Below are positions 1 to 64,000 of a stretch of 64,000 bases of DNA, piece by piece (within the stretch, counting starts at the first letter, position 1; every line of letters begins with the position of its first letter). The DNA lies in the NCBI GenBank assembly GCA_963821525.1, contig CAWGED010000008.1, forward strand, positions 96,001-160,000. Reading direction: 5' to 3'. Under the pieces are notes generated by a model. That model made no database searches. It was given only the letters and a program-made list of their open reading frames with translations, and was not told where the DNA came from. Position numbers and translations under genes: made by a program. The stretch is from an uncultured Gemmatimonadales bacterium. Its GTDB lineage: Bacteria; Gemmatimonadota; Gemmatimonadetes; Gemmatimonadales; GWC2-71-9.

Positions 1-28
1 AATCGGAATTCAGCGGCATGAACGACCA

Positions 29-2755
29 GTGAAGGCCGATGCGCTTCATCGCGCGTTGATCGAGCACGCGCCGAGTCTGTTTGCTCTCCTCGATACCGAG
101 CTGGTAGTCCGCTACGTCAACCCGGCGCTCAGCCGGCTGCTGGGATACGAACCCAGTCACGTGGCCGGCAAGGGCATCGATCGCCTGCTTCATCCCGAAG
201 ACAAGGCCACCTTCCACGATCGGATATCGCTGGCGCTGGCAGAGGCCAAACCGGCGGGGATTTGCCGCCTGCGGGTAAAAGACAGGCAGGGAGCCTGGCT
301 CGAGATGGAGGGTGCCATCGTCACGTTGAAGGGCGGCCCGGCAACCGGTTCATTGCTTCTCGAGTTGCACGATGCCTCAGAGCGACGGCGGATTCAACGC
401 GAGCTGCAGGAGAGCGAAGCACGCTTCCGCCTCATGGCGGACCATGCCCCGGTCATGATCTGGCTCGACGGGCCAGATATGAATCTGATGTTTGAGAACC
501 GGACCTCGCTGGACTTCCTGGGAAGAACTCTGGAGGAAGAGAAGGGGCTGGGCTGGCTCGATAGCCTGCATCCGGATGACCGGGCGAGCATGCTCGCGGG
601 CTATCGATCTGCCGCGGAGGCTCATCAGCCTTATTCGGTCGAGTACCGGGTGAGACGGCATGACGGCGCGTGGCGCCGGGTCCTCGACAAGGGTGTGCCC
701 CGCTGGCTGGAAGACGGCAGCTTCGCCGGCTATGTCGGCTGTCACATCGACGTGACGGAAATTCGGGAGACGACAGAACAGCTGCGCGCTTCGGAGGAGC
801 TCTACCGCGCGTTGGTCGCCGCGCTTCAAGAAGGCATCGTGATGCACCAGGCCGATGGCACCATTGTGGCCTGTAATGCTAGCGCCGAGCGGATTCTGGG
901 GGTGGCACCGGGTGAGCTGATCGGCCGGCGCTCCCTCAGCCCGAAAGGGGACGCGCTGGATCAAGACGGCAAGGTAATCCCGGAGGAAGAACAGCCCGCC
1001 GCCGTTGCGCTCCGCACCGGGCGGACGTTGTCCGACGTGGTGATGGCGGTGTACAAGAGCGAGCACGAGATCTGCTGGGTCAGTATCGGCAGCCAGCCTC
1101 TCATCAACCTGGGAGAGGACCGGCCCTACGCCGCGGTGACCTCTTTCACTGACATCACCGACCGGCTCGCAGCCGAATGCGAGCTGCGACAGAGTGAGGA
1201 GCGATACCGGGCGTTCGTGGAACATGCCACTGAAGGAGTCTGGCGCGCGGAATACACCGAACCGATTCCCCTGGGCCTCCCTGTGGAGACGACTGTGCGC
1301 CTGCTGATGGAGCGGGCGTATGTAGCGGAGTGCAATGGCGCGTTCGCGCGCATGTACGGATACGAGCGGCCCGATGAGATGATCGGCATCCGGGTGACGG
1401 AAGTGCTGCCCCCCGATGATCCTCGCACCATCGAATATCTGACCGCATGCGTTGAGAGCGGATTTCGGGCGATGGAAATGGAGTCGGCCGAGAGAGACCG
1501 CGAGGGCCGCACCAGATATTTCACGAACAACTGGGTCGGCATCATTGAGGATGGAAAGCTGGTGCGGGCCTGGGGCACTCAGCGGGATATCACCGACCGC
1601 AAGGTGCTCGAGGAGCAGTTTCGCCAGGCACGCAAAATGGAAACTGCCGGCCGTCTCGCCGGCGGGATCGCCCATGACTTCAACAACCTGCTGACCGCAA
1701 TCCTCGGCATGAGCGATCTGCTCCTGGGCGACCTGGCGCAGGGAGACCCACACCGGTCAGATGTCGAGGAGATCAAGCGCGCAGCGACCCGCGCAGCCTC
1801 GCTCACTCGACAACTTCTCGCCTTCAGCCGGCGGCAGGTGCTGCAGCCCAAGATCCTCGACCTCAACGGGGTGGTCCGCGCAACCGAGACCATGTTGCGC
1901 CGGGTTATCGGCGAGGACATCAACCTGATCACCGATCTGGCCAAGGACCTTGGCTTGGTCAAGGCCGACCCCGGCCAGCTGGATCAGGTAATCCTTAACC
2001 TCGCGGTCAATTCACGGGACGCCATGCCGCGGGGCGGAAATCTTGCCATTGCGACCCGGAATGCGCGGATCGAGGCCAGCACGGTCGGAGTGGAGTCAAT
2101 CATGCCACCCGGCCGGTACATCGTTCTCTCGGTGAGCGATACCGGCACCGGGATGTCACCCGAGATCCAGCGCCACCTGTTCGAGCCGTTCTATACCACG
2201 AAAGAGCCGGGCAAGGGCACCGGCCTGGGCCTGGCGACGGTCTATGGCATCGTGAAGCAAAGCGGCGGTTACATCTTCGCGGACACCGAACCAGACCGCG
2301 GGAGCACATTCCGGATTTACCTGCCCCGCGCGCAGGGAAAGCCGGAAGAACCGGATACCCTCCAGACTCACGTTTCGGACCGGGTCGCCGCGGGAACTAT
2401 TCTGCTGGTGGAAGACGAAGAGGCCGTGCGCAAGCTGGCCCGGCGCGTACTCGAGGGTAGCGGTTACAAGGTCCTGGAAGCGCGAGACGGGAAAGCGGCG
2501 TTGAACGCGGTTGCCGCGCACCCGGGACCCCTCGACCTGGTGCTCACCGACGTGGTGATGCCGGGGATGAGCGGTCAGGAGCTTTCAGCGCGTCTGGTAG
2601 CCCAGCAGCCGGGACTCAACGTGCTTTACGTCTCCGGCTATACCGATGACGCCATTCTCCAGCACGGCAGGCTGCTTCCCAATACCGCGTTTCTCCAGAA
2701 GCCGTTTTCCCCTGCCACGCTGGTCAGCAAGGTACAGGAGGTCCTGGGCCGCTGA
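29..2755 (+). CDS. Multi-PAS hybrid sensor histidine kinase/response regulator (CckA-like)
   Basis: Four PAS/PAC-like repeats, H-box AGGIAHDFNNLL, G-box GKGTGLGL, C-terminal receiver (ILLVEDE...LVLTDVVMP...KPF). Confidence 0.95.
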   Translation: MKADALHRALIEHAPSLFALLDTELVVRYVNPALSRLLGYEPSHVAGKGIDRLLHPEDKATFHDRISLALAEAKPAGICRLRVKDRQGAWLEMEGAIVTLKGGPATGSLLLELHDASERRRIQRELQESEARFRLMADHAPVMIWLDGPDMNLMFENRTSLDFLGRTLEEEKGLGWLDSLHPDDRASMLAGYRSAAEAHQPYSVEYRVRRHDGAWRRVLDKGVPRWLEDGSFAGYVGCHIDVTEIRETTEQLRASEELYRALVAALQEGIVMHQADGTIVACNASAERILGVAPGELIGRRSLSPKGDALDQDGKVIPEEEQPAAVALRTGRTLSDVVMAVYKSEHEICWVSIGSQPLINLGEDRPYAAVTSFTDITDRLAAECELRQSEERYRAFVEHATEGVWRAEYTEPIPLGLPVETTVRLLMERAYVAECNGAFARMYGYERPDEMIGIRVTEVLPPDDPRTIEYLTACVESGFRAMEMESAERDREGRTRYFTNNWVGIIEDGKLVRAWGTQRDITDRKVLEEQFRQARKMETAGRLAGGIAHDFNNLLTAILGMSDLLLGDLAQGDPHRSDVEEIKRAATRAASLTRQLLAFSRRQVLQPKILDLNGVVRATETMLRRVIGEDINLITDLAKDLGLVKADPGQLDQVILNLAVNSRDAMPRGGNLAIATRNARIEASTVGVESIMPPGRYIVLSVSDTGTGMSPEIQRHLFEPFYTTKEPGKGTGLGLATVYGIVKQSGGYIFADTEPDRGSTFRIYLPRAQGKPEEPDTLQTHVSDRVAAGTILLVEDEEAVRKLARRVLEGSGYKVLEARDGKAALNAVAAHPGPLDLVLTDVVMPGMSGQELSARLVAQQPGLNVLYVSGYTDDAILQHGRLLPNTAFLQKPFSPATLVSKVQEVLGR

Positions 2756-3253
2756 TCCTGGGCGACGGAACCAGACTCGCTGAGTCTCTCCGTCGTCCTC
2801 GTCGTCGTTCGATCCGAAGTATCCGTCCGCCTCGTCCACCAGCTCATCGTCGGTAAGTACCCCGGTCAGGATTTCCTCGGGATACCCGGGGTCAACCAGC
2901 ACGTATCCAAACGGATAGTCGAGCCCCGAAACCATGATGGTACGGCGAGGGGCGCCCTCGGCTTCCACCACGATGGTGTCGGCATTGGTCGTGACAACGG
3001 GAATGCCCTGATCCTGGAACCAGGGAGCAGCGGCAGAAGTGTAGTAACGGAAATCGTCCAGCATATCGGCCCCGTCGGCCGACCCCAGGGTGTCCGACGC
3101 CGGGAGCCAGAAGACCACGAGAGTCGCCTTTCGAACCACGACGGGAGAGCGATGCTCGCTCCCGAGCCCGCGGAGACCTACGCCCTCACGGTGCTCGCCC
3201 CTCCCGCAGGCAGCCAGAATCAGGGCCAGCAAGCCGTTCCAGTGCAATCGCAT
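2585..3253 (-). CDS. Hypothetical lipoprotein; the true 3' end is probably near 2760-2780
   Basis: Lipobox LILAAC after a hydrophobic stretch and an acidic C-terminal region. The 170-nt overlap with the kinase suggests a stop lost to a sequencing error. Confidence 0.65.
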   Translation of the reverse strand: MRLHWNGLLALILAACGRGEHREGVGLRGLGSEHRSPVVVRKATLVVFWLPASDTLGSADGADMLDDFRYYTSAAAPWFQDQGIPVVTTNADTIVVEAEGAPRRTIMVSGLDYPFGYVLVDPGYPEEILTGVLTDDELVDEADGYFGSNDDEDDGETQRVWFRRPGSAAQDLLYLADQRGRGKRLLEKRGIGKQPAVLENGVIGIAGDVKHVESRLLGYQTR

Positions 3254-3313
3254 GCGCCAATAATGGACCCACCCGGGTTTCCGGGGGAGGTGCGCCTTGT
3301 GCCGAACCGGATC

Positions 3314-3355
3314 TTGACTGATACGACCGTATGAATTAGATCATACGCCCGTATG
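3314..3355 (+). promoter_or_regulatory. TetR autoregulatory promoter with two palindromic operators
   Basis: TTGACT (3314) N17 TAGATC. Palindromes ATACGACCGTAT (3321-3332) and CATACGCCCGTATG (3342-3355), 21-22 bp apart; the second overlaps the ATG. Confidence 0.7.
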
Positions 3356-3967
3356 AATAGCGACTCGACTCCGAAACGCCTCCTCACCGCCGCCCGCCGG
3401 GTCTTTGCCGAGCGGGGGTACGAGGGCGGCTCGGTCCGGCTGATTACCGCGCGGGCCAAGGCCAACCTTGGCGCCGTCACCTACCACTTCGGTTCAAAGG
3501 AACGGCTGTACTACGCCGTCCTGAGCGAGTTCACGGTCCCCCTCGGACAAACAGTTGTCGAGCGAGCGTCCGCTCCCGAACCGGCGACGAAACGAATCGG
3601 GGCGGTGATTGAAGCGTATTACGACCAGTTCGCCCGGTTCCCCGACTTCCCTGCGCTGGTGATTCACGAGCTTGCCTTGGGGCGGAAGCTACCTCCACCG
3701 ATCAAGGACACCCTCGACCGGGTTCAACCGGCGCTTTTCAAGCTGATTCAGGATGGACAGGCCGAAGGCAGCGTTCGCGCCGGGCCGCCGGTCCCAATCA
3801 TCATGAGCATACTTTCACAGCCGTTTTACTTCGCCATGGTCCGCCGTCTGGTAGGCCAGGTCGTAGGGCCCGAATTCGAGCAGCCAGAGTTTCGGGCCAT
3901 GCTGATTCAGCACGCCATCGAGTTCGTGCGGCGGGGACTGGCACCCGAAGCGATGGAGGTAGCATGA
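3353..3967 (+). CDS. TetR/AcrR family transcriptional regulator
   Basis: N-terminal HTH (LLTAARRVFAERGY...ANLGAVTYHFGSKE); heads the efflux operon. Confidence 0.93.
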   Translation: MNSDSTPKRLLTAARRVFAERGYEGGSVRLITARAKANLGAVTYHFGSKERLYYAVLSEFTVPLGQTVVERASAPEPATKRIGAVIEAYYDQFARFPDFPALVIHELALGRKLPPPIKDTLDRVQPALFKLIQDGQAEGSVRAGPPVPIIMSILSQPFYFAMVRRLVGQVVGPEFEQPEFRAMLIQHAIEFVRRGLAPEAMEVA

Positions 3968-4944
3968 AGCGCAAGGTCATCCCTGCAGTGATTCTTGTGA
4001 TCGTGGCGACCGCCGCGTATTGGTACTACTCGCGGGCGCATCACCAGGCCGAGGGAGGTATCGAAGCTTCCGGAACTGTGGAAGCAACCGAGGCGGTTCT
4101 CGGGTTTGCAACTGGAGGTCGCATCACCGAAGTGCTGGTCCGGGAGGGCGATCGCGTCACTGCCGGCCAGGTACTCGCGCGTCTCGACACCCTCGTAACC
4201 ACGGCGCACCTCCTCCAGGCCCGGGCCCAGGTCGATGCCGCGAAGGCCTCGCTGCTGGAAATGGAGCGAGGAACCCGGATCGAAGAGCTCGAGCAAGCCC
4301 GCGCGGAGCTGGAGAGTGCCGAACACACTCTCACCGATGCCGAGACGGAGCTGCAACGGACCAAGGGGCTGGCCGCGAGCAAAGTGGTGTCCCAACAGCA
4401 GCTGGACCGGGCGCAGGTGACCTACGACGTGTCCAAGGCCCGCCGGGATCAGGCGAGTGCTCAGCTCCGGATGCTGGAGGCAGGCCCCCGCGTCGAAAAG
4501 ATTGCGGGGCAGAGAGCGCAGGTCGCGATGGCCGAGGCCCAGGTGAAGTCTCTCGAGGCAACGCTAAGCGACGAGATTATCAAGGCACCATTCGACGCGA
4601 TCGTCACTACGAGGCACCATGAGCCTGGAGAGGCTGTGTCGGCCAACGCACCGGTCCTCTCGCTCATGAATCCGGGGGATCGCTGGGTCCGCATCTACAT
4701 CCCTGAGCCCAAGATCGGCGCCGTGCGGTTGAGTTCTCCCGCCACGATCCGGACCGATACCTATCCGGACAAGCGTTACAAGGGTGAGATCTACTGGGTG
4801 GCAGACGAGGCCGAGTTCACTCCGCGGAATGTTCAGACCACCGAGGAGCGGGTGAAGCTGGTCTATGCTGCGAAGGTTCGGGTCCTGGCCGACTCGGCGC
4901 TCGAGCTCAAGCCGGGTATGCCTGCCGACGTCTACCTGCAATAA
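3964..4944 (+). CDS. HlyD family efflux periplasmic adaptor (YbhG-like)
   Basis: N-terminal TM, lipoyl-like GGRITEVLVREGD, coiled coil, AEFTP..VQT, LKPGMPADV. Confidence 0.93.
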   Translation: MKRKVIPAVILVIVATAAYWYYSRAHHQAEGGIEASGTVEATEAVLGFATGGRITEVLVREGDRVTAGQVLARLDTLVTTAHLLQARAQVDAAKASLLEMERGTRIEELEQARAELESAEHTLTDAETELQRTKGLAASKVVSQQQLDRAQVTYDVSKARRDQASAQLRMLEAGPRVEKIAGQRAQVAMAEAQVKSLEATLSDEIIKAPFDAIVTTRHHEPGEAVSANAPVLSLMNPGDRWVRIYIPEPKIGAVRLSSPATIRTDTYPDKRYKGEIYWVADEAEFTPRNVQTTEERVKLVYAAKVRVLADSALELKPGMPADVYLQ

Positions 4945-4960
4945 CGCGAAGGAGTCTCCG

Positions 4961-5884
4961 GTGGGCACGCTGGTTGAGGCCATCGGCCTGAGCCGTCGCT
5001 TCGGCGCCACCGAAGCGGTGCGGGAATTGAGCTTTTCGGTCGAGGCCGGCGCCCTGTTCGGGATCGTGGGGCCCGACGGTGCGGGCAAGACTACGACGCT
5101 GCGTATGCTGGCCGGGGTCCTTCGGCCCAGCGGAGGCGACGCGGTGGTGGACGGCGTGAGTGTGGTGAAGGATCCGGAAGAGATCAAGCACCATACCGCC
5201 TACATGCCGCAGCGCTTCGGTCTCTACACTGATCTCACGATCCAGGAAAACATCGCATTCTACGCGGATCTCTATCGAGTTCCGCAAGCTGACCGTCCCG
5301 CTCGACTCGAGCGGCTCTATCAGTTCTCCCGCCTGGGTCAGTTCAAGACCCGACTGGCTGGCCAGCTGTCGGGTGGCATGAAACAAAAGCTTGGCCTCTG
5401 CTGCGCGCTGATCCATCAGCCACGGCTGCTGCTTCTCGACGAGCCCACCTTCGGAGTCGACCCCATATCCCGGCGCGATCTCTGGTTGATTCTCCACCAG
5501 ATGGTCGCGGAAGGCGTCACCGCGATTGTCTCCACTGCATACCTGGACGAGGCGGAGCGCTGTGATCAGGTGGTACTGCTCGACGGCGGGAGAGCGATAG
5601 CGCTCGACACGCCTGAGGCGCTTCAGGCCAGCCTGCCGGGGCAGATGCTGGAGGTGCGTTGTCAAAATCCTCGGGAGGCAGCCCGTGTCCTCGCGGGCCA
5701 GCCGATGGTGGCCAGGGTCTCCGCCTTTGGCGACACATTGCACGTCCGAGTCAACTCCTACGAGCGCGACTGGCCACTCCTGGCCGATGCGCTTGCCTCC
5801 GCCGGCGAGCCGGTGCTCGCGGTTCGGCAGATCACGCCCTCGCTCGAAGACGTCTTCATCGAGCGAACCACAGGGACCAGCTGA
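4961..5884 (+). CDS. ABC transporter ATP-binding protein
   Basis: GTG start after AAGGAG; Walker A GPDGAGKT, LSGGMKQK, LLLLDEP. Confidence 0.93.
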   Translation: MGTLVEAIGLSRRFGATEAVRELSFSVEAGALFGIVGPDGAGKTTTLRMLAGVLRPSGGDAVVDGVSVVKDPEEIKHHTAYMPQRFGLYTDLTIQENIAFYADLYRVPQADRPARLERLYQFSRLGQFKTRLAGQLSGGMKQKLGLCCALIHQPRLLLLDEPTFGVDPISRRDLWLILHQMVAEGVTAIVSTAYLDEAERCDQVVLLDGGRAIALDTPEALQASLPGQMLEVRCQNPREAARVLAGQPMVARVSAFGDTLHVRVNSYERDWPLLADALASAGEPVLAVRQITPSLEDVFIERTTGTS

Positions 5885-6822
5885 TGACCGCGGCGATCGA
5901 GGCCATCCAGCTAACGCGCCGCTTCGGAGACTTCACCGCGGTTAACGCCTTGTCGATCTCGGTAGAGACCGGAGAAATCTTCGGCCTCCTGGGGCCCAAC
6001 GGCGCCGGGAAGACCACCGCGATCAAGATGCTCACCGGTCTGATGCAGCCCAGCGAAGGCACGGCACGCATCGCCGGATTCGATGTCGACCGGGAATCCG
6101 AGCAAGTGAAGAGGCGCCTGGGCTACATGTCCCAGCTCTTCTCACTGTATCCCGACCTCACCGTCGATGAGAACATCGTCTTCTTCGCAGGTCTGTATGG
6201 AGTCACCGGTGCGCGGCTGGAGAAACGGCGGGCATGGGTGTTGGAAATGGCCGGACTGGATCGCCAACGGGATACCATGACCAGCGCACTCGCCCTGGGC
6301 TGGAAACAGCGGCTGGCCCTGGGTTGTGCGGTGCTGCACGAGCCTCCAGTGCTGTTTCTCGACGAGCCTACTTCCGGAGTAGACCCGCTCTCTCGCCGCC
6401 GGTTCTGGGATCTGATTCAGTCGCTCGCCGAATCGGGGACCACGGTGCTCGTCAGCACCCACTACCTGGAGGAAGCAGAGTATTGCCACCGCGTGGCGCT
6501 GATGAACCGGGGTCGTCTGGTTGCCCTGGACCGTCCCGCCCAACTGCGCGGCGAGGCCACGGACCCTCTGTTCGAACTGGAGACTCCCGATCCGCTTCGG
6601 GCGGTCGAGGTGCTGACCGGAGACCCAGGGGTGGTGGATGCCGTGCTGTTCGGCCGAAACGTCCACCTCACTCTTCACGAGGCGAAAGACGCAGACCGGC
6701 GCATTCGGGAGCTTCTTGGCACGAGAGGAGTAGCGGTGACATCTCTGGAGCCGGTCGCACCGTCTCTGGAAGATGCGGTCGTTAGTCTGATCCGTCGTAC
6801 CGGGGGTGCGGCTGATGACTGA
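5884..6822 (+). CDS. ABC transporter ATP-binding protein
   Basis: GPNGAGKT, VLFLDEPT; TGATG start-stop overlap. Confidence 0.93.
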   Translation: MTAAIEAIQLTRRFGDFTAVNALSISVETGEIFGLLGPNGAGKTTAIKMLTGLMQPSEGTARIAGFDVDRESEQVKRRLGYMSQLFSLYPDLTVDENIVFFAGLYGVTGARLEKRRAWVLEMAGLDRQRDTMTSALALGWKQRLALGCAVLHEPPVLFLDEPTSGVDPLSRRRFWDLIQSLAESGTTVLVSTHYLEEAEYCHRVALMNRGRLVALDRPAQLRGEATDPLFELETPDPLRAVEVLTGDPGVVDAVLFGRNVHLTLHEAKDADRRIRELLGTRGVAVTSLEPVAPSLEDAVVSLIRRTGGAADD

Positions 6823-7930
6823 GCGGATCTTCGCCGTCGCGCGGAAAGAGGTGATTCAGCTTCGGCGCGATCCACGGAGCCTTACACTGGCATTCGGACT
6901 CCCGGTGCTCCTGGTGTTGCTCTTCGGCTATGCCGTGAGCTTCGACGTCAAAGACGTCAGGCTCGCGATTCTGGACGAGGACAAGACCAGTACCAGCCGG
7001 GAGCTGATCGACGCCTTCAGGGAAACCAAGGTCTTCCGCGATCTCGGCGCGATTTCCCGTAGAGCGGATGCAGACCGCCTGCTGACTCAGGGGAAGGCAC
7101 AGATCGTAATCATCATCTCCAAAGGCTTCGCGGCCGATGCGGCCGGGCATCGGGGAGGTCGGATCCAGGCGCTGGTAGACGGTGCCGATGCCAACACCGC
7201 ATCCATCTCGGTTTCCTACGCGGAGGCGACGGTTGCGGCCTGGGGTCAGCGGCAAGCAGCCAAGGTAGCGCCGGTCCAGGGTGGAGTCCGGCCGGAGATC
7301 CGCGCCTGGTACAACGAGACCCTCGACAGCCGGCTCGCGATCGTTCCGGGATTGATCGCAGTGATCATGATGGTCATCGCGGCCATGCTCACCTCGCTTA
7401 CCATCGCGAGAGAATGGGAGCGGGGTACGATGGAGCAGCTGGCCTCGACACCAGTTGACCCGCTCGAGGTGATCGGCGGCAAGCTGCTTCCTTACCTCGC
7501 CATCGGTCTCATCGACATGGGAGTGACTGTTCTCCTCGGCATCTTCGTGTTCCAGGTGCCGTTCCACGGAAGCCTTCTCCTTCTCTTCGTGACCTCGCTG
7601 CTCTTCCTCCTGGGAGGACTGGGCCTGGGCATCTTCGTCAGCACCGTGGTCAAGTCGCAGCTGGTGGCGACCCAGATGAGCATGCTCATCACCTTCCTCC
7701 CCGGGTTCCTGCTCTCGGGGTTCGCGTTCGACATCGACAACATGCCGGTGGTCCTTCAGGGGGTGAGCCTGCTGGTTCCGGCTCGCTACTTCATCGTGGT
7801 GACGAGAGGAATCTTCCTCAAGGGAGTGGGCCTCGAGGTCCTGTGGCCGCCGATTCTGGCACTCACCCTCTTCGCGCTTGGGGGTCTCACCCTCGCGGTG
7901 CGGGCTTTCCACAAGGAGCTGGAGCCGTGA
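6815..7930 (+). CDS. ABC-2 type permease (YbhS-like)
   Basis: ARKE..QLRRD, AREWERGTMEQL, multiple TMs. Confidence 0.93.
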   Translation: MTERIFAVARKEVIQLRRDPRSLTLAFGLPVLLVLLFGYAVSFDVKDVRLAILDEDKTSTSRELIDAFRETKVFRDLGAISRRADADRLLTQGKAQIVIIISKGFAADAAGHRGGRIQALVDGADANTASISVSYAEATVAAWGQRQAAKVAPVQGGVRPEIRAWYNETLDSRLAIVPGLIAVIMMVIAAMLTSLTIAREWERGTMEQLASTPVDPLEVIGGKLLPYLAIGLIDMGVTVLLGIFVFQVPFHGSLLLLFVTSLLFLLGGLGLGIFVSTVVKSQLVATQMSMLITFLPGFLLSGFAFDIDNMPVVLQGVSLLVPARYFIVVTRGIFLKGVGLEVLWPPILALTLFALGGLTLAVRAFHKELEP

Positions 7931-9033
7931 GCCCTGGACGCCTGCGCGAGCTGGTTCGCAAGGAGATGAAGCAGATGCTGCGGGACCCGAAGATGAAGCG
8001 GATCATCTTCGTGGCCCCGGTGATCCAGCTCCTGGTATTTGGCTACGCGGTCAACACCGATGTGCGGAACGCGCCGACCATCCTCGTGGATCAGGACAAC
8101 ACTCCGACCTCGCGAGCCCTCGCCGACGCGCTCACTGCTTCGGGGAATTTCGCGATCACTCAGCGCTCGAGCCGTAGCGGGGATATTGACAGGTCGCTGG
8201 ACAACGGGTCGGTCCTGGCCGGAGTGCTGGTCTCTCCCGGCTTCGAGCGCGACCTCCGGGCGGGACGAGATGCAGCCGTTCAGGTGCTGGTTGATGGTAG
8301 CCGGTCCAACTCGGCGAACCTGGTCCGTGGTTACGCCCTGCGGATCATTCAGCGGTTCGGCACCGCGCAGTCCGGGCAGGCTCCGGTCATGATCACCGAC
8401 TTCCGGCCGCAGGTCTGGTACAATCCCGATCTCCAGAGCAAGGTCTACAACGTCCCCGCCGTTGCCGGCGTCATCATCCTGCTCATGTGCCTTCTGCTCA
8501 CCGCGCTCGCGGTGGTGCGAGAACGCGAACTGGGCACTCTTGAGCAGCTCATGGTAAGCCCGATGCAGCCCTCGGAGCTGATCCTGGGGAAGACGATTCC
8601 AGTGGCCATGGTGGGATTGATCGACCTGGTGCTGGTGACGACCGTGGCGCTGCTCTGGTTCAGAATCCCCTTCCGGGGAAGCTTTCTGCTGCTCTTCGCC
8701 GCGAGCCTGCTTTACATCCTGGCCGCGCTGGGAATGGGACTGCTCATTTCCTCGATCTCCCGCACCCAGCAGGAAGCGTTCATGACGATGTTCCTGTTCT
8801 TCTTCCCGGCGATGCTGCTTTCGGGGTTCATGTTTCCCATCTCCAGCATGCCGGCTGCGATCCAGCTTATCACGCTCATCAATCCGATCCGGTATTTCCT
8901 GGAGATTCTGCGCGGCTTGTTCCTCAAAGGCGCCGGCCTCGATGTCCTGTTTCCCAAGCTCGCCGTGTTGGCCGTCATGGCAACCGTGCTGCTCGTGCTG
9001 GCGTCGATAGGACTCCGGAAGAAGATCGGATGA
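7927..9033 (+). CDS. ABC-2 type permease (YbhR-like)
   Basis: VRERELGTLEQL, LSGFMFPI, multiple TMs; GTGA overlap. Confidence 0.93.
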   Translation: MSPGRLRELVRKEMKQMLRDPKMKRIIFVAPVIQLLVFGYAVNTDVRNAPTILVDQDNTPTSRALADALTASGNFAITQRSSRSGDIDRSLDNGSVLAGVLVSPGFERDLRAGRDAAVQVLVDGSRSNSANLVRGYALRIIQRFGTAQSGQAPVMITDFRPQVWYNPDLQSKVYNVPAVAGVIILLMCLLLTALAVVRERELGTLEQLMVSPMQPSELILGKTIPVAMVGLIDLVLVTTVALLWFRIPFRGSFLLLFAASLLYILAALGMGLLISSISRTQQEAFMTMFLFFFPAMLLSGFMFPISSMPAAIQLITLINPIRYFLEILRGLFLKGAGLDVLFPKLAVLAVMATVLLVLASIGLRKKIG

Positions 9034-9043
9034 GGACGAGGTC

Positions 9044-9134
9044 AAAGGACTGAGGACTGAGGACTGAGGGGAGGGCAAAAATTTCGAGGAGTGGAGTAGA
9101 TTCTATCGACTCAGTCCTCAGTCCTCAGTCCTTT
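9044..9134. repeat. Inverted heptamer element (AGGACTG)3 / (CAGTCCT)3
   Basis: Perfect 25-bp inverted repeat at 9044-9068 and 9110-9134 with a 41-nt spacer. Confidence 0.95.
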
Positions 9135-9162
9135 CTACTCTAGACTGACTCGGAGCTCGAGC

Positions 9163-9594
9163 ATGACCACCAGTACTGCCTCCGCCGTCTGGGAAGGCGG
9201 CCTCAAGACCGGCAAGGGAAACTTTAGCGCGGGATCAGGGGCCTTCCAGGGCGCTTATTCCTTTTCCACCCGATTCGAAGGTGCCAAGGGGACCAACCCC
9301 GAGGAGTTGATCGCGGCAGCCCACGCGGCCTGCCTCAGCATGGCGTTGGCTGCCGGATTAGAGAAGGCCGGCACACCCGCCAACAAGATCAACACGACTG
9401 CCTCATGCACCATCGAGGCTGGGGGCGGAGGAATCAAGATCACCCACATGAAGCTGGTGGTGCGCGGCACCGTACCGGGTATCGAGCAGACAGCGTTCAG
9501 CCGCGCCGCCGAGGAGGCCAAGGACGGCTGCCCGGTCTCCGGTGCAATGAAGGGGAACGTCGCCTTCGAGCTGGACGCCATCCTGCTGGAATAG
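9163..9594 (+). CDS. osmC: OsmC family peroxiredoxin
   Basis: AVWEGGLKTGKG, GTNPEELIAAAHAAC, CPVS. Confidence 0.95.
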   Translation: MTTSTASAVWEGGLKTGKGNFSAGSGAFQGAYSFSTRFEGAKGTNPEELIAAAHAACLSMALAAGLEKAGTPANKINTTASCTIEAGGGGIKITHMKLVVRGTVPGIEQTAFSRAAEEAKDGCPVSGAMKGNVAFELDAILLE

Positions 9595-9739
9595 CCTCGC
9601 CCGGCCCGGGCTCAGCGGGCCGGCATCATCACTTCCATAGTTCATCCCCGCCCGGGTGAGAATCCCTCCCACCCGGGCGCGTCAGAAGAGAGAGGGGCCA
9701 GCTTGGCCCTCTCCCATTCTCTTTTGACACGAGGCTAAC

Positions 9740-10619
9740 GTGCCGCTCTCCAACTTGGATTCTGTCATGGGTTTACTGGCCCTGGCCGCCGCGATGGCCC
9801 AGCCGGCGAGCGCTCAGATTTCGGCTGGACCGGCCGGCTCCGGGCGGGGAAACCCCCTCAGGGTGGAACATCAGCTACAAGGTTCCTCCGCAATGGCAGG
9901 TAGCCAAGAGGCTGGGCCGGCTCGAAATGCTGACCTCGAACACGGCGGCCGGTGCGATCTTCGTGGCGCCCGGACTCTACCGGTCCTTCGATGAAGCGGT
10001 TGCTGACCTCTCGGCCTTCTACCAGTCGATGAACCTCCAGGCATACCCGGCGGAACAGCCCACCCAGAGCACGATAGCTGGTATGCAGGCGATGACCGCC
10101 ACTTATGCCTCCCAGGATCAGTCAGGCCACACCGTCCAGGGACGGTTCATCGCTCTACTCACGCCGCACGGGACCGGCTTCAACATGCTTGCGATGACGA
10201 CACCAGAGCAGATGTCTGGGCTACGCGCCGTGCTCGAACAGGTGGCGGCGAGTGTCAAGGCAGGTCCACCCGACGTCAATCAGCAGTCGATGGCCGCGTT
10301 GGCGGGAACCTGGATCCTCTACGCGGGAAACTACGAAGGTGGAACCAAGGTCGGCGGCACTACCTCGCACAGTCATGAGGAGACGGTGGTCTTCGACGGA
10401 CGGGGCAGCTTCCAGTACCAATCCACGTCGACCGTAATGGTTGTGACCCCCGGTTACACCGGTGGCGGTGACGGGGCCAGCCAGACCAGCGATGCGGGCA
10501 GCTATACCATCATCGGGAATACGCTGGTCTTCAAGAGCTCGAAGGGCCAGATCGCCGTGGACTTTCAGCTCCAGGGCGGACAATTGGTGGCGGGAGGCAA
10601 GACATACCTGCGCCAATGA
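9740..10619 (+). CDS. Secreted hypothetical protein (frameshifted near 9820-9930)
   Basis: Signal peptide (LLALAAAMAQPASAQ) in one frame, beta-rich body in ORF 9927..10619. Confidence 0.6.
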
Positions 10620-10665
10620 CCTGGGAGAATACCCGAACGTCGAGCAGTAGCTGACGGGGGACGCC

Positions 10666-13590
10666 TTGTCCCCGAGCGGACCACGCGGTATCTCATCCGT
10701 AATGCTTGTCATCCTGTCTCTTCTCAGCGCTCTGACCGGCCTCCAGGCCGGGCAGGGGGAATCGCCTCGCGATATAGCGACAGTGGCGCAGCATGCTTTT
10801 GAGCATGACAGCGCCGTCCCGATCGCTTCAGGTTGGGCCGTACGCTTATCGCGCGACTCCTCGGATAGGGCCGCCGCCCTTGGTCTGGCTACCCTCGCGG
10901 CTCTGCGCCACGACTCGCTCGAGGCGCACGAGGCGTATCAACGACTGATCACCACCCTCCCCTCCCGCGACCCCTACCGGATTCAGGCATTGATCGGGCT
11001 GGGGACAGTCGAGCTCTGGAATGTCCCATTCGATACTTCGGCTGCCCGATTCGCCCTGGCAGCCGATCTCGCGGCCCGAACCGGCGATCGCTCCGCACAG
11101 GCAACGGCCCTCGGATTCCTCGGCTTCCTGCAATCCCGTCTCACGGGAATGACCGCCGGACTCGCGATCATGGATTCCGCGGAGCGTGTCACACCGCCCG
11201 GGGATGATGAAGTGCTTGCCTTCGTCGCCTGCACCAAGGCGCCGATCATGAGTTTCGCCGGTCAGGGCGATCCGGAGCACGAGGCGAGGCTTGGGCTTGC
11301 GGCCGCGCACCGTAGCGGCTCACTCAGGATGATCGGGCACTGCTATCACGCGCTGGCCAACGTCCTCATCAACACCGAGACGCAGCCCGAAACCCCGGCA
11401 GCCAATCTTGACAGCGCCATCACGGCCCTGCGCGCCGCGCATGACGGGGCCATGCTATCACTTGCTCTCTTCACCCGGGGATACAACGCCTCGGCCGTAT
11501 TCGACTTTGGTGAGGCGCGACGCTGGCTGTCCGAAGCGGTGGTTGCAGGCGACAGCGTTGGCTGCCGGTTCGCAATTGCCTGGGCAAAGCGGTTTCTCTC
11601 CCTGGTCAGCTGGCAGTTTGGAGACAAACGCTCGTCCGTCGAAGACTTCCTGATTGCCAAGCGGATTTTTACGACGTTGAACGACCGGTTCGCCCTGGGG
11701 AACATCGCGGCGGCCGAGGGCAGTGTCGCACTGGAAATGGGGCGGCTGGATGAGGCTGAGGCCATCTTCCGCCGTGGGCTCGCCAATGCAGAGCGCAGCG
11801 GGTCGGCCGAAGGAGTGCTCTTTTCCCATCATCGCCTGGCGGCGGTGAAGGCCTTCCGCGAAGACTGGGAAGGAGCTCGGGTCGAACTCCTGACGGCCAT
11901 GAAGTACGGCGATAGCCACGGCCATGCCGGCTGGAGCAGTGGGCTGCAGTACCCTCTGGGCCTCGTCTCTTTACGCATGAATGATCTCCCGGAGGCAGAG
12001 CGCTACCTGAAGGGGGCGCTCTCGACCAGCGGATCCGATCAGTACCTGGACCAATACGCCATCAAGACCCGGCTCGCCGAGGTGTACGTTCGCAAGGGCG
12101 ACTTCGCGCGGGCGCTGGATGAGGCGACGACCGCGTCGGATCGCCTCGACGCGTTTCGGGCCGGACTGAGCGACCACGACCTCAGGCTACTGGTCTTCCA
12201 GGCCCGATCGCAATGGGACGAGCCCGATGCGGGACTGGCGACGATCGTGGCCGAGTTGGTCGGCGCAGGCTACGTGCGCGAGGCGTTTCGTCTCGCTGAG
12301 CGAAGGAGAGCCCGCACCCTGACCGACCACATGGTGCAGACCATGGCGCTCTCGGATTCAGCCGGTGGTGGGCCCCGCGCAGAGGCTACGGCGGATCCAG
12401 TCGAGCTCGCGGGCGCCGCGATCGACTCCCAGACCGCACTGCTGGAATACCTCGCGGGACCCCGCGGCCAGCGCACCACACTTTTTGTGGCGACTCCGCT
12501 CCGACTGGCCGGCTACGTCCTGCCGCCGCTCGATTCCCTGGGTCCGGACATTGAGCGATTCACCGCCCTGCTCTCCTCCGGCGACGACGGCAGCAAGCTC
12601 GGCAGTCGACTTCGCGCCGCCTTGCTCGATTCCGCTCTGGCCGGACTTCCAGCCGAGATCCACAGGTTCGTCCTGGTCCCTGATGGTCCCCTGCATCGGC
12701 TGCCGTTCGACGCGTTGATGCTGTCCACCAACGAGCCGGTGGTGACCCGTTACGCCATCACGGTGGCACCCTCCGCTGCAGTGGCGGCCAGGCTGCACGC
12801 ACGTCCCTCGAGCACGCTCCCCCCTCGCGTGCTGGCCATCGCGGATCCTCGATTCGCTTCGGAGAAGAGCGGAGATGAGGAGACCAGCATCTATCGTGCA
12901 GCCTTCACCGCGACCGGCGGGTTGCCCCGGCTTGGAGGTTCTGCCGATGAGGCCAGAGCCGTCAGTCGCTATGGCCGTCGCGCGGTTCTCCGGCTTCGGG
13001 ACGAGGCCAGTGAGGCGTTCCTCAAACAGGCTCCGCTCGACAGCTTCCGCATCATCCATCTTGCGACCCATGCCATCGTCGATGAAGGCACGCTCAGCCG
13101 GACCGCGTTGGCCCTGGCGCCCGGACAGGACGAGGATGGCTTCGTCGGACCTGCGGATCTCGCAAACCTGCGACTGGTTGCGGATGTCGTGGTCCTCTCC
13201 GCTTGCCGCACTGCGGGGGGATGGGTGGTAGGAGGGGAAGGCATCCAGGGGCTGACTGCCCCGCTGCTCGAGGCGGGTGCCCGCTCGGTTCTCGCAACGC
13301 TCTGGCCGATCAAGGACCGCTCGCGAAACACCCTGATCGAACCCTTCTACAGAGGGCTCGCCGATGGTCTTCCCGCGACCGACGCACTGCAGCGCGCGAA
13401 ACTGGAGGCGATCCGGAAGGGCGCGCCTCCGGCAGTATGGGCTTCCTTCACATTGATCGGTGATCCTCTCGCGCGAGTACCGCTGGAGCGGCCGACCAGC
13501 CGGAGTGGTGCGTCTTTGGTTGGGGTCCTGATCGGATTGGTAGTGGTCGCTCTGATTGCGCGCTGGAGGTTCAGGGTGCTGCGGTCTTGA
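10666..13590 (+). CDS. TPR + CHAT (caspase-like) domain protein with N-terminal signal and C-terminal TM
   Basis: TPR-like helices; CHAT motifs LVPDGPLHRLPF, IIHLATHA (His), VVLSACRT (Cys), LATLWPI, WASFTLIG; C-terminal hydrophobic LVGVLIGLVVVALIA. Confidence 0.92.
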   Translation: MSPSGPRGISSVMLVILSLLSALTGLQAGQGESPRDIATVAQHAFEHDSAVPIASGWAVRLSRDSSDRAAALGLATLAALRHDSLEAHEAYQRLITTLPSRDPYRIQALIGLGTVELWNVPFDTSAARFALAADLAARTGDRSAQATALGFLGFLQSRLTGMTAGLAIMDSAERVTPPGDDEVLAFVACTKAPIMSFAGQGDPEHEARLGLAAAHRSGSLRMIGHCYHALANVLINTETQPETPAANLDSAITALRAAHDGAMLSLALFTRGYNASAVFDFGEARRWLSEAVVAGDSVGCRFAIAWAKRFLSLVSWQFGDKRSSVEDFLIAKRIFTTLNDRFALGNIAAAEGSVALEMGRLDEAEAIFRRGLANAERSGSAEGVLFSHHRLAAVKAFREDWEGARVELLTAMKYGDSHGHAGWSSGLQYPLGLVSLRMNDLPEAERYLKGALSTSGSDQYLDQYAIKTRLAEVYVRKGDFARALDEATTASDRLDAFRAGLSDHDLRLLVFQARSQWDEPDAGLATIVAELVGAGYVREAFRLAERRRARTLTDHMVQTMALSDSAGGGPRAEATADPVELAGAAIDSQTALLEYLAGPRGQRTTLFVATPLRLAGYVLPPLDSLGPDIERFTALLSSGDDGSKLGSRLRAALLDSALAGLPAEIHRFVLVPDGPLHRLPFDALMLSTNEPVVTRYAITVAPSAAVAARLHARPSSTLPPRVLAIADPRFASEKSGDEETSIYRAAFTATGGLPRLGGSADEARAVSRYGRRAVLRLRDEASEAFLKQAPLDSFRIIHLATHAIVDEGTLSRTALALAPGQDEDGFVGPADLANLRLVADVVVLSACRTAGGWVVGGEGIQGLTAPLLEAGARSVLATLWPIKDRSRNTLIEPFYRGLADGLPATDALQRAKLEAIRKGAPPAVWASFTLIGDPLARVPLERPTSRSGASLVGVLIGLVVVALIARWRFRVLRS

Positions 13591-14191
13591 AGCGCTGCAG
13601 GGTCGAACGAATGTGCTCCCCGTTGGCGAATTCGGCGACGACGGCCCAGCGATAGTCCGCGCCTGGCTGAAGCGGGGTGTCGGACGGCATGGTCGCGGTC
13701 GTATCGGTGCCCGCGTGCTGCCAGACGAGATCTCCCGAAGGCGTGAGCACCTCGATCCGATACTGCAATACATTCGCAACGGGATGCCACACGAAGGATG
13801 CTGGAGGTACCACTTTGGCGTCCCGCGCCGGGGTCTCCATCGCGATCTGCGCCCCGTCTCCCCTCAGGACGGACTCATCACGCGGCGAGCTGAGCCGCCA
13901 GATCAGCGCGGCTCCGAGAAGCAGCGTCAAGGCAGCTGCGAGAGCGGTCACCCGGGGAAAAGAACGCCGCGGCTCAGCCTTGGCCACCGAACGCAGTAGT
14001 TCGAATTCGGGGAGGCAGTACGGACACCCCATGATGTGGTCGATCCGGCGAAGGCGCTCCTCTTCGGAAATTTCCGGCTGCAACAGCTCCTGCATCGCCT
14101 CTGGTGTGAGGCAGGAGGTCCGATCGGCCTCTCCAGAGGCTCGGATGGCCAGCAAGCGGTCATAGCTTTCCCGCATGCGCTCCTCCTTCAT
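13571..14191 (-). CDS. Putative anti-sigma factor (zf-HC2 zinc finger + TM + extracytoplasmic domain)
   Basis: HIMGCPYC (HxxxCxxC), TM ALAAALTLLLGAALIW; translationally coupled downstream of the ECF sigma. Confidence 0.8.
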   Translation of the reverse strand: MKEERMRESYDRLLAIRASGEADRTSCLTPEAMQELLQPEISEEERLRRIDHIMGCPYCLPEFELLRSVAKAEPRRSFPRVTALAAALTLLLGAALIWRLSSPRDESVLRGDGAQIAMETPARDAKVVPPASFVWHPVANVLQYRIEVLTPSGDLVWQHAGTDTTATMPSDTPLQPGADYRWAVVAEFANGEHIRSTLQRFKTAAP

Positions 14192-14739
14192 GAGTCCACC
14201 TCGGGGCCGATTCCCATGCTGGTGAGCCGTTCCCGCAGGTCCGCCAATCCCCGGTAGAGCAGGTTCCTGGTCTTGGCCTCGGTCCAGCCCAGCAGATCGG
14301 CGATTTCCTCCCGGCCGTACCCCGCCAGGTACATCCGCACGACCGAGCGCCTGGAATCGGCGAGGCGTCCTACCGCTTCACCGATCTGCTCCGCCAGCTC
14401 GGCCCCATCCATGAGTGCCTCGGGTGAGGGCGCTTCCCCCAGGATCGCCTCTCCGGTGACCCGGCTCACCCGAACCGGAGTCTCCCGCCGCGCCCGCCGT
14501 CGTCGGAGGAGGTCCAGGGCTGCAGACGCGGCCGTGCGATATATATAGGACGCAGGAGCTGCCTCGATTTTCTCGCCGTTCTGCAACGCCTTCCAGAGTC
14601 GCACTCGCACCTCCTGCACCAGGTCGTCGACGTCCTTTCCCGCGAGGCCATGCCGAAGCCCCACTCTGCGCACCCGGTCGGCGAACCGGTTGAGCACGGT
14701 TTCGAGCGCCCGGGACTCCGGATCTGTGGGGAAGGTCAC
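14188..14739 (-). CDS. ECF sigma-70 family RNA polymerase sigma factor
   Basis: Region 2 DVDDLVQEVRVRLW; region 4 GYGREEIADLLGW..KTRNLLYRG; probable GTG start at 14739. Confidence 0.9.
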   Translation of the reverse strand: MTFPTDPESRALETVLNRFADRVRRVGLRHGLAGKDVDDLVQEVRVRLWKALQNGEKIEAAPASYIYRTAASAALDLLRRRRARRETPVRVSRVTGEAILGEAPSPEALMDGAELAEQIGEAVGRLADSRRSVVRMYLAGYGREEIADLLGWTEAKTRNLLYRGLADLRERLTSMGIGPEVDS

Positions 14740-14867
14740 AAGCCTGAAGGTACGCCCACCGCATGGCCGCGCAACGTGGATTTGAGCCGTGAGAACGGGG
14801 AGGCGGCCGCTGCGTAGCTCTGATGAGGGGTGCAATGAGGCACCCACTAACCGCACCAGGAGGAAGT

Positions 14868-15017
14868 ATGTCAGCGTCACGCGTCAACGCCCGTCGGCTG
14901 TTCGCCCTGAGCACCATCCTGCTCGGCATGTTGCTGGCTGGTAGTGCCTGCACCAACGACCCGAACGGAGAAACGGGGCAATGCTCTTACAACGGGACCT
15001 CGCACGCCTGCGAGTAG
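14868..15017 (+). CDS. Small (49 aa) lipoprotein-like peptide
   Basis: AGGAGG RBS; MSASRVNARRLFALSTILLGMLLAGSAC lipoprotein-like signal; mature part with two further Cys. Confidence 0.6.
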   Translation: MSASRVNARRLFALSTILLGMLLAGSACTNDPNGETGQCSYNGTSHACE

Positions 15018-15064
15018 CCTGATTGGTGGAGGGGGCGCACGACATCGGTGCGCCCTCAAATCCC

Positions 15065-16135
15065 TCAAGGCCGGTATCGTACGGCGAAAACGCTGTCCCA
15101 GGTCGTTAGCGCTGGCTTAGGCGCGAGAACCGTATCAACCAGGCCCAGGTAGGCGAATGGGATGAGCCCAGTGTTGGTCGGCGGTGGGAACGCGCTGATC
15201 GCGAGATCGGTGAAGGTAATCTGCAGAACGCCGGCGGCACCCGCCTTATCCAGCAGCTCCGCTTGTCGCGCGATGTAGCGCGCCTGCTCGCCTGGAGAAC
15301 TCGTGATCTGCGCCGAAACATTTCGTGATGGCCACCCACCTTCCAGAACAACCTCGGAAAGTTGATTTCCAGTTACCAGGCGGCTGTAGTAATCGTCGGG
15401 GACATCGTCCGGGTCGGCATAGCCGCCAAGGTAGGGATACGAAGAGAGACCGAGCGCATCGAGGAAGGGGAAGTCGGTTCGATCCTGCGCAATGCCAACG
15501 TACGGTCCTCCCTGCAGCTTCCCCCAGGCGACTTCTACCTGGACACTGATCATCAGCCTGGCCGTCGTGGCCTCGGCTCGCCGCTCGGCGGCTGCGTCAT
15601 TCGTCATGGTCACAACGGCGGAATAAAGCGACGCCGGCGCGATCGCCCGAACCAGATTGGTCTCCGCCGCCAGGCTCAGGTATTCCGGCCGGAGAATCGT
15701 GTCCACCGCCGCGACGTACTCGCGGTAGACCTGCTGGATTGCGGGATCGGTAATGCTCTTTCCCAACGCCACCAGCTCCGGATCTTCGGCCGAACGATCG
15801 AGACCGTTGGTAACGTCGAGCGCCACGACGATTACCCGCCCGCCGCCCCGGTAATACTGCACCAGAGGCAGGCGAACCGTCCGTACTTCATCGGGCGCCG
15901 AAGTACCGCCAAGTAGCGTGTTCCAGGGAATCGAGAGCTGGATCAAACCGGCGTCGGCATGCGCCGAGGACATTTGCAAGGTGGGGAGCTGCAGCGCAGG
16001 ATCGTTGCTGGGGGGGATGGCGGAGAAGCCCATGAAGAAAGAGCGGGCCTTCTGGTCAGGTTCGTCCTTGTTGCAGGAAGCGACCAAGGCCAGAAGGGCA
16101 ATTAGGAAGGGAAGCGCAAGGGTTCTCTGCCGCAA
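15065..16135 (-). CDS. Lipoprotein, glycoside-hydrolase-like TIM barrel
   Basis: Lipobox LVASC; AAETN, GLSSYP and LEGGWPS resemble clan GH-A acid/base and nucleophile motifs. Confidence 0.65.
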   Translation of the reverse strand: MRQRTLALPFLIALLALVASCNKDEPDQKARSFFMGFSAIPPSNDPALQLPTLQMSSAHADAGLIQLSIPWNTLLGGTSAPDEVRTVRLPLVQYYRGGGRVIVVALDVTNGLDRSAEDPELVALGKSITDPAIQQVYREYVAAVDTILRPEYLSLAAETNLVRAIAPASLYSAVVTMTNDAAAERRAEATTARLMISVQVEVAWGKLQGGPYVGIAQDRTDFPFLDALGLSSYPYLGGYADPDDVPDDYYSRLVTGNQLSEVVLEGGWPSRNVSAQITSSPGEQARYIARQAELLDKAGAAGVLQITFTDLAISAFPPPTNTGLIPFAYLGLVDTVLAPKPALTTWDSVFAVRYRP

Positions 16136-16841
16136 TCACGTCCCTTTGTTGAGGACGGTTTCGAGCGTCGGCCAGACGTTGCTCGCGATGATGCGATGCC
16201 CCGCCGGCGTCGGATGGACCCCATCTTCCTGATTGAGCGAGTCCACCCCGGCGACGCCTGCCAGCAGAAATGGTACCAGCGGAATGTGATTGGCCCGCGC
16301 CACGGCGGGATAGACGTCGTGAAACGCCTTGGTGTACTGGGCGCCGAGATTGGGGAGCGCTTCCATGCCGAGCAGAATGATACGGGTATCAGGAGCTTGT
16401 TCGTGGACCCGGTTGATGATCGCCTGAATATTGGCTTTCAGCGAGTCGAGGTCTTGACCCCGCAGCCCATCGTTCGCCCCGGTCTCGATCAGCAGGACGG
16501 CGGGCTTTTCCCGCATGACCCAGTCGATCCGGTGCAGCGCTCCCGCCGAGCTTTCTCCACTGACCCCGGCATTGACTACGCGATAGTGCAAGCCCAGGGA
16601 ATCGATTTTCTGCTGAATCAAGGCGGGATAGGCCTGATCCAGCTCCACGCCGCGTCCGGCGGTCAGGCTGGTCCCGAGGAAGAGGATGACGGGTAGGTCG
16701 GACGGGGCGGACGAGGCGGGCGACGAATCGTTTGCGGCACGTTGCGAGTTCGAGGGCACGATCCGAGCCACCGCAACCAGCTAGCGGGAGCACGGCCAAC
16801 GCGAGAAGCCATGAAAGCCGGATGCTTCTAGATTTGAGCAT
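16136..16841 (-). CDS. tesA: Arylesterase / acyl-CoA thioesterase I (SGNH-GDSL), lipoprotein; frameshift near 16750-16770
   Basis: LFLGTSLTAG, NAGVSG, ETGANDG, DGVHP; LAGC signal in the upstream frame; divergent from ybbA. Confidence 0.88.
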
Positions 16842-16910
16842 CGAGTTCTGAGTTCCGAGTTTCTGTTGCGGTATCCTGTTCCCTGTTTCCCATTCCCCGT
16901 TCCCGCGTTC
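16842..16910. repeat. Degenerate heptamer tracts (GAGTTCY)n and (TTCCCYG)n
   Basis: gagttctgagttccgagttt and cctgttccctgtttcccattccccgttccc between divergent genes. Confidence 0.7.
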
Positions 16911-16914
16911 TCGA

Positions 16915-17598
16915 ATGATTCGAGCCGAATCGCTGACCAAGAGTTTCCTCTCGGGCGGTCGCCCGCTCGTGGTAGTAAAGGATATCAGCTTCCAGATCGA
17001 GCCGAAGGCATTTGTTGCCATCGTCGGACCTTCTGGCAGCGGGAAGACGACGCTCCTGGGTCTCCTCGCGGGACTCGACCGTCCGACCGGGGGTCGCGTA
17101 GTTCTGGATGGTCAGGATCTCAACACCCTGGACGAAGATGGACGGGCTCGTTTCCGGAGCGAGCGGGTGGGATTCGTGTTCCAGTCTTTCCATCTGATTC
17201 CGACCCTCACCGCCCAGGAAAACGTCCAGGTCCCGCTGGAATTGCGGGGGGAAGACGCTGAGCAACGGGCGGCAGAGCTTCTACAACGGGTCGGACTCGG
17301 GGGACGGGAACACCATTACCCCTCTCAACTCTCGGGCGGCGAGCAACAGCGAGTGGCGTTGGCCCGGGCCTTCAGCATTCGTCCCCGGATCCTGTTCGCC
17401 GACGAACCCACCGGCAATCTCGACGCAGCCACGGGAGCCCGGGTCATCTCGATCATGACCGAGCTCAACGAGGAGATCGGCACCACGATGGTTCTGGTCA
17501 CCCATGACGCGGACCTCGCGGCCAAGGCCCATCGGGTGATCCGCCTGGCGGATGGAGCGGTGGTGCACGATTCGGGGAACGGAATGCAGGCAGTATGA
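16915..17598 (+). CDS. ABC transporter ATP-binding protein (YbbA-like)
   Basis: GPSGSGKT, LSGGEQQR, FADEPTGNLD. Confidence 0.93.
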   Translation: MIRAESLTKSFLSGGRPLVVVKDISFQIEPKAFVAIVGPSGSGKTTLLGLLAGLDRPTGGRVVLDGQDLNTLDEDGRARFRSERVGFVFQSFHLIPTLTAQENVQVPLELRGEDAEQRAAELLQRVGLGGREHHYPSQLSGGEQQRVALARAFSIRPRILFADEPTGNLDAATGARVISIMTELNEEIGTTMVLVTHDADLAAKAHRVIRLADGAVVHDSGNGMQAV

Positions 17599-20172
17599 CC
17601 ACCCTGAAGTTCGTTCTCAACATGGCCCGGCGAGAGGGACGGGCCGGCGGCCGACGCCTGCTTCTTCTGACCGCGGCAATCTCGGCGGGGGTGGCGGCAC
17701 TCGTAGCGATCGAATCGTTCAGCGAAAACCTTCGAACCGGTATCGCGGAGCAGTCACGGGCCCTGCTCGGCGCCGATGCCCGCATCGCCTCCCGCACTAC
17801 ACCCTCTCAGACAACCACCGAAACGGTGGATTCGATCGCCAGGCAGGGAGGAGCCGGGACGGGTGACGTGGCGAGCGTCACCGGCTTCGCCGGGATGGCC
17901 TACCTCAAGCGCAGCGGCGCGACCCGCATGGTGCGGGTGACGGCCATAGCCGGCGAGTACCCGCTCTACGGCACGGTGCGCACGACTCCGGCCGATCGAT
18001 GGAAGAGCCTCACTACCGATGGGAAGATCGCGCTGGTTGATCCGTCGTTTCTGACCGGGCTTCAAGCCTCGATCGGCGACACCCTCTCGCTGGGGGAAGC
18101 CTGGTTCGTCGTCGCCGGAACGGTGGACAACTTCCCGGGAGACGTCGGCATCGAGAGCGCGTTCGGCCCCCGGGTGTTCATCCCGTCGCGATATCTGGCG
18201 GAGACATCCCTTCTCAGCTTTGGCGCGCGGGCGGAGTACGAGTGGTACTTGAGGTTCCCGGATTCCACGAAGGTCGAGGCCCTCGCCAAGACCTGGCGCA
18301 CCCGGGTCAACCAGCGTCAGCTCTCGCTGCGAACCGCGAGCGACAACGAGGAGAATCTCCGCAGCTCGCTCGATCAACTGGGCCGCTACCTGGGTCTGGT
18401 CGCGCTGATCGCGTTGCTGCTGGGAGGGATCGGCGTGGGAAGCGCGGTGCAGGTCTTCCTGGGCCAGAAGCGGGAGAGCATCGCCGTCCTTCGCTGTCTG
18501 GGAGCGACATCGCGGCAGTTGTTCGCCGTGTACTTGCTCCAGGCGATGATCATGGGTCTGATCGGCAGTGCCGTGGGAGTGGGCCTCGGATTGCTGCTGC
18601 AGCTGGTGCTGCCCCACGTCTTCGGCGAGTTCCTGCCTCTTACGGTTCAGATAAGGCCTTCGCCAAGGGCAGTTCTCACCGGACTGCTGATCGGAGTGTG
18701 GATCTCGACCATCTTTGCGCTGTTGCCTCTGCTCCGGGTGCGCTCGGTTCCACCACTCGAGGTTCTGAGGCGCCCGTACGAGACTGGCCGGCGGGAACGC
18801 GCCGAGTTGTGGACCTGGGTCGCGCGGATCACCCTGGTAGTCAGCACGGTGCTCCTCACGATCTACCAGGTTGGGGAGGTCAGAAAGGGACTCTTCTTCG
18901 CCGGCGCGATCGGCTTCGCGCTGCTCGTCCTGTGGCTTGCAGCGCTGGGGCTCATCCGTGGCGTCCGGCGTTGGTTCCCGCGCAGGCTGCCCTACGTGTG
19001 GCGACAGGGGCTCGCCAATCTCTACCGCCCCGCAAACCAGACCGTGGCCGTCGTCCTGGCACTCGGCTTCGGCGCGTTCCTGCTCGGCGCGCTTGCGCTG
19101 GTGCAGCACAACCTGCTCCGGCAGCTCAACCTCGATGCCGGTCCCGGCAAGCCCAATCTGGTCTTCTTCGACATCCAGCCCGACCAGCGCGAGGGATTGG
19201 CTGATCTGCTCAAGCAGCAAGGACACCCGGCGAGTGCGCCGGTGCCGATCGTTCCGATGCGAATCCGTTCGATCAACGGCCGTCCCGTCGGGGAAATTCT
19301 GGCCGACAGCGCACCCAAGAATCGCGAAGGTGAGCCTATCGAGCGGTGGGCACTCCGCCGGGAGTTCCGTTCGACCTATCGCGATTCGATCGTCCATTCG
19401 GAGAAGGTCGTCGTGGGACTCTGGTGGAACCCGGGGAGCCAGAAAGGACCGGTCTTTCCCATCTCATTGGAGACCGGTGTCGCCAGCGATCTCGGAGTCA
19501 CGGTGCGGGACACGATCGTGTGGGACGTGCAAGGGAGTGAGCATCACGACCAGGATCGCCAACCTGCGGGAAGTAAATTGGGCCCGCTTCGAGCCGAATT
19601 TCTTCGTGGTATTCCCTACCGGCGCTCTCGAAGCGGCACCGCAGAGCTACGTCGTTCTCACCCGGGCATCCACTTCGCTCGAATTAGGGGAGATCCAGCG
19701 GCAAGTAGTGCAACGCTTCTCGAACATCACCTCGATCGACCTGACGACGATTCAGTCGGCGGTCGAGCGGATCGTCTCCAGCGTGGTGCTCGCGGTGCGT
19801 TTCATGGCGCTCTTCAGCCTGGCGACAGGGACCATCGTGCTCATTGGCGCACTCGCGACCAGCCGGTTCCAGCGGGTGAGGGAAGCGGTGCTCCTCAAGA
19901 CCCTCGGCGCCGTTCGCCGCCAGGTCCTTCGAATCATGCTGGCCGAGTATGCCGCCCTCGGCGTGCTCTCGGCTTTCGTGGCGATGGCCCTGGCCTCCGC
20001 CGCAGGGTGGGCCCTCACCAAATACGTCTTCGAGGTTCCCTTCTCCGTTCCCTGGGGCGGCTATCTCGCCCTGGCCCTCGGCATGATCGCGCTGACGCTG
20101 ATTACGGGGATCTGGAACAGCGTCGAGGTGTTTCGGAGGACGCCGCTGGAGGTACTGGGGGATCAGGAGTGA
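17595..20172 (+). CDS. FtsX-like ABC permease (YbbP-like); frameshift near 19535
   Basis: MARREGR, LLGAD, IAVLRCLGA; C-terminal half continues in ORF 18871..20172 (VNWARFEPNFFVVF). Confidence 0.9.
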
Positions 20173-20183
20173 AGGGGGAAGTT

Positions 20184-20271
20184 AAGATTGAAGATTGCAG
20201 ATTGCAGATTGAAGATTGGGCTTGAGCCTAGGCCTTCTCAATCGTCAATCGGCAATCTGCAATCTGCAATC
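20184..20271. repeat. Inverted heptamer element (AGATTGM)n / (CAATCTG)n
   Basis: aagattgaagattgcagattgcagattgaagattg ... caatcgtcaatcggcaatctgcaatctgcaatc. Confidence 0.92.
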
Positions 20272-20322
20272 GCTTCTAGTGTAGACTTCTGCTGCCCCAC
20301 CCCCTACAACCCGAGGATCAGC

Positions 20323-23300
20323 ATGCTGGTCGTACTGACCCTGCTCTTCATTCTGTCCGGCGCGGCCGGCCTGTTCTACGAATCGGTCTGGTCGCGCTAT
20401 CTCGGTCTCTTCGTCGGCCACAATGCATACGCCCAGGTGATCGTCCTCGTGATCTTCCTGGGCGGAATGGCGCTGGGAGCCATGCTGGTGGGCCGCTGGA
20501 CCGAGCGACTGAAGTCGCCGCTCTTCGGGTACGCCATCGTCGAGGGGCTGATCGGGACGGTCGGCCTCGTTTTTCATGATCTCTACATCGCCGTCACCAA
20601 CTGGGCTTACCAGTCGGTGTTTCCCCACACCGCGGGGTCGGTCTCGCTCACCATCGCCAAGTGGGCGATCGCCTCGGCCCTGATCCTGCCCCAGTCCGTT
20701 CTGCTGGGCATGACTTTCCCGCTCATGACGGCCGGTGCGCTGCGGTGGATCGCCGACCGGCCGGGACGGACCCTCAGCATTCTGTATTTCGCAAACAGCT
20801 TCGGCGCTGCGGTGGGTGTGCTGGTCGCGGGATTCTACCTGGTGGAAGTTGCGGGACTGCCGGGAACCATCCTCGCTGCATCGATCCTGAACTTTGTGGT
20901 GGCGATCGGCGCCATCGTCGCAACCCGGGCCCATCGGGTGAGGACAGCAGAGGGAGAAGTCGACCGATCGCCCTCCAATCACGGCAACCGAGGCCAACAG
21001 TTCAGGGGTAATCCAGCCGGAACACGCCGCGAATCCTCTCCCGCCTTCTGCTGTGGACGGCCTTCGGCACCGCGATCGCGTCGTTCATCTATGAGATCGC
21101 CTGGATCCGGATGCTGTCGCTGGTGATGAGCAGTGCGACTCACGCCTTCGAGCTCATGCTGTCGGCGTTTATTCTCGGTATCGCGATGGGATCGCTCTGG
21201 GTCCGCTCCAAGGCGGACCAGTTCTCCGACCCGCTTCGGGTCCTGGGCGTCACCCAGTGGGCGATGGGCTTTCTCGCCCTGGCGACGCTCCCGGTCTACG
21301 TGATGTCCTTCGGGTGGACCGGGGACCTGCTGCATACCTTCGCGAAGACCGACGCGGGCTACAACGGCTTCACGATTGCCCGCTACGGGATCTGCATGCT
21401 GGTCATGATCCCCGCCACCTTCTGCGCCGGCATCACCCTGCCGCTCATCACCCGCACCCTGGTGCTGGGCGGCCTCGGTGAACGCGCGATCGGGACGGTG
21501 TACGCGGTCAACACCCTGGGATCGATCATCGGAGTGAGCATCGCCGCCCTCGTGCTCATGCCAATGGTTGGGACTCAAGGCACTGCTCTCCCTCGGCGCC
21601 CTGGTGGACATGGCGATCGGCGTCGTCATCCTCTTCGTTGCGGCACGATTGAGCGGGGATGCCGGAGCCCGGCGTTTCGCACTGCTCTCACTCGCAGGGC
21701 TGGGAGTGGTCTTTGCGATTACGGCACTCACTCCGACGCTGGATCGCCGGCTGCTCCTGAGCGGAGTCTATCGCTTTGGCATCGTGCCGCCTCCGGGAAG
21801 CAGAGAGATTCTCTACACTCGCGACGGAAGGACGGCGACGGTTTCCGCCGAGAAGATCACCTCGACCGGCGACATCTTCATCGCTACCAATGGCAAGTCA
21901 GACGGACAAGTCAGCGCCTACTGGTACAACTCCTGCACCGCCGATTCGGCGCGCCATCCGCTCCGAGGCGACATGGCCACGATGGTGCTGGGACCTCTCA
22001 TGACCGCCGCGCATGCGCCGAACGCCGAAGAGGGAGCGGTCATTGGCCAGGGCACCGGGATGTCGAGTCATATCCTGCTGGCAAACCCTCATCTCAAGCA
22101 CCTGGCGACGATCGAGATCGAGCCGGAGATGATCAAGGCGTCCCGGGCATTCCTGCCGGCCAACCGGCGAGTGTTCGAGGATCCCCGCAGCGAATTCATC
22201 ATCGACGATGCCAAGTCCTACTTCGCGGCGGGAGGGAAACAGTACGACTTCATCTTCTCCGAGCCCTCCAATCCCTGGGTGAGCGGAGTATCGGGCCTGT
22301 TTACCGCCGAGTTCTACGACCGGGTCAAGCTGTATCTCAAGCCGAACGGGATCTTCGCTCAGTGGATTCACCTTTACGATCTGAACGATCGGCTGGTGAC
22401 CACCGTGCTCGCGGCGCTGCACCAGAAGTTCGGCGACTATCAGGTCTTCATGCCGGTAGGATCGGACATGATCGTCATCGCGACCAATGGGCCCAAACTG
22501 CCGGCTCCAGACTGGAGCATTTTCCAGTGGCCCGGTATTCAGCAGGATCTTTGTCATCAACTGCCGTTCACTCCCGAGGCGATGGAGGCCACCCGACTCG
22601 GCAGCAGAACCTCGCTGGGTCCCCTGGTAGAGGCGGCGCCGCAGGTCAATTCCGACTTCTTCCCTCACCTCGACAATGGCGCCGAACGCACTCGCTACCT
22701 GGCGACCCGGGCCATCGGGCTCTGGGGATTGTCCAACGAGCGTCAGGACCTGACGGCGCCCTTCGAAGGCCGGCGGATCGGCCCGGTATCCTTTACAACG
22801 GCGCCCGCTCCGGATGTTCCCCGGATGTACAGCCTGGCGCTGGGTGCCGCATTGCGGGATCCGGCCTCCTATGTCACGACCGATACTATTCCCGACGACG
22901 ACCGGAAGGTGACAGCGCTGGCCCGCGAGCGAGCCTGGCTCGCGACCCTGGCCGCGTCCGAACCGCCGGGCAACTGGCGAGTCTGGGTGCAGTGGATGTC
23001 CGATATCGAGCAGGATCGCTACGGCGGTACGACGGGCTACGCCGATCCGGAGTTCTATGGTCAGATCTATCGCTATCTCGATCGTCACAAGGCTCCCTCC
23101 GAGGTCCGTGCGGTCATCGATTTCCGCCACGGAGTGAGCGGGTGGGACTTCGCCCAGGCGGTGAAAGCAGCCGAGCCGCTCGAGGCCGCGGCGCTCGATC
23201 GCAAGAGCTGGCTCCCCCCGGACGAGCTGCGCGATGGTCTGGTCATAGCGCGACTGATGACGGGAGACGCCGTCGGCGCGAGGCGCGCGTTCGAGTCACT

Positions 23301-23400
23301 GGCTCCTTTCAGCCGGCGGCCGCCCGGAGATTTCCGCTCGGCGCTGCTGGCGGCGTACGTGGAGGCGAAGAGTGGTGAGGGAGGCACAGGGAGTCAGTGA
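20323..23400 (+). CDS. Fused MFS-like membrane domain / spermidine synthase-like methyltransferase (frameshifts near 21000-21050 and 21570)
   Basis: LSGAAGLFYESVW, LYFANSFG, VYAVNTLG, then VIGQGTGMS, IEIEPEM, YDFIFSEPSNPW across three frames. Confidence 0.88.
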
Positions 23401-23461
23401 CGAGGATGAGGACTGAGGACTGAGTCACGATTGAGACCTGGCTTCAACCGATGGTACGACC

Positions 23462-24361
23462 ATGCTGAAGATTGATCTCACGGGGAAACGAGCCTTCGTC
23501 GCGGGGGTCGCGGACGACGGCGGGTTCGGCTTTGCGATCGCCAAGGCCATGGCGGAGGCTGGGGCGACGATTTGCCTGGGCACCTGGCCGCCGGCGATGG
23601 GGATTTTCCAGAATCTGCTCGAGCGAGGGAAGATGGAAGAGTCGCTCAAGCTCGAAGGAGGCGGGAAGCTCGAATTCGAGCGGATCTATCCCCTCGATGC
23701 AGCCTACGACACGCTGGCCGATGCGCCGGCGGAGATCCGAGAGAACAAGCGCTACAAGGAACGGGGCGATTTCAGCATCCAGGGCACCGCCGACGCGCTG
23801 GTGAAGGACTTCGGCCCAACGCCGATCGACATCCTGGTGCACAGTCTGGCCAACGGCCCCGAAGTAAAGAAGCCGCTCATCGAGACGAGCCGAGCCGGCT
23901 ACCTCACCGCGGTGAGTGTCAGCGCGTACAGCATGGTCTCCATGGTGCGGACCTTTGCACCGCTCATGAAGCCCGGGGGATCGTTCCTGTCGCTGACCTA
24001 CATGGCGGGTGAGCGAGTCATTCCGGGCTATGGCGGCGGGATGTCCTCGGCCAAAGCAGCGCTCGAGGCTGACACGCGGACCCTGGCCTATGAAGCCGGT
24101 CGCCGCCACGGTGTCCGCATCAACGCTATCTCCGCGGGCCCCTGGGCATCGCGAGCAGCAAGCGCCATCGGATTCATCGATATGATGATCGACTACTGCA
24201 AGACCAACTCGCCGCTGCCGCGGGAACTCGATGCGAAGGAAGTCGGCGCCACCGCCGCCTTCCTGGCCAGCCCGCTCGCTGGGGCGATCACCGGAACCGT
24301 GGTGTACGTGGACAACGGTTATCACGCGATGGGGATGGCGGTGGGGCAGGAGGCGAAATAG
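23462..24361 (+). CDS. fabI: Enoyl-ACP reductase (NADH), plant/Chlamydia-type FabI
   Basis: IDLTGKRAFVAGVADDGGFG, LVHSLANGPEV, YGGGMSSAKAALE. Confidence 0.93.
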   Translation: MLKIDLTGKRAFVAGVADDGGFGFAIAKAMAEAGATICLGTWPPAMGIFQNLLERGKMEESLKLEGGGKLEFERIYPLDAAYDTLADAPAEIRENKRYKERGDFSIQGTADALVKDFGPTPIDILVHSLANGPEVKKPLIETSRAGYLTAVSVSAYSMVSMVRTFAPLMKPGGSFLSLTYMAGERVIPGYGGGMSSAKAALEADTRTLAYEAGRRHGVRINAISAGPWASRAASAIGFIDMMIDYCKTNSPLPRELDAKEVGATAAFLASPLAGAITGTVVYVDNGYHAMGMAVGQEAK

Positions 24362-24391
24362 GGGAAGGGCTCCGAGAGACCCTGCAACAGC

Positions 24392-24531
24392 TTACCGCGG
24401 AAGACGCGGAACACGCGGAAGCACGCGGACAGATGTTGTAATAAGTGTCGTGGAATTGAGCACAAAGCGGAACAACCACCTTCTCAGTACACTTTCCGCG
24501 TTGTTCCGCGTTTTCCGCGTGCTCAGCGGTA
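24392..24531. repeat. Palindromic element, left copy (arms of ~9-mer ACGCGGAA units)
   Basis: ttaccgcggaagacgcggaacacgcggaagcacgcgga ... ttccgcgttgttccgcgttttccgcgtgctcagcggta. Confidence 0.92.
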
Positions 24532-24604
24532 TGCTGTTATCTGTCAGTCCGCTAGACGCTGGTACAATTGATGATTGTTTGATCGGTGCGTCCTAGCGTG
24601 CGGG

Positions 24605-24986
24605 ATGACTCCGCCCCGCATAGAACTGAGGTATGCCCCGACTACCAAGCGCCTGATCGGCTTGTTCTTCGACGTCTATCACGAGCTCGGGCACGGCTTT
24701 CTCGAGTCGGTATACGAAGAGGCGTTTGCGGTCGCACTGGAGGAATCGGGCCTCAAGTTCGAACGCCAGAAGCCACTGACGGTATGGTTCCGGGGACGAC
24801 TCGTGGGGACCTTCCGAGCCGATGCGGTCGTCGAAGACGCGGTCCTGGTGGAACTCAAGGCGGCCCGCGCACTCGGGACCGCCCCATGAAGCCCAACTTC
24901 TCAACTATCTCAAGGCAACTAATCTCACGGTCGGACTGATCTTCAATTTTGGACCTCGACCGAAGTTCCTGCAGGCGAGTAGTTGA
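24605..24986 (+). CDS. GxxExxY protein (PD-(D/E)xK nuclease-like); frameshift near 24883
   Basis: LGHGFLESVYE motif, RADAVVEDAVLVELKA, then in a shifted frame HEAQLLNYLKATNLTVGLIFNFG. Confidence 0.92.
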
Positions 24987-25004
24987 GGATAGACGAGAAA
25001 AACA

Positions 25005-25163
25005 TTACCACGGAACACGCGGATAACGCGGAAGCACGCGGAGGAATGTTGTATTGGTTGTCGTCGGATGATCACAAAGAGGAACCAACGACCGCCTTAA
25101 GAACCATTCTCCGCATAAAACCATTTCCGCGTTGGTCCGCGTTTTCCGCGTGCTCCGCGGTAA
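25005..25163. repeat. Palindromic element, right copy (direct repeat of 24392-24531)
   Basis: ttaccacggaacacgcggataacgcggaagcacgcgga ... ttccgcgttggtccgcgttttccgcgtgctccgcggtaa; spacer shares atgttgta, tgtcgt, cacaaag-ggaac. Confidence 0.92.
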
Positions 25164-25170
25164 GCAGTTC

Positions 25171-25566
25171 ATGGTAACCAATACCTCAGGAGCCCGAGTG
25201 GATCGCCTCTTCGCAACCCTCGGTTCGGTTTCCGCGCTGATCGCCGTCGCGGCAGGGGCCTTCGGCGCTCACGCACTCCGCGCCCGCCTCGCACCGGATC
25301 TTCTCGCCGTGTTCGAGACCGGGGCCCGCTACCAGATGTACCACGCGCTTGGCCTCCTTGGCGTCGCATGGATTGCCTCACGCTCCCCCTCCCCTCTCGC
25401 CGCCTGGGCCGGGTGGCTCTTCGTACTCGGGACCGTGCTCTTCTCCGGCAGTCTCTACGCGCTGGCCCTCTCCGGCATCCGGATCTTCGGCGCCATCACG
25501 CCACTGGGAGGAGTCGCGTTCATGGCGGGGTGGATTTGCCTCGCGCTGGCCGCGCGCCGCATGTAG
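25171..25566 (+). CDS. DUF423 (YgdD/TMEM256) membrane protein
   Basis: GAFGAHAL, FETGARYQMYHA, LFSGSLY, GAITPLGG. Confidence 0.92.
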   Translation: MVTNTSGARVDRLFATLGSVSALIAVAAGAFGAHALRARLAPDLLAVFETGARYQMYHALGLLGVAWIASRSPSPLAAWAGWLFVLGTVLFSGSLYALALSGIRIFGAITPLGGVAFMAGWICLALAARRM

Positions 25567-25630
25567 GCAACCTAAGCCGCGTCGCCCCTCGCCTGTCGCC
25601 ACTGCCTAGACCCCGAGCCCCGGAGCCGGC

Positions 25631-26309
25631 ATGAGGATCTCCACTGCGACCACCCACATCGAGACCAACTTTCGGCAGAGTCGCCTGCTCCAGTCCCTCA
25701 TGGCCTGGTATCTCGCGGTCTGGGTGATCACAGCTGATCAATCCGCTGGACCGGAAGGACTGGGTGCTGGAGAATGTCCTGGCGGTCACACTGGTGGCTG
25801 CGCTGGTGCTGTCCTACCGCCGATTCCCTCTGTCGGACATCTCGTACCTGCTGATCACGCTGTTCCTCACCCTGCACGCCATCGGGGCCCACTACACGTA
25901 TTCCGAAGTGCCGCTGGGGTACTGGCTCAAGGATTGGGGCCACTTCTCCAGGAATCACTTCGACCGGGTCGTCCACTTCTGCTTCGGACTGTTGATGGCG
26001 TACCCGGTCCGGGAGGTGTTCCTGAGAGTCGCCAGCACGAGGGGATTCTGGGCCTATTACCTGCCGCTCGACGTCACCCTCGCCTTCAGCGCCATCTACG
26101 AGATCATCGAGATGCTGGTGGCCGTCGTAATCGCGCCCAGCGCCGGCGACGCCTACCTCGGCACCCAGGGAGACATCTGGGACGCGCAGAAAGACATGGC
26201 CCTGGCGGGCTGCGGCGCGCTTCTCTGCATGCTGATCACCGCACTGGGCCACAGATTGCGGGGGCGGCAGCCGGTTCTGCTGGCGGGGACGACGTCGGTG
26301 CTTAAATAG
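25631..26309 (+). CDS. DUF2238 (YjdF-like) membrane protein; frameshift near 25735
   Basis: LHAIGAHYTYSEVP, RNHFDRVVHF, YLGTQGDIWDAQKDM. Confidence 0.9.
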
Positions 26310-26397
26310 GGAGTAGGTTGTAGGGAGTAGGGAGTAGGGCGTGGCGATCAACTCTCGGCCTGACTCCCTACACCCTACTCCCTACACCCTACTCCCT
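26307..26397. repeat. Inverted heptamer element (TAGGGAG)n / (CTCCCTA)n
   Basis: tagggagtaggttgtagggagtagggagtaggg ... ctccctacaccctactccctacaccctactccct; starts at the stop codon. Confidence 0.92.
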
Positions 26398-26406
26398 GTT
26401 ACCCCC

Positions 26407-26895
26407 ATGGCCACCACTCTCCAACTTCTGCTACGCGGCAAAGGGGCCCACGCAGACACGGTCGCCTGCGTCTCGGGACTCAGTCCTGAACTCGCCGGAA
26501 AGCGACTCGCCGGAATCGAGCACACGATCTGGCAGCTCCTGGTGCACATGAACTATTGGATGGACTACGAGCTCCGCTCGATCGCGGGTCCCGAAGTCCC
26601 CTATCCGGAGCACGCCGCCGAGAGCTGGCCAGACACTGACGGGCCAGCCAGCGCATCTGCCCTTGCTGACGAGGTTCGCCGTTTTGCGAATCAGATCAAG
26701 CAGCTCAGCGACCTGGCCGGCCGGCTCAACGACAACCAGCTACGGAGCCGAGTCGTTCACCCTGCCAAGCAGGAGACGGTAGAGGATGTGCTATGGCAGA
26801 TGGTGGCCCACAACAGTTACCACGTCGGGCAGGTAGCTACGCTGCGCCGGGCGCTCGGCGCCTGGCCGCCGGCGGAGGGGGGAGATACGTGGTAG
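26407..26895 (+). CDS. DinB/YfiT-like family protein
   Basis: HTIWQLLVHMNYW and AHNSYHVGQ histidine motifs. Confidence 0.88.
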   Translation: MATTLQLLLRGKGAHADTVACVSGLSPELAGKRLAGIEHTIWQLLVHMNYWMDYELRSIAGPEVPYPEHAAESWPDTDGPASASALADEVRRFANQIKQLSDLAGRLNDNQLRSRVVHPAKQETVEDVLWQMVAHNSYHVGQVATLRRALGAWPPAEGGDTW

Positions 26896-26904
26896 GGACG
26901 ACAG

Positions 26905-27051
26905 GAGACGTGAGAACGTGAGACGGTGAGACAGTGAGACGTGAGACGGAAATGCAGAGGGTAACAAATGGGGGCCTCCAATTTCTGGGGCCCCCTCTTA
27001 CTTCTCACTTCTCACTTCTTACGCTGTCTCTCTCACTTCTCACTTCTCACG
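26905..27051. repeat. Heptamer arms (GTGAGAC)n / (CTCACTT)n enclosing a terminator hairpin
   Basis: gagacgtgagaacgtgagacggtgagacagtgagacgtgagacg ... tcttacttctcacttctcactt...ctcacttctcacttctcacg. Confidence 0.9.
26970..26995. terminator. Probable bidirectional terminator hairpin
   Basis: gggggcctcca-atttc-tggggccccc between convergent genes. Confidence 0.55.
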
Positions 27052-27053
27052 CT

Positions 27054-27425
27054 TTACGGCCCCCCCGGCATCTTCGTCGGCGCAACGTGATGCAGATAGG
27101 CGAAGAGCAGCATCAGTGCCGTGATCACGACCGCGGCGATGACGAGGGAGAATACGAACACGGTGCTCAGCAGGCGCCCGTCGGTCTTGAGATGCATGTA
27201 GAACATCGCGACCAGGGCGAACTTTATCGCCGAGAGGATCAACAGCACCGGTACCACGACCGGCTCGAGAAGGTGAGCGAAGCCCGCAGGCTGGCCCCGG
27301 TGAACCACCTCGTAGGCTCCCACCTCGAGCGCCGTGAGAATGAACAGCGTGAGGCCGATCTTGAGATAGGTCCCGACCGCGGGATGAGCGTGGGCGTCAG
27401 CGTGCGCGGCGGCGTGAGAGCTCAT
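27054..27425 (-). CDS. Cytochrome c oxidase subunit IV family
   Basis: HPAVGTYLKIG, LTALEV, KFALVAMFYMHLK; last gene of the cox operon. Confidence 0.88.
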   Translation of the reverse strand: MSSHAAAHADAHAHPAVGTYLKIGLTLFILTALEVGAYEVVHRGQPAGFAHLLEPVVVPVLLILSAIKFALVAMFYMHLKTDGRLLSTVFVFSLVIAAVVITALMLLFAYLHHVAPTKMPGGP

Positions 27426-27430
27426 GACGG

Positions 27431-28054
27431 TCACCGAATGAGGTACACGACGGGGAAGATCACGATCCAGACGACGTCTACGAAGTGCCAGTACAGGGCC
27501 GCGATCTCGAGGTTCAGCGCCTTCTCGGGTGGCAACTTGCCTCGGAGCGCCACTACCAGGACCGAGGTCAGCCAGATCAATCCGATGGTGACGTGCGTGC
27601 CATGGAACCCGGTCAGGGTAAAGAAGGTCGAGCTGAAGAGGTTGGTGGTGTAGCCCATTCCCCGATGGTAAAAGTGCCTGAACTCGTACACCTGCATCCC
27701 GACGAAGAATATCCCGCACCCGATCGTGGCGAGCAGCCAGGTAATCATCTGGCGGCGGTTGCCTTTCTGTGCCCCGTTGAGCGCCATCACCACGAATAGC
27801 GAGCTGAAGAGCAGCAGGGCGGTACCGAACGTGACCAGCGGGATTTCCAGCATCTGCTCCTGGACCTTGCCGTTCAGCAGCCACTCGGCGTGCGGCTTGG
27901 GCCCGATCACGTCCCGCCCCTTGTAGACCAGGTAGGTCCCGATCAGCGAGGCGAAGAAGAGGCATTCGGAGCCGATGAAGGTCCAGATCGCCAGCTTCCG
28001 GCTGTCGATGCCGGTCGCGGTGTGGTGTTCGAGTGCGTGTGCGTCGTCAGACAC
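27431..28054 (-). CDS. ctaE: Cytochrome c oxidase subunit III
   Basis: WTFIGSECLFF, TGFHGTHV, LYWHFVDVVW. Confidence 0.93.
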   Translation of the reverse strand: MSDDAHALEHHTATGIDSRKLAIWTFIGSECLFFASLIGTYLVYKGRDVIGPKPHAEWLLNGKVQEQMLEIPLVTFGTALLLFSSLFVVMALNGAQKGNRRQMITWLLATIGCGIFFVGMQVYEFRHFYHRGMGYTTNLFSSTFFTLTGFHGTHVTIGLIWLTSVLVVALRGKLPPEKALNLEIAALYWHFVDVVWIVIFPVVYLIR

Positions 28055-28153
28055 GTCTGCGGTCTCGTTGTAAGTAGAGTTCTATGTGCTGTTCAGCAGT
28101 CGTGGGTCGTCGGGTCCTGAGACCCATGAGTCCAACGACTCATCGACGCCAAC

Positions 28154-29975
28154 TCACCCCGCCGGCTCGAACGCCCAGCGATACACCCCGAAGAACAGGA
28201 TCGCCACACCGGTCAGCGAGACCGGCAGGTGCAGTCCCCCGATGAAGCCGACCAGCGTCGTCGCAACACCCAGCGCCGACACCGCGGGCCAGTACGAGGG
28301 GTTGGGCATATGGATGCCCTTTCCGCTCACCCGCTGCGGCTCCGGCACTCTGCCGCCGGCCAGGCGCTCGGCTTCCCACAGCGCATCGCGGCCATGCACC
28401 ACCGGTTCCTCGGCGAAATTGAACTCCTGGGGCGGCGAGGGAATCGACCACTCCAGGGTCGCGCCATTCCACGGATCGGCCGGAGCCGGAACCCGGCTCT
28501 TCATGGTCCGCCAGATGTTGACCAGGAACACCAGGAACGACAAGCCGAGGATGAAGGACCCGACGGTCTCGATCATGTTCCAGAAGCCGAAATTGTTCTC
28601 GGCGGCATAGGTGTACACCCGCCGCGGCATCCCGTTCAGCCCGAGGAAGTGCATCGGGAAGAACGTCAGGTTGAAGCCGATCAGCATCAGCCAGAAGTGC
28701 ACTTTGCCGAGTTTCTCGTCGAGCATCCGGCCCGACATCTTGGGCCACCAGTAGTAGGCGCCGGCGGTGAGCCCGAAGATGGAACCGCCGAAGAGCACAT
28801 AGTGGAAGTGCGCGACGATGAAATAGGTGTCGGTCTGCTGCAGGTCGGCCGGCGGCGAGGCGTGCATCACGCCGGACAGCCCGCCCATGATGAACATCGC
28901 GATGAACCCTAGGGCGAACAGCATCGGGGTCTTGAACTGGAGCTGGCCGCCCCAGATGGTGCCGATCCAGTTGAAGATCTTCACCCCGGTCGGGACCGCG
29001 ATGAGCATCGTCGCCATCGAGAAGAACGCGTCGGCGAAGGGGCCCATCCCGGTGGAGAACATATGGTGACTCCACACCCCGAACCCGAGGAAGGCGATGA
29101 ACGCCCCGGAGAACACCATCGCGGCGTAACCGAAGAGCGGCTTCCGCGAGAAGACCGGCAGCACTTCGGAGATGATGCCGAAGGCCGGCAGGATCAGGAT
29201 GTAGACCTCGGGATGCCCGAAGATCCAGAACAGGTGCTGCCAGAGGATCGGATCGCCACCGCCGGACGGCACGTAGAAGTGAGTGCCGAAGGTCCGGTCG
29301 ATCATCAGCAGGATCAGCGCGACGGTGATGACCGGGAAGGCGAGGAGCAGGAGCATCTGGGTGATGAAGCTCATCCACACGAACATGGGCATGTACATCA
29401 TCTTCATGCCCTTGGCGCGCAGATTGATGATCGTCACGAAGAAATTGACTGCCGCCGCCAGGGAGGCGACGCCCAGGACCTGCAGGCCCACCGTCCAGAA
29501 ATCGATGTTGAGCCCGGGAGAGAACTGCTTGCTGGTCAGGTTGGCATAGCCGAACCAGCCGCCGTTCGGCGCCGCCCCGAAGAGCCAGCCGGCGTTGATG
29601 ATCAGACCGCCCGGCCAGGAATACCCAGTAGCTGAAGGCGTTGAGCCGGGGGAAGGCCACATCCCGTGCCCCGATCTGGAGCGGGATCATGTAGTTGAAG
29701 AACATGGCCGACAGCGGCATCACCCCGAGGAAGATCATGGTGGTGCCGTGCATCGTGAACAGCTGGTTGTAGGTCTCCGCCGAAACCAGGGTGTTCTCGG
29801 GCTTGGCCAGCTGGAGCCGGATGATCAGCGCCTCGAGGCCGCCGACCAGAAAGAAGAAGAAGGCGGTCGCGCCGTACAGGATGCCGATCCGCTTGTGGTC
29901 AACCGTGGTGAGCCACGACCACAGGACGGATTTCTCGGCTACCTGTTCTTCCGCGGGGAGAGCGGTGGTTGCCAT
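28154..29975 (-). CDS. ctaD: Cytochrome c oxidase subunit I (type A1); frameshift near 29612
   Basis: TTVDHKRIG, FTMHGTTMIF, FGHPEVY, VWSHHMF, VAHFHYV. Confidence 0.95.
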
Positions 29976-29989
29976 GTCTGTCCCGTCTG

Positions 29990-31027
29990 TTATTGCTGCG
30001 TCCGAAGGAAGGCCACCAGCGCGGCGACCTCGTCATCCTTGAGCTGCAGGTTGGGCATGAGTACGCCCAGCTTCCAGGCCTGGGGGTTATGCAGCCACTT
30101 GGCCAGATTCTCGTCGGTGTTCTTGAGCGTGCCCGCCGCGATGTAGGTCCGGCTCCCGATATGATGGAGGTTGGGACCGATGAGGCCCGGCATCGCGGGA
30201 GGATTCAGCGAATGGCAGCCAACGCAGCCCTTCGCGGTAAACAGCTGCTGGCCTTGCCGGAGCATCGGCTCCGGCGATTTCGTCGTGTCGGAGTAATCGG
30301 GCCCCGGAGTATTGAAGTTCGCCGCCCAGGCGTCGAACGCCTCGGGTGGCTGAGCCACGATCCGGTACGCCATCCGCCCGTGCTGCAAGCCGCAGAACTC
30401 GGCGCACTGGCCCGGGTAATTCCCCTCGACCTCCGCCTTGAACCAGAGATTGTTGTGCCGGTTGGGGAACACGTCCCGCTTACCGGCGAACTGCGGCAGC
30501 CAGAAGCTGTGAATTACGTCGGCCGTGGTCATTTCCAGATTCACCGTGCGGCCGGTCGGCACGTGCAGCTCGTTCGCCGTCACGATGCCGAGATCGGGAT
30601 AGCGGAACTCCCACCACCACTGGTGGCCGATCACCTCGACCTGCAGCGCCTCGGGCCCCGGCTTGGTAGCGGTCCGGAAGATGGTACGCACCGTGGGGAC
30701 CGCGATCAGGGCCAGAATGACCGCCGGGATCATGGTCCACACGATCTCCAGCGTGGTGTTTCCATGAGTCTGCGCCGGTTCGGGAGCGCCGGGCCGGGCC
30801 CGGAACTTCCAGATGGCGAAGAGGAGCGCGCCTTCCACCAGCACGAAGACGATGGCCGCGAGATAAACCGTCTTGCGGAAGGTGGCGTCGAGCAAATGTG
30901 CGAAATCCGAGCGCGGCAGCAGCGTGGTCTGCGGGTAGTCGCGGGCACAGGCGAGAACCGCCACCGCGACGACGGCGAGCAGCATCCAACGCGATGGCCA
31001 CCGGCCCACCACGGTCCGGAGGGACAT
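29990..31027 (-). CDS. ctaC: Cytochrome c oxidase subunit II with C-terminal cytochrome c (caa3-type)
   Basis: HQWWW, DVIHSFW, CAEFCGLQHGRM (CuA), CVGCH heme c. Confidence 0.95.
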   Translation of the reverse strand: MSLRTVVGRWPSRWMLLAVVAVAVLACARDYPQTTLLPRSDFAHLLDATFRKTVYLAAIVFVLVEGALLFAIWKFRARPGAPEPAQTHGNTTLEIVWTMIPAVILALIAVPTVRTIFRTATKPGPEALQVEVIGHQWWWEFRYPDLGIVTANELHVPTGRTVNLEMTTADVIHSFWLPQFAGKRDVFPNRHNNLWFKAEVEGNYPGQCAEFCGLQHGRMAYRIVAQPPEAFDAWAANFNTPGPDYSDTTKSPEPMLRQGQQLFTAKGCVGCHSLNPPAMPGLIGPNLHHIGSRTYIAAGTLKNTDENLAKWLHNPQAWKLGVLMPNLQLKDDEVAALVAFLRTQQ

Positions 31028-31239
31028 TTAGGAAATCGTCCTGTCAGCGGGGAGCGACGAATGCATGCAAATGCAGCGGTACACTGTATTTATTCATCGG
31101 GTCCACGTCAAGATTGGCCAAGGGGTAAGAGCGCGCTAATCTAATCTGTGCCAATGCAGATCCGCCACCGTGGCCGCGGCCCAAGATAGCGAAAACCGCA
31201 GTCGTCCGCCCCTTGCGGCCTTAAGGAAGGAGTATCGCG

Positions 31240-31722
31240 ATGACCCCCGCCCAGCGAGCCGCCCTGATCCAGCGCTACCAGGATGGGCCCGGCATTCTCG
31301 AGGCCGCCCTGGCCAAGGTACCCAGTGAGGCCCTCAAGTTCCGGCCCGCCCCAGGCAAGTGGACGGTTCACGAGGTCATCATCCACTGTGCCGACAGCGA
31401 GACCAACTCCCACATGCGGATTCGCTACCTGCTCGGGGAAGACGATGCCCTCATCGTGGGATACGACCAGGACCGCTGGGCCAACGTGCTAGGGTATCAC
31501 GATCTCCCGCTGGAGCCTGCCCTGGCCACGGTCCGCGCCGTTCGCGCCAACACCCTGCCGCTTCTGCGGCGGCTGACCGAACAGCAGTGGAACCGGACCG
31601 GGCGCCACACCGAGTATCCCAGCTACGGGGTCGAGCAGTGGCTCGAGATCTATGGTGAGCATCTCGAGATCCATGCCAGACAGATCGAGCGGAATTTGAA
31701 GGCCTTTTCTTCAAAAGCGTGA
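31240..31722 (+). CDS. DinB family protein
   Basis: PAPGKWTVHEVIIHCADSE, GEHLEIHARQI. Confidence 0.9.
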   Translation: MTPAQRAALIQRYQDGPGILEAALAKVPSEALKFRPAPGKWTVHEVIIHCADSETNSHMRIRYLLGEDDALIVGYDQDRWANVLGYHDLPLEPALATVRAVRANTLPLLRRLTEQQWNRTGRHTEYPSYGVEQWLEIYGEHLEIHARQIERNLKAFSSKA

Positions 31723-31801
31723 GAAGTGAGAGGTGAGAAGTGAGAGGTGGGTGGAGGGGCGGACTGAGTTCCCTCTCACTTCTCACTTCTTACCTCTCAC
31801 G
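31718..31801. repeat. Inverted heptamer element (GTGAGAR)n / (YTCTCAC)n
   Basis: cgtgagaagtgagaggtgagaagtgagagg ... cctctcacttctcacttcttacctctcacg; starts at the stop codon. Confidence 0.92.
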
Positions 31802-31807
31802 CTTGTT

Positions 31808-32464
31808 CTATCTGACGGGCATGTCGAACGCCACCGGATCCGGGACATCGAAGGAGTAGTGCCACCACTCCTGGTCGTACTGCTTGAATCCTTCCGCCTC
31901 CATCACCTGACGCAGCAACTGCCGGTAACGCATCGTGCGTCCCGACGCATTGGCCCAGTGCGCCTGTTCTGAGAACGTGTCGAACGGCGTACCCATGTCC
32001 ACTTCGCGGCCGCCGACCGAGAAATCAACCAGGGTCAGATCCACCGCCAGGCCGAGGTTGTGGCGACTCCGGCTCGCGATATATCCGTCCTGGATCAGGT
32101 GCATCTGCCCGGTCCGTCGCGCCCAGTCGACCATGGCCTGGGTAGCGCGCACGGGGCGATAACCATCGAAGATCTTGAGTCCCATGCCACCGCTCTCCAG
32201 CCGTTGCTGAACCCGGTGGAGCGCCTCGGCGGCTTCTCTCCGGAGATAGGCCTTGTTGGCCTCGTATCCGGGGAGAACCGCGCCGGTGAAGTTGTTCGGC
32301 GTGGAATAGCGCGCCTCGACCACGATGGTGCTGTCCTCGGCTCGGACATCCGCCAGCTCGCGCATGGCCACCGAATCGGGGGCGACGTACTGCGCCGAAT
32401 CCTGACCGAAGAGAGGTCCGGCGATTGAGGCCGTGGCGACCAAGGCAGAAATCAGTTGATTCAT
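31808..32464 (-). CDS. D-Ala-D-Ala dipeptidase (M15, VanX/DdpX family)
   Basis: IFDGYRP, SRHNLGLAVDL, DMGTPFD, EWWHY. Confidence 0.93.
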   Translation of the reverse strand: MNQLISALVATASIAGPLFGQDSAQYVAPDSVAMRELADVRAEDSTIVVEARYSTPNNFTGAVLPGYEANKAYLRREAAEALHRVQQRLESGGMGLKIFDGYRPVRATQAMVDWARRTGQMHLIQDGYIASRSRHNLGLAVDLTLVDFSVGGREVDMGTPFDTFSEQAHWANASGRTMRYRQLLRQVMEAEGFKQYDQEWWHYSFDVPDPVAFDMPVR

Positions 32465-32607
32465 CGCGCGGAGGGTGTGGGTGACCGGACGTTGCCCGGA
32501 TTGAAACGTACAATCTTCGCAGCTAAGCCATTTGGTGACAGGCTATTAGAGTAATCCGATAGCCGAGGTTAAAGCCATGTGCTATCTTGTCCTCGCAGTT
32601 GGCCGCG

Positions 32608-32650
32608 ACGCCCCGGGTGATCTCCCTGAACCCGGGCCGTTTCCTTTTTG
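32608..32650 (+). terminator. Intrinsic-terminator-like hairpin in the greA leader
   Basis: cccgggt-gatctccctga-acccggg followed by ccgtttcctttttg, ~13 nt before the greA ATG. Confidence 0.5.
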
Positions 32651-32662
32651 TCGAGTCCACCA

Positions 32663-33130
32663 ATGTTACGCGAGATGCGTCAGAAGCTGAGCAGCGAGAT
32701 CGGGCAGCTCAGTCACGAATTGAATGTGGTCATTCCCCAGGCGATCGCGCATGCGGTGGAGCTGGGTGACCTGCGGGAAAACTCGGAGTATAAGGCGGCC
32801 CTGGAGCGGCAGCAGTTCGTCCAGGCCCGGCTGGGCCAGTTGCACCAGCGACTAAGCCAGCTGAGTCAGCTGGCCAACACCGAGATACCCACCGACCGGG
32901 TCGGCCTCGGTTCCAAAGTCACGGTGGTGGACCTCAAGACCGACGAGACCGAGACCTACATGCTGGTGCTCGCCGAGATGATGGATCTCGATGCCGGTCA
33001 CATCTCCCTCGCCTCGCCGTTGGGCCGGGCGCTCAAAGACCGGAAGGTGGGCGATGAGATCGAGCTCCGGATTCCCCGCGGGATCCGGGCACTGCGGGTC
33101 GTCGAGTTGGAGACGGGGGTCGGGCCCTGA
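32663..33130 (+). CDS. greA: Transcription elongation factor GreA/GreB family
   Basis: GDLRENSEY, VGLGSKV, ISLASPLGRAL. Confidence 0.92.
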   Translation: MLREMRQKLSSEIGQLSHELNVVIPQAIAHAVELGDLRENSEYKAALERQQFVQARLGQLHQRLSQLSQLANTEIPTDRVGLGSKVTVVDLKTDETETYMLVLAEMMDLDAGHISLASPLGRALKDRKVGDEIELRIPRGIRALRVVELETGVGP

Positions 33131-33147
33131 CCGACTCTGATCGGCTT

Positions 33148-33516
33148 ATGGAATTCCCCAAGAAGCAGCTGCTCCTGGTAGGCGACCGGGTCCTCATCAC
33201 TCCCGAGGAAGGTGAGGACCGGATGCGGGCCGGCCTGTACCTGCCGCCGACCGCGGTGGATGCCATGCAGGTGCAGTCGGGGTTGGTCATCGCGGTGGGC
33301 CCCGGCGATCCGGTTGCCGACATGAGCAGCAGCGATGATGAGCCCTGGAAGATCGGCGAACGCCAGCCGCGCTGGCGCCCCATGCAGGCCCGGGTGGGAG
33401 ACCACGCCATCTTCTTCCGGAAGGCGGCGGTGGAGATCACGTTCGAGGAAAAACGGTACCTCGTCGTTCCCCAGGCCGCGATACTCGTTCTAGTTAGAGA
33501 AGAGATGCCAATTTGA
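33148..33516 (+). CDS. GroES (Cpn10) family protein, stand-alone
   Basis: GDRVLI, GLYLP, GLVIAVGPG, VGD; no groEL adjacent. Confidence 0.85.
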   Translation: MEFPKKQLLLVGDRVLITPEEGEDRMRAGLYLPPTAVDAMQVQSGLVIAVGPGDPVADMSSSDDEPWKIGERQPRWRPMQARVGDHAIFFRKAAVEITFEEKRYLVVPQAAILVLVREEMPI

Positions 33517-33592
33517 TTGAAGATTGAAGATTTCAGATTTAAGATTTGCAGGTTCAAGCCGATCATTAGTCGAAAGTCTTCAATCTGCAATC
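33513..33592. repeat. Inverted heptamer element (AGATTKM)n / (CAATCTK)n
   Basis: gattgaagattgaagatttcagatttaagattt ... tcttcaatctgcaatct; starts at the stop codon. Confidence 0.85.
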
Positions 33593-33609
33593 TCCGACCA
33601 ATTCCCACC

Positions 33610-34119
33610 ATGCCCCTAACCCGCTTCCCCGACCACGAAGACAAGCGGGTCTTCCTGTCCACCGTCCTCTCGTTCAACCTGCCTCCCCCGGATGGCGCGC
33701 ACAGCGACCGCCTTTCCGTGGCCGTCTTGTGGGTCGATCGGGACACCCCATCCGCTGACGAACTGAGCCCTGACTTCGCCATGGAATTGCTGGACCATGG
33801 CGCCCTGGCCCTGGTACTTGGTGGAAGCGCCTCCGAGCAGACCGCGGCACTCTTCGAGCAGACCATCGAGGATGGAGAGTTCGTGCGCGGTCCCGACGAG
33901 GAGATCAGCATCTGGGTCGATCCCGAGGCCCCGCTCGACGAGGTGCTCTGGACGGCGGCCGAAGAGGCCATGCCCCCGGACGCCTTCGCCGACCGGCCCT
34001 GGGATATCGTCTGCTGGGCCCGGAGCGGCGATGCCATGGTGGCCAAGCTGCGTGATGCGCTGGCGCGGCTCGGTGCCATTGTAGATGATCGCTACGAGCT
34101 GGGTGGTGACGACGAATGA
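33610..34119 (+). CDS. Acidic hypothetical protein
   Basis: Clean ORF with GC3-rich codons, coupled to the next gene (ATGA). Confidence 0.7.
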   Translation: MPLTRFPDHEDKRVFLSTVLSFNLPPPDGAHSDRLSVAVLWVDRDTPSADELSPDFAMELLDHGALALVLGGSASEQTAALFEQTIEDGEFVRGPDEEISIWVDPEAPLDEVLWTAAEEAMPPDAFADRPWDIVCWARSGDAMVAKLRDALARLGAIVDDRYELGGDDE

Positions 34120-34493
34120 GCAGCTTGCCCCAGCGTGCCTACCGGTTTGGCATGTGGGGGCTCGTGGCACTCGGCCTGCCCGGACTCTTCGCCGCATTCC
34201 TCGGCGCACTGCGGATAATCCCTCTCCCCCTCGGCATCGCGGGAGGCTTCACCTTCCTGACTTGCGCGTTGCTCGGTGCGCTTGTGGGACTTCAGGCACG
34301 GCGCCAGATGCAGCTGCAGCGAGAGCGGGAGAACTACTCGACAATGCTCATCATCCTCGCCAATCAATTGCGAGTCCAGGATGATGTCGTGCTGCAACGG
34401 ATCGCCGGAAAGGGCGGTCCGGCGGGAGAGGCGGCGGAGATGGTGCTTCAGGGGAGACGGGAGAAGGGAGACAGGAGACAGGGGAACAGGTGA
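34116..34493 (+). CDS. Hypothetical membrane protein (2 TM)
   Basis: Two hydrophobic segments; the C-terminal GRREKGDRRQGNR is encoded by repeat DNA. Confidence 0.7.
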   Translation: MSSLPQRAYRFGMWGLVALGLPGLFAAFLGALRIIPLPLGIAGGFTFLTCALLGALVGLQARRQMQLQRERENYSTMLIILANQLRVQDDVVLQRIAGKGGPAGEAAEMVLQGRREKGDRRQGNR

Positions 34494-34622
34494 ACGGGGA
34501 ACGGTGAACGGGCGTTTTCCGAGATCGATCAGGCTCTGGCGGACGAGGTGTCCGACTAGTTGCTCTGACCCCTGACCACCTGACCCCCGTTCCCCGTTCC
34601 CCGTTCCCCGTTCCCGTTCTCC
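34451..34622. repeat. Composite heptamer element (GGGAGAC/GGGGAAC)n ... (CCTGACC)n (GTTCCCC)n
   Basis: Left arm overlaps the 3' end of CDS 34116..34493; right arm ccccgttccccgttccccgttccccgttccc. Confidence 0.9.
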
Positions 34623-34630
34623 ATTCGTGA

Positions 34631-35152
34631 ATGTGCTTCCACCTCTACCTCGCCAGTCCCCTCACGCTGAGCGAGGTCCGGTCCATGCTGCCGAAGGGGC
34701 TCGCCGCCGATCTGCTCGATCCGGGGGAGCAACGGGCGTTGAAGCAGCTTCACCCCGATGCGCAAACGGTTGCGCGACTGGTCCACGGCGCCTGCTCCTG
34801 CGATCTCGTGGTCCAACGGCACCCGGTGAGCCGGGAAGACGAGGCCTGGCTCCGGCGCCGCTACCGGGAGCAGGGGCTCCCGAGAACCGCAGTCCTCGCT
34901 GCGCTGGAGCGCCACCGCCGAGCCGCTGCCGAGCGACCCCAGCCCGCGGGTTTCTGGCCGCGCCAGGTTGCCGACTTCGTGGTCGAGCACGCACGCAATG
35001 CGGGCCCTACCCTCTACTATCTCCACTTCTCGCACGACGGCACCCTCGGAGTTCTTCCCCCGGGCGAGCCGCAGGCTCAGCGCGCCAGCGAAGTTCGGAT
35101 GAACCCGGAGGGCTGGCTCCAGGAAGAAAGGCAGGTTCTGGTCCTGCCCTGA
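34631..35152 (+). CDS. Hypothetical protein (MCF start, CSC motif)
   Basis: Clean ORF in operon orientation. Confidence 0.7.
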   Translation: MCFHLYLASPLTLSEVRSMLPKGLAADLLDPGEQRALKQLHPDAQTVARLVHGACSCDLVVQRHPVSREDEAWLRRRYREQGLPRTAVLAALERHRRAAAERPQPAGFWPRQVADFVVEHARNAGPTLYYLHFSHDGTLGVLPPGEPQAQRASEVRMNPEGWLQEERQVLVLP

Positions 35153-35198
35153 CGCGGCGGAAGGAAATGAGGCATCTTCCAGCCAGGGAACGGGCGCT

Positions 35199-35618
35199 AT
35201 GTCTCATACCTCGCGGCTTTATCTGCGCGCGCTGCAATTGCGCTGTCCCGCCTGTGGCGGCAGGCCTGTGTTCGTCTCCTGGTTTCGCATGTGCCCCAAT
35301 TGCCCCTCATGTGGGCTGCACTTCGATCGGGAGCCGGAGGGCGGCTACTGGGTGGGCTCCTACACGATCAACCTGATGCTGACGGAAGCGGCACTCGCGG
35401 CGGCCTTCCTCATCGGGATGTGGGTCACCTGGCCCCAGCCGCCCTGGGATCTGCTGGTGTACGGCGATATCGCCGTCGCTGCAATCGTGCCGGTCCTGGT
35501 CTTTCCCTATTCGAAGACCCTCTTCATTGCCGTGGATCTCACCTTTCGCCCGAAAGAGCCTGAGGACTATGAGACTCCACGCGAGATCGCACCCCACCCC
35601 ACCCGCCCTCGCCGCTGA
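35199..35618 (+). CDS. DUF983 family protein
   Basis: RCPACG...CPSCG zinc ribbon followed by two TMs. Confidence 0.85.
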   Translation: MSHTSRLYLRALQLRCPACGGRPVFVSWFRMCPNCPSCGLHFDREPEGGYWVGSYTINLMLTEAALAAAFLIGMWVTWPQPPWDLLVYGDIAVAAIVPVLVFPYSKTLFIAVDLTFRPKEPEDYETPREIAPHPTRPRR

Positions 35619-35630
35619 GATACGACCGGG

Positions 35631-35970
35631 ATGCCAATGTTGCGCGTGACTGCCCTCTCGATTGCCGCCATCGGCGGCGCGCTGGGTCTTGCCTGCGGTA
35701 CGTCGTATGTGCTGGCGTCTCGGACCGCTTCGAAGGCGGCGGCCCGGATTGCACCGGATCTGGGACCGGTCGAGTCCGACTTCGGTTTCCATTATCACGC
35801 AGCAGGAGAGGGCGAGAAGACTGGGCTGGGAATTCACCTACGGACCCAGCGGGGCGATGGGCCCGGTGACGCTCGAACTCTACATCGGCGTGGGTGGCCG
35901 GCTGTATCAGACTCAACCGCCCGAAGCGCTCGATCGGCTGAAGACTTCCAGATCCCCAGGTTCCAACTAG
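35631..35970 (+). CDS. Hypothetical exported protein (frameshift near 35820)
   Basis: N-terminal hydrophobic segment; continues as WEFTYGP...LYIGVGGRLY in a second frame. Confidence 0.5.
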
Positions 35971-36103
35971 CCACACCTCCCCCTCATCGTAGGCTCGGCG
36001 CGTTCGCCGTCTTGACAATCCCGGCTAGCGCGCCTTATCTCGGCCTTCGCAGACCCCGTCGTCCTTCACCGCAAAATTCGCTAGAGCAACCACGGAGGGG
36101 CCT

Positions 36104-39068
36104 ATGAAGCCTCGATTGGTATGGCTCGCAGCCGCGTACCTCGCGTTAGCGGGGACGTCTCTGGCTGCCCAGGAGCGGGTACTAACAGGGACGGTAACCG
36201 ATTCGGCCACAGGAGATCCCATCGCAGGGGCGTCCATCGGGATTCAGGGTACCCGAATAGCGACGCATACCAATGCCAGCGGCGTGTTCAACCTGGCGGC
36301 CCTTCCCGATTCCGATCTCACGGTGATGATCCGGTTCATCGGCTACCGCAAGCGGGACATCGTAGTACCGGCCGGTCAGACCACCATGACGGTTCAACTG
36401 GTCAAGGACCTGTTCAAGCTGGAAGAGATCGTGGTGACCGGGCAGGCCACCGGGATCGAACGGAAGAACATCGCAACCTCGGTCGCGACCGTGTCGGCCG
36501 ACGAAATGAACATTACCCCGTCGGTCAGCGTCGAGTCGCAGCTGGTGGGCAAGGTCGCGGGGGCAGATATCCAGAGCAATGGGGGAGCGCCCGGTGGCGG
36601 CCTGCAAATGCGCCTCCGCGGTACGACCTCGATCAACGCGTCCGCTTCGCCGCTCTACGTCGTGGACGGGATCGTGGTGAGCGATATCGCGATTCCCTCC
36701 AATCAGAACGCCGTGACCAAGGCGGCAGCGGGGGGCAATACGTCGCCCGACCAGGATGCGCAGGTGAACCGCATCGCCGACCTCAACCCCGAAGACATTC
36801 AGTCAGTCGAGATTCTGAAGGGCGCCGCCGCCTCGGCCATCTACGGAGGACGGGCGTCGAACGGCGTCGTGATCATCAGCACCAAGCGAGGCCAGGTCGG
36901 CAAGCCGCAAGTGAACCTGACCCAGCGGTTCGGTGTCTCCGAGTTGGAGCGTACGGTCGGCTCCCGCACTTTCGAGACGGCGGCCGAAGTCGACTCCACC
37001 TATGGAGTAGGCACCGCCGCCGCAACGGGCTACACCACCGGTCTGTCGAACGACCTCGAGTAACAGCTCGCCCATCGGAAGGACCTCGCCGCCGAGACCT
37101 ATATCAGCGTCAGTGGCGGTGGAGAGGGTACCCGGTACTACGTCGCCGGCCAGGTTCAGAACACTCCAGGGATCATCGACAACACCGGATATCAAAGGCA
37201 GTCGGTGCGACTGAACCTCGACCAGGTACTCGGCTCCCGAATTCACGGCTCGCTGAACGCCAACGTAGTGCATACCCTGGCCCAGCGCGGCCTCACCAAC
37301 AACGACAACTCCGGCACCAGCTTCGGAGTGGTGTTCTCGAGTACGCCGGACTTCACCAATCTGACGCGCCGGAACGACGGCACATTTAACCTCAATCCTT
37401 TTGTGCCGAGCAACCCGCTGCAGACCGCGGCGCTGATGAAGAACGACGAAACGGTATGGCGCTTCTTCTCATCCGCCGCGGTGGATTTCGACCTGGTCAC
37501 CAACAAGAACAATTCGCTCAAGCTGATCGCCATCGGCGGCCTGGACTACTTCAGCCAGGAAAACGAGCTCTTCTTCCCCCCGGACTTGCAGTTCGAGCCG
37601 AATGACGGCGAGCTGGGGACCTCGCTCCTCAAGGAAAGCGACAATCTCAACCTCAACCTCGACCTGAATGCGGTTCATACCTACACGCCGTCGAGCCGTA
37701 GCTGGAGCGCCAGGACGTCGGCGGGGATCCAGACAACCCGTCGCGATCTCGGCGTCCTGCAGAACGAGGGATACAACCTGGTCGGTGGGCAGGAAAGCAT
37801 CGATGCCGCCACCCGCAAAGTGGTGCTCCGCAATCAGGAGCTGGTGAAGAACCTGGGGTATTTCCTGCAGGAAGACTTCCTGGCCGACAAGGAACGCTGG
37901 CTGTTAAGCCTGGGGGTCCGGGCCGACCAGAGCAGCCTCAATTCGGACGCCAGCCAGCTGTTCTGGTACCCGAAGGCGGCGACGTCGTACCGGTTTGTGA
38001 AACCGGCCGGCTTCCTCGACGAGCTGAAGCTGCGGATTGCCTATGGCGAGTCCGGTCTGGAACCCGACTACGGCCAGAAGTTCACCCCGCTGGACGCCTC
38101 CCAGAACATCGGCGGGCTTCCCACCATCGTGGTCCTGGGAACCATCGGCGCCCCTGACCTCCACCCCGAGCGGGAGCGGGAAATCGAGGGCGGCTTTGAC
38201 GCTTACTTGTGGAACCAGACCGCGACACTCGAGTTCAGCGTCTACCAGAAGAACCTCAGCGATCTGCTGGTCCCTCGCGCGCTGCATGAGTCATCGGGCT
38301 ACATCACCGAGTTCCTCAATGGCGGCGCGATGAAGACCCAGGGACTCGAGATCGCGGCGGCGGTCCAGCCGATCCAGAAGCGGAACTTCAACTGGCTGAG
38401 CCGGGCCACTTTCTCCACCACCAAAACCAACATCACGGAGCTCGACGTGCCCGCGTTCGAGACCGGCGGCTTCGGCACTTCGATTGGCGCTTTCAAGATC
38501 GAAAAAGGTGCCAGCGCCACGCAGATCGTGGGTAACGACACCACAGCCAACGGCAGCATTGTTGTGCACAAGGTAGGTGAAGCCAACCCCAACTTTCGGA
38601 TGGGGTTTGTGAACGATTTCGTGGTTCATGATTTCACCCTGCACACCTTGCTCGATTGGCAGTACGGCGGCGACATCCTCAACCTCACCAAGCTGCTCTA
38701 CGATTTCGGCGGAGTCACCAAGGACTTTGACACGCCGATCTCCGGCAGCAGCGAGACGGTGGGACAGCGCCGGCTCAGAGGATTCGGCCAAGATGACCAA
38801 GAACTGGATCGAGAGCGCCAGTTTCCTGAAGCTGCGGGAGATCGCGCTCACCTATAACCTGCCCTACAGCGTCGTCGGCGGACTCTGGCGGGGTGCCCGG
38901 TACGCCCGGTTTACGGTGGCCGCCCGGAATCTGTTCCTCGATGTGCCGTACGACGGGTACGACCCGGAAGTCAGCAACTTCGGCAATCAGCCGATCGCGC
39001 GGAACATCGACGTCGCACCCTTCCCGCCGAGCCGCAGTTTCTGGTTCAGCGTGGATATCGGCTTCTAA
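36104..39068 (+). CDS. SusC/RagA family TonB-dependent outer membrane protein (in-frame TAA at 37061; frameshift near 38790)
   Basis: LEEIVVTG, PLYVVDG, DIQSVEILKGAAASAIYG..ASNGVVII plug; C-terminal SVDIGF. Confidence 0.93.
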
Positions 39069-39091
39069 CTCGACGCCCTGAGGAAACTGCC

Positions 39092-40491
39092 ATGAGAACG
39101 CTCAAGATCACGGCACTCACGGGGCTGCTGCTCGCCAGTGGGTGCAACACGCTGGATGTACCGGATCTCAACAACCCCGGGCAGGACGAGCTGGAGAACC
39201 ACCCGACCCGCGCGGGAGTCCTCGCCGCGACGACAGGGATGCTCTTCGGTACCCGGCTCGGTATGGCGGATCAGAACGGATACATCATGGAACTGGGGAT
39301 TCTCGGCCGGGAGTCATACAACCTGGATCCCGCCGACCCTCGCTTTGTGACTGAACTCCTGGTTGGGCCGCTCGACGGAGGCAGCAACGCCTTCGGCGGC
39401 AATCTCTTCGCCCAGCCGTATGCCGATATCCGGGGTGGTAACATCGTACTCCGGGCACTCGCCAAGCTGCCCGCCTCGGCGATGACGACCGAGGAGATCG
39501 AGGCGACAACCGGCTTTGTGCAGACCATCCAGGCGCTCGATTTTCTCCACGTGATTAGTACCCGGGACGATCTCGGCGCGCCGATTGATGTGGATATCGA
39601 CCCGGTAGCAGCGCCGGCCCCGATTGCCACCAAGGCCGAGGTATATACCCACATCGTGAACCTGCTCGATTCGGCCGAGACGCACCTGGCGGCCGGCGGC
39701 ACTGTCTTTCCATTTCCGCTCAGTAACGGGTTCATAGGATTCGACACTCCGGTGAACTTCGCAAAGTTCAACCGGGGGCTCCGGGCCCGGGTCGCGATCT
39801 ATATGGACGATTTCGCCGGCGCGTTAACCGCGCTGCAGGGATCGTTTCTCAATACCGCAGCACCGCTGGGGCTGGGGGTCTACTACGTCTACTCCACGAC
39901 CGCCGGCGATCGGGTGAACTTGCTGTTTGACAATAGCGTTCCTGACACAACGCAGCCGCGGGCGCTGCAGGCCCACCCCTCGATTCTGACCGACGCGCAG
40001 CTGCAGGCAGGCGGTGCGCTGGATCAGCGGGCCCTGGACAAGACCGAGGTCTTTATACCACCCACGAACGACCTCGGTATCCCGACGAACCTGAAGTTCA
40101 CGATCTATCAGACCAATTTGGATCCGATTCCAATCATGAAGAACGAGGAATTGATCCTGTTGCGGGCCGAAGCCAACATCGGCTTGAACCAGTTGGGTGC
40201 CGCGGTCACGGATATCGACTTGATCCGGACCACGTCAGGGAACCTCCCGCCGTACTCCGGCACGGTGGACCAGCCCTCGCTGTTGACGGAGCTGTTGTAC
40301 AACAAGCGCTATTCGCTGCTCCTGGAAGGTGGCTACCGCTGGATCGACCTCCGGCACTACGGGTTGCTCAACACGCTTCCCAGGGATCTGCCGAATTTCA
40401 AGATCTTCACCCGGATGCCGTTCCCGCGGAACGACTGCCTGGCCCGGAATCCGACGCCAGCGTGGGATGTGCCCTGGAGCCAGGGTTCTAG
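39092..40491 (+). CDS. RagB/SusD family lipoprotein (probable frameshift in the last codons)
   Basis: Lipobox LASGC, ELILLRAEA, SLLLEGGYRWIDLR; probable true stop at 40489-40491, before the terminator. Confidence 0.92.
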
Positions 40492-40516
40492 AGGAAGCTC
40501 GACAGTACCGAAAAAC

Positions 40517-40560
40517 ACGAATGACCCTCCGGCGATCGTTGCCGGAGGGTCGTTCGTTTT
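40517..40560 (+). terminator. Rho-independent terminator
   Basis: acgaatgaccctccggc-gatcgtt-gccggagggtcgttcgt followed by tttt. Confidence 0.85.
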
Positions 40561-40693
40561 ATCGGCCAGTGACGCTTAATCAATCAGCTGAATCGCAGGT
40601 GGGCTTTTTCCATCATCGACCAGTTTTTCGCCTCGACCGTCTTGTCCGTCCCGTCCGCCTTTATAATTCCTCCAGGAATCTTGGAGAACGCCA

Positions 40694-42362
40694 TTGTCCC
40701 ACGACCCGCACGCAACCACCCCGCTCGACCGCGGCCGAGCATCGTTTGAACGAAAGGCCTGGGGCAGCGCCTACCGCGAGCTGAATGCCGCGGCGCGCGA
40801 TGCCGCACTCTGCGCCGAAGACCTGGAGCGGCTCGCCTTCACCGCCCGCCTGCTCGGCAACCAGACCGAATGTGCCGACCTGCTGGCCCGCGCCCACCAG
40901 GAATTCCTCAATCAGGGCGAGACGGCACGCGCGGCGCGAGCCGCGATCTGGCTCGCCTTCCATTCCCATTTCAGAGGAGAAGTGGCCCGCGGCAACGGCT
41001 GGGTGGCCCGGGCCAACCGGATCCTGGAAGCTCATGCAGCAGGAGTGCGTCGAGTCGGGCTACCTGCTCCACCTCTCCGCGGTTCAAACGTTCTTCGAGG
41101 GCGACGCGGCGAAGGCCCACGCCCTGTTTGTCGAAGCCACGAAAATCGGCGAGCGCTTTGGAGATCGGGACCTGATGACGCTGGCGCGGCATGGTCAGGG
41201 CCGGGCACTCATCCGGATGGACCAGGCGACGCGGGGAGTCTCTCTGCTGGACGAGGCCATGGTCGCGATTACGGCCGGCGATGTCTCCTCCGCCATCGTC
41301 GGCGACGTGTACTGCAGCGTGATCGAAGGATGCCACGAGATCTTCGACCTGCGTCGAGCCCAGGAGTGGACCACGGCGCTCGCGGAGTGGTGTGCTTCAC
41401 AGCCCGACCTGGTGCCTTATCAGGGAAGCTGTCTGGTCCATCGTGCTCAGATCCTGCAGTTGCACGGAGCCTGGGACGAGGCCATGGACGAGGCGCGGCA
41501 GGCCCGCGAACGGTTCTCCAATCCTCCGGGACAGCGCGCGATCGGTGGAGCGTACTATCTGTTGGGAGAGCTGTTTCGTCTCACCGGTGATTATCGCCGA
41601 AGCGGAACAGGCCTATCTCGCGGCGGGTCATCATGGACTCCAGCCGGAGCCGGGACTGGCTCAACTCAAGCTGGCCCAGGGCGACGAGGCACGCCGCAGC
41701 GGGAGCGATACGCCGCTCACTGAAGGAGGTCACGGGACCTCCGAAGCTCCGGCGCACCGGCTCTCGCCGGCCGCGGTAGACATCATGCTGGCAGCGAAAG
41801 AGACTCGCCGAGGCGCGTGTCCGCGGCCGACGAGCTCGCGAGAATGGCGAAGCATCTCGATGCCCCATACCTGCTGGCTGCGGCCGCCCAAGCCGAAGGG
41901 AATGTTTTGCTCGCTGAAGGGAAACCCAACGATGCATTGACCGAGCTGCGCAACGCCTGGCAGCTCTGGTGCGCACTCGAGGCGCCCTACGATGCGGCCA
42001 GATCACGGGTCGCGATCGGTCTCGCCTGTCGCGCGATGGGAGATCCCGCCACCGCGGAACTCGAATTCGAGGCCGCTCGACGCGAGTTCCAGCGCCTCGG
42101 CGCCCAGCCGGACCTGGAAGGCCTGCGGCGTCTTACTGCGCCAACCGATTCAGCTGCGGGCGGGCTGACCCTGCGCGAGGTGGAAGTGCTTCGCGAGATT
42201 GCGGCCGGAAAGTCCAATCGGAAGATCGCGGAGGACCTGGGGATCAGCGAGAAGACCGTAGCGCGTCACGTAAGCAACATCTTCACCAAGTTGGGTTTAT
42301 CGAGCCGAGCCGCGGCGACGGCCTACGCCTACCAGCATCACCTGGTCAATTCGGCTACATAG
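40694..42362 (+). CDS. LuxR C-terminal HTH regulator with TPR-like N-terminus (several frameshifts)
   Basis: VYCSVIEGCHE, CLVHRAQIL; C-terminal LTLREVEVLREIAAGKSNRKIAEDLGISEKTVARHVSNIF. Confidence 0.88.
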
Positions 42363-42478
42363 AAATACCCACGGCGTTTCCCGACGCCGGATGGCCACTT
42401 CGCCCGATGCGGCGAGGACCCGCCTTTCCTATCATCTCTCCGTCTATTGAGTCACCGGTTTCTCGAAGGGAGATGATC

Positions 42479-43572
42479 ATGCAGGGTAACGAACGGTTCC
42501 AGGTCGTGATCGTGGGCGGCGGTCAGGGGGGTCTCGCGGTCGGGTATCACCTCGCCCGGCGAAAGATCCCCTTTGTCATTCTCGACGCAAACCCGAGAGT
42601 GGGCGACTCCTGGCGGAAACGCTGGGACTCGCTGCGTCTCTTCAGTCCCGCGCTTCTACGATGGCCTTCCGGGTCTTCGATTCCCCGCTGGCCCCGGTGC
42701 GAAGCCGACCAAGGACCAGATGGGGAATTACCTCGAAGGGTACGCATCGCACTTCAAGCTGCCGGTGCGCTCCGGCGTCCGAGTCACTCGACTCTCGAGG
42801 CAGGGCGACCATTTCCTGGTGGAGGCAGGAGAGGAAGCGGTTCGAAGCGGAGCAGGTGGTGATCGCCACGGGAAACTATTGCCGGCCACGGATCCCGCGG
42901 TTCGCGCCGGAGCTCGACCTGGGGATCGTGCAGTTTCACTCGAGCCAGTACCGGAACCTGTCACAGCTCGCTCCCGGCGGAGTCTTGATAGTTGGCGCGG
43001 GCAATTCGGGAGCGGAGATCGCGATTGAGACGGTGAAGAAACATCCCACGTGGCTCGCAGGCAAAGAAACCGGAAACGTGCCGTTCCGGGTGGACAGTCT
43101 CGCCGGGCGCTTCCTCTTCGTGCACCTGATCCGCGCACTCGGCCACAACATCCTCAACGTGGACACGCCGATCGGGAGAAAGGTGAGGCCCAGGATGCTG
43201 CTGCGGGCGACACCGCTGGTCCGGGTCAAGCCGAAGGATCTCATCGCGGCGGGCGTCAAGAGAGTGCCACGAGTGATCGGGGTGGAGCGCGGTCTGCCCA
43301 AGCTCGAGGATGGACAGGTCCTGCAAGTCGAGAACGTGATCTGGTCCACCGGCTTTCTGCCGGGTCTCGAGTGGGTGGATCTCCCGATCTTCGGCGTAGA
43401 TGGCGCGCCGTTGCACGATCGGGGCATCGTGACGAGCGAGCCCGGACTCTACTTCGTGGGACTCCACTTCCAGTACAGCCATGACGTCGGATCTGATCAA
43501 CGGAGTGGGGCGGGATGCGAAATGGGTGGCAGAGGCGATTGCGGAGCGGAAGGAGACGATCCGGCGGCGTGA
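42479..43572 (+). CDS. FAD-dependent oxidoreductase (flavin-containing monooxygenase / CzcO-like), frameshifted
   Basis: VVIVGGGQGG, WRKRWDSLRLF, FHSSQY, VGAGNSG, PGLYFVG. Confidence 0.88.
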
Positions 43573-43581
43573 GGTGGGGCG

Positions 43582-43712
43582 GGAATGGCGGAATGGCGGA
43601 ATGGCGGAATGGCGGAATGGCGGAATGGCGGAATGGCGGAATGGAGCGAGGTGAAACCGCAGAAGTTCTGCGTCAACCCATTCGTTCATTCCGCCATTCG
43701 TTCATTCCTCAA
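43582..43712. repeat. Octamer array (GGAATGGC)7 plus degenerate inverted arm (CATTCSKY)n
   Basis: Seven perfect copies at 43582-43637; cattcgttcattccgccattcgttcattcc at ~43679-43708. Confidence 0.95.
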
Positions 43713-43713
43713 T

Positions 43714-44233
43714 TCACTTCGCCATCGCCTCTTCCCCGTTATACGCCCGCTCCAGCGCAGCGATATCGAGCTTCTTCATTTCCATCATCGCCGCCATGGC
43801 GCGCTGCGACTTCTCGGAATTCGGATCGCCGACCATGGCCGGCAGGATGCTCGGCACCACCTGCCATGACAGCACCAAACTTGTCCTTGAGCCAGCCGCA
43901 TACCTGGGCGCTCGGGATCCCCGCCGACAGTCAACTTCTCCCAGTAGTAGTCCACTTCCGTCTGCGTCCTTGCATATGATCTGGAACGAGACGGCCTCAT
44001 TGAACTTGAACTACTGGGCCACCGTTGAGTGCGGTGAACGGTTGTCCGTCGAGCTCGAACGCCACGGTCAGCACCGATCCGGGCGGCCGCTTGTGAGTCT
44101 CACGTCCGGCTTCTCCGTAGCGGGTGATCTCGCCGATTTTCGAATTCTTGAAGATGCCGGTGTAGTACTTCGCCGCCTCTTCAGCCTGATTGTCGAACCA
44201 GAGGCAGGGTTGGATTCTTTTCGTGGTTGCCAT
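43714..44233 (-). CDS. VOC/PhnB-like protein (3-demethylubiquinone-9 methyltransferase family), frameshifted
   Basis: IQPCLWFDNQAEEAAKYY, FTALNGGP, AMMEMKKLDIAALERAY. Confidence 0.88.
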
Positions 44234-44284
44234 TGGTGAGTCTCCTCCTATGGGTTCAGACCTGAGGTGAGCGAATCAGTCCTG

Positions 44285-44548
44285 TCAGCTCGCCATCAAG
44301 CCGCTGTCTACGTCATGACATCGAGCGAGCCGATGCTCGCGTACCCGCAAGTGCGCCACGTCCAGGTCGTCAATGGTCAGCCGATCAATTGAGTCGTGGA
44401 CCAGGGCCATTCGCCGGATGGTGAGACGCCCGATGGCCAAGACACCGATCGCAAGCGCCCCTCCCGCAACGAAACCAAGCGCAACCGCAATTCCGGTGAC
44501 TTGGCCATGCGATCCGGCCGCAAGGCGGCGAATTCTGATGTGTTTCAT
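44285..44548 (-). CDS. Small hypothetical membrane protein
   Basis: GALAIGVLAIGRLTIRR...LTIDDLDV repetitive motif; GAGG RBS. Confidence 0.6.
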   Translation of the reverse strand: MKHIRIRRLAAGSHGQVTGIAVALGFVAGGALAIGVLAIGRLTIRRMALVHDSIDRLTIDDLDVAHLRVREHRLARCHDVDSGLMAS

Positions 44549-44813
44549 CGACAGGACCTCATCTGCTTCGGTCGAACGCCCCGATTGAAACATGGCGGAA
44601 GTGCCATCCTGGACGTACTCCCAGCCAGGGGAAACGCCCCCCGGATTAAGGCTAACCCTTCGTGCCGGTGATTTCGACCATCTGCCGATCGAAGATGGAA
44701 TCCGGGCGCGGGAGCCGGCCTTGGACGAAGGTCGAGTCGAGGATCGACTGGCCGGCATGTTCTTGGAGTGGAGCGCGCTCGTCGACGAGCGAGAAATCGG
44801 CTGAAGTGCCGTG

Positions 44814-47488
44814 CTACTTCCCCGCCACCAGCCGCTCGAAGCGCGGGTTGCCCTTGAGCGGCGCGAAGTCGGGATCGATCCGGAGCCACCCGGGAGAGAG
44901 ATAGTACGGCATCTTGAGCAACGGCTCCAACAGGTCCAGTGCCTGCTCGGGTTCGCCCGCGAGCAGATAGATCCGCACCAGCTGGTGTTGGTTGTAGGCG
45001 CCAGCTGTAGGCGTCGACGCTGATCGGCAGGAGCGAGAGGCCCCGCTTTCCCTCCGCGATCGCCTCGGCCTTCCGACCGAGGTAAGCCAGGGCCAGGCCG
45101 TAGAGCACATGCTGCTGCGCATCGTCGGGCGCGGCCCGAAGATTCTTCTCGAAGCCAAGCCGCGCCGAGTCGGCATAGGCCCGCGCCTCGGCCATACGAC
45201 CACGGAGGTAATAGGTCTGCGCGTGAACGATGCCCCAGAGAGCCTGATCGTCATCGAAAGCACTCACCGGGAGTGCGAGAAGCTGCTGCTGCTGGGACTC
45301 GTCCAGTACCCAGAAGAGGTCCCAGTAGTTTCCGAAGAAGGCGAGCAGCGCCGCAGGTTCGACGGTCGCAAGGCGGCGTGCACGACACGCTCGGGCGCCG
45401 GCCAGGTCGCCCTGCGGCGAGCGCTACCTGGGCCTGCCCTCGATGATGCTGATGTTCGTGGGGGCAAGCGCGCCGGCCCGGTCCTGCGCCTCCTGCGCCT
45501 CGGGGTAGCGGCGCAGCCAGAGCAGGGTGTACCGCGGTACGCCGTGCGGTGTTGGCTGAGCGGGGGTCGAGGGCACCCGCCTTGGCAAGATGCTCGAAGC
45601 GCCGCGTCCCAACGACCGAGAGATTGCTCAACCAGCGCCGCCGCCACGAGCAGATCGACGTTGTTGGGTGCCAGCTTGAGGCCGGCTTCGGCAGCCGCGA
45701 GCGCCTGCCGGTTATCCAGCGCGCAGCCCCGTAGTAATCGCTCAAGCGCCAGCTGTCCCTCGGGCCGGTCTGGGCCGAGCGCGTGCGCGCGGTTCGCCGC
45801 ATCCTTGGCCTGGGCCGCCAGCTCGGGCGAGGGTGTGCTGTTGGTATACAGCCTCGCGTGCGCGGGACAGCTGGCTCCAGGCCGAGACGAAGCCCGAGTC
45901 GAGCGCTACCGCCTGCTCGTAGAAGCCGATGGCCCGCCGCAGGCTGGCCGGATCACTCACCGCCAGGCTCTGCGAGACGGCCTCACCTTTCAGGATAGGC
46001 ATCGTAGGCCGCGAGGTTCTCGGTCGGCTCTGGCCGCGAGCTCGTTGCGGGTACTGTCGCCCAAGGCCACATCGAGAGCACTCGCCACCTTGGTGGCGAT
46101 GTCGGCCTGCACCTGGAACACGTCGGTGAGCGACGCATCGAATGGCTGCTGCCACTTGGTCGTCGGCGCCCGTCGGGCCGACCTGGACCAGCTCGGGACT
46201 CACCCGGACGCGGCTGGCCCGCCGGCGCCCTTTTCCCAGCGCACGGTGCCGGTCAGCGAGATAGTCCGCGCCCAGTTCGCGGCGCGATCTGCTGGGGCGA
46301 CTTGGTGCTGTGCGCGGTACTCGTCCGAGCTGCCCGCGCGATGACCGCGAGCGCCGGCGACGTGGTGAGCTTCCCCCGCACCTCGTCGGTGATCCCGTCG
46401 GCGAAGTAGGCGTCGCGCCGAGTCGCCCAGGTTCTCGAACGGGCAGCACCGCGATGACGCCTCGGCCCGGCTCGCCTCGGCGCGTGCCCGTGCGCGTGCC
46501 GCCAGGCGAAGAGGAGACCGAGGCCAATGAGGATGCCGAGCATCGAGGGTGACGGCTGCGACCGGGACGGCGCGGGGTCGGGAGCGCGGTAGAGCTGGGG
46601 CGCTCGGATCCACTCGGCCGCGCGGGCGAGGCTGCCACCGTCGAGGCGCCGGTCAGGACCGGAAGTGCCTGGGCCAGCTGGCTCACCGTGCTGAACCGGT
46701 CGGCGGCCACCGGCGCCAGCGCCTTGCGGATCGCCTCGTCCACCCCGCGTCGGTACCGACGAGCGTATCGCCCGCACGCTCGGCGGCAGGCTCGGTGAGC
46801 CGCTTCACGATCAAGGCCTGGATCGTCGGCCCCGGTGAAAGGCGGCTCTCCGGCCAGCATTTCATAGAGCACCGCGGCGAGCGAATAGACGTCGGTCCGG
46901 GCATCGAGGTTGGGCTCGCCCGCCGCCTGCTCCGGACTCATGTACGCGGGGGTCCCGATCGCGAGGCCGGTCTCGGTCAGCCGCTCATCCGACGGCGCCC
47001 ACAGCCCGCGCGATGCCGAAGTCCGCGACCATGGTGTTGCCGTCGCGGGTGAGCAGGAGGTTTTCCGGCTTGATGTCGCGATGGACCACGCCATGGTCGT
47101 GGGCGTACTGGAGCCCCTGGGCTGCTTCCCGGGTGATCCGGAGCGCCTCCTCTACCGGGAGCTGCCGCTCCCGCCGCAGCCGGTCCCGCAGCGATTCGCC
47201 CTCGACGAACGGCATGGTGAACCAGAGCTGACCCGCCGCCTCGCCGGAATCGAGCACTGTGAGGATGTGGGGATGTTGCAGGCGGGCAGCGAGCTTGATC
47301 TCGCGCTGGAACCGCTCGGCGCCCAGGACCGCGGCCAGCTCGGGATGCAGCACCTTCAGGGCGACCGACCGGTCATGCTTCAGGTCGCGGGCCAGGTAGA
47401 CCGTGGCCATGCCCCCGCGCCCGAGCTCTCGCTCGAGGGCATAAGCATGAGACAGAGCCTCGGCGAGAGACTCCTTGGAAGGGGGCAT
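44814..47488 (-). CDS. Ser/Thr protein kinase with TolB-N/TPR C-terminus (kinase B; heavily frameshifted)
   Basis: [63 protein letters not shown] across more than 8 frame fragments. Confidence 0.85.
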
Positions 47489-47590
47489 TGAGATAAATGT
47501 ACGTCGTCTGACGTGGCCGTGCGACTCTGGGCGGCTGGTGCCCGGGATTCAGCTCACCGGAAGCGGCGGATGATCGCCATGATCAGCGAC
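47301..47590. repeat. ~290-bp direct repeat, copy B (kinase 5' end + leader + 3' end of the DUF2905 gene)
   Basis: Near-identical to 50409-50697. Confidence 0.95.
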
Positions 47591-50500
47591 TCATTTTGGA
47601 GGGTGAACGGCGTTCTCCGTGGACAGCCGACCCAGTGCCGCCTTCGCCTCGTCAACCAGGTACTGGTGGGAGGCGGGCGGCAGGTCATACCTCCTGAGGA
47701 ATTGCTGGTAGTGGTCGCGGGCCAGGTCGGTGCGACCCTGCGCTTCCTCGATACGTGCCAGTTCGTAGTACGCGAAGGGTGCGAACAACTGGGTGCGCGG
47801 GGATTCGTAGGAGGCCGGGATGTTGGCTTGGTGCCAGACCAACAGCTTCAAGGCGCGGCTGGTGTCGCCTTGCGCGAGCAGCAATCGTGATGCCGCCAGA
47901 TGGGTGATGGATCTGGCGTACGGGTCATGGGGACTGCTCATCTCGTCGTCCGTCGCTGACAGGTCGAGGGCCGCGAGCGACTCGGCAGCGGCTTGCCTCG
48001 CTCCCCGGAGTTCCAGCTCGAAGCCAGCGAGGGAGCGATCGAGGAAGGCTGCTTCGCGGGCCGCACTGCGCTGAACGCTCGCGCGCGCCTCCGCAAGTGC
48101 GCGCTGGTCGCGCCGGAGTACGGCGAGCATCCCGTCGGCCCAGGCGAGCTTCGCGAGTCCGTTCCTTGCGGAGGCCGAGTCGGGAGGAAGTCCAGCGAGG
48201 AACTTAACCGCCGCCGCCCTTCGCGCCGTTGCGCGCGCCGTGTCGAGCCCACCAAGCCAGGCGCCCGTTACCACAGTCTGGTAGATGACAAAGGCATGCG
48301 GTGGGCTGGCTGCAGCCCATCGGTCGGAGGCAACGAGGGCGGAGTCCCAGGCGCCACGTGCCGCCCACGCATTGGCCATGCCCTCCCAGGCCAAACCCGC
48401 GTATGAACCATGAGGATCGAGTGCCAGCAGGCGCCGGTTGAGCTCGATCTGGGCCGCCGGAAACCCATACCAATGGAGGAAAACGCTCGCCATGATGTGT
48501 TGGAGTCTGTTCTTCGCGCCCGCGATGGCCACAGCGAAGCTGTCGCGCAGTGGCACCGGAAGTTGCCCGCTGGCGGACAGCAGCAGGTGCTTGGGCAAGC
48601 TGGCATCATAGCCCAATTCCGCTGACGCCTTGGCGAAGTGTCCCAGCGCGGTCAGTGACCTGACTGCGAGCGCCGCCTGGGCTGAGTCATGGCCGAAGCT
48701 GGCATCGGCCAGGTGGTCCCACATGGGGACGAGCTTCGGGTTCGAGTCTACGGTCCGTTGCAACGCTGCCCGGACCTCGGCGTTGGTCGTGCCGATCACC
48801 GGCCCCCAGTGATGCAGGACGTCGGCGTACTTCCACCAGGCGGACCAGTCGTCGGGGAAGCGATCCGTAATGGCTCGGAACCGCGCCTGATACTCCGCTT
48901 CAGTCAGCGAGCCACCGTCTCTCTCCGCTTCGATGAGCAGCCGATCCCGCTCGCCGAAGGCCGAAAGGTGAGATTGGTATCCGCGCTGCAGGACGGAGTC
49001 CGGTCTGGCCTCGAGCACCCATCCCTGGGCCGAGTTGTATCGCCAGCCGGCAAGCCAGAAGCTTGAATCGGCCTTGATGGCGGTGGCGTAGGCCTCAATC
49101 GCCTCGGGCCAGCGCCCGGCAATAGTGAACTGCTCGCCATCGAGGAATGCGCGTAGTGATGCCACTGAACGCGTGGTGAGGTTCGCATAGCTGGGCGATG
49201 GCGGCTCGCCTCGGCGCCAGACCTGCCGCAGGATTGCCCAGGTGACCGAATCGGTGAGCACGCTGATGAAGTCCTGTGCCGCGACGACGGAGGCGCGTGC
49301 CAGCGGTTCGGCCGCGCCGCTGGTCGCAAGCAGCTTCAGGTCGAGCCGAATGTCCGGCCCCACCCGTACGATGTCTCCAACCACTACGCTCCCGGCGCCA
49401 AGGCCTTTGCCGAGCACCACGGCGTCGGTGGTGCCGCGGTCACTCGAGCCATCGACCTTCGCCAGGACCAGCCGCGGATCCGCCACCCGGATACCACCGA
49501 CACCGTCCAGGTTCGCGCTGATCGTGAGCACGAGGTCGCGTCCGAGGTGCACCAGTGCGGAGTCGGAAGTGCTGGGCAGAAACGGGAGCACCGCAATGAA
49601 CGAGGCGGAGGGCTCGACCTGTGGCCGGTGGCGCATGAAGCGCCAGCCGCCGACAAGACTGAGCGCCATTACCATGCCGGCGACGACGACCCATGCAAGC
49701 CGCCGCCTATCACGCACGCCTATCCCGGCCACCGACGCGGGGGCGGGTTGACTGAGCGCTTCCACAAACTGTGCTGCGGTGGCGAACCGATCCGCTGGCG
49801 ACCGGGCCAGCGCAGAGGCCAGCGCGCGGTCGACCGGCGCTGGCACCGTCTCCCGCACGGTGCGCACGGAAGGGACAGGCAGCGTCATCCGCTTGGCGAA
49901 GATGGCCTGCGCGGTCGGCCCGGTGTAGGGGGGCTCCCCCGCCAGCATCTCGTACAGCACGCAACCCAATGCGTAGAGATCGCTCCGGCCGTCGATCTCC
50001 CGCTCGGCCGTGGACTGCTCGGGGCTCATGTAGGCTGGTGTGCCGATGGCGAGGCCGGTCTCCGTGAGTCTTGCGCTGCCGGCGGCGTCGACTGCCCTCG
50101 CGATGCCGAAGTCGGCTACTCGCGCGTGACCGCCGGAGAGCAGGATGTTGTCCGGTTTGATGTCGCGGTGAATTACCCCCCGTGCATGCGCGTAGCCGAG
50201 CGCCTCGGCGACCTCGCGGGCGATCTGCAGCGCGTCCTCGACCGGCAGCTGCTTCTGCCGCGCCAGACGGTCGTGCAGTGATTCGCCCTCGACGAACGGC
50301 ATGACGTAGTACAGCAGCCGCCGGCCATTGTCGGTGGGAAGCTCCACCACGCCGCTGTCAAGGAGGGGCAGGATGTACGGATGGTCGAATCGGGCCGTGA
50401 TGGTGATTTCGCGCAGGAACCGCTCGGGGCCCAGTACCGCCGCCAGTTCAGGATGCAGCACCTTCAGGGCGACCGACCGGTCATGCTTCAGGTCGCGGGC

Positions 50501-50596
50501 CAGATAGACCGTGGCCATGCCCCCGCGCCCGAGCTCTCGCTCGAGCGCGTAAGTATGAGATAGAGCCTCGGCGAGAGACTCCTTGGGAAGGGGCAT
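47591..50596 (-). CDS. Ser/Thr protein kinase with TM and TPR-like C-terminus (kinase A)
   Basis: Intact [63 protein letters not shown]-like tail. Confidence 0.95.
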   Translation of the reverse strand: MPLPKESLAEALSHTYALERELGRGGMATVYLARDLKHDRSVALKVLHPELAAVLGPERFLREITITARFDHPYILPLLDSGVVELPTDNGRRLLYYVMPFVEGESLHDRLARQKQLPVEDALQIAREVAEALGYAHARGVIHRDIKPDNILLSGGHARVADFGIARAVDAAGSARLTETGLAIGTPAYMSPEQSTAEREIDGRSDLYALGCVLYEMLAGEPPYTGPTAQAIFAKRMTLPVPSVRTVRETVPAPVDRALASALARSPADRFATAAQFVEALSQPAPASVAGIGVRDRRRLAWVVVAGMVMALSLVGGWRFMRHRPQVEPSASFIAVLPFLPSTSDSALVHLGRDLVLTISANLDGVGGIRVADPRLVLAKVDGSSDRGTTDAVVLGKGLGAGSVVVGDIVRVGPDIRLDLKLLATSGAAEPLARASVVAAQDFISVLTDSVTWAILRQVWRRGEPPSPSYANLTTRSVASLRAFLDGEQFTIAGRWPEAIEAYATAIKADSSFWLAGWRYNSAQGWVLEARPDSVLQRGYQSHLSAFGERDRLLIEAERDGGSLTEAEYQARFRAITDRFPDDWSAWWKYADVLHHWGPVIGTTNAEVRAALQRTVDSNPKLVPMWDHLADASFGHDSAQAALAVRSLTALGHFAKASAELGYDASLPKHLLLSASGQLPVPLRDSFAVAIAGAKNRLQHIMASVFLHWYGFPAAQIELNRRLLALDPHGSYAGLAWEGMANAWAARGAWDSALVASDRWAAASPPHAFVIYQTVVTGAWLGGLDTARATARRAAAVKFLAGLPPDSASARNGLAKLAWADGMLAVLRRDQRALAEARASVQRSAAREAAFLDRSLAGFELELRGARQAAAESLAALDLSATDDEMSSPHDPYARSITHLAASRLLLAQGDTSRALKLLVWHQANIPASYESPRTQLFAPFAYYELARIEEAQGRTDLARDHYQQFLRRYDLPPASHQYLVDEAKAALGRLSTENAVHPPK

Positions 50597-50697
50597 TGAG
50601 ATAAATGTACGCCGTCTGACGTGGCCGTGCGACTCCGGGCGGCGGTGCCCGGGATTCAGCTCACCGGAAGCGGCGGATGATTGCCATGATCAGCGAC
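50409..50697. repeat. ~290-bp direct repeat, copy A
   Basis: Near-identical to 47301-47590. Confidence 0.95.
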
Positions 50698-50894
50698 AAC
50701 AGGAGCGAGAGGACAACGGAGAGCAGGAGGGACGAGCCGAGCGGAATGTAGATCCGGCTGTTGGGCCGCTCGATGCGGATGTCGCCGGGAAGTTTGCCAA
50801 ACCACCGGAAGGCGCCGGCCCAGACCAGCAGGCCTGCGATGGCCAGGACCACACCAGCGGCCACGAGCATCGGTCCGACGGAAGAGCGAGGCAT
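50661..50894 (-). CDS. DUF2905 family small membrane protein
   Basis: WFGKLPGDIRIERPNSRIYIPLGSSLLLSVVLSLL. Confidence 0.9.
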   Translation of the reverse strand: MPRSSVGPMLVAAGVVLAIAGLLVWAGAFRWFGKLPGDIRIERPNSRIYIPLGSSLLLSVVLSLLLSLIMAIIRRFR

Positions 50895-50909
50895 GCTGGC
50901 CAATATAGG

Positions 50910-50943
50910 GGCAAGATCGCCATCCTTGGTATCATTCCTGCCA
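50910..50943 (-). promoter_or_regulatory. Putative AraC/GlxA binding site (copy 1)
   Basis: Reverse complement tggcaggaatgataccaaggatggcgatcttgcc matches 52055-52088 at 29/34 positions. Confidence 0.6.
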
Positions 50944-50983
50944 ACCCATTGGTGGAAGCCGCCCTCAAGGTATTGTTGCTGCC

Positions 50984-51946
50984 ATGCGCGTGGATGTGCT
51001 TGTCCTCGACGGCGTGTTCGACCTGGGCCTGTCCGCCGTACTGGACGTCTTCGAGACGGCCAACGAGCTGATCGGAATGTCGGAGCTTGCAGTCTCACGG
51101 TTCGAAGTGAGAACCGTGGGCCTGCGGCGGACGGTCACCACCTCGCATGGCCTCCGGGTCCCAGTCCAGACGGTGGGCACCCGGAAGCCGGACTGTGTCG
51201 TGGTCCCGGCCCTCGGGGTCAAGATGCCCGATGCGCTCGAGACCGCCCTGGCTCGGCCGGACGTGAGAGAGGGCGGAGCGGTGCTCCGGCAGTGGGCCCG
51301 GCGAGGCGCGCTCATGAGCGCGGCCTGCATCGGGACCTTCGTCATGGCCGAATCAGGCCTGCTCGACCATCAGAGGGCAACCACCACATGGTGGCTGGCG
51401 CCGCTCTTCCGCAGGCGGTATCCCAGCGTGCAGCTGGACGAATCGTACATGATCGTGAAATCCGGCCGCGTCGTGACCGCGGGGGCGGCCCTGAGCCATG
51501 TGGACCTGGCGCTCTGGCTGGTGCGGGGGGTGAGTCCCCAGCTCGCCGGGCTGACCGCCCGGTACCTCATCGTCGATTCGAGACCGGCGCAGTCGGCCTA
51601 TGTCCTGACCGATCACCTCATGCACTCGGACCCCGTGGTCCAGCGGTTCGAGAGCTGGGCCCGGGCGCGACTGGCGCAGGGATTCTCCTTGGACGCCGCC
51701 GCCAAGGCCGTCGGGGCCAGCAAGCGGACCCTTGCCCGGCGGATGCAGAGCGTTCTGGGGAAGACGCCGCTGTCGTACTTCCAGAGTCTTCGGGTGGAGC
51801 GGGCAGTGCATCTGCTCAAGACCGGCACCGCGAGCGTCGACCAGGTAGCCGCGCGGGTGGGATACGCCGACGGGGCGACCCTTCGGACCCTGCTCCGGCG
51901 TCGGCTGCATCTTGGCGTGAAAGAGATCAGGAGAACTGCTCGGTAA
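50984..51946 (+). CDS. GlxA family transcriptional regulator (DJ-1/PfpI + AraC HTH)
   Basis: SAACIGTFVMAESGLLD..ATTTWW; C-terminal double HTH VAARVGY. Confidence 0.92.
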   Translation: MRVDVLVLDGVFDLGLSAVLDVFETANELIGMSELAVSRFEVRTVGLRRTVTTSHGLRVPVQTVGTRKPDCVVVPALGVKMPDALETALARPDVREGGAVLRQWARRGALMSAACIGTFVMAESGLLDHQRATTTWWLAPLFRRRYPSVQLDESYMIVKSGRVVTAGAALSHVDLALWLVRGVSPQLAGLTARYLIVDSRPAQSAYVLTDHLMHSDPVVQRFESWARARLAQGFSLDAAAKAVGASKRTLARRMQSVLGKTPLSYFQSLRVERAVHLLKTGTASVDQVAARVGYADGATLRTLLRRRLHLGVKEIRRTAR

Positions 51947-52054
51947 AGCCCCCACCCTCCTCGGCGGGTTCAAGAAGCAGGCGCAGGACACCCCACCACA
52001 CTCGAAACACCTCGGGCGGGCTGCTCGGATGCAATCCGCTCGATGATGTTGCCC

Positions 52055-52088
52055 TGGCAAGTATGATATCAAAGATGGCGTTCTTGCC
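52055..52088 (+). promoter_or_regulatory. Putative AraC/GlxA binding site (copy 2)
   Basis: tggcaagtatgatatcaaagatggcgttcttgcc upstream of the ABM gene. Confidence 0.6.
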
Positions 52089-52156
52089 AATGGCATCGAT
52101 CGCGCTCCTGGCCTAGTTTCGACCTCACGATGTTCAACTCACACAGGAGACCTGAA

Positions 52157-52459
52157 ATGCTCAAGCACAGCTTATTCGTTCGCCTCGAGGCGAAGCCTGG
52201 CAAGGCCGATGAGGTTGCCGCGTTCCTCCAGCAGGGACTGCAGATGGCGAATCAGGAGACAACCACTCCACTGTGGTTCGCGCTCCGCCTCGGCCCCACG
52301 ACGTTTGCGATATTCGATTCATTCAATGATGAATCGGGGCGGCAGGCACACTTGAACGGACCGATCGCGAAGGCGCTCATGTCGCAGGCGCCGACCCTGC
52401 TCACGACTCCGCCGGTGATCGAGCGGCTCGATGTGTTGGGTGCAAAGCTTCCGAACTGA
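52157..52459 (+). CDS. Antibiotic biosynthesis monooxygenase (ABM) family protein
   Basis: LFVRLEAKPGK, FAIFDSF...GRQAHLNG; AGGAG RBS. Confidence 0.88.
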   Translation: MLKHSLFVRLEAKPGKADEVAAFLQQGLQMANQETTTPLWFALRLGPTTFAIFDSFNDESGRQAHLNGPIAKALMSQAPTLLTTPPVIERLDVLGAKLPN

Positions 52460-52525
52460 TCGATCGTGGAGCCGCGCAGGAAGCATCTGCGCGGCTCCGT
52501 TCACACCGCCGCATCATGAGTACCC

Positions 52526-53476
52526 TCACTTCATTGCCTCACTTCGGAGCAGCTGCAGATTCATCTTTCCGAAGCTGAGATCATCGAGTTTGGCCATGCC
52601 CTGGCGCACGGGCCAGCGCTCGGACTTGCTGATCCAGAAGAAGAAGCCGAGTCCCGGATTGAATCGACCACGCCCGCGGTGAAGGCTGACCTTCCAACAG
52701 GTGAAGCGCCCAGCAGGGACCTCAATCACCTCCTCGCCATGAATCCGCAGGTTCACCCAGAACCGGACTGCCACACTGTCGTCGGACGGCCTGGTGATGG
52801 GGACGCTGATCGCTGAGTCGGCGGAAAGGTCTGCGGCCTGGAGCACCGCCAAGATAAGGGGCGGCAGCGGCTGCCATCGCTCCTCGACAGCAGGGGCGTG
52901 ATACGCCAGGAGCTCGAGACCATCCCGCGTCACCCAAGTCGAGTCGGTAAAGAACGGCGGATTGTCCTTGACCTGCTTGCCGGCCAGCAGCAACCAAGCC
53001 GGCGCCCCCGCGTATTCCGAGGGCTCGACCGAATAGACGAACAGGGTGTCCCCCGGGTGCGTGGCGGCGTCCGGTTCTGCGCTGTAGGTCCACCGTCCGG
53101 GGCGCAGCCTGAGGCCCTTGGCTGCTTCCATAGTCGCAAAACTCGGGGAGCCGGAGACTTGTGCCGCTAATGGTTCTGCTGCAAAGACGGATGGCGCAGC
53201 GAGCGTACGTGTCCCGACGGTGCCCGAAGGACGAGTAGCCAGCCGCGGTGCGATGAAGAACAGCAGCAGGGCCGCCGCGACCGCGACCGCCGACACGCGG
53301 GCGATCCATCGAATCGTCATCCGACCTCGGCCTGCGGCCGGACCTGACATTATGACCCGCTCGCCGCGCCGCCGCCGCTCAAGGATCAGCTCCAGCTGCC
53401 GCTGAGATGGGACGGGAGCCTCCAGCAGTCCCGCGACATGGCGGATCCGGCGTTCGAGCTCCTGATCAGTCAGCAT
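52526..53476 (-). CDS. Putative anti-sigma / membrane-anchored protein
   Basis: Coupled downstream of an ECF sigma; single TM AVAVAAALLLFF; C-terminal E.IEVPAGRFTCWKV motif. Confidence 0.65.
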   Translation of the reverse strand: MLTDQELERRIRHVAGLLEAPVPSQRQLELILERRRRGERVIMSGPAAGRGRMTIRWIARVSAVAVAAALLLFFIAPRLATRPSGTVGTRTLAAPSVFAAEPLAAQVSGSPSFATMEAAKGLRLRPGRWTYSAEPDAATHPGDTLFVYSVEPSEYAGAPAWLLLAGKQVKDNPPFFTDSTWVTRDGLELLAYHAPAVEERWQPLPPLILAVLQAADLSADSAISVPITRPSDDSVAVRFWVNLRIHGEEVIEVPAGRFTCWKVSLHRGRGRFNPGLGFFFWISKSERWPVRQGMAKLDDLSFGKMNLQLLRSEAMK

Positions 53477-54027
53477 GATGCCTCCAATACCTGGCGGAGC
53501 CGCTGGAGCGCGCGGTGGAAGCGCACCTCCGAACTGTTGCGGCGGATGCCCAGCAGTTCCGCGATTTCATCGTGTGAGTAGCCCTCGATGGCCTTGAGAA
53601 CCACCACGACTCGCTGGTCCTCAGGTAACTGCATCAGGGCGAGTGCCAGATCCGCCTGGTCTCCGGAGCATCCGGCCGGGAACGCAGAAAGCGTCGATGC
53701 CTCGTGGAAATCGGCTTCCCGCCGCCGCCTTTCCGCCCGGAGCCGCATCAGGACGAGGCGAACCAGGATCCGCCTGAGCCAGGCAGGGAACTGTCCAGAC
53801 TCCCTGTAGTGTCCCAGTGCTTCGGGTAGCCCGACGAACAGATCCTGGACGACATCCTCGGCCTCGCTCGCGCTCCCGAGCAGCCGGGCGGCGAGCGTCA
53901 ACATCGCAGCTGCGTGACGGTGGTATACCGCACTCAAGGCGTCCGGATCTCGCGCCCGGACACGGGCCACTAGGCCAGCGTCGCTTGGTGGTTCAGTCGA
54001 ATGAACGATCGAAGCGGGGAGACCCAT
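53470..54027 (-). CDS. ECF sigma-70 family RNA polymerase sigma factor
   Basis: EAEDVVQDLF, FPAWLRRI, EGYSHDEIAELLG. Confidence 0.92.
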   Translation of the reverse strand: MGLPASIVHSTEPPSDAGLVARVRARDPDALSAVYHRHAAAMLTLAARLLGSASEAEDVVQDLFVGLPEALGHYRESGQFPAWLRRILVRLVLMRLRAERRRREADFHEASTLSAFPAGCSGDQADLALALMQLPEDQRVVVVLKAIEGYSHDEIAELLGIRRNSSEVRFHRALQRLRQVLEASC

Positions 54028-54168
54028 GCAGACATAATGCCGCACGTGGGCGGATTCTTACAACTGGCTGGCTGACGGACTGAGCGGACGAATACCCGTG
54101 CTTCCCAGCTCGCGCCCAAACCATGTAACGATCCGCGAGGGGGCGGACTGCAAGGTCGGTCATTTGGC

Positions 54169-54340
54169 TCAGCGCCTCGGTTCGCCGATGAGCCGCTGCA
54201 GTCCGGCGTGCGGCCACGTAAGGTTGCAGCTCAGGATCGGCCTGCCGCCAGGTGTCCACCACGCGCTGGAACAGATGATCCCAAGCCCCTGCTCACCCAA
54301 CCGTCGGCGAGCCGCGCCCGCTCGAGGACGGCGCTGACGA
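54169..54340 (-). pseudogene. Degenerate C-terminal remnant of a TPR-tailed Ser/Thr kinase-type gene
   Basis: Across frames reads VLERARLA..LGE...QRVVDTWRQADPELQPYVA..AGLQRLIGEPRR*; no 5' part present. Confidence 0.6.
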
Positions 54341-54452
54341 AAAAGCTGCAATGCCTACAGTTGAATTCTGAATTCTACCTCGAATAGTCCAGCTATCGAA
54401 TAATCCAGCCTAGGCGGCCAACCCCGATCACGGGGTGAACCGCTTCGACCTT

Positions 54453-54554
54453 CCTGTCTCTTATCCCTCCCCCCTGCTTGACGGGATAAGAGACAGGGCC
54501 ACAGAGGGAGTTCACTGCCCCCTGGTGTATCGACTATTACCGAAGCACCGTGGG
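54453..54554 (+). repeat. att-like palindromic site, copy 1
   Basis: cctgtctcttatccc-N8-gcttgac-gggataagagacagg (perfect 15-bp IR), then gagggagttcactgccc...actattaccga. Confidence 0.85.
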
Positions 54555-54660
54555 CACGTCGCTCGGACAGTCCATAGAGTAGAAGTCGCCGTCAACCGGA
54601 ACCGTGAGTATGTCCTTCTGGGGAGACGGGGCGGAAGGGTTTGAGGATCGCTCAGCGCGC

Positions 54661-55437
54661 CTACTTCAGGTCGATTAGCTCGTCACGCTCACCTCCTTGG
54701 CGGGTAGCGACCTCCAACACATTTCCGATCCCCGGAGCGTAGAACTTATGCGACCGGTCCCCTGGCTCGATGGGCGTCCATTCCGTAGTCTCGAGACAGT
54801 TGGTGAACTTGCCGAACGGTACCGTCACCGTCTCCGTCAGGCGGATCACCTTCCCCATGTCCTCCACCACTCCGGGCGAATTTTCCTGCTGGACAATGTC
54901 GCCCACATGGGGATCGGCCAGCATGATGATCCCAGCCTTGGCGCTGTTCTTTCCCGCCTCCCAGGAGCCCTCATCCGTCAAGAACTTGCCGTGATCGAAC
55001 GTCTTGGTATCCTCGCCGAGGTACCAGACGTTCCCGTCCTTGTCCGGGGCAAACCAATCGAAGGTGTCTTCCGACAGGGAACCGTCCTCGATGAACACTT
55101 GATCATGGACGACAATGGCACTGACTCCGAGAATCGTCTTGGTCTGGTGCGTGACCTTAACCACGTTCAGCTCCGGCCCTTCCTTCTTGAATTCGCTCCG
55201 GTACGTGTACCTGGTGCCAGGGTGAAGAGGGAAGTACAGGTTATCCTTTGGGGTCACGAAGTTGGCAGCATGGAAGGGAATGGTGATGACCTTGGAACTG
55301 ACGCTGGGTACGGCTTGCGGATTAGCGGTTGAGGCCGTGAGAACTTGACTGGGGTCGTCCGCCGCCCCGCAGCCTGCTAACCCGAGCACGCCGGCGAGGG
55401 CATACAGCCACAGCCGACTGATTTGAGGCGCCGTCAT
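54661..55437 (-). CDS. Conserved hypothetical lipoprotein
   Basis: AGGAGG RBS, lipobox LAGC, DNLYFPLHPG, DKDGNVWYLGE, KFYAPGIG. Confidence 0.85.
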   Translation of the reverse strand: MTAPQISRLWLYALAGVLGLAGCGAADDPSQVLTASTANPQAVPSVSSKVITIPFHAANFVTPKDNLYFPLHPGTRYTYRSEFKKEGPELNVVKVTHQTKTILGVSAIVVHDQVFIEDGSLSEDTFDWFAPDKDGNVWYLGEDTKTFDHGKFLTDEGSWEAGKNSAKAGIIMLADPHVGDIVQQENSPGVVEDMGKVIRLTETVTVPFGKFTNCLETTEWTPIEPGDRSHKFYAPGIGNVLEVATRQGGERDELIDLK

Positions 55438-55634
55438 CGTTGATCCTCCTGGAGATTGGAGTTCGGGGAACTCGCGGCACCTGTCTCCTCCTGTCGAGCG
55501 CAGCACCGCACCCCATGAGGAGCCCACGAGGGGACCCTGTTGTGACAGCCGAAGGCGACTCCCTAAGCCTGTCCGGAGAGAGTGTGCCAACATGAAGCTC
55601 TGAACGGGTCAGGGATCGGGAATGCGGGATGTGA

Positions 55635-55725
55635 TCTTATCCCTTCCGCCGCTTGACGGGATAAGAGCAAGGCCGCAGAGGGAGTCACTGCCCGCTGGGG
55701 CCGAACTATTACCGAGGACCCGTGG
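55635..55725 (+). repeat. att-like palindromic site, copy 2
   Basis: tcttatccc-N7-gcttgac-gggataaga, then gagggagtcactgccc...actattaccga. Confidence 0.85.
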
Positions 55726-55798
55726 CCCCATGTCTCGCGGGGTGTGCCAGCAAGAAAGACTCTTGTGACGACCTGAGACAGTGAACTGCGGAGCGGCT

Positions 55799-55877
55799 CC
55801 TGTCTCTTATCCCCATCCCGTTATCCCCATCCCCTGCTTGACCGGATAAGAGATAGGGGCCTAGAAGGAGTTCCACT
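55799..55877 (+). repeat. att-like palindromic site, copy 3
   Basis: cctgtctcttatccc (internal ttatccccatccc duplication) gcttgac-cggataagagatagg, then gaaggagttccact. Confidence 0.85.
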
Positions 55878-55915
55878 CGCTCCCCCCACCGGACGAAGGC
55901 CGAAATGGCATAGGG

Positions 55916-55943
55916 TTGACAAATCAATATTCGTTGATATTAT
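55916..55943 (+). promoter_or_regulatory. ars promoter with ArsR operator
   Basis: TTGACA N16 TATTAT enclosing the inverted repeat ATCAA-N6-TTGAT, just before the arsR ATG. Confidence 0.75.
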
Positions 55944-55949
55944 CAGCCC

Positions 55950-56276
55950 ATGGCAACGGCCCAGCAGGAACTCACTTCGGTCGCGCGGGTGTTCCACGCG
56001 CTCTCAGACGAAACCCGCGTCGCCCTCGTCCGGCGCTTGCGGAGCGGGGAGCACTGCGTGTGCGATCTCATGGATCACCTGGACGCGGCCCAGTCACGGC
56101 TGAGCTTTCACCTCAAGGTGCTGCGTGACGCCGGAATCGTGGATTGCCGGCGCGAGGGACGCTGGGCGTACTACTGGCTGCGGCCGGAGGCCTTCGACGA
56201 TCTCGGCGACGCCGTGAAGGGACTCGCCCCGACACCTGGAGCCCGCGCGACCGCGGCGGCGCGGTGCTGCGACTGA
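55950..56276 (+). CDS. arsR: ArsR/SmtB family regulator
   Basis: FHALSDETR, EHCVCDL, QSRLSFHLKVL; C-terminal CC. Confidence 0.93.
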   Translation: MATAQQELTSVARVFHALSDETRVALVRRLRSGEHCVCDLMDHLDAAQSRLSFHLKVLRDAGIVDCRREGRWAYYWLRPEAFDDLGDAVKGLAPTPGARATAAARCCD

Positions 56277-56331
56277 TTGGCTTTTTCTCACGTTGAATAT
56301 ATCAACCATTTTTGGTGAATGCGAGGCTGAC

Positions 56332-57249
56332 ATGACGAGCAGGTCCGATATCCCGAGCGCGGCGAGTGCGCTGACGGAGACAGTGAAGGCGAAGTACGGC
56401 GAAGCCGCCAAGCGCGTTCTCGCGGGGCAGGACGCGAGTTGTTGCGGGCCAGTCAGTTGTGGTTGCGGCTCCGCGGCAGCGAACGGCATCAAGGACCCGA
56501 TCACCTCGGACCTCTACGGCGCCGACCAGACCGGTGTGCTTCCGGCCGACGCCGTCCTGGCCTCGCTGGGGTGCGGCAATCCGACCGCCCTCATCGAACT
56601 CCACGACGGCGAGGTGGTACTGGATCTCGGCTCCGGCGGCGGGATCGATGTTCTCCTCTCCGCCCGTCGCGTCGGTCCCACCGGCAAGGCCTACGGGCTC
56701 GACATGACCGAGGAGATGCTGGCTCTGGCCCGCGCCAACGCGGCAAAGGCCGGTGCCACGAACGTGGAGTTCCTCAAGGGGAATATCGAGCAGATCCCGC
56801 TCCCCGATGCGAGCGTGGATGTGATCATCTCGAACTGCGTCATCAACCTGTCGGCGGACAAGCGGCGAGTGCTGGGGGAAGCCTTCCGCGTCCTCAAGCC
56901 GGGCGGTCGATTCGCGGTCTCCGATGTGGTGGTGCGGGGTGAAATCCCAGCGGCGGTTCGGAGGAATATGGAACTCTGGGTGGGCTGCGTTGCGGGTGCC
57001 CTGGAAGAGCAGGAGTTCCTGGACCTGCTTGGCGCCGCCGGGTTCGAGTCGGCGTCAATCGAGCCGACCCGGGTCTACGAGTTCGAGGACGCCCGTGCCT
57101 TCCTCGGGGCGGCGGGAGAAGAGCTGGAGGTGCTCGCCCGCGACGTGAGCGGACGCGTCATGGGCGCGTTCGTGCGCGCCACTAAGCCTCGCTCGGCGGC
57201 TCTCCCCGTCGCAGCCGGCGCGTGCTGCGGTTCGGATTGCTGCACCTGA
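56332..57249 (+). CDS. arsM: Arsenite S-adenosylmethyltransferase
   Basis: SLGCGNP, VLDLGSGGGID, IISNCVINL, WVGCVAGA; Cys pairs at both ends. Confidence 0.93.
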   Translation: MTSRSDIPSAASALTETVKAKYGEAAKRVLAGQDASCCGPVSCGCGSAAANGIKDPITSDLYGADQTGVLPADAVLASLGCGNPTALIELHDGEVVLDLGSGGGIDVLLSARRVGPTGKAYGLDMTEEMLALARANAAKAGATNVEFLKGNIEQIPLPDASVDVIISNCVINLSADKRRVLGEAFRVLKPGGRFAVSDVVVRGEIPAAVRRNMELWVGCVAGALEEQEFLDLLGAAGFESASIEPTRVYEFEDARAFLGAAGEELEVLARDVSGRVMGAFVRATKPRSAALPVAAGACCGSDCCT

Positions 57250-57277
57250 CCCGGGCCTCGATTCACCGGGCCCATCC

Positions 57278-57751
57278 ATGGTCGCGACGCCACTCCACCT
57301 GAACGGCCGGTCCGTCGCACTGCGACCGGCCACCGCGTCGGATCTCCCGACGGTCCTGCGGCTGCTCGTGGACCTGAAGCTTCCGACCGCCGGTGTCGAC
57401 GACTCGTGGTCGGAGTTCACGGTCGCCGAGGCGGATGGAGCGCTAGTCGGCCTCGCTGGCGTCGAGCGGTATGCCGAGGGCGTCCTGCTGCGGTCGGTGG
57501 CGGTCCACCCCGCCTGGCGCAGCTCGGGCCTCGGTCGAGCGCTGGTTGAAGGGGTCCTCGATCGGGCAGCCCGTGCCGGCAGTCGCGACGCGTACCTGCT
57601 CACCACCACGGCGGAACACTATTTCCCACGCCTGGGGTTCCGCGCCATCGCCCGTGCAGATGTGCCAACGTCGGTTCAACAGTCGGTGGAGTTCCGTGAG
57701 GCCTGCCCGGGCAGCGCCGTCGTGATGCGCCGTTCGCTTATTGCTCCCTGA
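57278..57751 (+). CDS. arsN2: Arsenic resistance GNAT N-acetyltransferase (ArsN2-like)
   Basis: LLRSVAV..AWRSSGLG, YLLTTTAEHYF, EFREACP; located in the ars operon. Confidence 0.85.
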   Translation: MVATPLHLNGRSVALRPATASDLPTVLRLLVDLKLPTAGVDDSWSEFTVAEADGALVGLAGVERYAEGVLLRSVAVHPAWRSSGLGRALVEGVLDRAARAGSRDAYLLTTTAEHYFPRLGFRAIARADVPTSVQQSVEFREACPGSAVVMRRSLIAP

Positions 57752-57784
57752 CCGCTCCCTTCCCTGCACCAAGGACTGACCGTC

Positions 57785-58309
57785 ATGACGAGCCTCCCGG
57801 CCGATCGCCCCCTCCGCGTGCTCTTCGTGTGCACCGGCAACAGCGCCCGCAGTCAGATGGCCCAGACGGTGCTCAATCGGAAAGGGCGCGGACGATTCGT
57901 GGCTGAGAGTGCCGGCTCACAGCCGGCCGAACGCGTCAACCCCCTGGCTATCAGCACCCTGGAGCACCATGGCTTCTTCTGGACCGGTCACGCACCACAA
58001 GGCCTCGACGTCGTGATCGAGCAACCCTGGGACTTCGTGATCACGGTGTGCGATCGCGCGAAGGAAACCTGTCCCATCTTCCCCGGGCAGCCGGTGATCG
58101 CCCATTGGGGGATGCCCGACCCGGCCGAGGCGACCGGCACGGAGGAAGAGCGGCAACGCGTGTTCGATGACACGCTGCTCCTCATCAGCCGGCGCCTGGA
58201 TCTCTTCCTCGCGCTGCCCATGGCGAAGCTGGAGAAGCTCGCCCTCCAACACCGAGTCAACGAGATCGGCGGCGCGGGCGCTGCTCCACTCGCCACGCGT
58301 GATGCCTGA
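57785..58309 (+). CDS. arsC: Arsenate reductase (LMW-PTPase/thioredoxin type)
   Basis: LFVCTGNSARSQMA, VITVCD..KETCP, HWGMPDP. Confidence 0.92.
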   Translation: MTSLPADRPLRVLFVCTGNSARSQMAQTVLNRKGRGRFVAESAGSQPAERVNPLAISTLEHHGFFWTGHAPQGLDVVIEQPWDFVITVCDRAKETCPIFPGQPVIAHWGMPDPAEATGTEEERQRVFDDTLLLISRRLDLFLALPMAKLEKLALQHRVNEIGGAGAAPLATRDA

Positions 58310-58369
58310 CGGCCGGCTGCGCACCCGCGCTCTGGACAGGCACCCACCCCATTGGAGCCTCTTCCCAAC

Positions 58370-59470
58370 ATGACTGCCCCTGCTGGTGACGCGCCAATCC
58401 TTATTCGCCTGTCCACCCTCGACCGCTTTCTGCCGCTCTGGATCTTCGCGGCCATGGGCCTGGGGCTCCTGCTGGGACGGGCCTACCCGGACCTGGGGGC
58501 AGCCCTGGACCGCGTGCAGCTGGCGGGCGTCTCAGTGCCGATCGCGATCGGACTGCTGTGGATGATGTATCCGGTGCTTGCGAAGGTGCGCTACGAGGCC
58601 ATCGGCGAGCATGCACGCGATACGAAACTGCTGGGCACGTCGCTGACGCTCAACTGGATCCTCGGGCCACTGGTCATGCTGGGGCTCGCATGGCTGTTCC
58701 TCCCCGACCTGCCCCACTACCGCAATGGGCTCGTCCTCATCGGGCTGGCCCGATGTATCGCCATGGTACTGGTGTGGAACGCCCTGGCCTGCGGCTCGGC
58801 GGAGTTGGCTGCTGTCCTCGTGGCCCTCAACTCTGTCTTTCAGATTCTGACCTACTCGGTGCTGGGCTGGCTGTACCTGACCGTGGTGCCCACGTGGTTC
58901 GGAGCCGATACGGCCGTACTCGATGTGTCGATGGGGCAGATCGCCAGGAGTGTCGGGATCTTCCTTGGCGTGCCACTCATAGCCGGATACGTCACGCGGC
59001 GCCTCCTGGTCGCCCGACGAGGAGCTGTCTGGTATGACGGCGTGTTTATTCCCCGGATCGGCCCCACCGCGCTGATCGGCCTGCTCTACACCATCGTGCT
59101 GATGTTCGCGATGCAGGGGCATCGCATTGTCGAGCTGCCGTTCGATGTCCTGCGCATCGCGCTCCCGCTTCTGGCCTACTTTGCCCTCATGTTCGGTCTC
59201 GCCTTCTGGCTCGCGCGGCAGCTGGGGTTTGCCTACGAGGCCACGGCCTCGCTCGCCTTCACGGCCGCTGGCAACAACTTCGAATTGGCCATCGCGGTTG
59301 CGGTCGCGACCTTCGGGATCGGGTCTGGCGAAGCCCTCGCCGCGGTGGTGGGCCCGCTGATCGAGGTGCCCGCGCTGGTGGGTCTGGTGTACGTGTCACT
59401 CTGGGCTCAACGACGCTACTTCCCGGCTGGCCCCGCGCGTTCACGTCCACCCATCTGTCATTCCAGCTGA
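58370..59470 (+). CDS. acr3: ACR3 family arsenite efflux transporter
   Basis: LDRFLPLWI, MMYPVLAK, GLARCIAMV, GNNFELAIAVA, GPLIEVP. Confidence 0.95.
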   Translation: MTAPAGDAPILIRLSTLDRFLPLWIFAAMGLGLLLGRAYPDLGAALDRVQLAGVSVPIAIGLLWMMYPVLAKVRYEAIGEHARDTKLLGTSLTLNWILGPLVMLGLAWLFLPDLPHYRNGLVLIGLARCIAMVLVWNALACGSAELAAVLVALNSVFQILTYSVLGWLYLTVVPTWFGADTAVLDVSMGQIARSVGIFLGVPLIAGYVTRRLLVARRGAVWYDGVFIPRIGPTALIGLLYTIVLMFAMQGHRIVELPFDVLRIALPLLAYFALMFGLAFWLARQLGFAYEATASLAFTAAGNNFELAIAVAVATFGIGSGEALAAVVGPLIEVPALVGLVYVSLWAQRRYFPAGPARSRPPICHSS

Positions 59471-59514
59471 CACGCCAGTAATCCACACCAGGCTCCACTG
59501 GGGCGAAGCAAGCC

Positions 59515-59543
59515 CCTGTCTCTTATCCCAGCCCCCGCTTGAC
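59515..59543 (+). repeat. att-like site, copy 4 (left half only; overlaps the -35 of the downstream promoter)
   Basis: cctgtctcttatccc-N7-gcttgac, not followed by the gggataagag arm. Confidence 0.8.
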
Positions 59544-59594
59544 GCCCTCCTTCCCCTTCCCCATATTGCCGGAGGAAACCGAACAAACACCGAA
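59539..59594 (+). promoter_or_regulatory. Sigma70 promoter with a downstream direct-repeat operator (candidate LexA box)
   Basis: TTGACG (59539) N17 CATATT (59562); ACCGAA-caaac-ACCGAA at 59578-59594. Confidence 0.65.
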
Positions 59595-59609
59595 ATAAGG
59601 CAGGCTCCC

Positions 59610-59768
59610 ATGTCTCCCTCGACCCCTCCACCCCCCACCAAGACCCCACCCAGGCCAAGCACTCTAACCTACTACAGGATAAGAGTTTGCCCTGAGTGCT
59701 CCGGCCCGGTCATCCGCAACTCGGGCTGCATCACGTGTGCGCAATGTGGGTGGGGGAAATGCGGGTAG
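59610..59768 (+). CDS. Small 52-aa zinc-ribbon protein (not in the ORF track)
   Basis: Hand translation MSPSTPPPPTKTPPRPSTLTYYRIRVCPECSGPVIRNSGCITCAQCGWGKCG*; first gene after the promoter. Confidence 0.8.
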   Translation: MSPSTPPPPTKTPPRPSTLTYYRIRVCPECSGPVIRNSGCITCAQCGWGKCG

Positions 59769-59849
59769 GAGGGCGGACAGGTGGGATGGCGGTAGGGCGG
59801 GAAGGCGGTCGGGGCGAGGCAGGACGGAACAGGGCGGCCGGGGACAAAG

Positions 59850-59942
59850 GGCGGAATGGCGGAATGGCGGAATGGCGGAATGGCGGAATGGCGGAATGGC
59901 GGAATGGCGGAATGGCGGAATGGCGGAATGGCGGAATGGCGG
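59850..59942. repeat. Octamer array (GGCGGAAT)11, flanked by a GC-rich inverted pair
   Basis: Eleven perfect copies at 59850-59937; ggcggtagggcgggaaggcggtcggg (~59788) pairs with cccgaccgccatcccgccctaccgcc (~59978-60003). Confidence 0.95.
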
Positions 59943-60178
59943 GCCGAAGGTAAGCAGTCAGCGAAGCGGATCTCCCGCCCGACCGCCATCCCGCCCTACC
60001 GCCCAACAGGCGACGCAAGACCCACGACCCAGGACCAGACCACGACCACCGACCACCGACGATGTCCCCACCGACCAGGATGAGCCGACGCCTAATGAAA
60101 CTGCGACGAGCCGAGGCTCACGACCCAGGACCCGAGACCATCGACTATCGACCACCGACCATCGACCACGAACCCACC

Positions 60179-60649
60179 ATGCCCGACCTCGCGACCTCCA
60201 ACATCACCGGCCAACTGGTGGCGGTGCTTCGCGAAGCTATCGAGGGACCGCAGCACAGCTGGACCTATTTCACCGACAACCAGCCGGGAACTGGACTGTT
60301 CGGAACCATCGGACCGCTGAGTCCGGCCGACGTCTCGCGGCCCCAGGGGAAAAGTGGGACCACCATCGCCGGCCATGTCCATCACCTCGCCTTCAGTCTC
60401 CACGCCTCGGCGGCCTGGATCCGCGGCGAGCGGCGGCGGTGGAACTGGGACGAGAGCTGGCAGGTCCGCACCGTCGGCAGCAACGAATGGGCTGAGCTGC
60501 GCAACCGGCTGCGCCAGTCCTACGGCGAGCTGACCCAGGCCATCGAGCAGCACGCTCTCGAGAGCGAAGAAGCAATGGGCGGAGCCATCGGTGCGGTAGC
60601 GCATGCGGCATATCACTTGGCAGTGATTCGGCAGAAAGCGACGGGGTGA
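60179..60649 (+). CDS. DinB-like family protein
   Basis: TIAGHVHHL, WDESW, VAHAAYHLAVIRQ. Confidence 0.82.
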   Translation: MPDLATSNITGQLVAVLREAIEGPQHSWTYFTDNQPGTGLFGTIGPLSPADVSRPQGKSGTTIAGHVHHLAFSLHASAAWIRGERRRWNWDESWQVRTVGSNEWAELRNRLRQSYGELTQAIEQHALESEEAMGGAIGAVAHAAYHLAVIRQKATG

Positions 60650-60708
60650 GGGATGGCGGAATGGCGGAATGGCGGAAGGGCGGGACGGCGGAATGGCGGA
60701 ATGGCGGA
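60650..60708. repeat. Degenerate (GGCGGAAT)n tract
   Basis: ggatggcggaatggcggaatggcggaagggcgggacggcggaatggcggaatggcgg immediately after the stop codon. Confidence 0.9.
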
Positions 60709-60773
60709 CCGACAAATCAGCGGAGTCAGACGTGCAGAGCAAGACGGGATGGCGGACTCAAGACTCACGACCC

Positions 60774-61921
60774 ATGACCACCGACCGTCGACCACCGACA
60801 ACCGGTCCCCAGTTGCCGTTGCTAACCGTCCGCCGAGTCCGCCGAGCCGCCGATCCGCCCTGCCCGTCCTCGATACTAGAGCCGCTCGGGGAAGCACGTT
60901 TCACAAAGTGCCGGTCAAGACGGTCCTCAATTCACCGGCCACGACCGGCATGGGCTTCTGGTCGCTCAATCCCTACGTCGGATGCGAGTTCGGGTGCTCG
61001 CTACTGCTATGCGAGGGAGACGCATAAGTGGACAGTCGAGCGGCTGGGGACACGAGTCAGGAATTGCCGATTGATAATTGCCGATTGCCGATTGCACCCG
61101 CTCCATCACACCAATCAGCAATCGACAATCAGCAATCAGCAATCCCCCGCCGAGGCATTCGAGCACCGCATTTCGTCAAAGCCGACGCCGCCGACGTGCT
61201 GCGCCGCACCCTGGATCCCGTGAAGCTGGCGGGGGCGTCCCTGGTGATCGGCACCGCGACCGATCCCTATCAGCCCGCCGAACGGAAGTTCAAGCTCACC
61301 CGGAGCATTCTCGAGGCGCTGCTCGGCTGGCGGGGCCTCTCGCTTGGGCTCATCACCAAGTCACCGCTGGTCACCCGCGATCTCGATCTGCTGCAGCGGC
61401 TGAGCGAGCGGCACGAGGTGAGCGTCAACATTTCCCTCGCGTCGCTCAACGCGCCGTTGTTGCGCCGGCTGGAGCGCCGCTCTCCGGCGCCGCATGCCCG
61501 GATCCGCGCCCTCAAGACTCTGATCGACGGTGGCATCCACACCGGGCTGCTCATCGCCCCGATCCTGCCCGGCATCACCGACGACCGGGCCGGGCTGGCG
61601 ACGCTCATGCGCGCCGCCAAGGCGGCCGGCGCCAGGTACGCGGTAGGCCAGCCACTCCGCCTGGGCCCGGCGATCGTGCCGCAGTTCATGCCGGTGCTGG
61701 AGCAGGAATTCCCCGATCTCGTGGAGCGCTACCGGCAACACTACGGCCACGGCAATTACGTAAGGGCCGAGTACCAGAAAGCCCTCATGCACCGGTTACA
61801 CCAGCTGCAGGAGGAGTTTGGCTTTCCGGTCGCAGAAAGTCGGAGGCGCAGAGAGCAGCTGGAGGGAAGACAGCCCCGATGGATGAAGGAGGAGTGGCAG
61901 GCGACGCTGCTATTAGGCTAG
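60774..61921 (+). CDS. Radical SAM protein, Rv2578c/SplB-like DNA-repair family (2-3 frameshifts)
   Basis: SLNPYVGCEFGC|YCYA (CxxxCxxC split by a frameshift), IGTATDPYQPAE, ITKSPLVTRDLD, APILPGITD. Confidence 0.9.
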
Positions 61922-62021
61922 ACGGTGAGACGGTAGAACGTGTGAACGGGTATTTCTGATCTCCAGTTATCCCGTCTCCCGTTCTCCGTCTCCTCGGTAC
62001 TGGTCACCGGTACTTACCTCA

Positions 62022-63317
62022 ATGCTCCGATCCGTCCTCTTCATCGACCCCCCCGCCTTCTGCACCGCTGTCGAAGGCCTCGTCGCACCCGCGCTTCGGG
62101 AGCGGCCGGTTGCGGTGGCGGCGCCGGGAGCCGATCGCGCCACTATCCTGGCGCTCTCCGCCGAGGCGAAGGCGGCGGGCATCGCGCGCGGGATGCCGGT
62201 GGCAAAGGCCAAGAAGCTCTGTCCCGATCTCATCCTGCGCGCCCCAAACCCTCGGCTCTATGCCCGGGCCTCGCGCGCGCTGTTCGAGATCCTGCGCCGC
62301 TATGCCCCGGTGATCGAGCCCAAGGGATACGGCCATGCCTATCTCGACATGACCGGCACCAGCAGGCTGTTCGGTCCGGCGGTGGATGTAGCGCGGAGGA
62401 TCCAGCGGGAATCGAACCAGCGCATCGGACTGGATCTCGCGGTCGGCGCAGCGGCTAACAAACTGGTGAGCCGCACCGCCTCTGAAGTGGTGAAGGGTTT
62501 GTTTCTCGAACCGCCGAACCGCCGTTCCGCCTTTCCGCCACTCCTCGACGTCCTCGCCGGCAGCGAGGCTCCCTTCCTGGCACCCCATCCCACCGGGTTG
62601 CTTCCCGATCTCCCCGAGGAGATGCGGGAACGGCTCGACGACTACCAGCTCGAGCTGATCGGTGAAGTCGCGGCACTGGAGCAGCAGCAGCTCTACTCGG
62701 TGTTCGGCACTCCTGGTCGTGTGTTGCACCAGCACGCTCGCGGCATCGATCCTCGACCAGTGATGGCTCCCGAAGTAAAGGCGGAGTTCCGCGCCGCCCA
62801 CACGCTCGCCAGCGATACCAATGATCTGGGCCTGATCCACCCGCTGCTCCGACACCTGACTGAGCGCCTGGGACAGCGGCTCAGGCAACGACAGCTGGTG
62901 AGCCGGCGGCTTACCCTGCAGCTCGCCTACACCGATTACGCCACCGCGAAGCGGAGCATATCCCTCCCGCTCGCTGCCCTCGACGTGGAGCTGTGGGATG
63001 CGGCTCGTCGGGCGTTCGCGCTGGCCAACTCCCGCACCGTCGCGATCCGTGCCTTGGGGATCAGTGTGGACCGGCTGGTGGAGGCGGACCTGCAGCTGGA
63101 GTTTTGGGAGACGGGAGACGGGAGACGGGAGACGGGAGAATCGGACCGGCGGACCGGCGGACCGGCGGACCGCCGCACTTCTCACGTCTCACTTCTCACG
63201 CATTTCGCCGAACCGGCGAACCGTCGAACCGCCGAACCTCTCCAGTCCGCCATCGACCAGATCCGCGCCCGCTGGGGCAACCGGGGGATCGGGATGGCTC
63301 CGATGCTGAGCCGGTGA
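62022..63317 (+). CDS. Y-family DNA polymerase-like protein (DinB/ImuB-like, catalytic acids degenerate)
   Basis: IDPPAFCTAVE, RERPVAV, EAKAAGIARGMP, GAAANKLVS, ARGIDPRPV, clamp motif QLEFW, AIDQIRARWG; EPKGYGHAYLD replaces SIDEAYLD. Confidence 0.9.
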   Translation: MLRSVLFIDPPAFCTAVEGLVAPALRERPVAVAAPGADRATILALSAEAKAAGIARGMPVAKAKKLCPDLILRAPNPRLYARASRALFEILRRYAPVIEPKGYGHAYLDMTGTSRLFGPAVDVARRIQRESNQRIGLDLAVGAAANKLVSRTASEVVKGLFLEPPNRRSAFPPLLDVLAGSEAPFLAPHPTGLLPDLPEEMRERLDDYQLELIGEVAALEQQQLYSVFGTPGRVLHQHARGIDPRPVMAPEVKAEFRAAHTLASDTNDLGLIHPLLRHLTERLGQRLRQRQLVSRRLTLQLAYTDYATAKRSISLPLAALDVELWDAARRAFALANSRTVAIRALGISVDRLVEADLQLEFWETGDGRRETGESDRRTGGPADRRTSHVSLLTHFAEPANRRTAEPLQSAIDQIRARWGNRGIGMAPMLSR

Positions 63318-63328
63318 AGGCCCTCCGG

Positions 63329-63773
63329 CTAGCCCTGCCCGTCGAGCTTGAGCTGATGGTGATCCACCCGGATATCGCGCGCGTTCTCCATCGCCAGCTC
63401 ATGCTCGGCGGCGAGACAACCCTTCAGCACGACCACCGACTGCTCGAGCTGGGTGTCCTTCTCCTTGTCCGCGGAAAGCGCAGCAGTGCGGTCCTTGGTG
63501 CTGTCGTGTGCCAGCGCTTCGCGGACCTCATGGAGCTGATGCTCATCGCCGCTCAGCGTATGGCTGTCGTGATGGATCACCTGGTTCAGATCCCGCTCGG
63601 CTCGCTGGTCCCGCTCGAGGTCACTGCGAGCCTCGGCTGGCGTCACGTTTCACGGACGGAACAGCCGGCGGAGCAATCGGGATCAGGAGCGAATCAGCCA
63701 TCTGGGCCGACGCGATCCGGGAGATCCCGAGAGTGAGAGCAGCGATCAGAATGAGTCTATAACGGGAAGACAT
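63329..63773 (-). CDS. Secreted His/charged-rich helical hypothetical protein (frameshift near 63648)
   Basis: ATG at 63773 gives the signal peptide MSSRYRLILIAALTLGISRIASAQ; continues in ORF 63329..63646. Confidence 0.6.
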
Positions 63774-63827
63774 AATGCCCTTCGGTTCAGTCTCACCGGA
63801 TCAGATTCCGGTTTGCTGCGAAGGGTC

Positions 63828-63842
63828 GCAAACGGTGCGCCA
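63828..63842 (-). promoter_or_regulatory. Sigma54-type promoter
   Basis: Minus strand TGGCGCACCGTTTGC (GG-N10-GC), ~55 nt upstream of the 63773 ATG. Confidence 0.55.
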
Positions 63843-63980
63843 TGGGCGGGTGGACCCACACACTCGATAAACAGGCATAGCTGCGATCGTAATGGCCCTG
63901 TCACGCCATTCTGCTCCGGCCAAAATTGCCTCGCTGACAGGGTGTCACAAAAAGCGGTGAAGAGTGAACGGTCGAACGGG

Positions 63981-64000
63981 TCACGTCTCACGTCTCACGT
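63981..64000. repeat. Heptamer tract (TCACGTC)n truncated by the window end
   Basis: tcacgtctcacgtctcacgt. Confidence 0.8.

Follow-up and report, generated by a model that had tools for sequence, protein, structure and literature searches.

What separates the genes that stand in a row upstream of a predicted DNA-damage (SOS) operon in an uncultured Gemmatimonadales bacterium, and which enzyme placed them there? The window, the whole 64,000-nt stretch of DNA analyzed here, belongs to a host genome of 4.33 Mb (G000, 81% complete), in which we followed the array at positions 52521-59543. The original prediction took its repeats for att-like sites of an integron- or pdif-type cassette row. We conclude that the repeats are transposon-type joints, not att sites, and a casposon origin of the array is highly probable.

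Anatomy of the repeats and units

The motif TCTTATCCC-N5-25-GCTTGAC occurs four times in the window in one orientation (54459, 55635, 55805 and 59521) and in none of 100 shuffles, in agreement with the four core copies first reported. On both strands of the 4.33-Mb genome these are the only copies, confined to the array locus and not scattered. The perfect 15-bp inverted pair of copy 1 (54453-54467 and 54483-54497), the shared tails, the internal duplication of copy 3 and the lack of a right arm at copy 4 are as originally described. Copy 3 does have an inverted arm, whose start we correct to CGGATAAG. The arms also hold a second, outer motif that had escaped notice, GTGAAC-N12 ... N12-GTTCAC. 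Each joint consists of a right terminal inverted repeat (TIR), a 14-15-bp target copy ending in TTGAC and the left TIR of the next unit. The array spans about 52521-59543 and comprises four units, the leftmost of which (about 52535-54467) had been missed and is bounded by a decayed fifth 14-mer.

52521..52534, plus strand: decayed fifth target copy TACCCTCACTTCAT, the left boundary of the array; the left TIR expected to follow is missing
52526..54045, minus strand: cargo of unit 1, an ECF sigma factor (53470-54045) and a DUF3108 protein (52526-53476), by Pfam
54435..54467, minus strand: right TIR of unit 1, complete, GTGAAC-N12-CTGTCTCTTATCCC on the plus strand; PWM 41.8 bits
54468..54482, plus strand: target copy 1, 15 nt (14 nt in L153 and in four of four read sets)
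54483..55643, plus strand: unit 2, 1161 bp; left TIR complete, its CCGAA box decayed (54483-54515, PWM 43.9 bits); lipoprotein-like ORF (54661-55437, minus strand) with a 47% paralog on contig C5; right TIR cut down to the 9 bp of TCTTATCCC (55635-55643)
55644..55657, plus strand: target copy 2, 14 nt
55658..55813, plus strand: unit 3, 156 bp, no gene, MITE-like; left TIR lacking 1 nt at each of two places and bearing a CCGAA-N6-CCGAG box; right TIR complete (55781-55813, PWM 40.9 bits)
55814..55842, plus strand: target copy 3, 29 nt, a 15-mer after a 14-nt near-duplication of TIR tip and half target
55843..59529, plus strand: unit 4, 3687 bp; left TIR with its first G changed to C and a CCGGA-N6-CCGAA box; own promoter TTGACA-16-TATTAT (55916-55943); arsR, arsM-like methyltransferase, GNAT, arsC-type (LMWPc) and acr3-type (SBF) genes, by Pfam; right TIR (59516-59529) without the outer motif
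59530..59543, plus strand: target copy 4, AGCCCCCGCTTGAC, its last five bases being the host promoter -35
59539..59594, plus strand: host promoter, -35 TTGACG, -10 CATATT (59562-59567), with a likely LexA box CCGAA-N6-CCGAA (59579-59594) that LexA would bind
59610..63317, plus strand: downstream operon of a zinc-ribbon ORF (59610-59768, 52 aa), DinB, radical SAM and Y-family polymerase

The left boundary is based on G002, which joins window position 52512 to 59533 over a single 14-mer, and on G003, which has a 14-mer and a left TIR at the orthologous place; 10 of the 14 letters match the G003 copy by eye. The predicted cargo between the copies, a lipoprotein-like ORF and ars operon genes (Pfam), is present, the lipoprotein-like ORF giving no match in Pfam or PHROG. 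The empty unit exists as well, with a length of 156 bp instead of about 140 bp.

By a PWM for TIR ends built from 105 ends in other genomes, three unit ends of the window reach 41-44 bits and a fourth 30 bits; of the others, three have decayed and one is missing. The TIR motifs are conserved while the 12-nt spacer inside the TIR varies freely. In a gapless comparison, the targets flanking the window units differ by 2-4 of 14 letters, all within the 5' eight, and none of these units has an exact target duplication on both flanks. Two candidates were set aside. A TIR-like match of 23 bits at C8:253484 has no partner and falls within a GAATTGCAG-type repeat tract; it is taken as chance. A Tn5 mosaic-end or library-adapter artefact was rejected: the likeness is confined to CTGTCTCTTAT, there is one 3-mismatch genome match, and the sites recur in independent assemblies.

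Copy 4 contains TTGACG-17-CATATT (59539-59567) and a likely LexA box follows, which supports the proposal that its TTGAC is the -35 of a likely SOS promoter. The CCGAA-N6-CCGAA box also precedes lexA (twice), recA and a UvrB-like gene in G000, and it is found at 28 of 29 zinc-ribbon promoters. Genome-wide, this spacing is unenriched (16 sites vs 14-40 at other spacings). The radical SAM gene of the operon is split over two frames in the G000 assembly.

Among the genes scanned at the array locus, we found no integrase. Searches of the 81%-complete G000 by tblastn and HMM gave no match for cas1, polB, HNH or HTH, and G001-G004 and G016 gave none for the Cas1 family or PolB, part of this search running without a positive control. 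Strictly speaking, the window units are not casposons but derivatives of them.

Empty sites, strain variation and full casposons

In G002, a member of the same genus, the site is empty: one 14-mer and no TIR. G001 and G004 likewise have no TIR at the promoter, and because all three genomes carry the 14-mer only, we assign CCTGTCTCTTATCCC to the element as its right TIR. The whole core of copy 4 is therefore not the ancestral target that it had been proposed to be, and the modules are bounded on both sides by inverted ends instead of sharing one conserved end. Repeated insertion at a single target, regenerated each time, is supported. The search for an empty-site genome thus succeeded with G002, and different cargo between the copies was found in G003, L153 and read contigs.

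The 15-mer of target copy 3 is one letter longer than the empty-site 14-mer of G002. The unit 1 cargo is absent at the locus in G002 and G003 and present in L153 with the same right end; in one contig of run X3, unit 2 is joined straight to the promoter. Unit sets vary between close strains according to the reads (Logan contigs from four of 24 listed runs, none spanning the whole stretch). Genes of the ars type adjoin these TIRs also in G003, L153, L161 and G016, and they lie beside TIR ends with differing end spacers in five assemblies; in G016, of another genus, they do so at another target. The ars units combine two arsR types with two acr3 types in mosaic fashion, a sign of homologous recombination between strains. 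The common ars unit is last in the G000 array and first in that of G003, so growth is not strictly at one end.

A 6.5-kb unit of G003 carries type I R-M genes, both TIRs and an exact duplication, with no core-gene match, and a 1.09-kb unit in L117 has two intact ends. Across 11 core-less units, the two flanks disagree at 24 of 88 positions among the 5' eight bases, against 0 of 66 among the 3' six. The 14-mer tends to keep its 5' half together with the left-hand unit. We saw no case of one unit occurring identically at two sites within a single genome.

The TIR pattern occurs in 26 stretches of genome_contigs, all titled Gemmatimonadota or Gemmatimonadales; viral_contigs, also searched, gave no match. 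Five full relatives (G061, G588, G229, G382 and G058) carry cas1 and polB-like genes, each with an exact 14-bp duplication. The complete 17-kb casposon of G061 (Cas1, PolB-like, HNH-like, HTH), which has the same TIR family, sits at the same zinc-ribbon/PolY promoter within such a duplication; at this promoter in L139 and L076, cas1 lies inward of a right TIR. Of 27 distinct junctions, 18 have facing TIR tips separated by 14 bp and three by 15 bp. The target-duplication logo was selected on TTGAS and is not counted as evidence.

The Cas1 of the full elements matches PF01867 (4e-41) and, in the PDB, 4n06 (6e-21) and the M. mazei casposase 6opm (1e-15). Its catalytic positions E, H, D, E are invariant in 85 of 85 aligned homologs. 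Our tree serves only to separate 13 casposase-like rows from CRISPR Cas1 (88/89); membership of family 3, with AceAut-C1, NitAL212-C1, StrAlb-C1 and HenMar-C1, is a candidate placement. We found no CRISPR-like repeats in the five full-element regions and no Cas2 match among 41 scanned ORFs. The cas1 of G588 is split by frameshifts in its assembly. Motifs (exonuclease DxE[ST] and N..FD, polymerase DFxSMYP and DTDS) and weak profiles support the putative identity of the large ORFs (926-1062 aa) as family B DNA polymerases: Pfam DNA_pol_B_2 appears weakly in five of five (best 5e-7; G061 below cut-off), and PHROG 1907 DNA polymerase at 1.4e-5. Against the PDB, phmmer gave no match and a profile search reached only E 0.2. 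HNH-like and HTH ORFs are common to the full elements (G382 gave no tblastn match for them), the HNH profile being weak (PHROG HNH 0.003). On both sides of the core lies cargo of 4-13 kb, which in G061 includes type I R-M genes.

No tyrosine or serine recombinase was found among 41 of 55 ORFs scanned in four full elements, the remaining 14 being core genes scanned earlier or overlapping frames. BLAST ORF clusters, inspected by eye, hold no recombinase shared among the 26 TIR loci, and Cas1 only in a three-locus cluster. The enzyme indicated by the full relatives with the same ends is a Cas1 casposase, in place of an integron- or Xer-type tyrosine recombinase. Cas1 remnants in four TIR loci (L071, L076, L159 and L162) indicate that decay in place happens.

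Assembly of the array and competing explanations

A casposase likely built the array, because its ends and 14-base target match a Cas1-encoding transposon that is whole at the same spot in a relative. From the directly observed empty site, TIRs, 14-bp spacing and full Cas1- and PolB-like-bearing elements of the same end family, our best explanation is that this enzyme built it from a full casposon and that some enzyme-less units moved whole in trans, for which we see about an even chance. Judging from M. mazei and A. boonei biochemistry, the casposase would join ...TATCCC-3' ends to both strands 14 bp apart. Fill-in would duplicate the target, leaving the -35 intact, and the fresh target copies would serve the next insertion. 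Internal deletions may strip cas1 and polB, sparing TIRs and cargo. In the weakest step, a helper casposon present in the cell would allow core-less units to be excised and re-inserted, at times together with their own target copy, which would explain flanks differing only in the 5' half. The LexA-like box inside the left ends may tie the element to the SOS response.

In the available parts of the sources, the published M. mazei end 5'-TATATCCC and 14-bp target (PMC6977970) and casposon TIRs starting GGGATA (PMC4046053 supplement 1) match the end anatomy of the array. Mobility in trans is backed by the core-less G003 unit, ars genes at varied ends and targets, strain-variable unit sets and an engineered mini-casposon that in vivo transposed in trans and gave rise to a tandem (PMC10359463). 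A recent internal deletion would likewise leave an exact duplication around a core-less unit. We count against the best explanation that no helper was found in the 81%-complete G000 and no identical unit at two sites, the decayed window ends, the Cas1 remnants and the mosaic ars units, as well as the weak PolB profiles and the unenriched CCGAA-N6-CCGAA spacing.

Alternatively, the units came as full casposons, lost their core in place and never move by casposase, and all later change is host recombination between the ~80-bp joints or between strains. We give this a substantial probability, somewhat short of even. The Cas1 remnants in four loci, the decayed TIRs of the window and the mosaic ars units favor it, as do the 4-13 kb of cargo in full casposons, with R-M genes in G061 as in the G003 unit. 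A deletion between copies 2 and 4 could also account for the X3 contig, and solo-TIR decay is published for M. mazei (PMC4779613, available part). However, tiny units with two intact ends (1.09 kb in L117), a 156-bp unit with one intact end and conserved TIR motifs around a free inner 12-nt spacer argue against it. Simple drift does not give flank differences of 24/88 (5') vs 0/66 (3'); strain recombination could.

In integron arrays and pdif modules, co-oriented sites in a growing row separate interchangeable cargo at one locus, an appearance that the array shares. A tyrosine recombinase acting on att sites with a GCTTGAC overlap, one site per cassette, would fit the co-oriented sites, the variable cargo and the 14-mer 5' half that stays with the left unit. 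This part of the original analogy may hold, in that the 5' half often differs between core-less unit flanks as if unit-borne; a tyrosine recombinase is not supported. The arms are missing at empty sites and lie 14-15 bp apart, whereas tyrosine recombinases have an arm spacing of 6-8 bp; five of five full elements show exact 14-bp duplications, and neither the 41 of 55 ORFs nor the clusters common to the 26 loci contain a tyrosine or serine recombinase. Each unit has two inverted ends and a duplicated target. Sites of attC have the consensus RYYYAAC...GTTRRRY, and dif and pdif sites are 28-bp XerC-6 bp-XerD sites. As noted from the start, the array matches neither: the attC ends are absent from its sites, and with arms 14-15 bp apart its TTAT/ATAA face the opposite way to dif. 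The integron or pdif reading is already largely refuted, and we hold it to be very improbable.

Hardly tenable, too, are ends of an IS110/IS1111-type or DDE insertion sequence with miniature derivatives. Such elements have sub-terminal inverted repeats around a short core and insert in tandem, which we counted in favor, and an IS3-type transposase lies inside the TIRs of the G061 element. This IS3, however, occurs in one of four full elements scanned and is internal to the TIRs, whereas Cas1 is in five of five and the GGGATA TIR start and 14-bp duplication match casposons. Ordinary repeats that play no part in mobility, be they REP, terminator or transcription-factor sites, would suit palindromic, intergenic sites, but the empty site and full elements refute this negligible reading, the sites form the sole locus in the genome and mark exact presence/absence boundaries between strains, and an Rfam scan of 40000-64000 (E up to 1) gave six weak matches, none at gathering score.

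Known systems and implications

The full relatives resemble family 3 bacterial casposons (AceAut-C1, NitAL212-C1, StrAlb-C1; Krupovic 2014, PMC4046053, available part) in the bacterial host, solo Cas1, PolB-like, HNH-like and HTH genes, TIRs starting GGG(A/G)TA or GGGGGAG and 14-15-bp duplications; CGTCAA, with which the AceAut-C1 duplication starts, is the reverse complement of TTGACG. The published members are each single and autonomous and are, in the available sections of PMC4779613, described solely as intergenic. In contrast, the window units are core-less, carry host-type cargo (ars operon, ECF sigma, lipoprotein) and stand up to four deep, and their target is the -35 of a likely LexA-controlled promoter.

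Tandem casposons of Methanosarcina, like the array, share one target copy between neighbors, conserve the 14-bp duplication at one end only and have a ...TATCCC-3' tip (PMC4779613, PMC10359463, PMC6977970). Core-less mini-casposon constructs integrate in trans and form tandems, and carry-over of the old target has been proposed (PMC10359463). These casposons differ in being archaeal, of family 2, with tRNA-Leu or intergenic targets bearing a CGCA motif, and the available sections of the three papers describe no natural cargo-only units. CRISPR arrays are alike in the repeat-insert-repeat order predicted from Cas1 chemistry, the repeat being the duplicated target (PMC6452270, PMC6977970, available parts). 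Unlike them, the array takes up TIR-bounded gene units of 0.16-6.7 kb, not short spacers, has a 14-bp repeat, no Cas2 match and no CRISPR repeat, and its growth is not strictly one-ended. TnGBS/ISLre2 are promoter-targeting Mutator-like elements whose insertion is tied to a sigma-70 promoter; they and Tn7 use DDE transposases, make 5- or 9-bp duplications and insert upstream of the -35. In the array, the -35 itself is duplicated, the duplication is 14 bp and Cas1 is indicated. The pile-up at one safe site is shared with Tn7 islands, an analogy made in PMC4779613 (available part). Our search of the literature turned up neither an array of this kind nor its target class, nor any casposon from Gemmatimonadota.

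The CRISPR adaptation module is proposed to stem from casposons, and the repeats possibly derive from TIRs or a duplicated target (PMC6452270). Combined here are a bacterial target-copy array with enzyme-less gene units, an empty-site relative, a full element at the site and strain variation. The array brings three questions within direct experimental reach: do casposases transfer passenger units under natural conditions, do such units take their old target along (proposed, as uncertain, in PMC10359463), and how does a casposase pick a promoter -35? Casposons may also be counted among the possible carriers of metal resistance in soil, and the system provides a compact bacterial integrase with a defined 14-bp site whose use spares the host promoter.

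A further reading, which we consider unlikely but worth stating, is a natural Cas1-run cassette system in soil Gemmatimonadota: the casposase of passing casposons would capture, excise and re-stack whole adaptive genes at the SOS -35, the cassettes carrying their own target and the LexA-like box in the left end of each timing traffic to DNA damage. If true, this would be an integron-like system that runs on CRISPR chemistry, and it would give a living model for the repeat-insert-repeat stage through which CRISPR arrays are proposed to have arisen. The adaptive genes concerned are those for arsenic resistance, restriction-modification and sigma factors, in TIR-bounded units.

Array layout and the empty site

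The window carries an array of cargo units, very likely derived from casposons, at a probable SOS promoter; the original prediction recognized a real feature and interpreted it correctly only in part. The four repeat cores that it described lie where it placed them. The pattern TCTTATCCC-N5-25-GCTTGAC matched four times in the window and not once in any of 100 shuffles, and the 4.33-Mb genome to which the window belongs (G000) holds just these four copies, all in the window. The cargo genes between the copies agree with the earlier description, and a promoter-like TTGACG-17-CATATT begins within copy 4, as had been claimed. The arms are also present and longer than had been noted (GGGATAAGAGAYAG, 12 free bases, then RGTTCAC). 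Every joint reads right terminal inverted repeat (TIR), target copy, left TIR. The array extends from approximately 52521 to 59543 and comprises four units, the first of which (ECF sigma, DUF3108) has lost its left TIR. At copy 3 (55807–55834), we notice a TIR tip and half a target near-duplicated in tandem (14 nt), which may be a footprint of off-register integration or slippage.

Four same-genus genomes (G001–G004) were compared at this site. In G002, window position 52512 is joined directly to 59533 over a single 14-mer, CATCCCCGCTTGAC, with no arm, providing the empty site that the original prediction had proposed to look for. The arm is likewise missing ahead of the promoter in G001 and G004. 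The arm is therefore part of the inserted DNA and the 14-mer alone is the target, which corrects the idea that the whole core of copy 4 is ancestral. G003 has a separate stack at this position. It holds an ars unit and a tiny unit as well as units of 4.3 kb and 6.5 kb; the 6.5-kb unit contains R-M-like genes and has an exact 14-bp repeat on both flanks. Variable cargo without TIRs also occupies this spot in G001 and G004 (L036:1012-2378; L038 of G004, upstream of the promoter), with an ECF sigma gene and a small membrane gene, and R-M and nucleotidyltransferase genes. The site is thus a hot spot for cargo arriving by other means as well.

Complete casposons with the same ends

Among genome contigs, 26 stretches fit the TIR pattern, and all of them (26/26) are titled Gemmatimonadota or Gemmatimonadales; metagenome contigs gave 69 matching stretches (66 loci) and viral contigs none. 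Its 14-base core occurs in 24 of 401 family genomes, a few of which are probably chance matches; the backwards control gave 4 matches among the rows listed.

Complete elements bearing these ends were found in G588 (19.8 kb) and G061 (17.0 kb). Each has genes for Cas1 (459 aa in G061), a PolB-like protein of about 1000 aa, and HNH-like and HTH proteins. The G061 element has the exact duplication CCCGCTTTCTTGAC at its flanks and sits at the promoter of the zinc-ribbon to PolY operon, the operon that copy 4 precedes in the window. Its cargo (L108:11000-12223; L109:1820-7406) includes an element of the IS3 type, type I R-M genes, and one gene each for a caspase-domain protein and a ThsB-like TIR-domain protein. 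Three further full elements with related TIRs occur in G229, G382 and G058, and exact 14-bp duplications flank all five. TIR-target-TIR joints adjoin casposase genes in G382, G209 and locus L121. Across 27 distinct joints, 18 have 14 bp between the facing TIR tips.

The four catalytic positions of Cas1 are invariant in all 85 aligned homologs. Among its structural matches, the M. mazei casposase 6opm (1e-15) ranks behind an archaeal CRISPR Cas1 (6e-21); no CRISPR-like array was found near Cas1 in the five regions checked. With the G061 Cas1 as query, 7 of 401 class genomes gave matches, one of which groups with CRISPR Cas1 in the tree. PolB is less strongly supported than Cas1, with Pfam DNA_pol_B_2 in 5/5 members (best 5e-7) and a PHROG match at 1.4e-5; its conserved motifs are present. 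A scan that covered 41 of the 55 ORFs in four elements detected no tyrosine or serine recombinase.

Published casposons show the same marks as those seen here: TIRs that begin with GGGATA (PMC4046053), an end 5'-TATATCCC (PMC6977970), duplications of 14–15 bp (PMC4046053), and tandem elements sharing one target copy (PMC4779613). In the collection searched, no paper linked casposons with Gemmatimonadota. Bacterial casposons are described as intergenic in the available sections of PMC4779613, and the word 'promoter' is absent from those of a 2023 review (PMC9939771). In the portions available of PMC6452270 and PMC4779613, 'non-autonomous' refers to other transposons.

We consider a casposon origin of the joints very likely. 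The empty site, the ends, their spacing, the full element at the same site and the strain variation are all observed. Cas1 would catalyze the insertion, fill-in at the target would follow joining, and the core genes (cas1, polB, HNH, HTH) would have been lost from the units.

Target classes and a candidate LexA operator

The 135 distinct end contexts comprise 46 tandem joints, 27 followed by the GGTTGAAG motif, 22 followed by a CCGAA/TTCGG box (two of which, L122 and L137, are misassigned on inspection), 20 left joints and 20 others. Most boxed contexts sit ahead of the zinc-ribbon operon. With up to two mismatches allowed, a similar CCGAA box lies within 25 of 30 left ends versus 1 of 27 right ends. 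The genome G000 contains 5691 YTTGAS hexamers and TIRs at one locus, so site choice needs more than the hexamer.

The operon behind the copy 4 promoter encodes the 52-aa zinc-ribbon ORF, DinB, a radical SAM protein and a Y-family polymerase. The relevant features are as follows.

CCGAA-N6-CCGAA direct repeats in G000
Window 59579-59594
C3:59330 and 59361
C19:29584
C19:63752
C8:228628

Head of the mutagenesis operon
Window 59610-59768, + strand: unannotated 52-aa ORF, CxxC...CxxC zinc ribbon, weak PHROG ribonucleotide-reductase match

Five of the 16 CCGAA-N6-CCGAA sites in G000 lie ahead of lexA (twice), recA, a UvrB-like gene and this operon; the spacing shows no genome-wide enrichment. The ORF occurs in 29 of 101 relatives, and 28 of these 29 promoters carry the box; three (G000, G003, G441) bear a TIR. 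From these sequence contexts, the direct repeat is a probable candidate for the LexA operator of Gemmatimonadales, and LexA control of the operon is predicted. A literature search for a described Gemmatimonadota motif brought up unrelated papers only.

In the Cas1 tree (19 rows, three under half filled), the three casposases at the zinc-ribbon promoter cluster together (91/100, not starred), as do the two at the GGTTGAAG target (96/90). The second target class of this TIR family is a 14-mer ending in TTGAG or TTGAT, followed by GGTTGGTTGAAGGG (27 contexts; L052, L058, L066, L118, L119, L125, G382, G588 and others); the G588 insertion interrupts a lipoprotein-like gene. TIR-core matches at L201:1514 and L210:1514 (G551) follow a near-identical 14-mer beside a tRNA-like end, possibly a third class.

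Within the operon, GGCGGAAT and related 7–8-bp tandem repeats separate the genes (59853-59947, 60650-60712, 63107-63172) and differ among relatives. The frames of the radical SAM gene (60669-61921) and one kinase gene (44285-47488) are split, probably by long-read assembly errors.

Core-less units and strain variation

Family search, tblastn and our own profiles found no cas1, polB, HNH or HTH gene in G000 (81% complete), and neither a Cas1 family match nor a PolB match was obtained in G001–G004 or G016. Unit content differs among close strains, and the different cargo between copies that the original prediction anticipated was seen in G003, locus L153 and run contigs. In L153 and contigs of sequencing runs X1, X3 and X6 (contigs only, 4 of 24 listed runs, likeness 88), the right end of unit 1 precedes a different left end together with a variant of the ars genes. 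An X3 contig joins the right end of the lipoprotein unit straight to the promoter. The ars genes adjoin these TIRs in G000, G003, L153, L161 and G016; G016 belongs to a different genus, and the target there differs as well. Kinases, TPR proteins or lone unknown genes are the cargo of other core-less units.

An engineered mini-casposon moved in trans and formed a tandem in M. mazei (PMC10359463). We give movement in trans of the present core-less units roughly an even chance. Decay of the units in place, with changes by host recombination, is a serious alternative and only slightly less likely. Cas1 remnants in L071, L076, L159 and L162 speak for it, indicating that internal deletion does occur, as do the mosaic ars units, which combine two types of arsR with two of acr3.

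In the 14-mers flanking 11 core-less units, the eight 5' bases differ at 24 of 88 positions and the six 3' bases at 0 of 66 (Fisher p 4e-7, overstated, since the units are related and C-run slippage inflates gapless counts). Left out of this count are three units that have lost an end (13/24 and 5/18 differences), as well as L058, L125 and L169, which are inverted. Full elements have flanking 14-mers without any difference. Drift after duplication should affect both halves. The unit may have carried the old target along, as cautiously proposed for M. mazei (PMC10359463), or strains may have exchanged array parts through homologous recombination located in the TIR and the conserved 3' half.

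At L058:5620-10033, L125:1779-2577 and L169:750-1548, two right-type ends bound a segment with inverted target copies, which suggests inversion or recombination between ends. Ser/Thr kinase-TPR genes lie beside or within many TIR-bounded units (window 45742-50596; L051, L052, L057, L061, L063, L076), which may only mirror their abundance in the phylum. Finally, a very compact joint array occupies L128:2698-2838, where four ends resembling TIRs are packed into 140 bp along with repeats of the target motifs.
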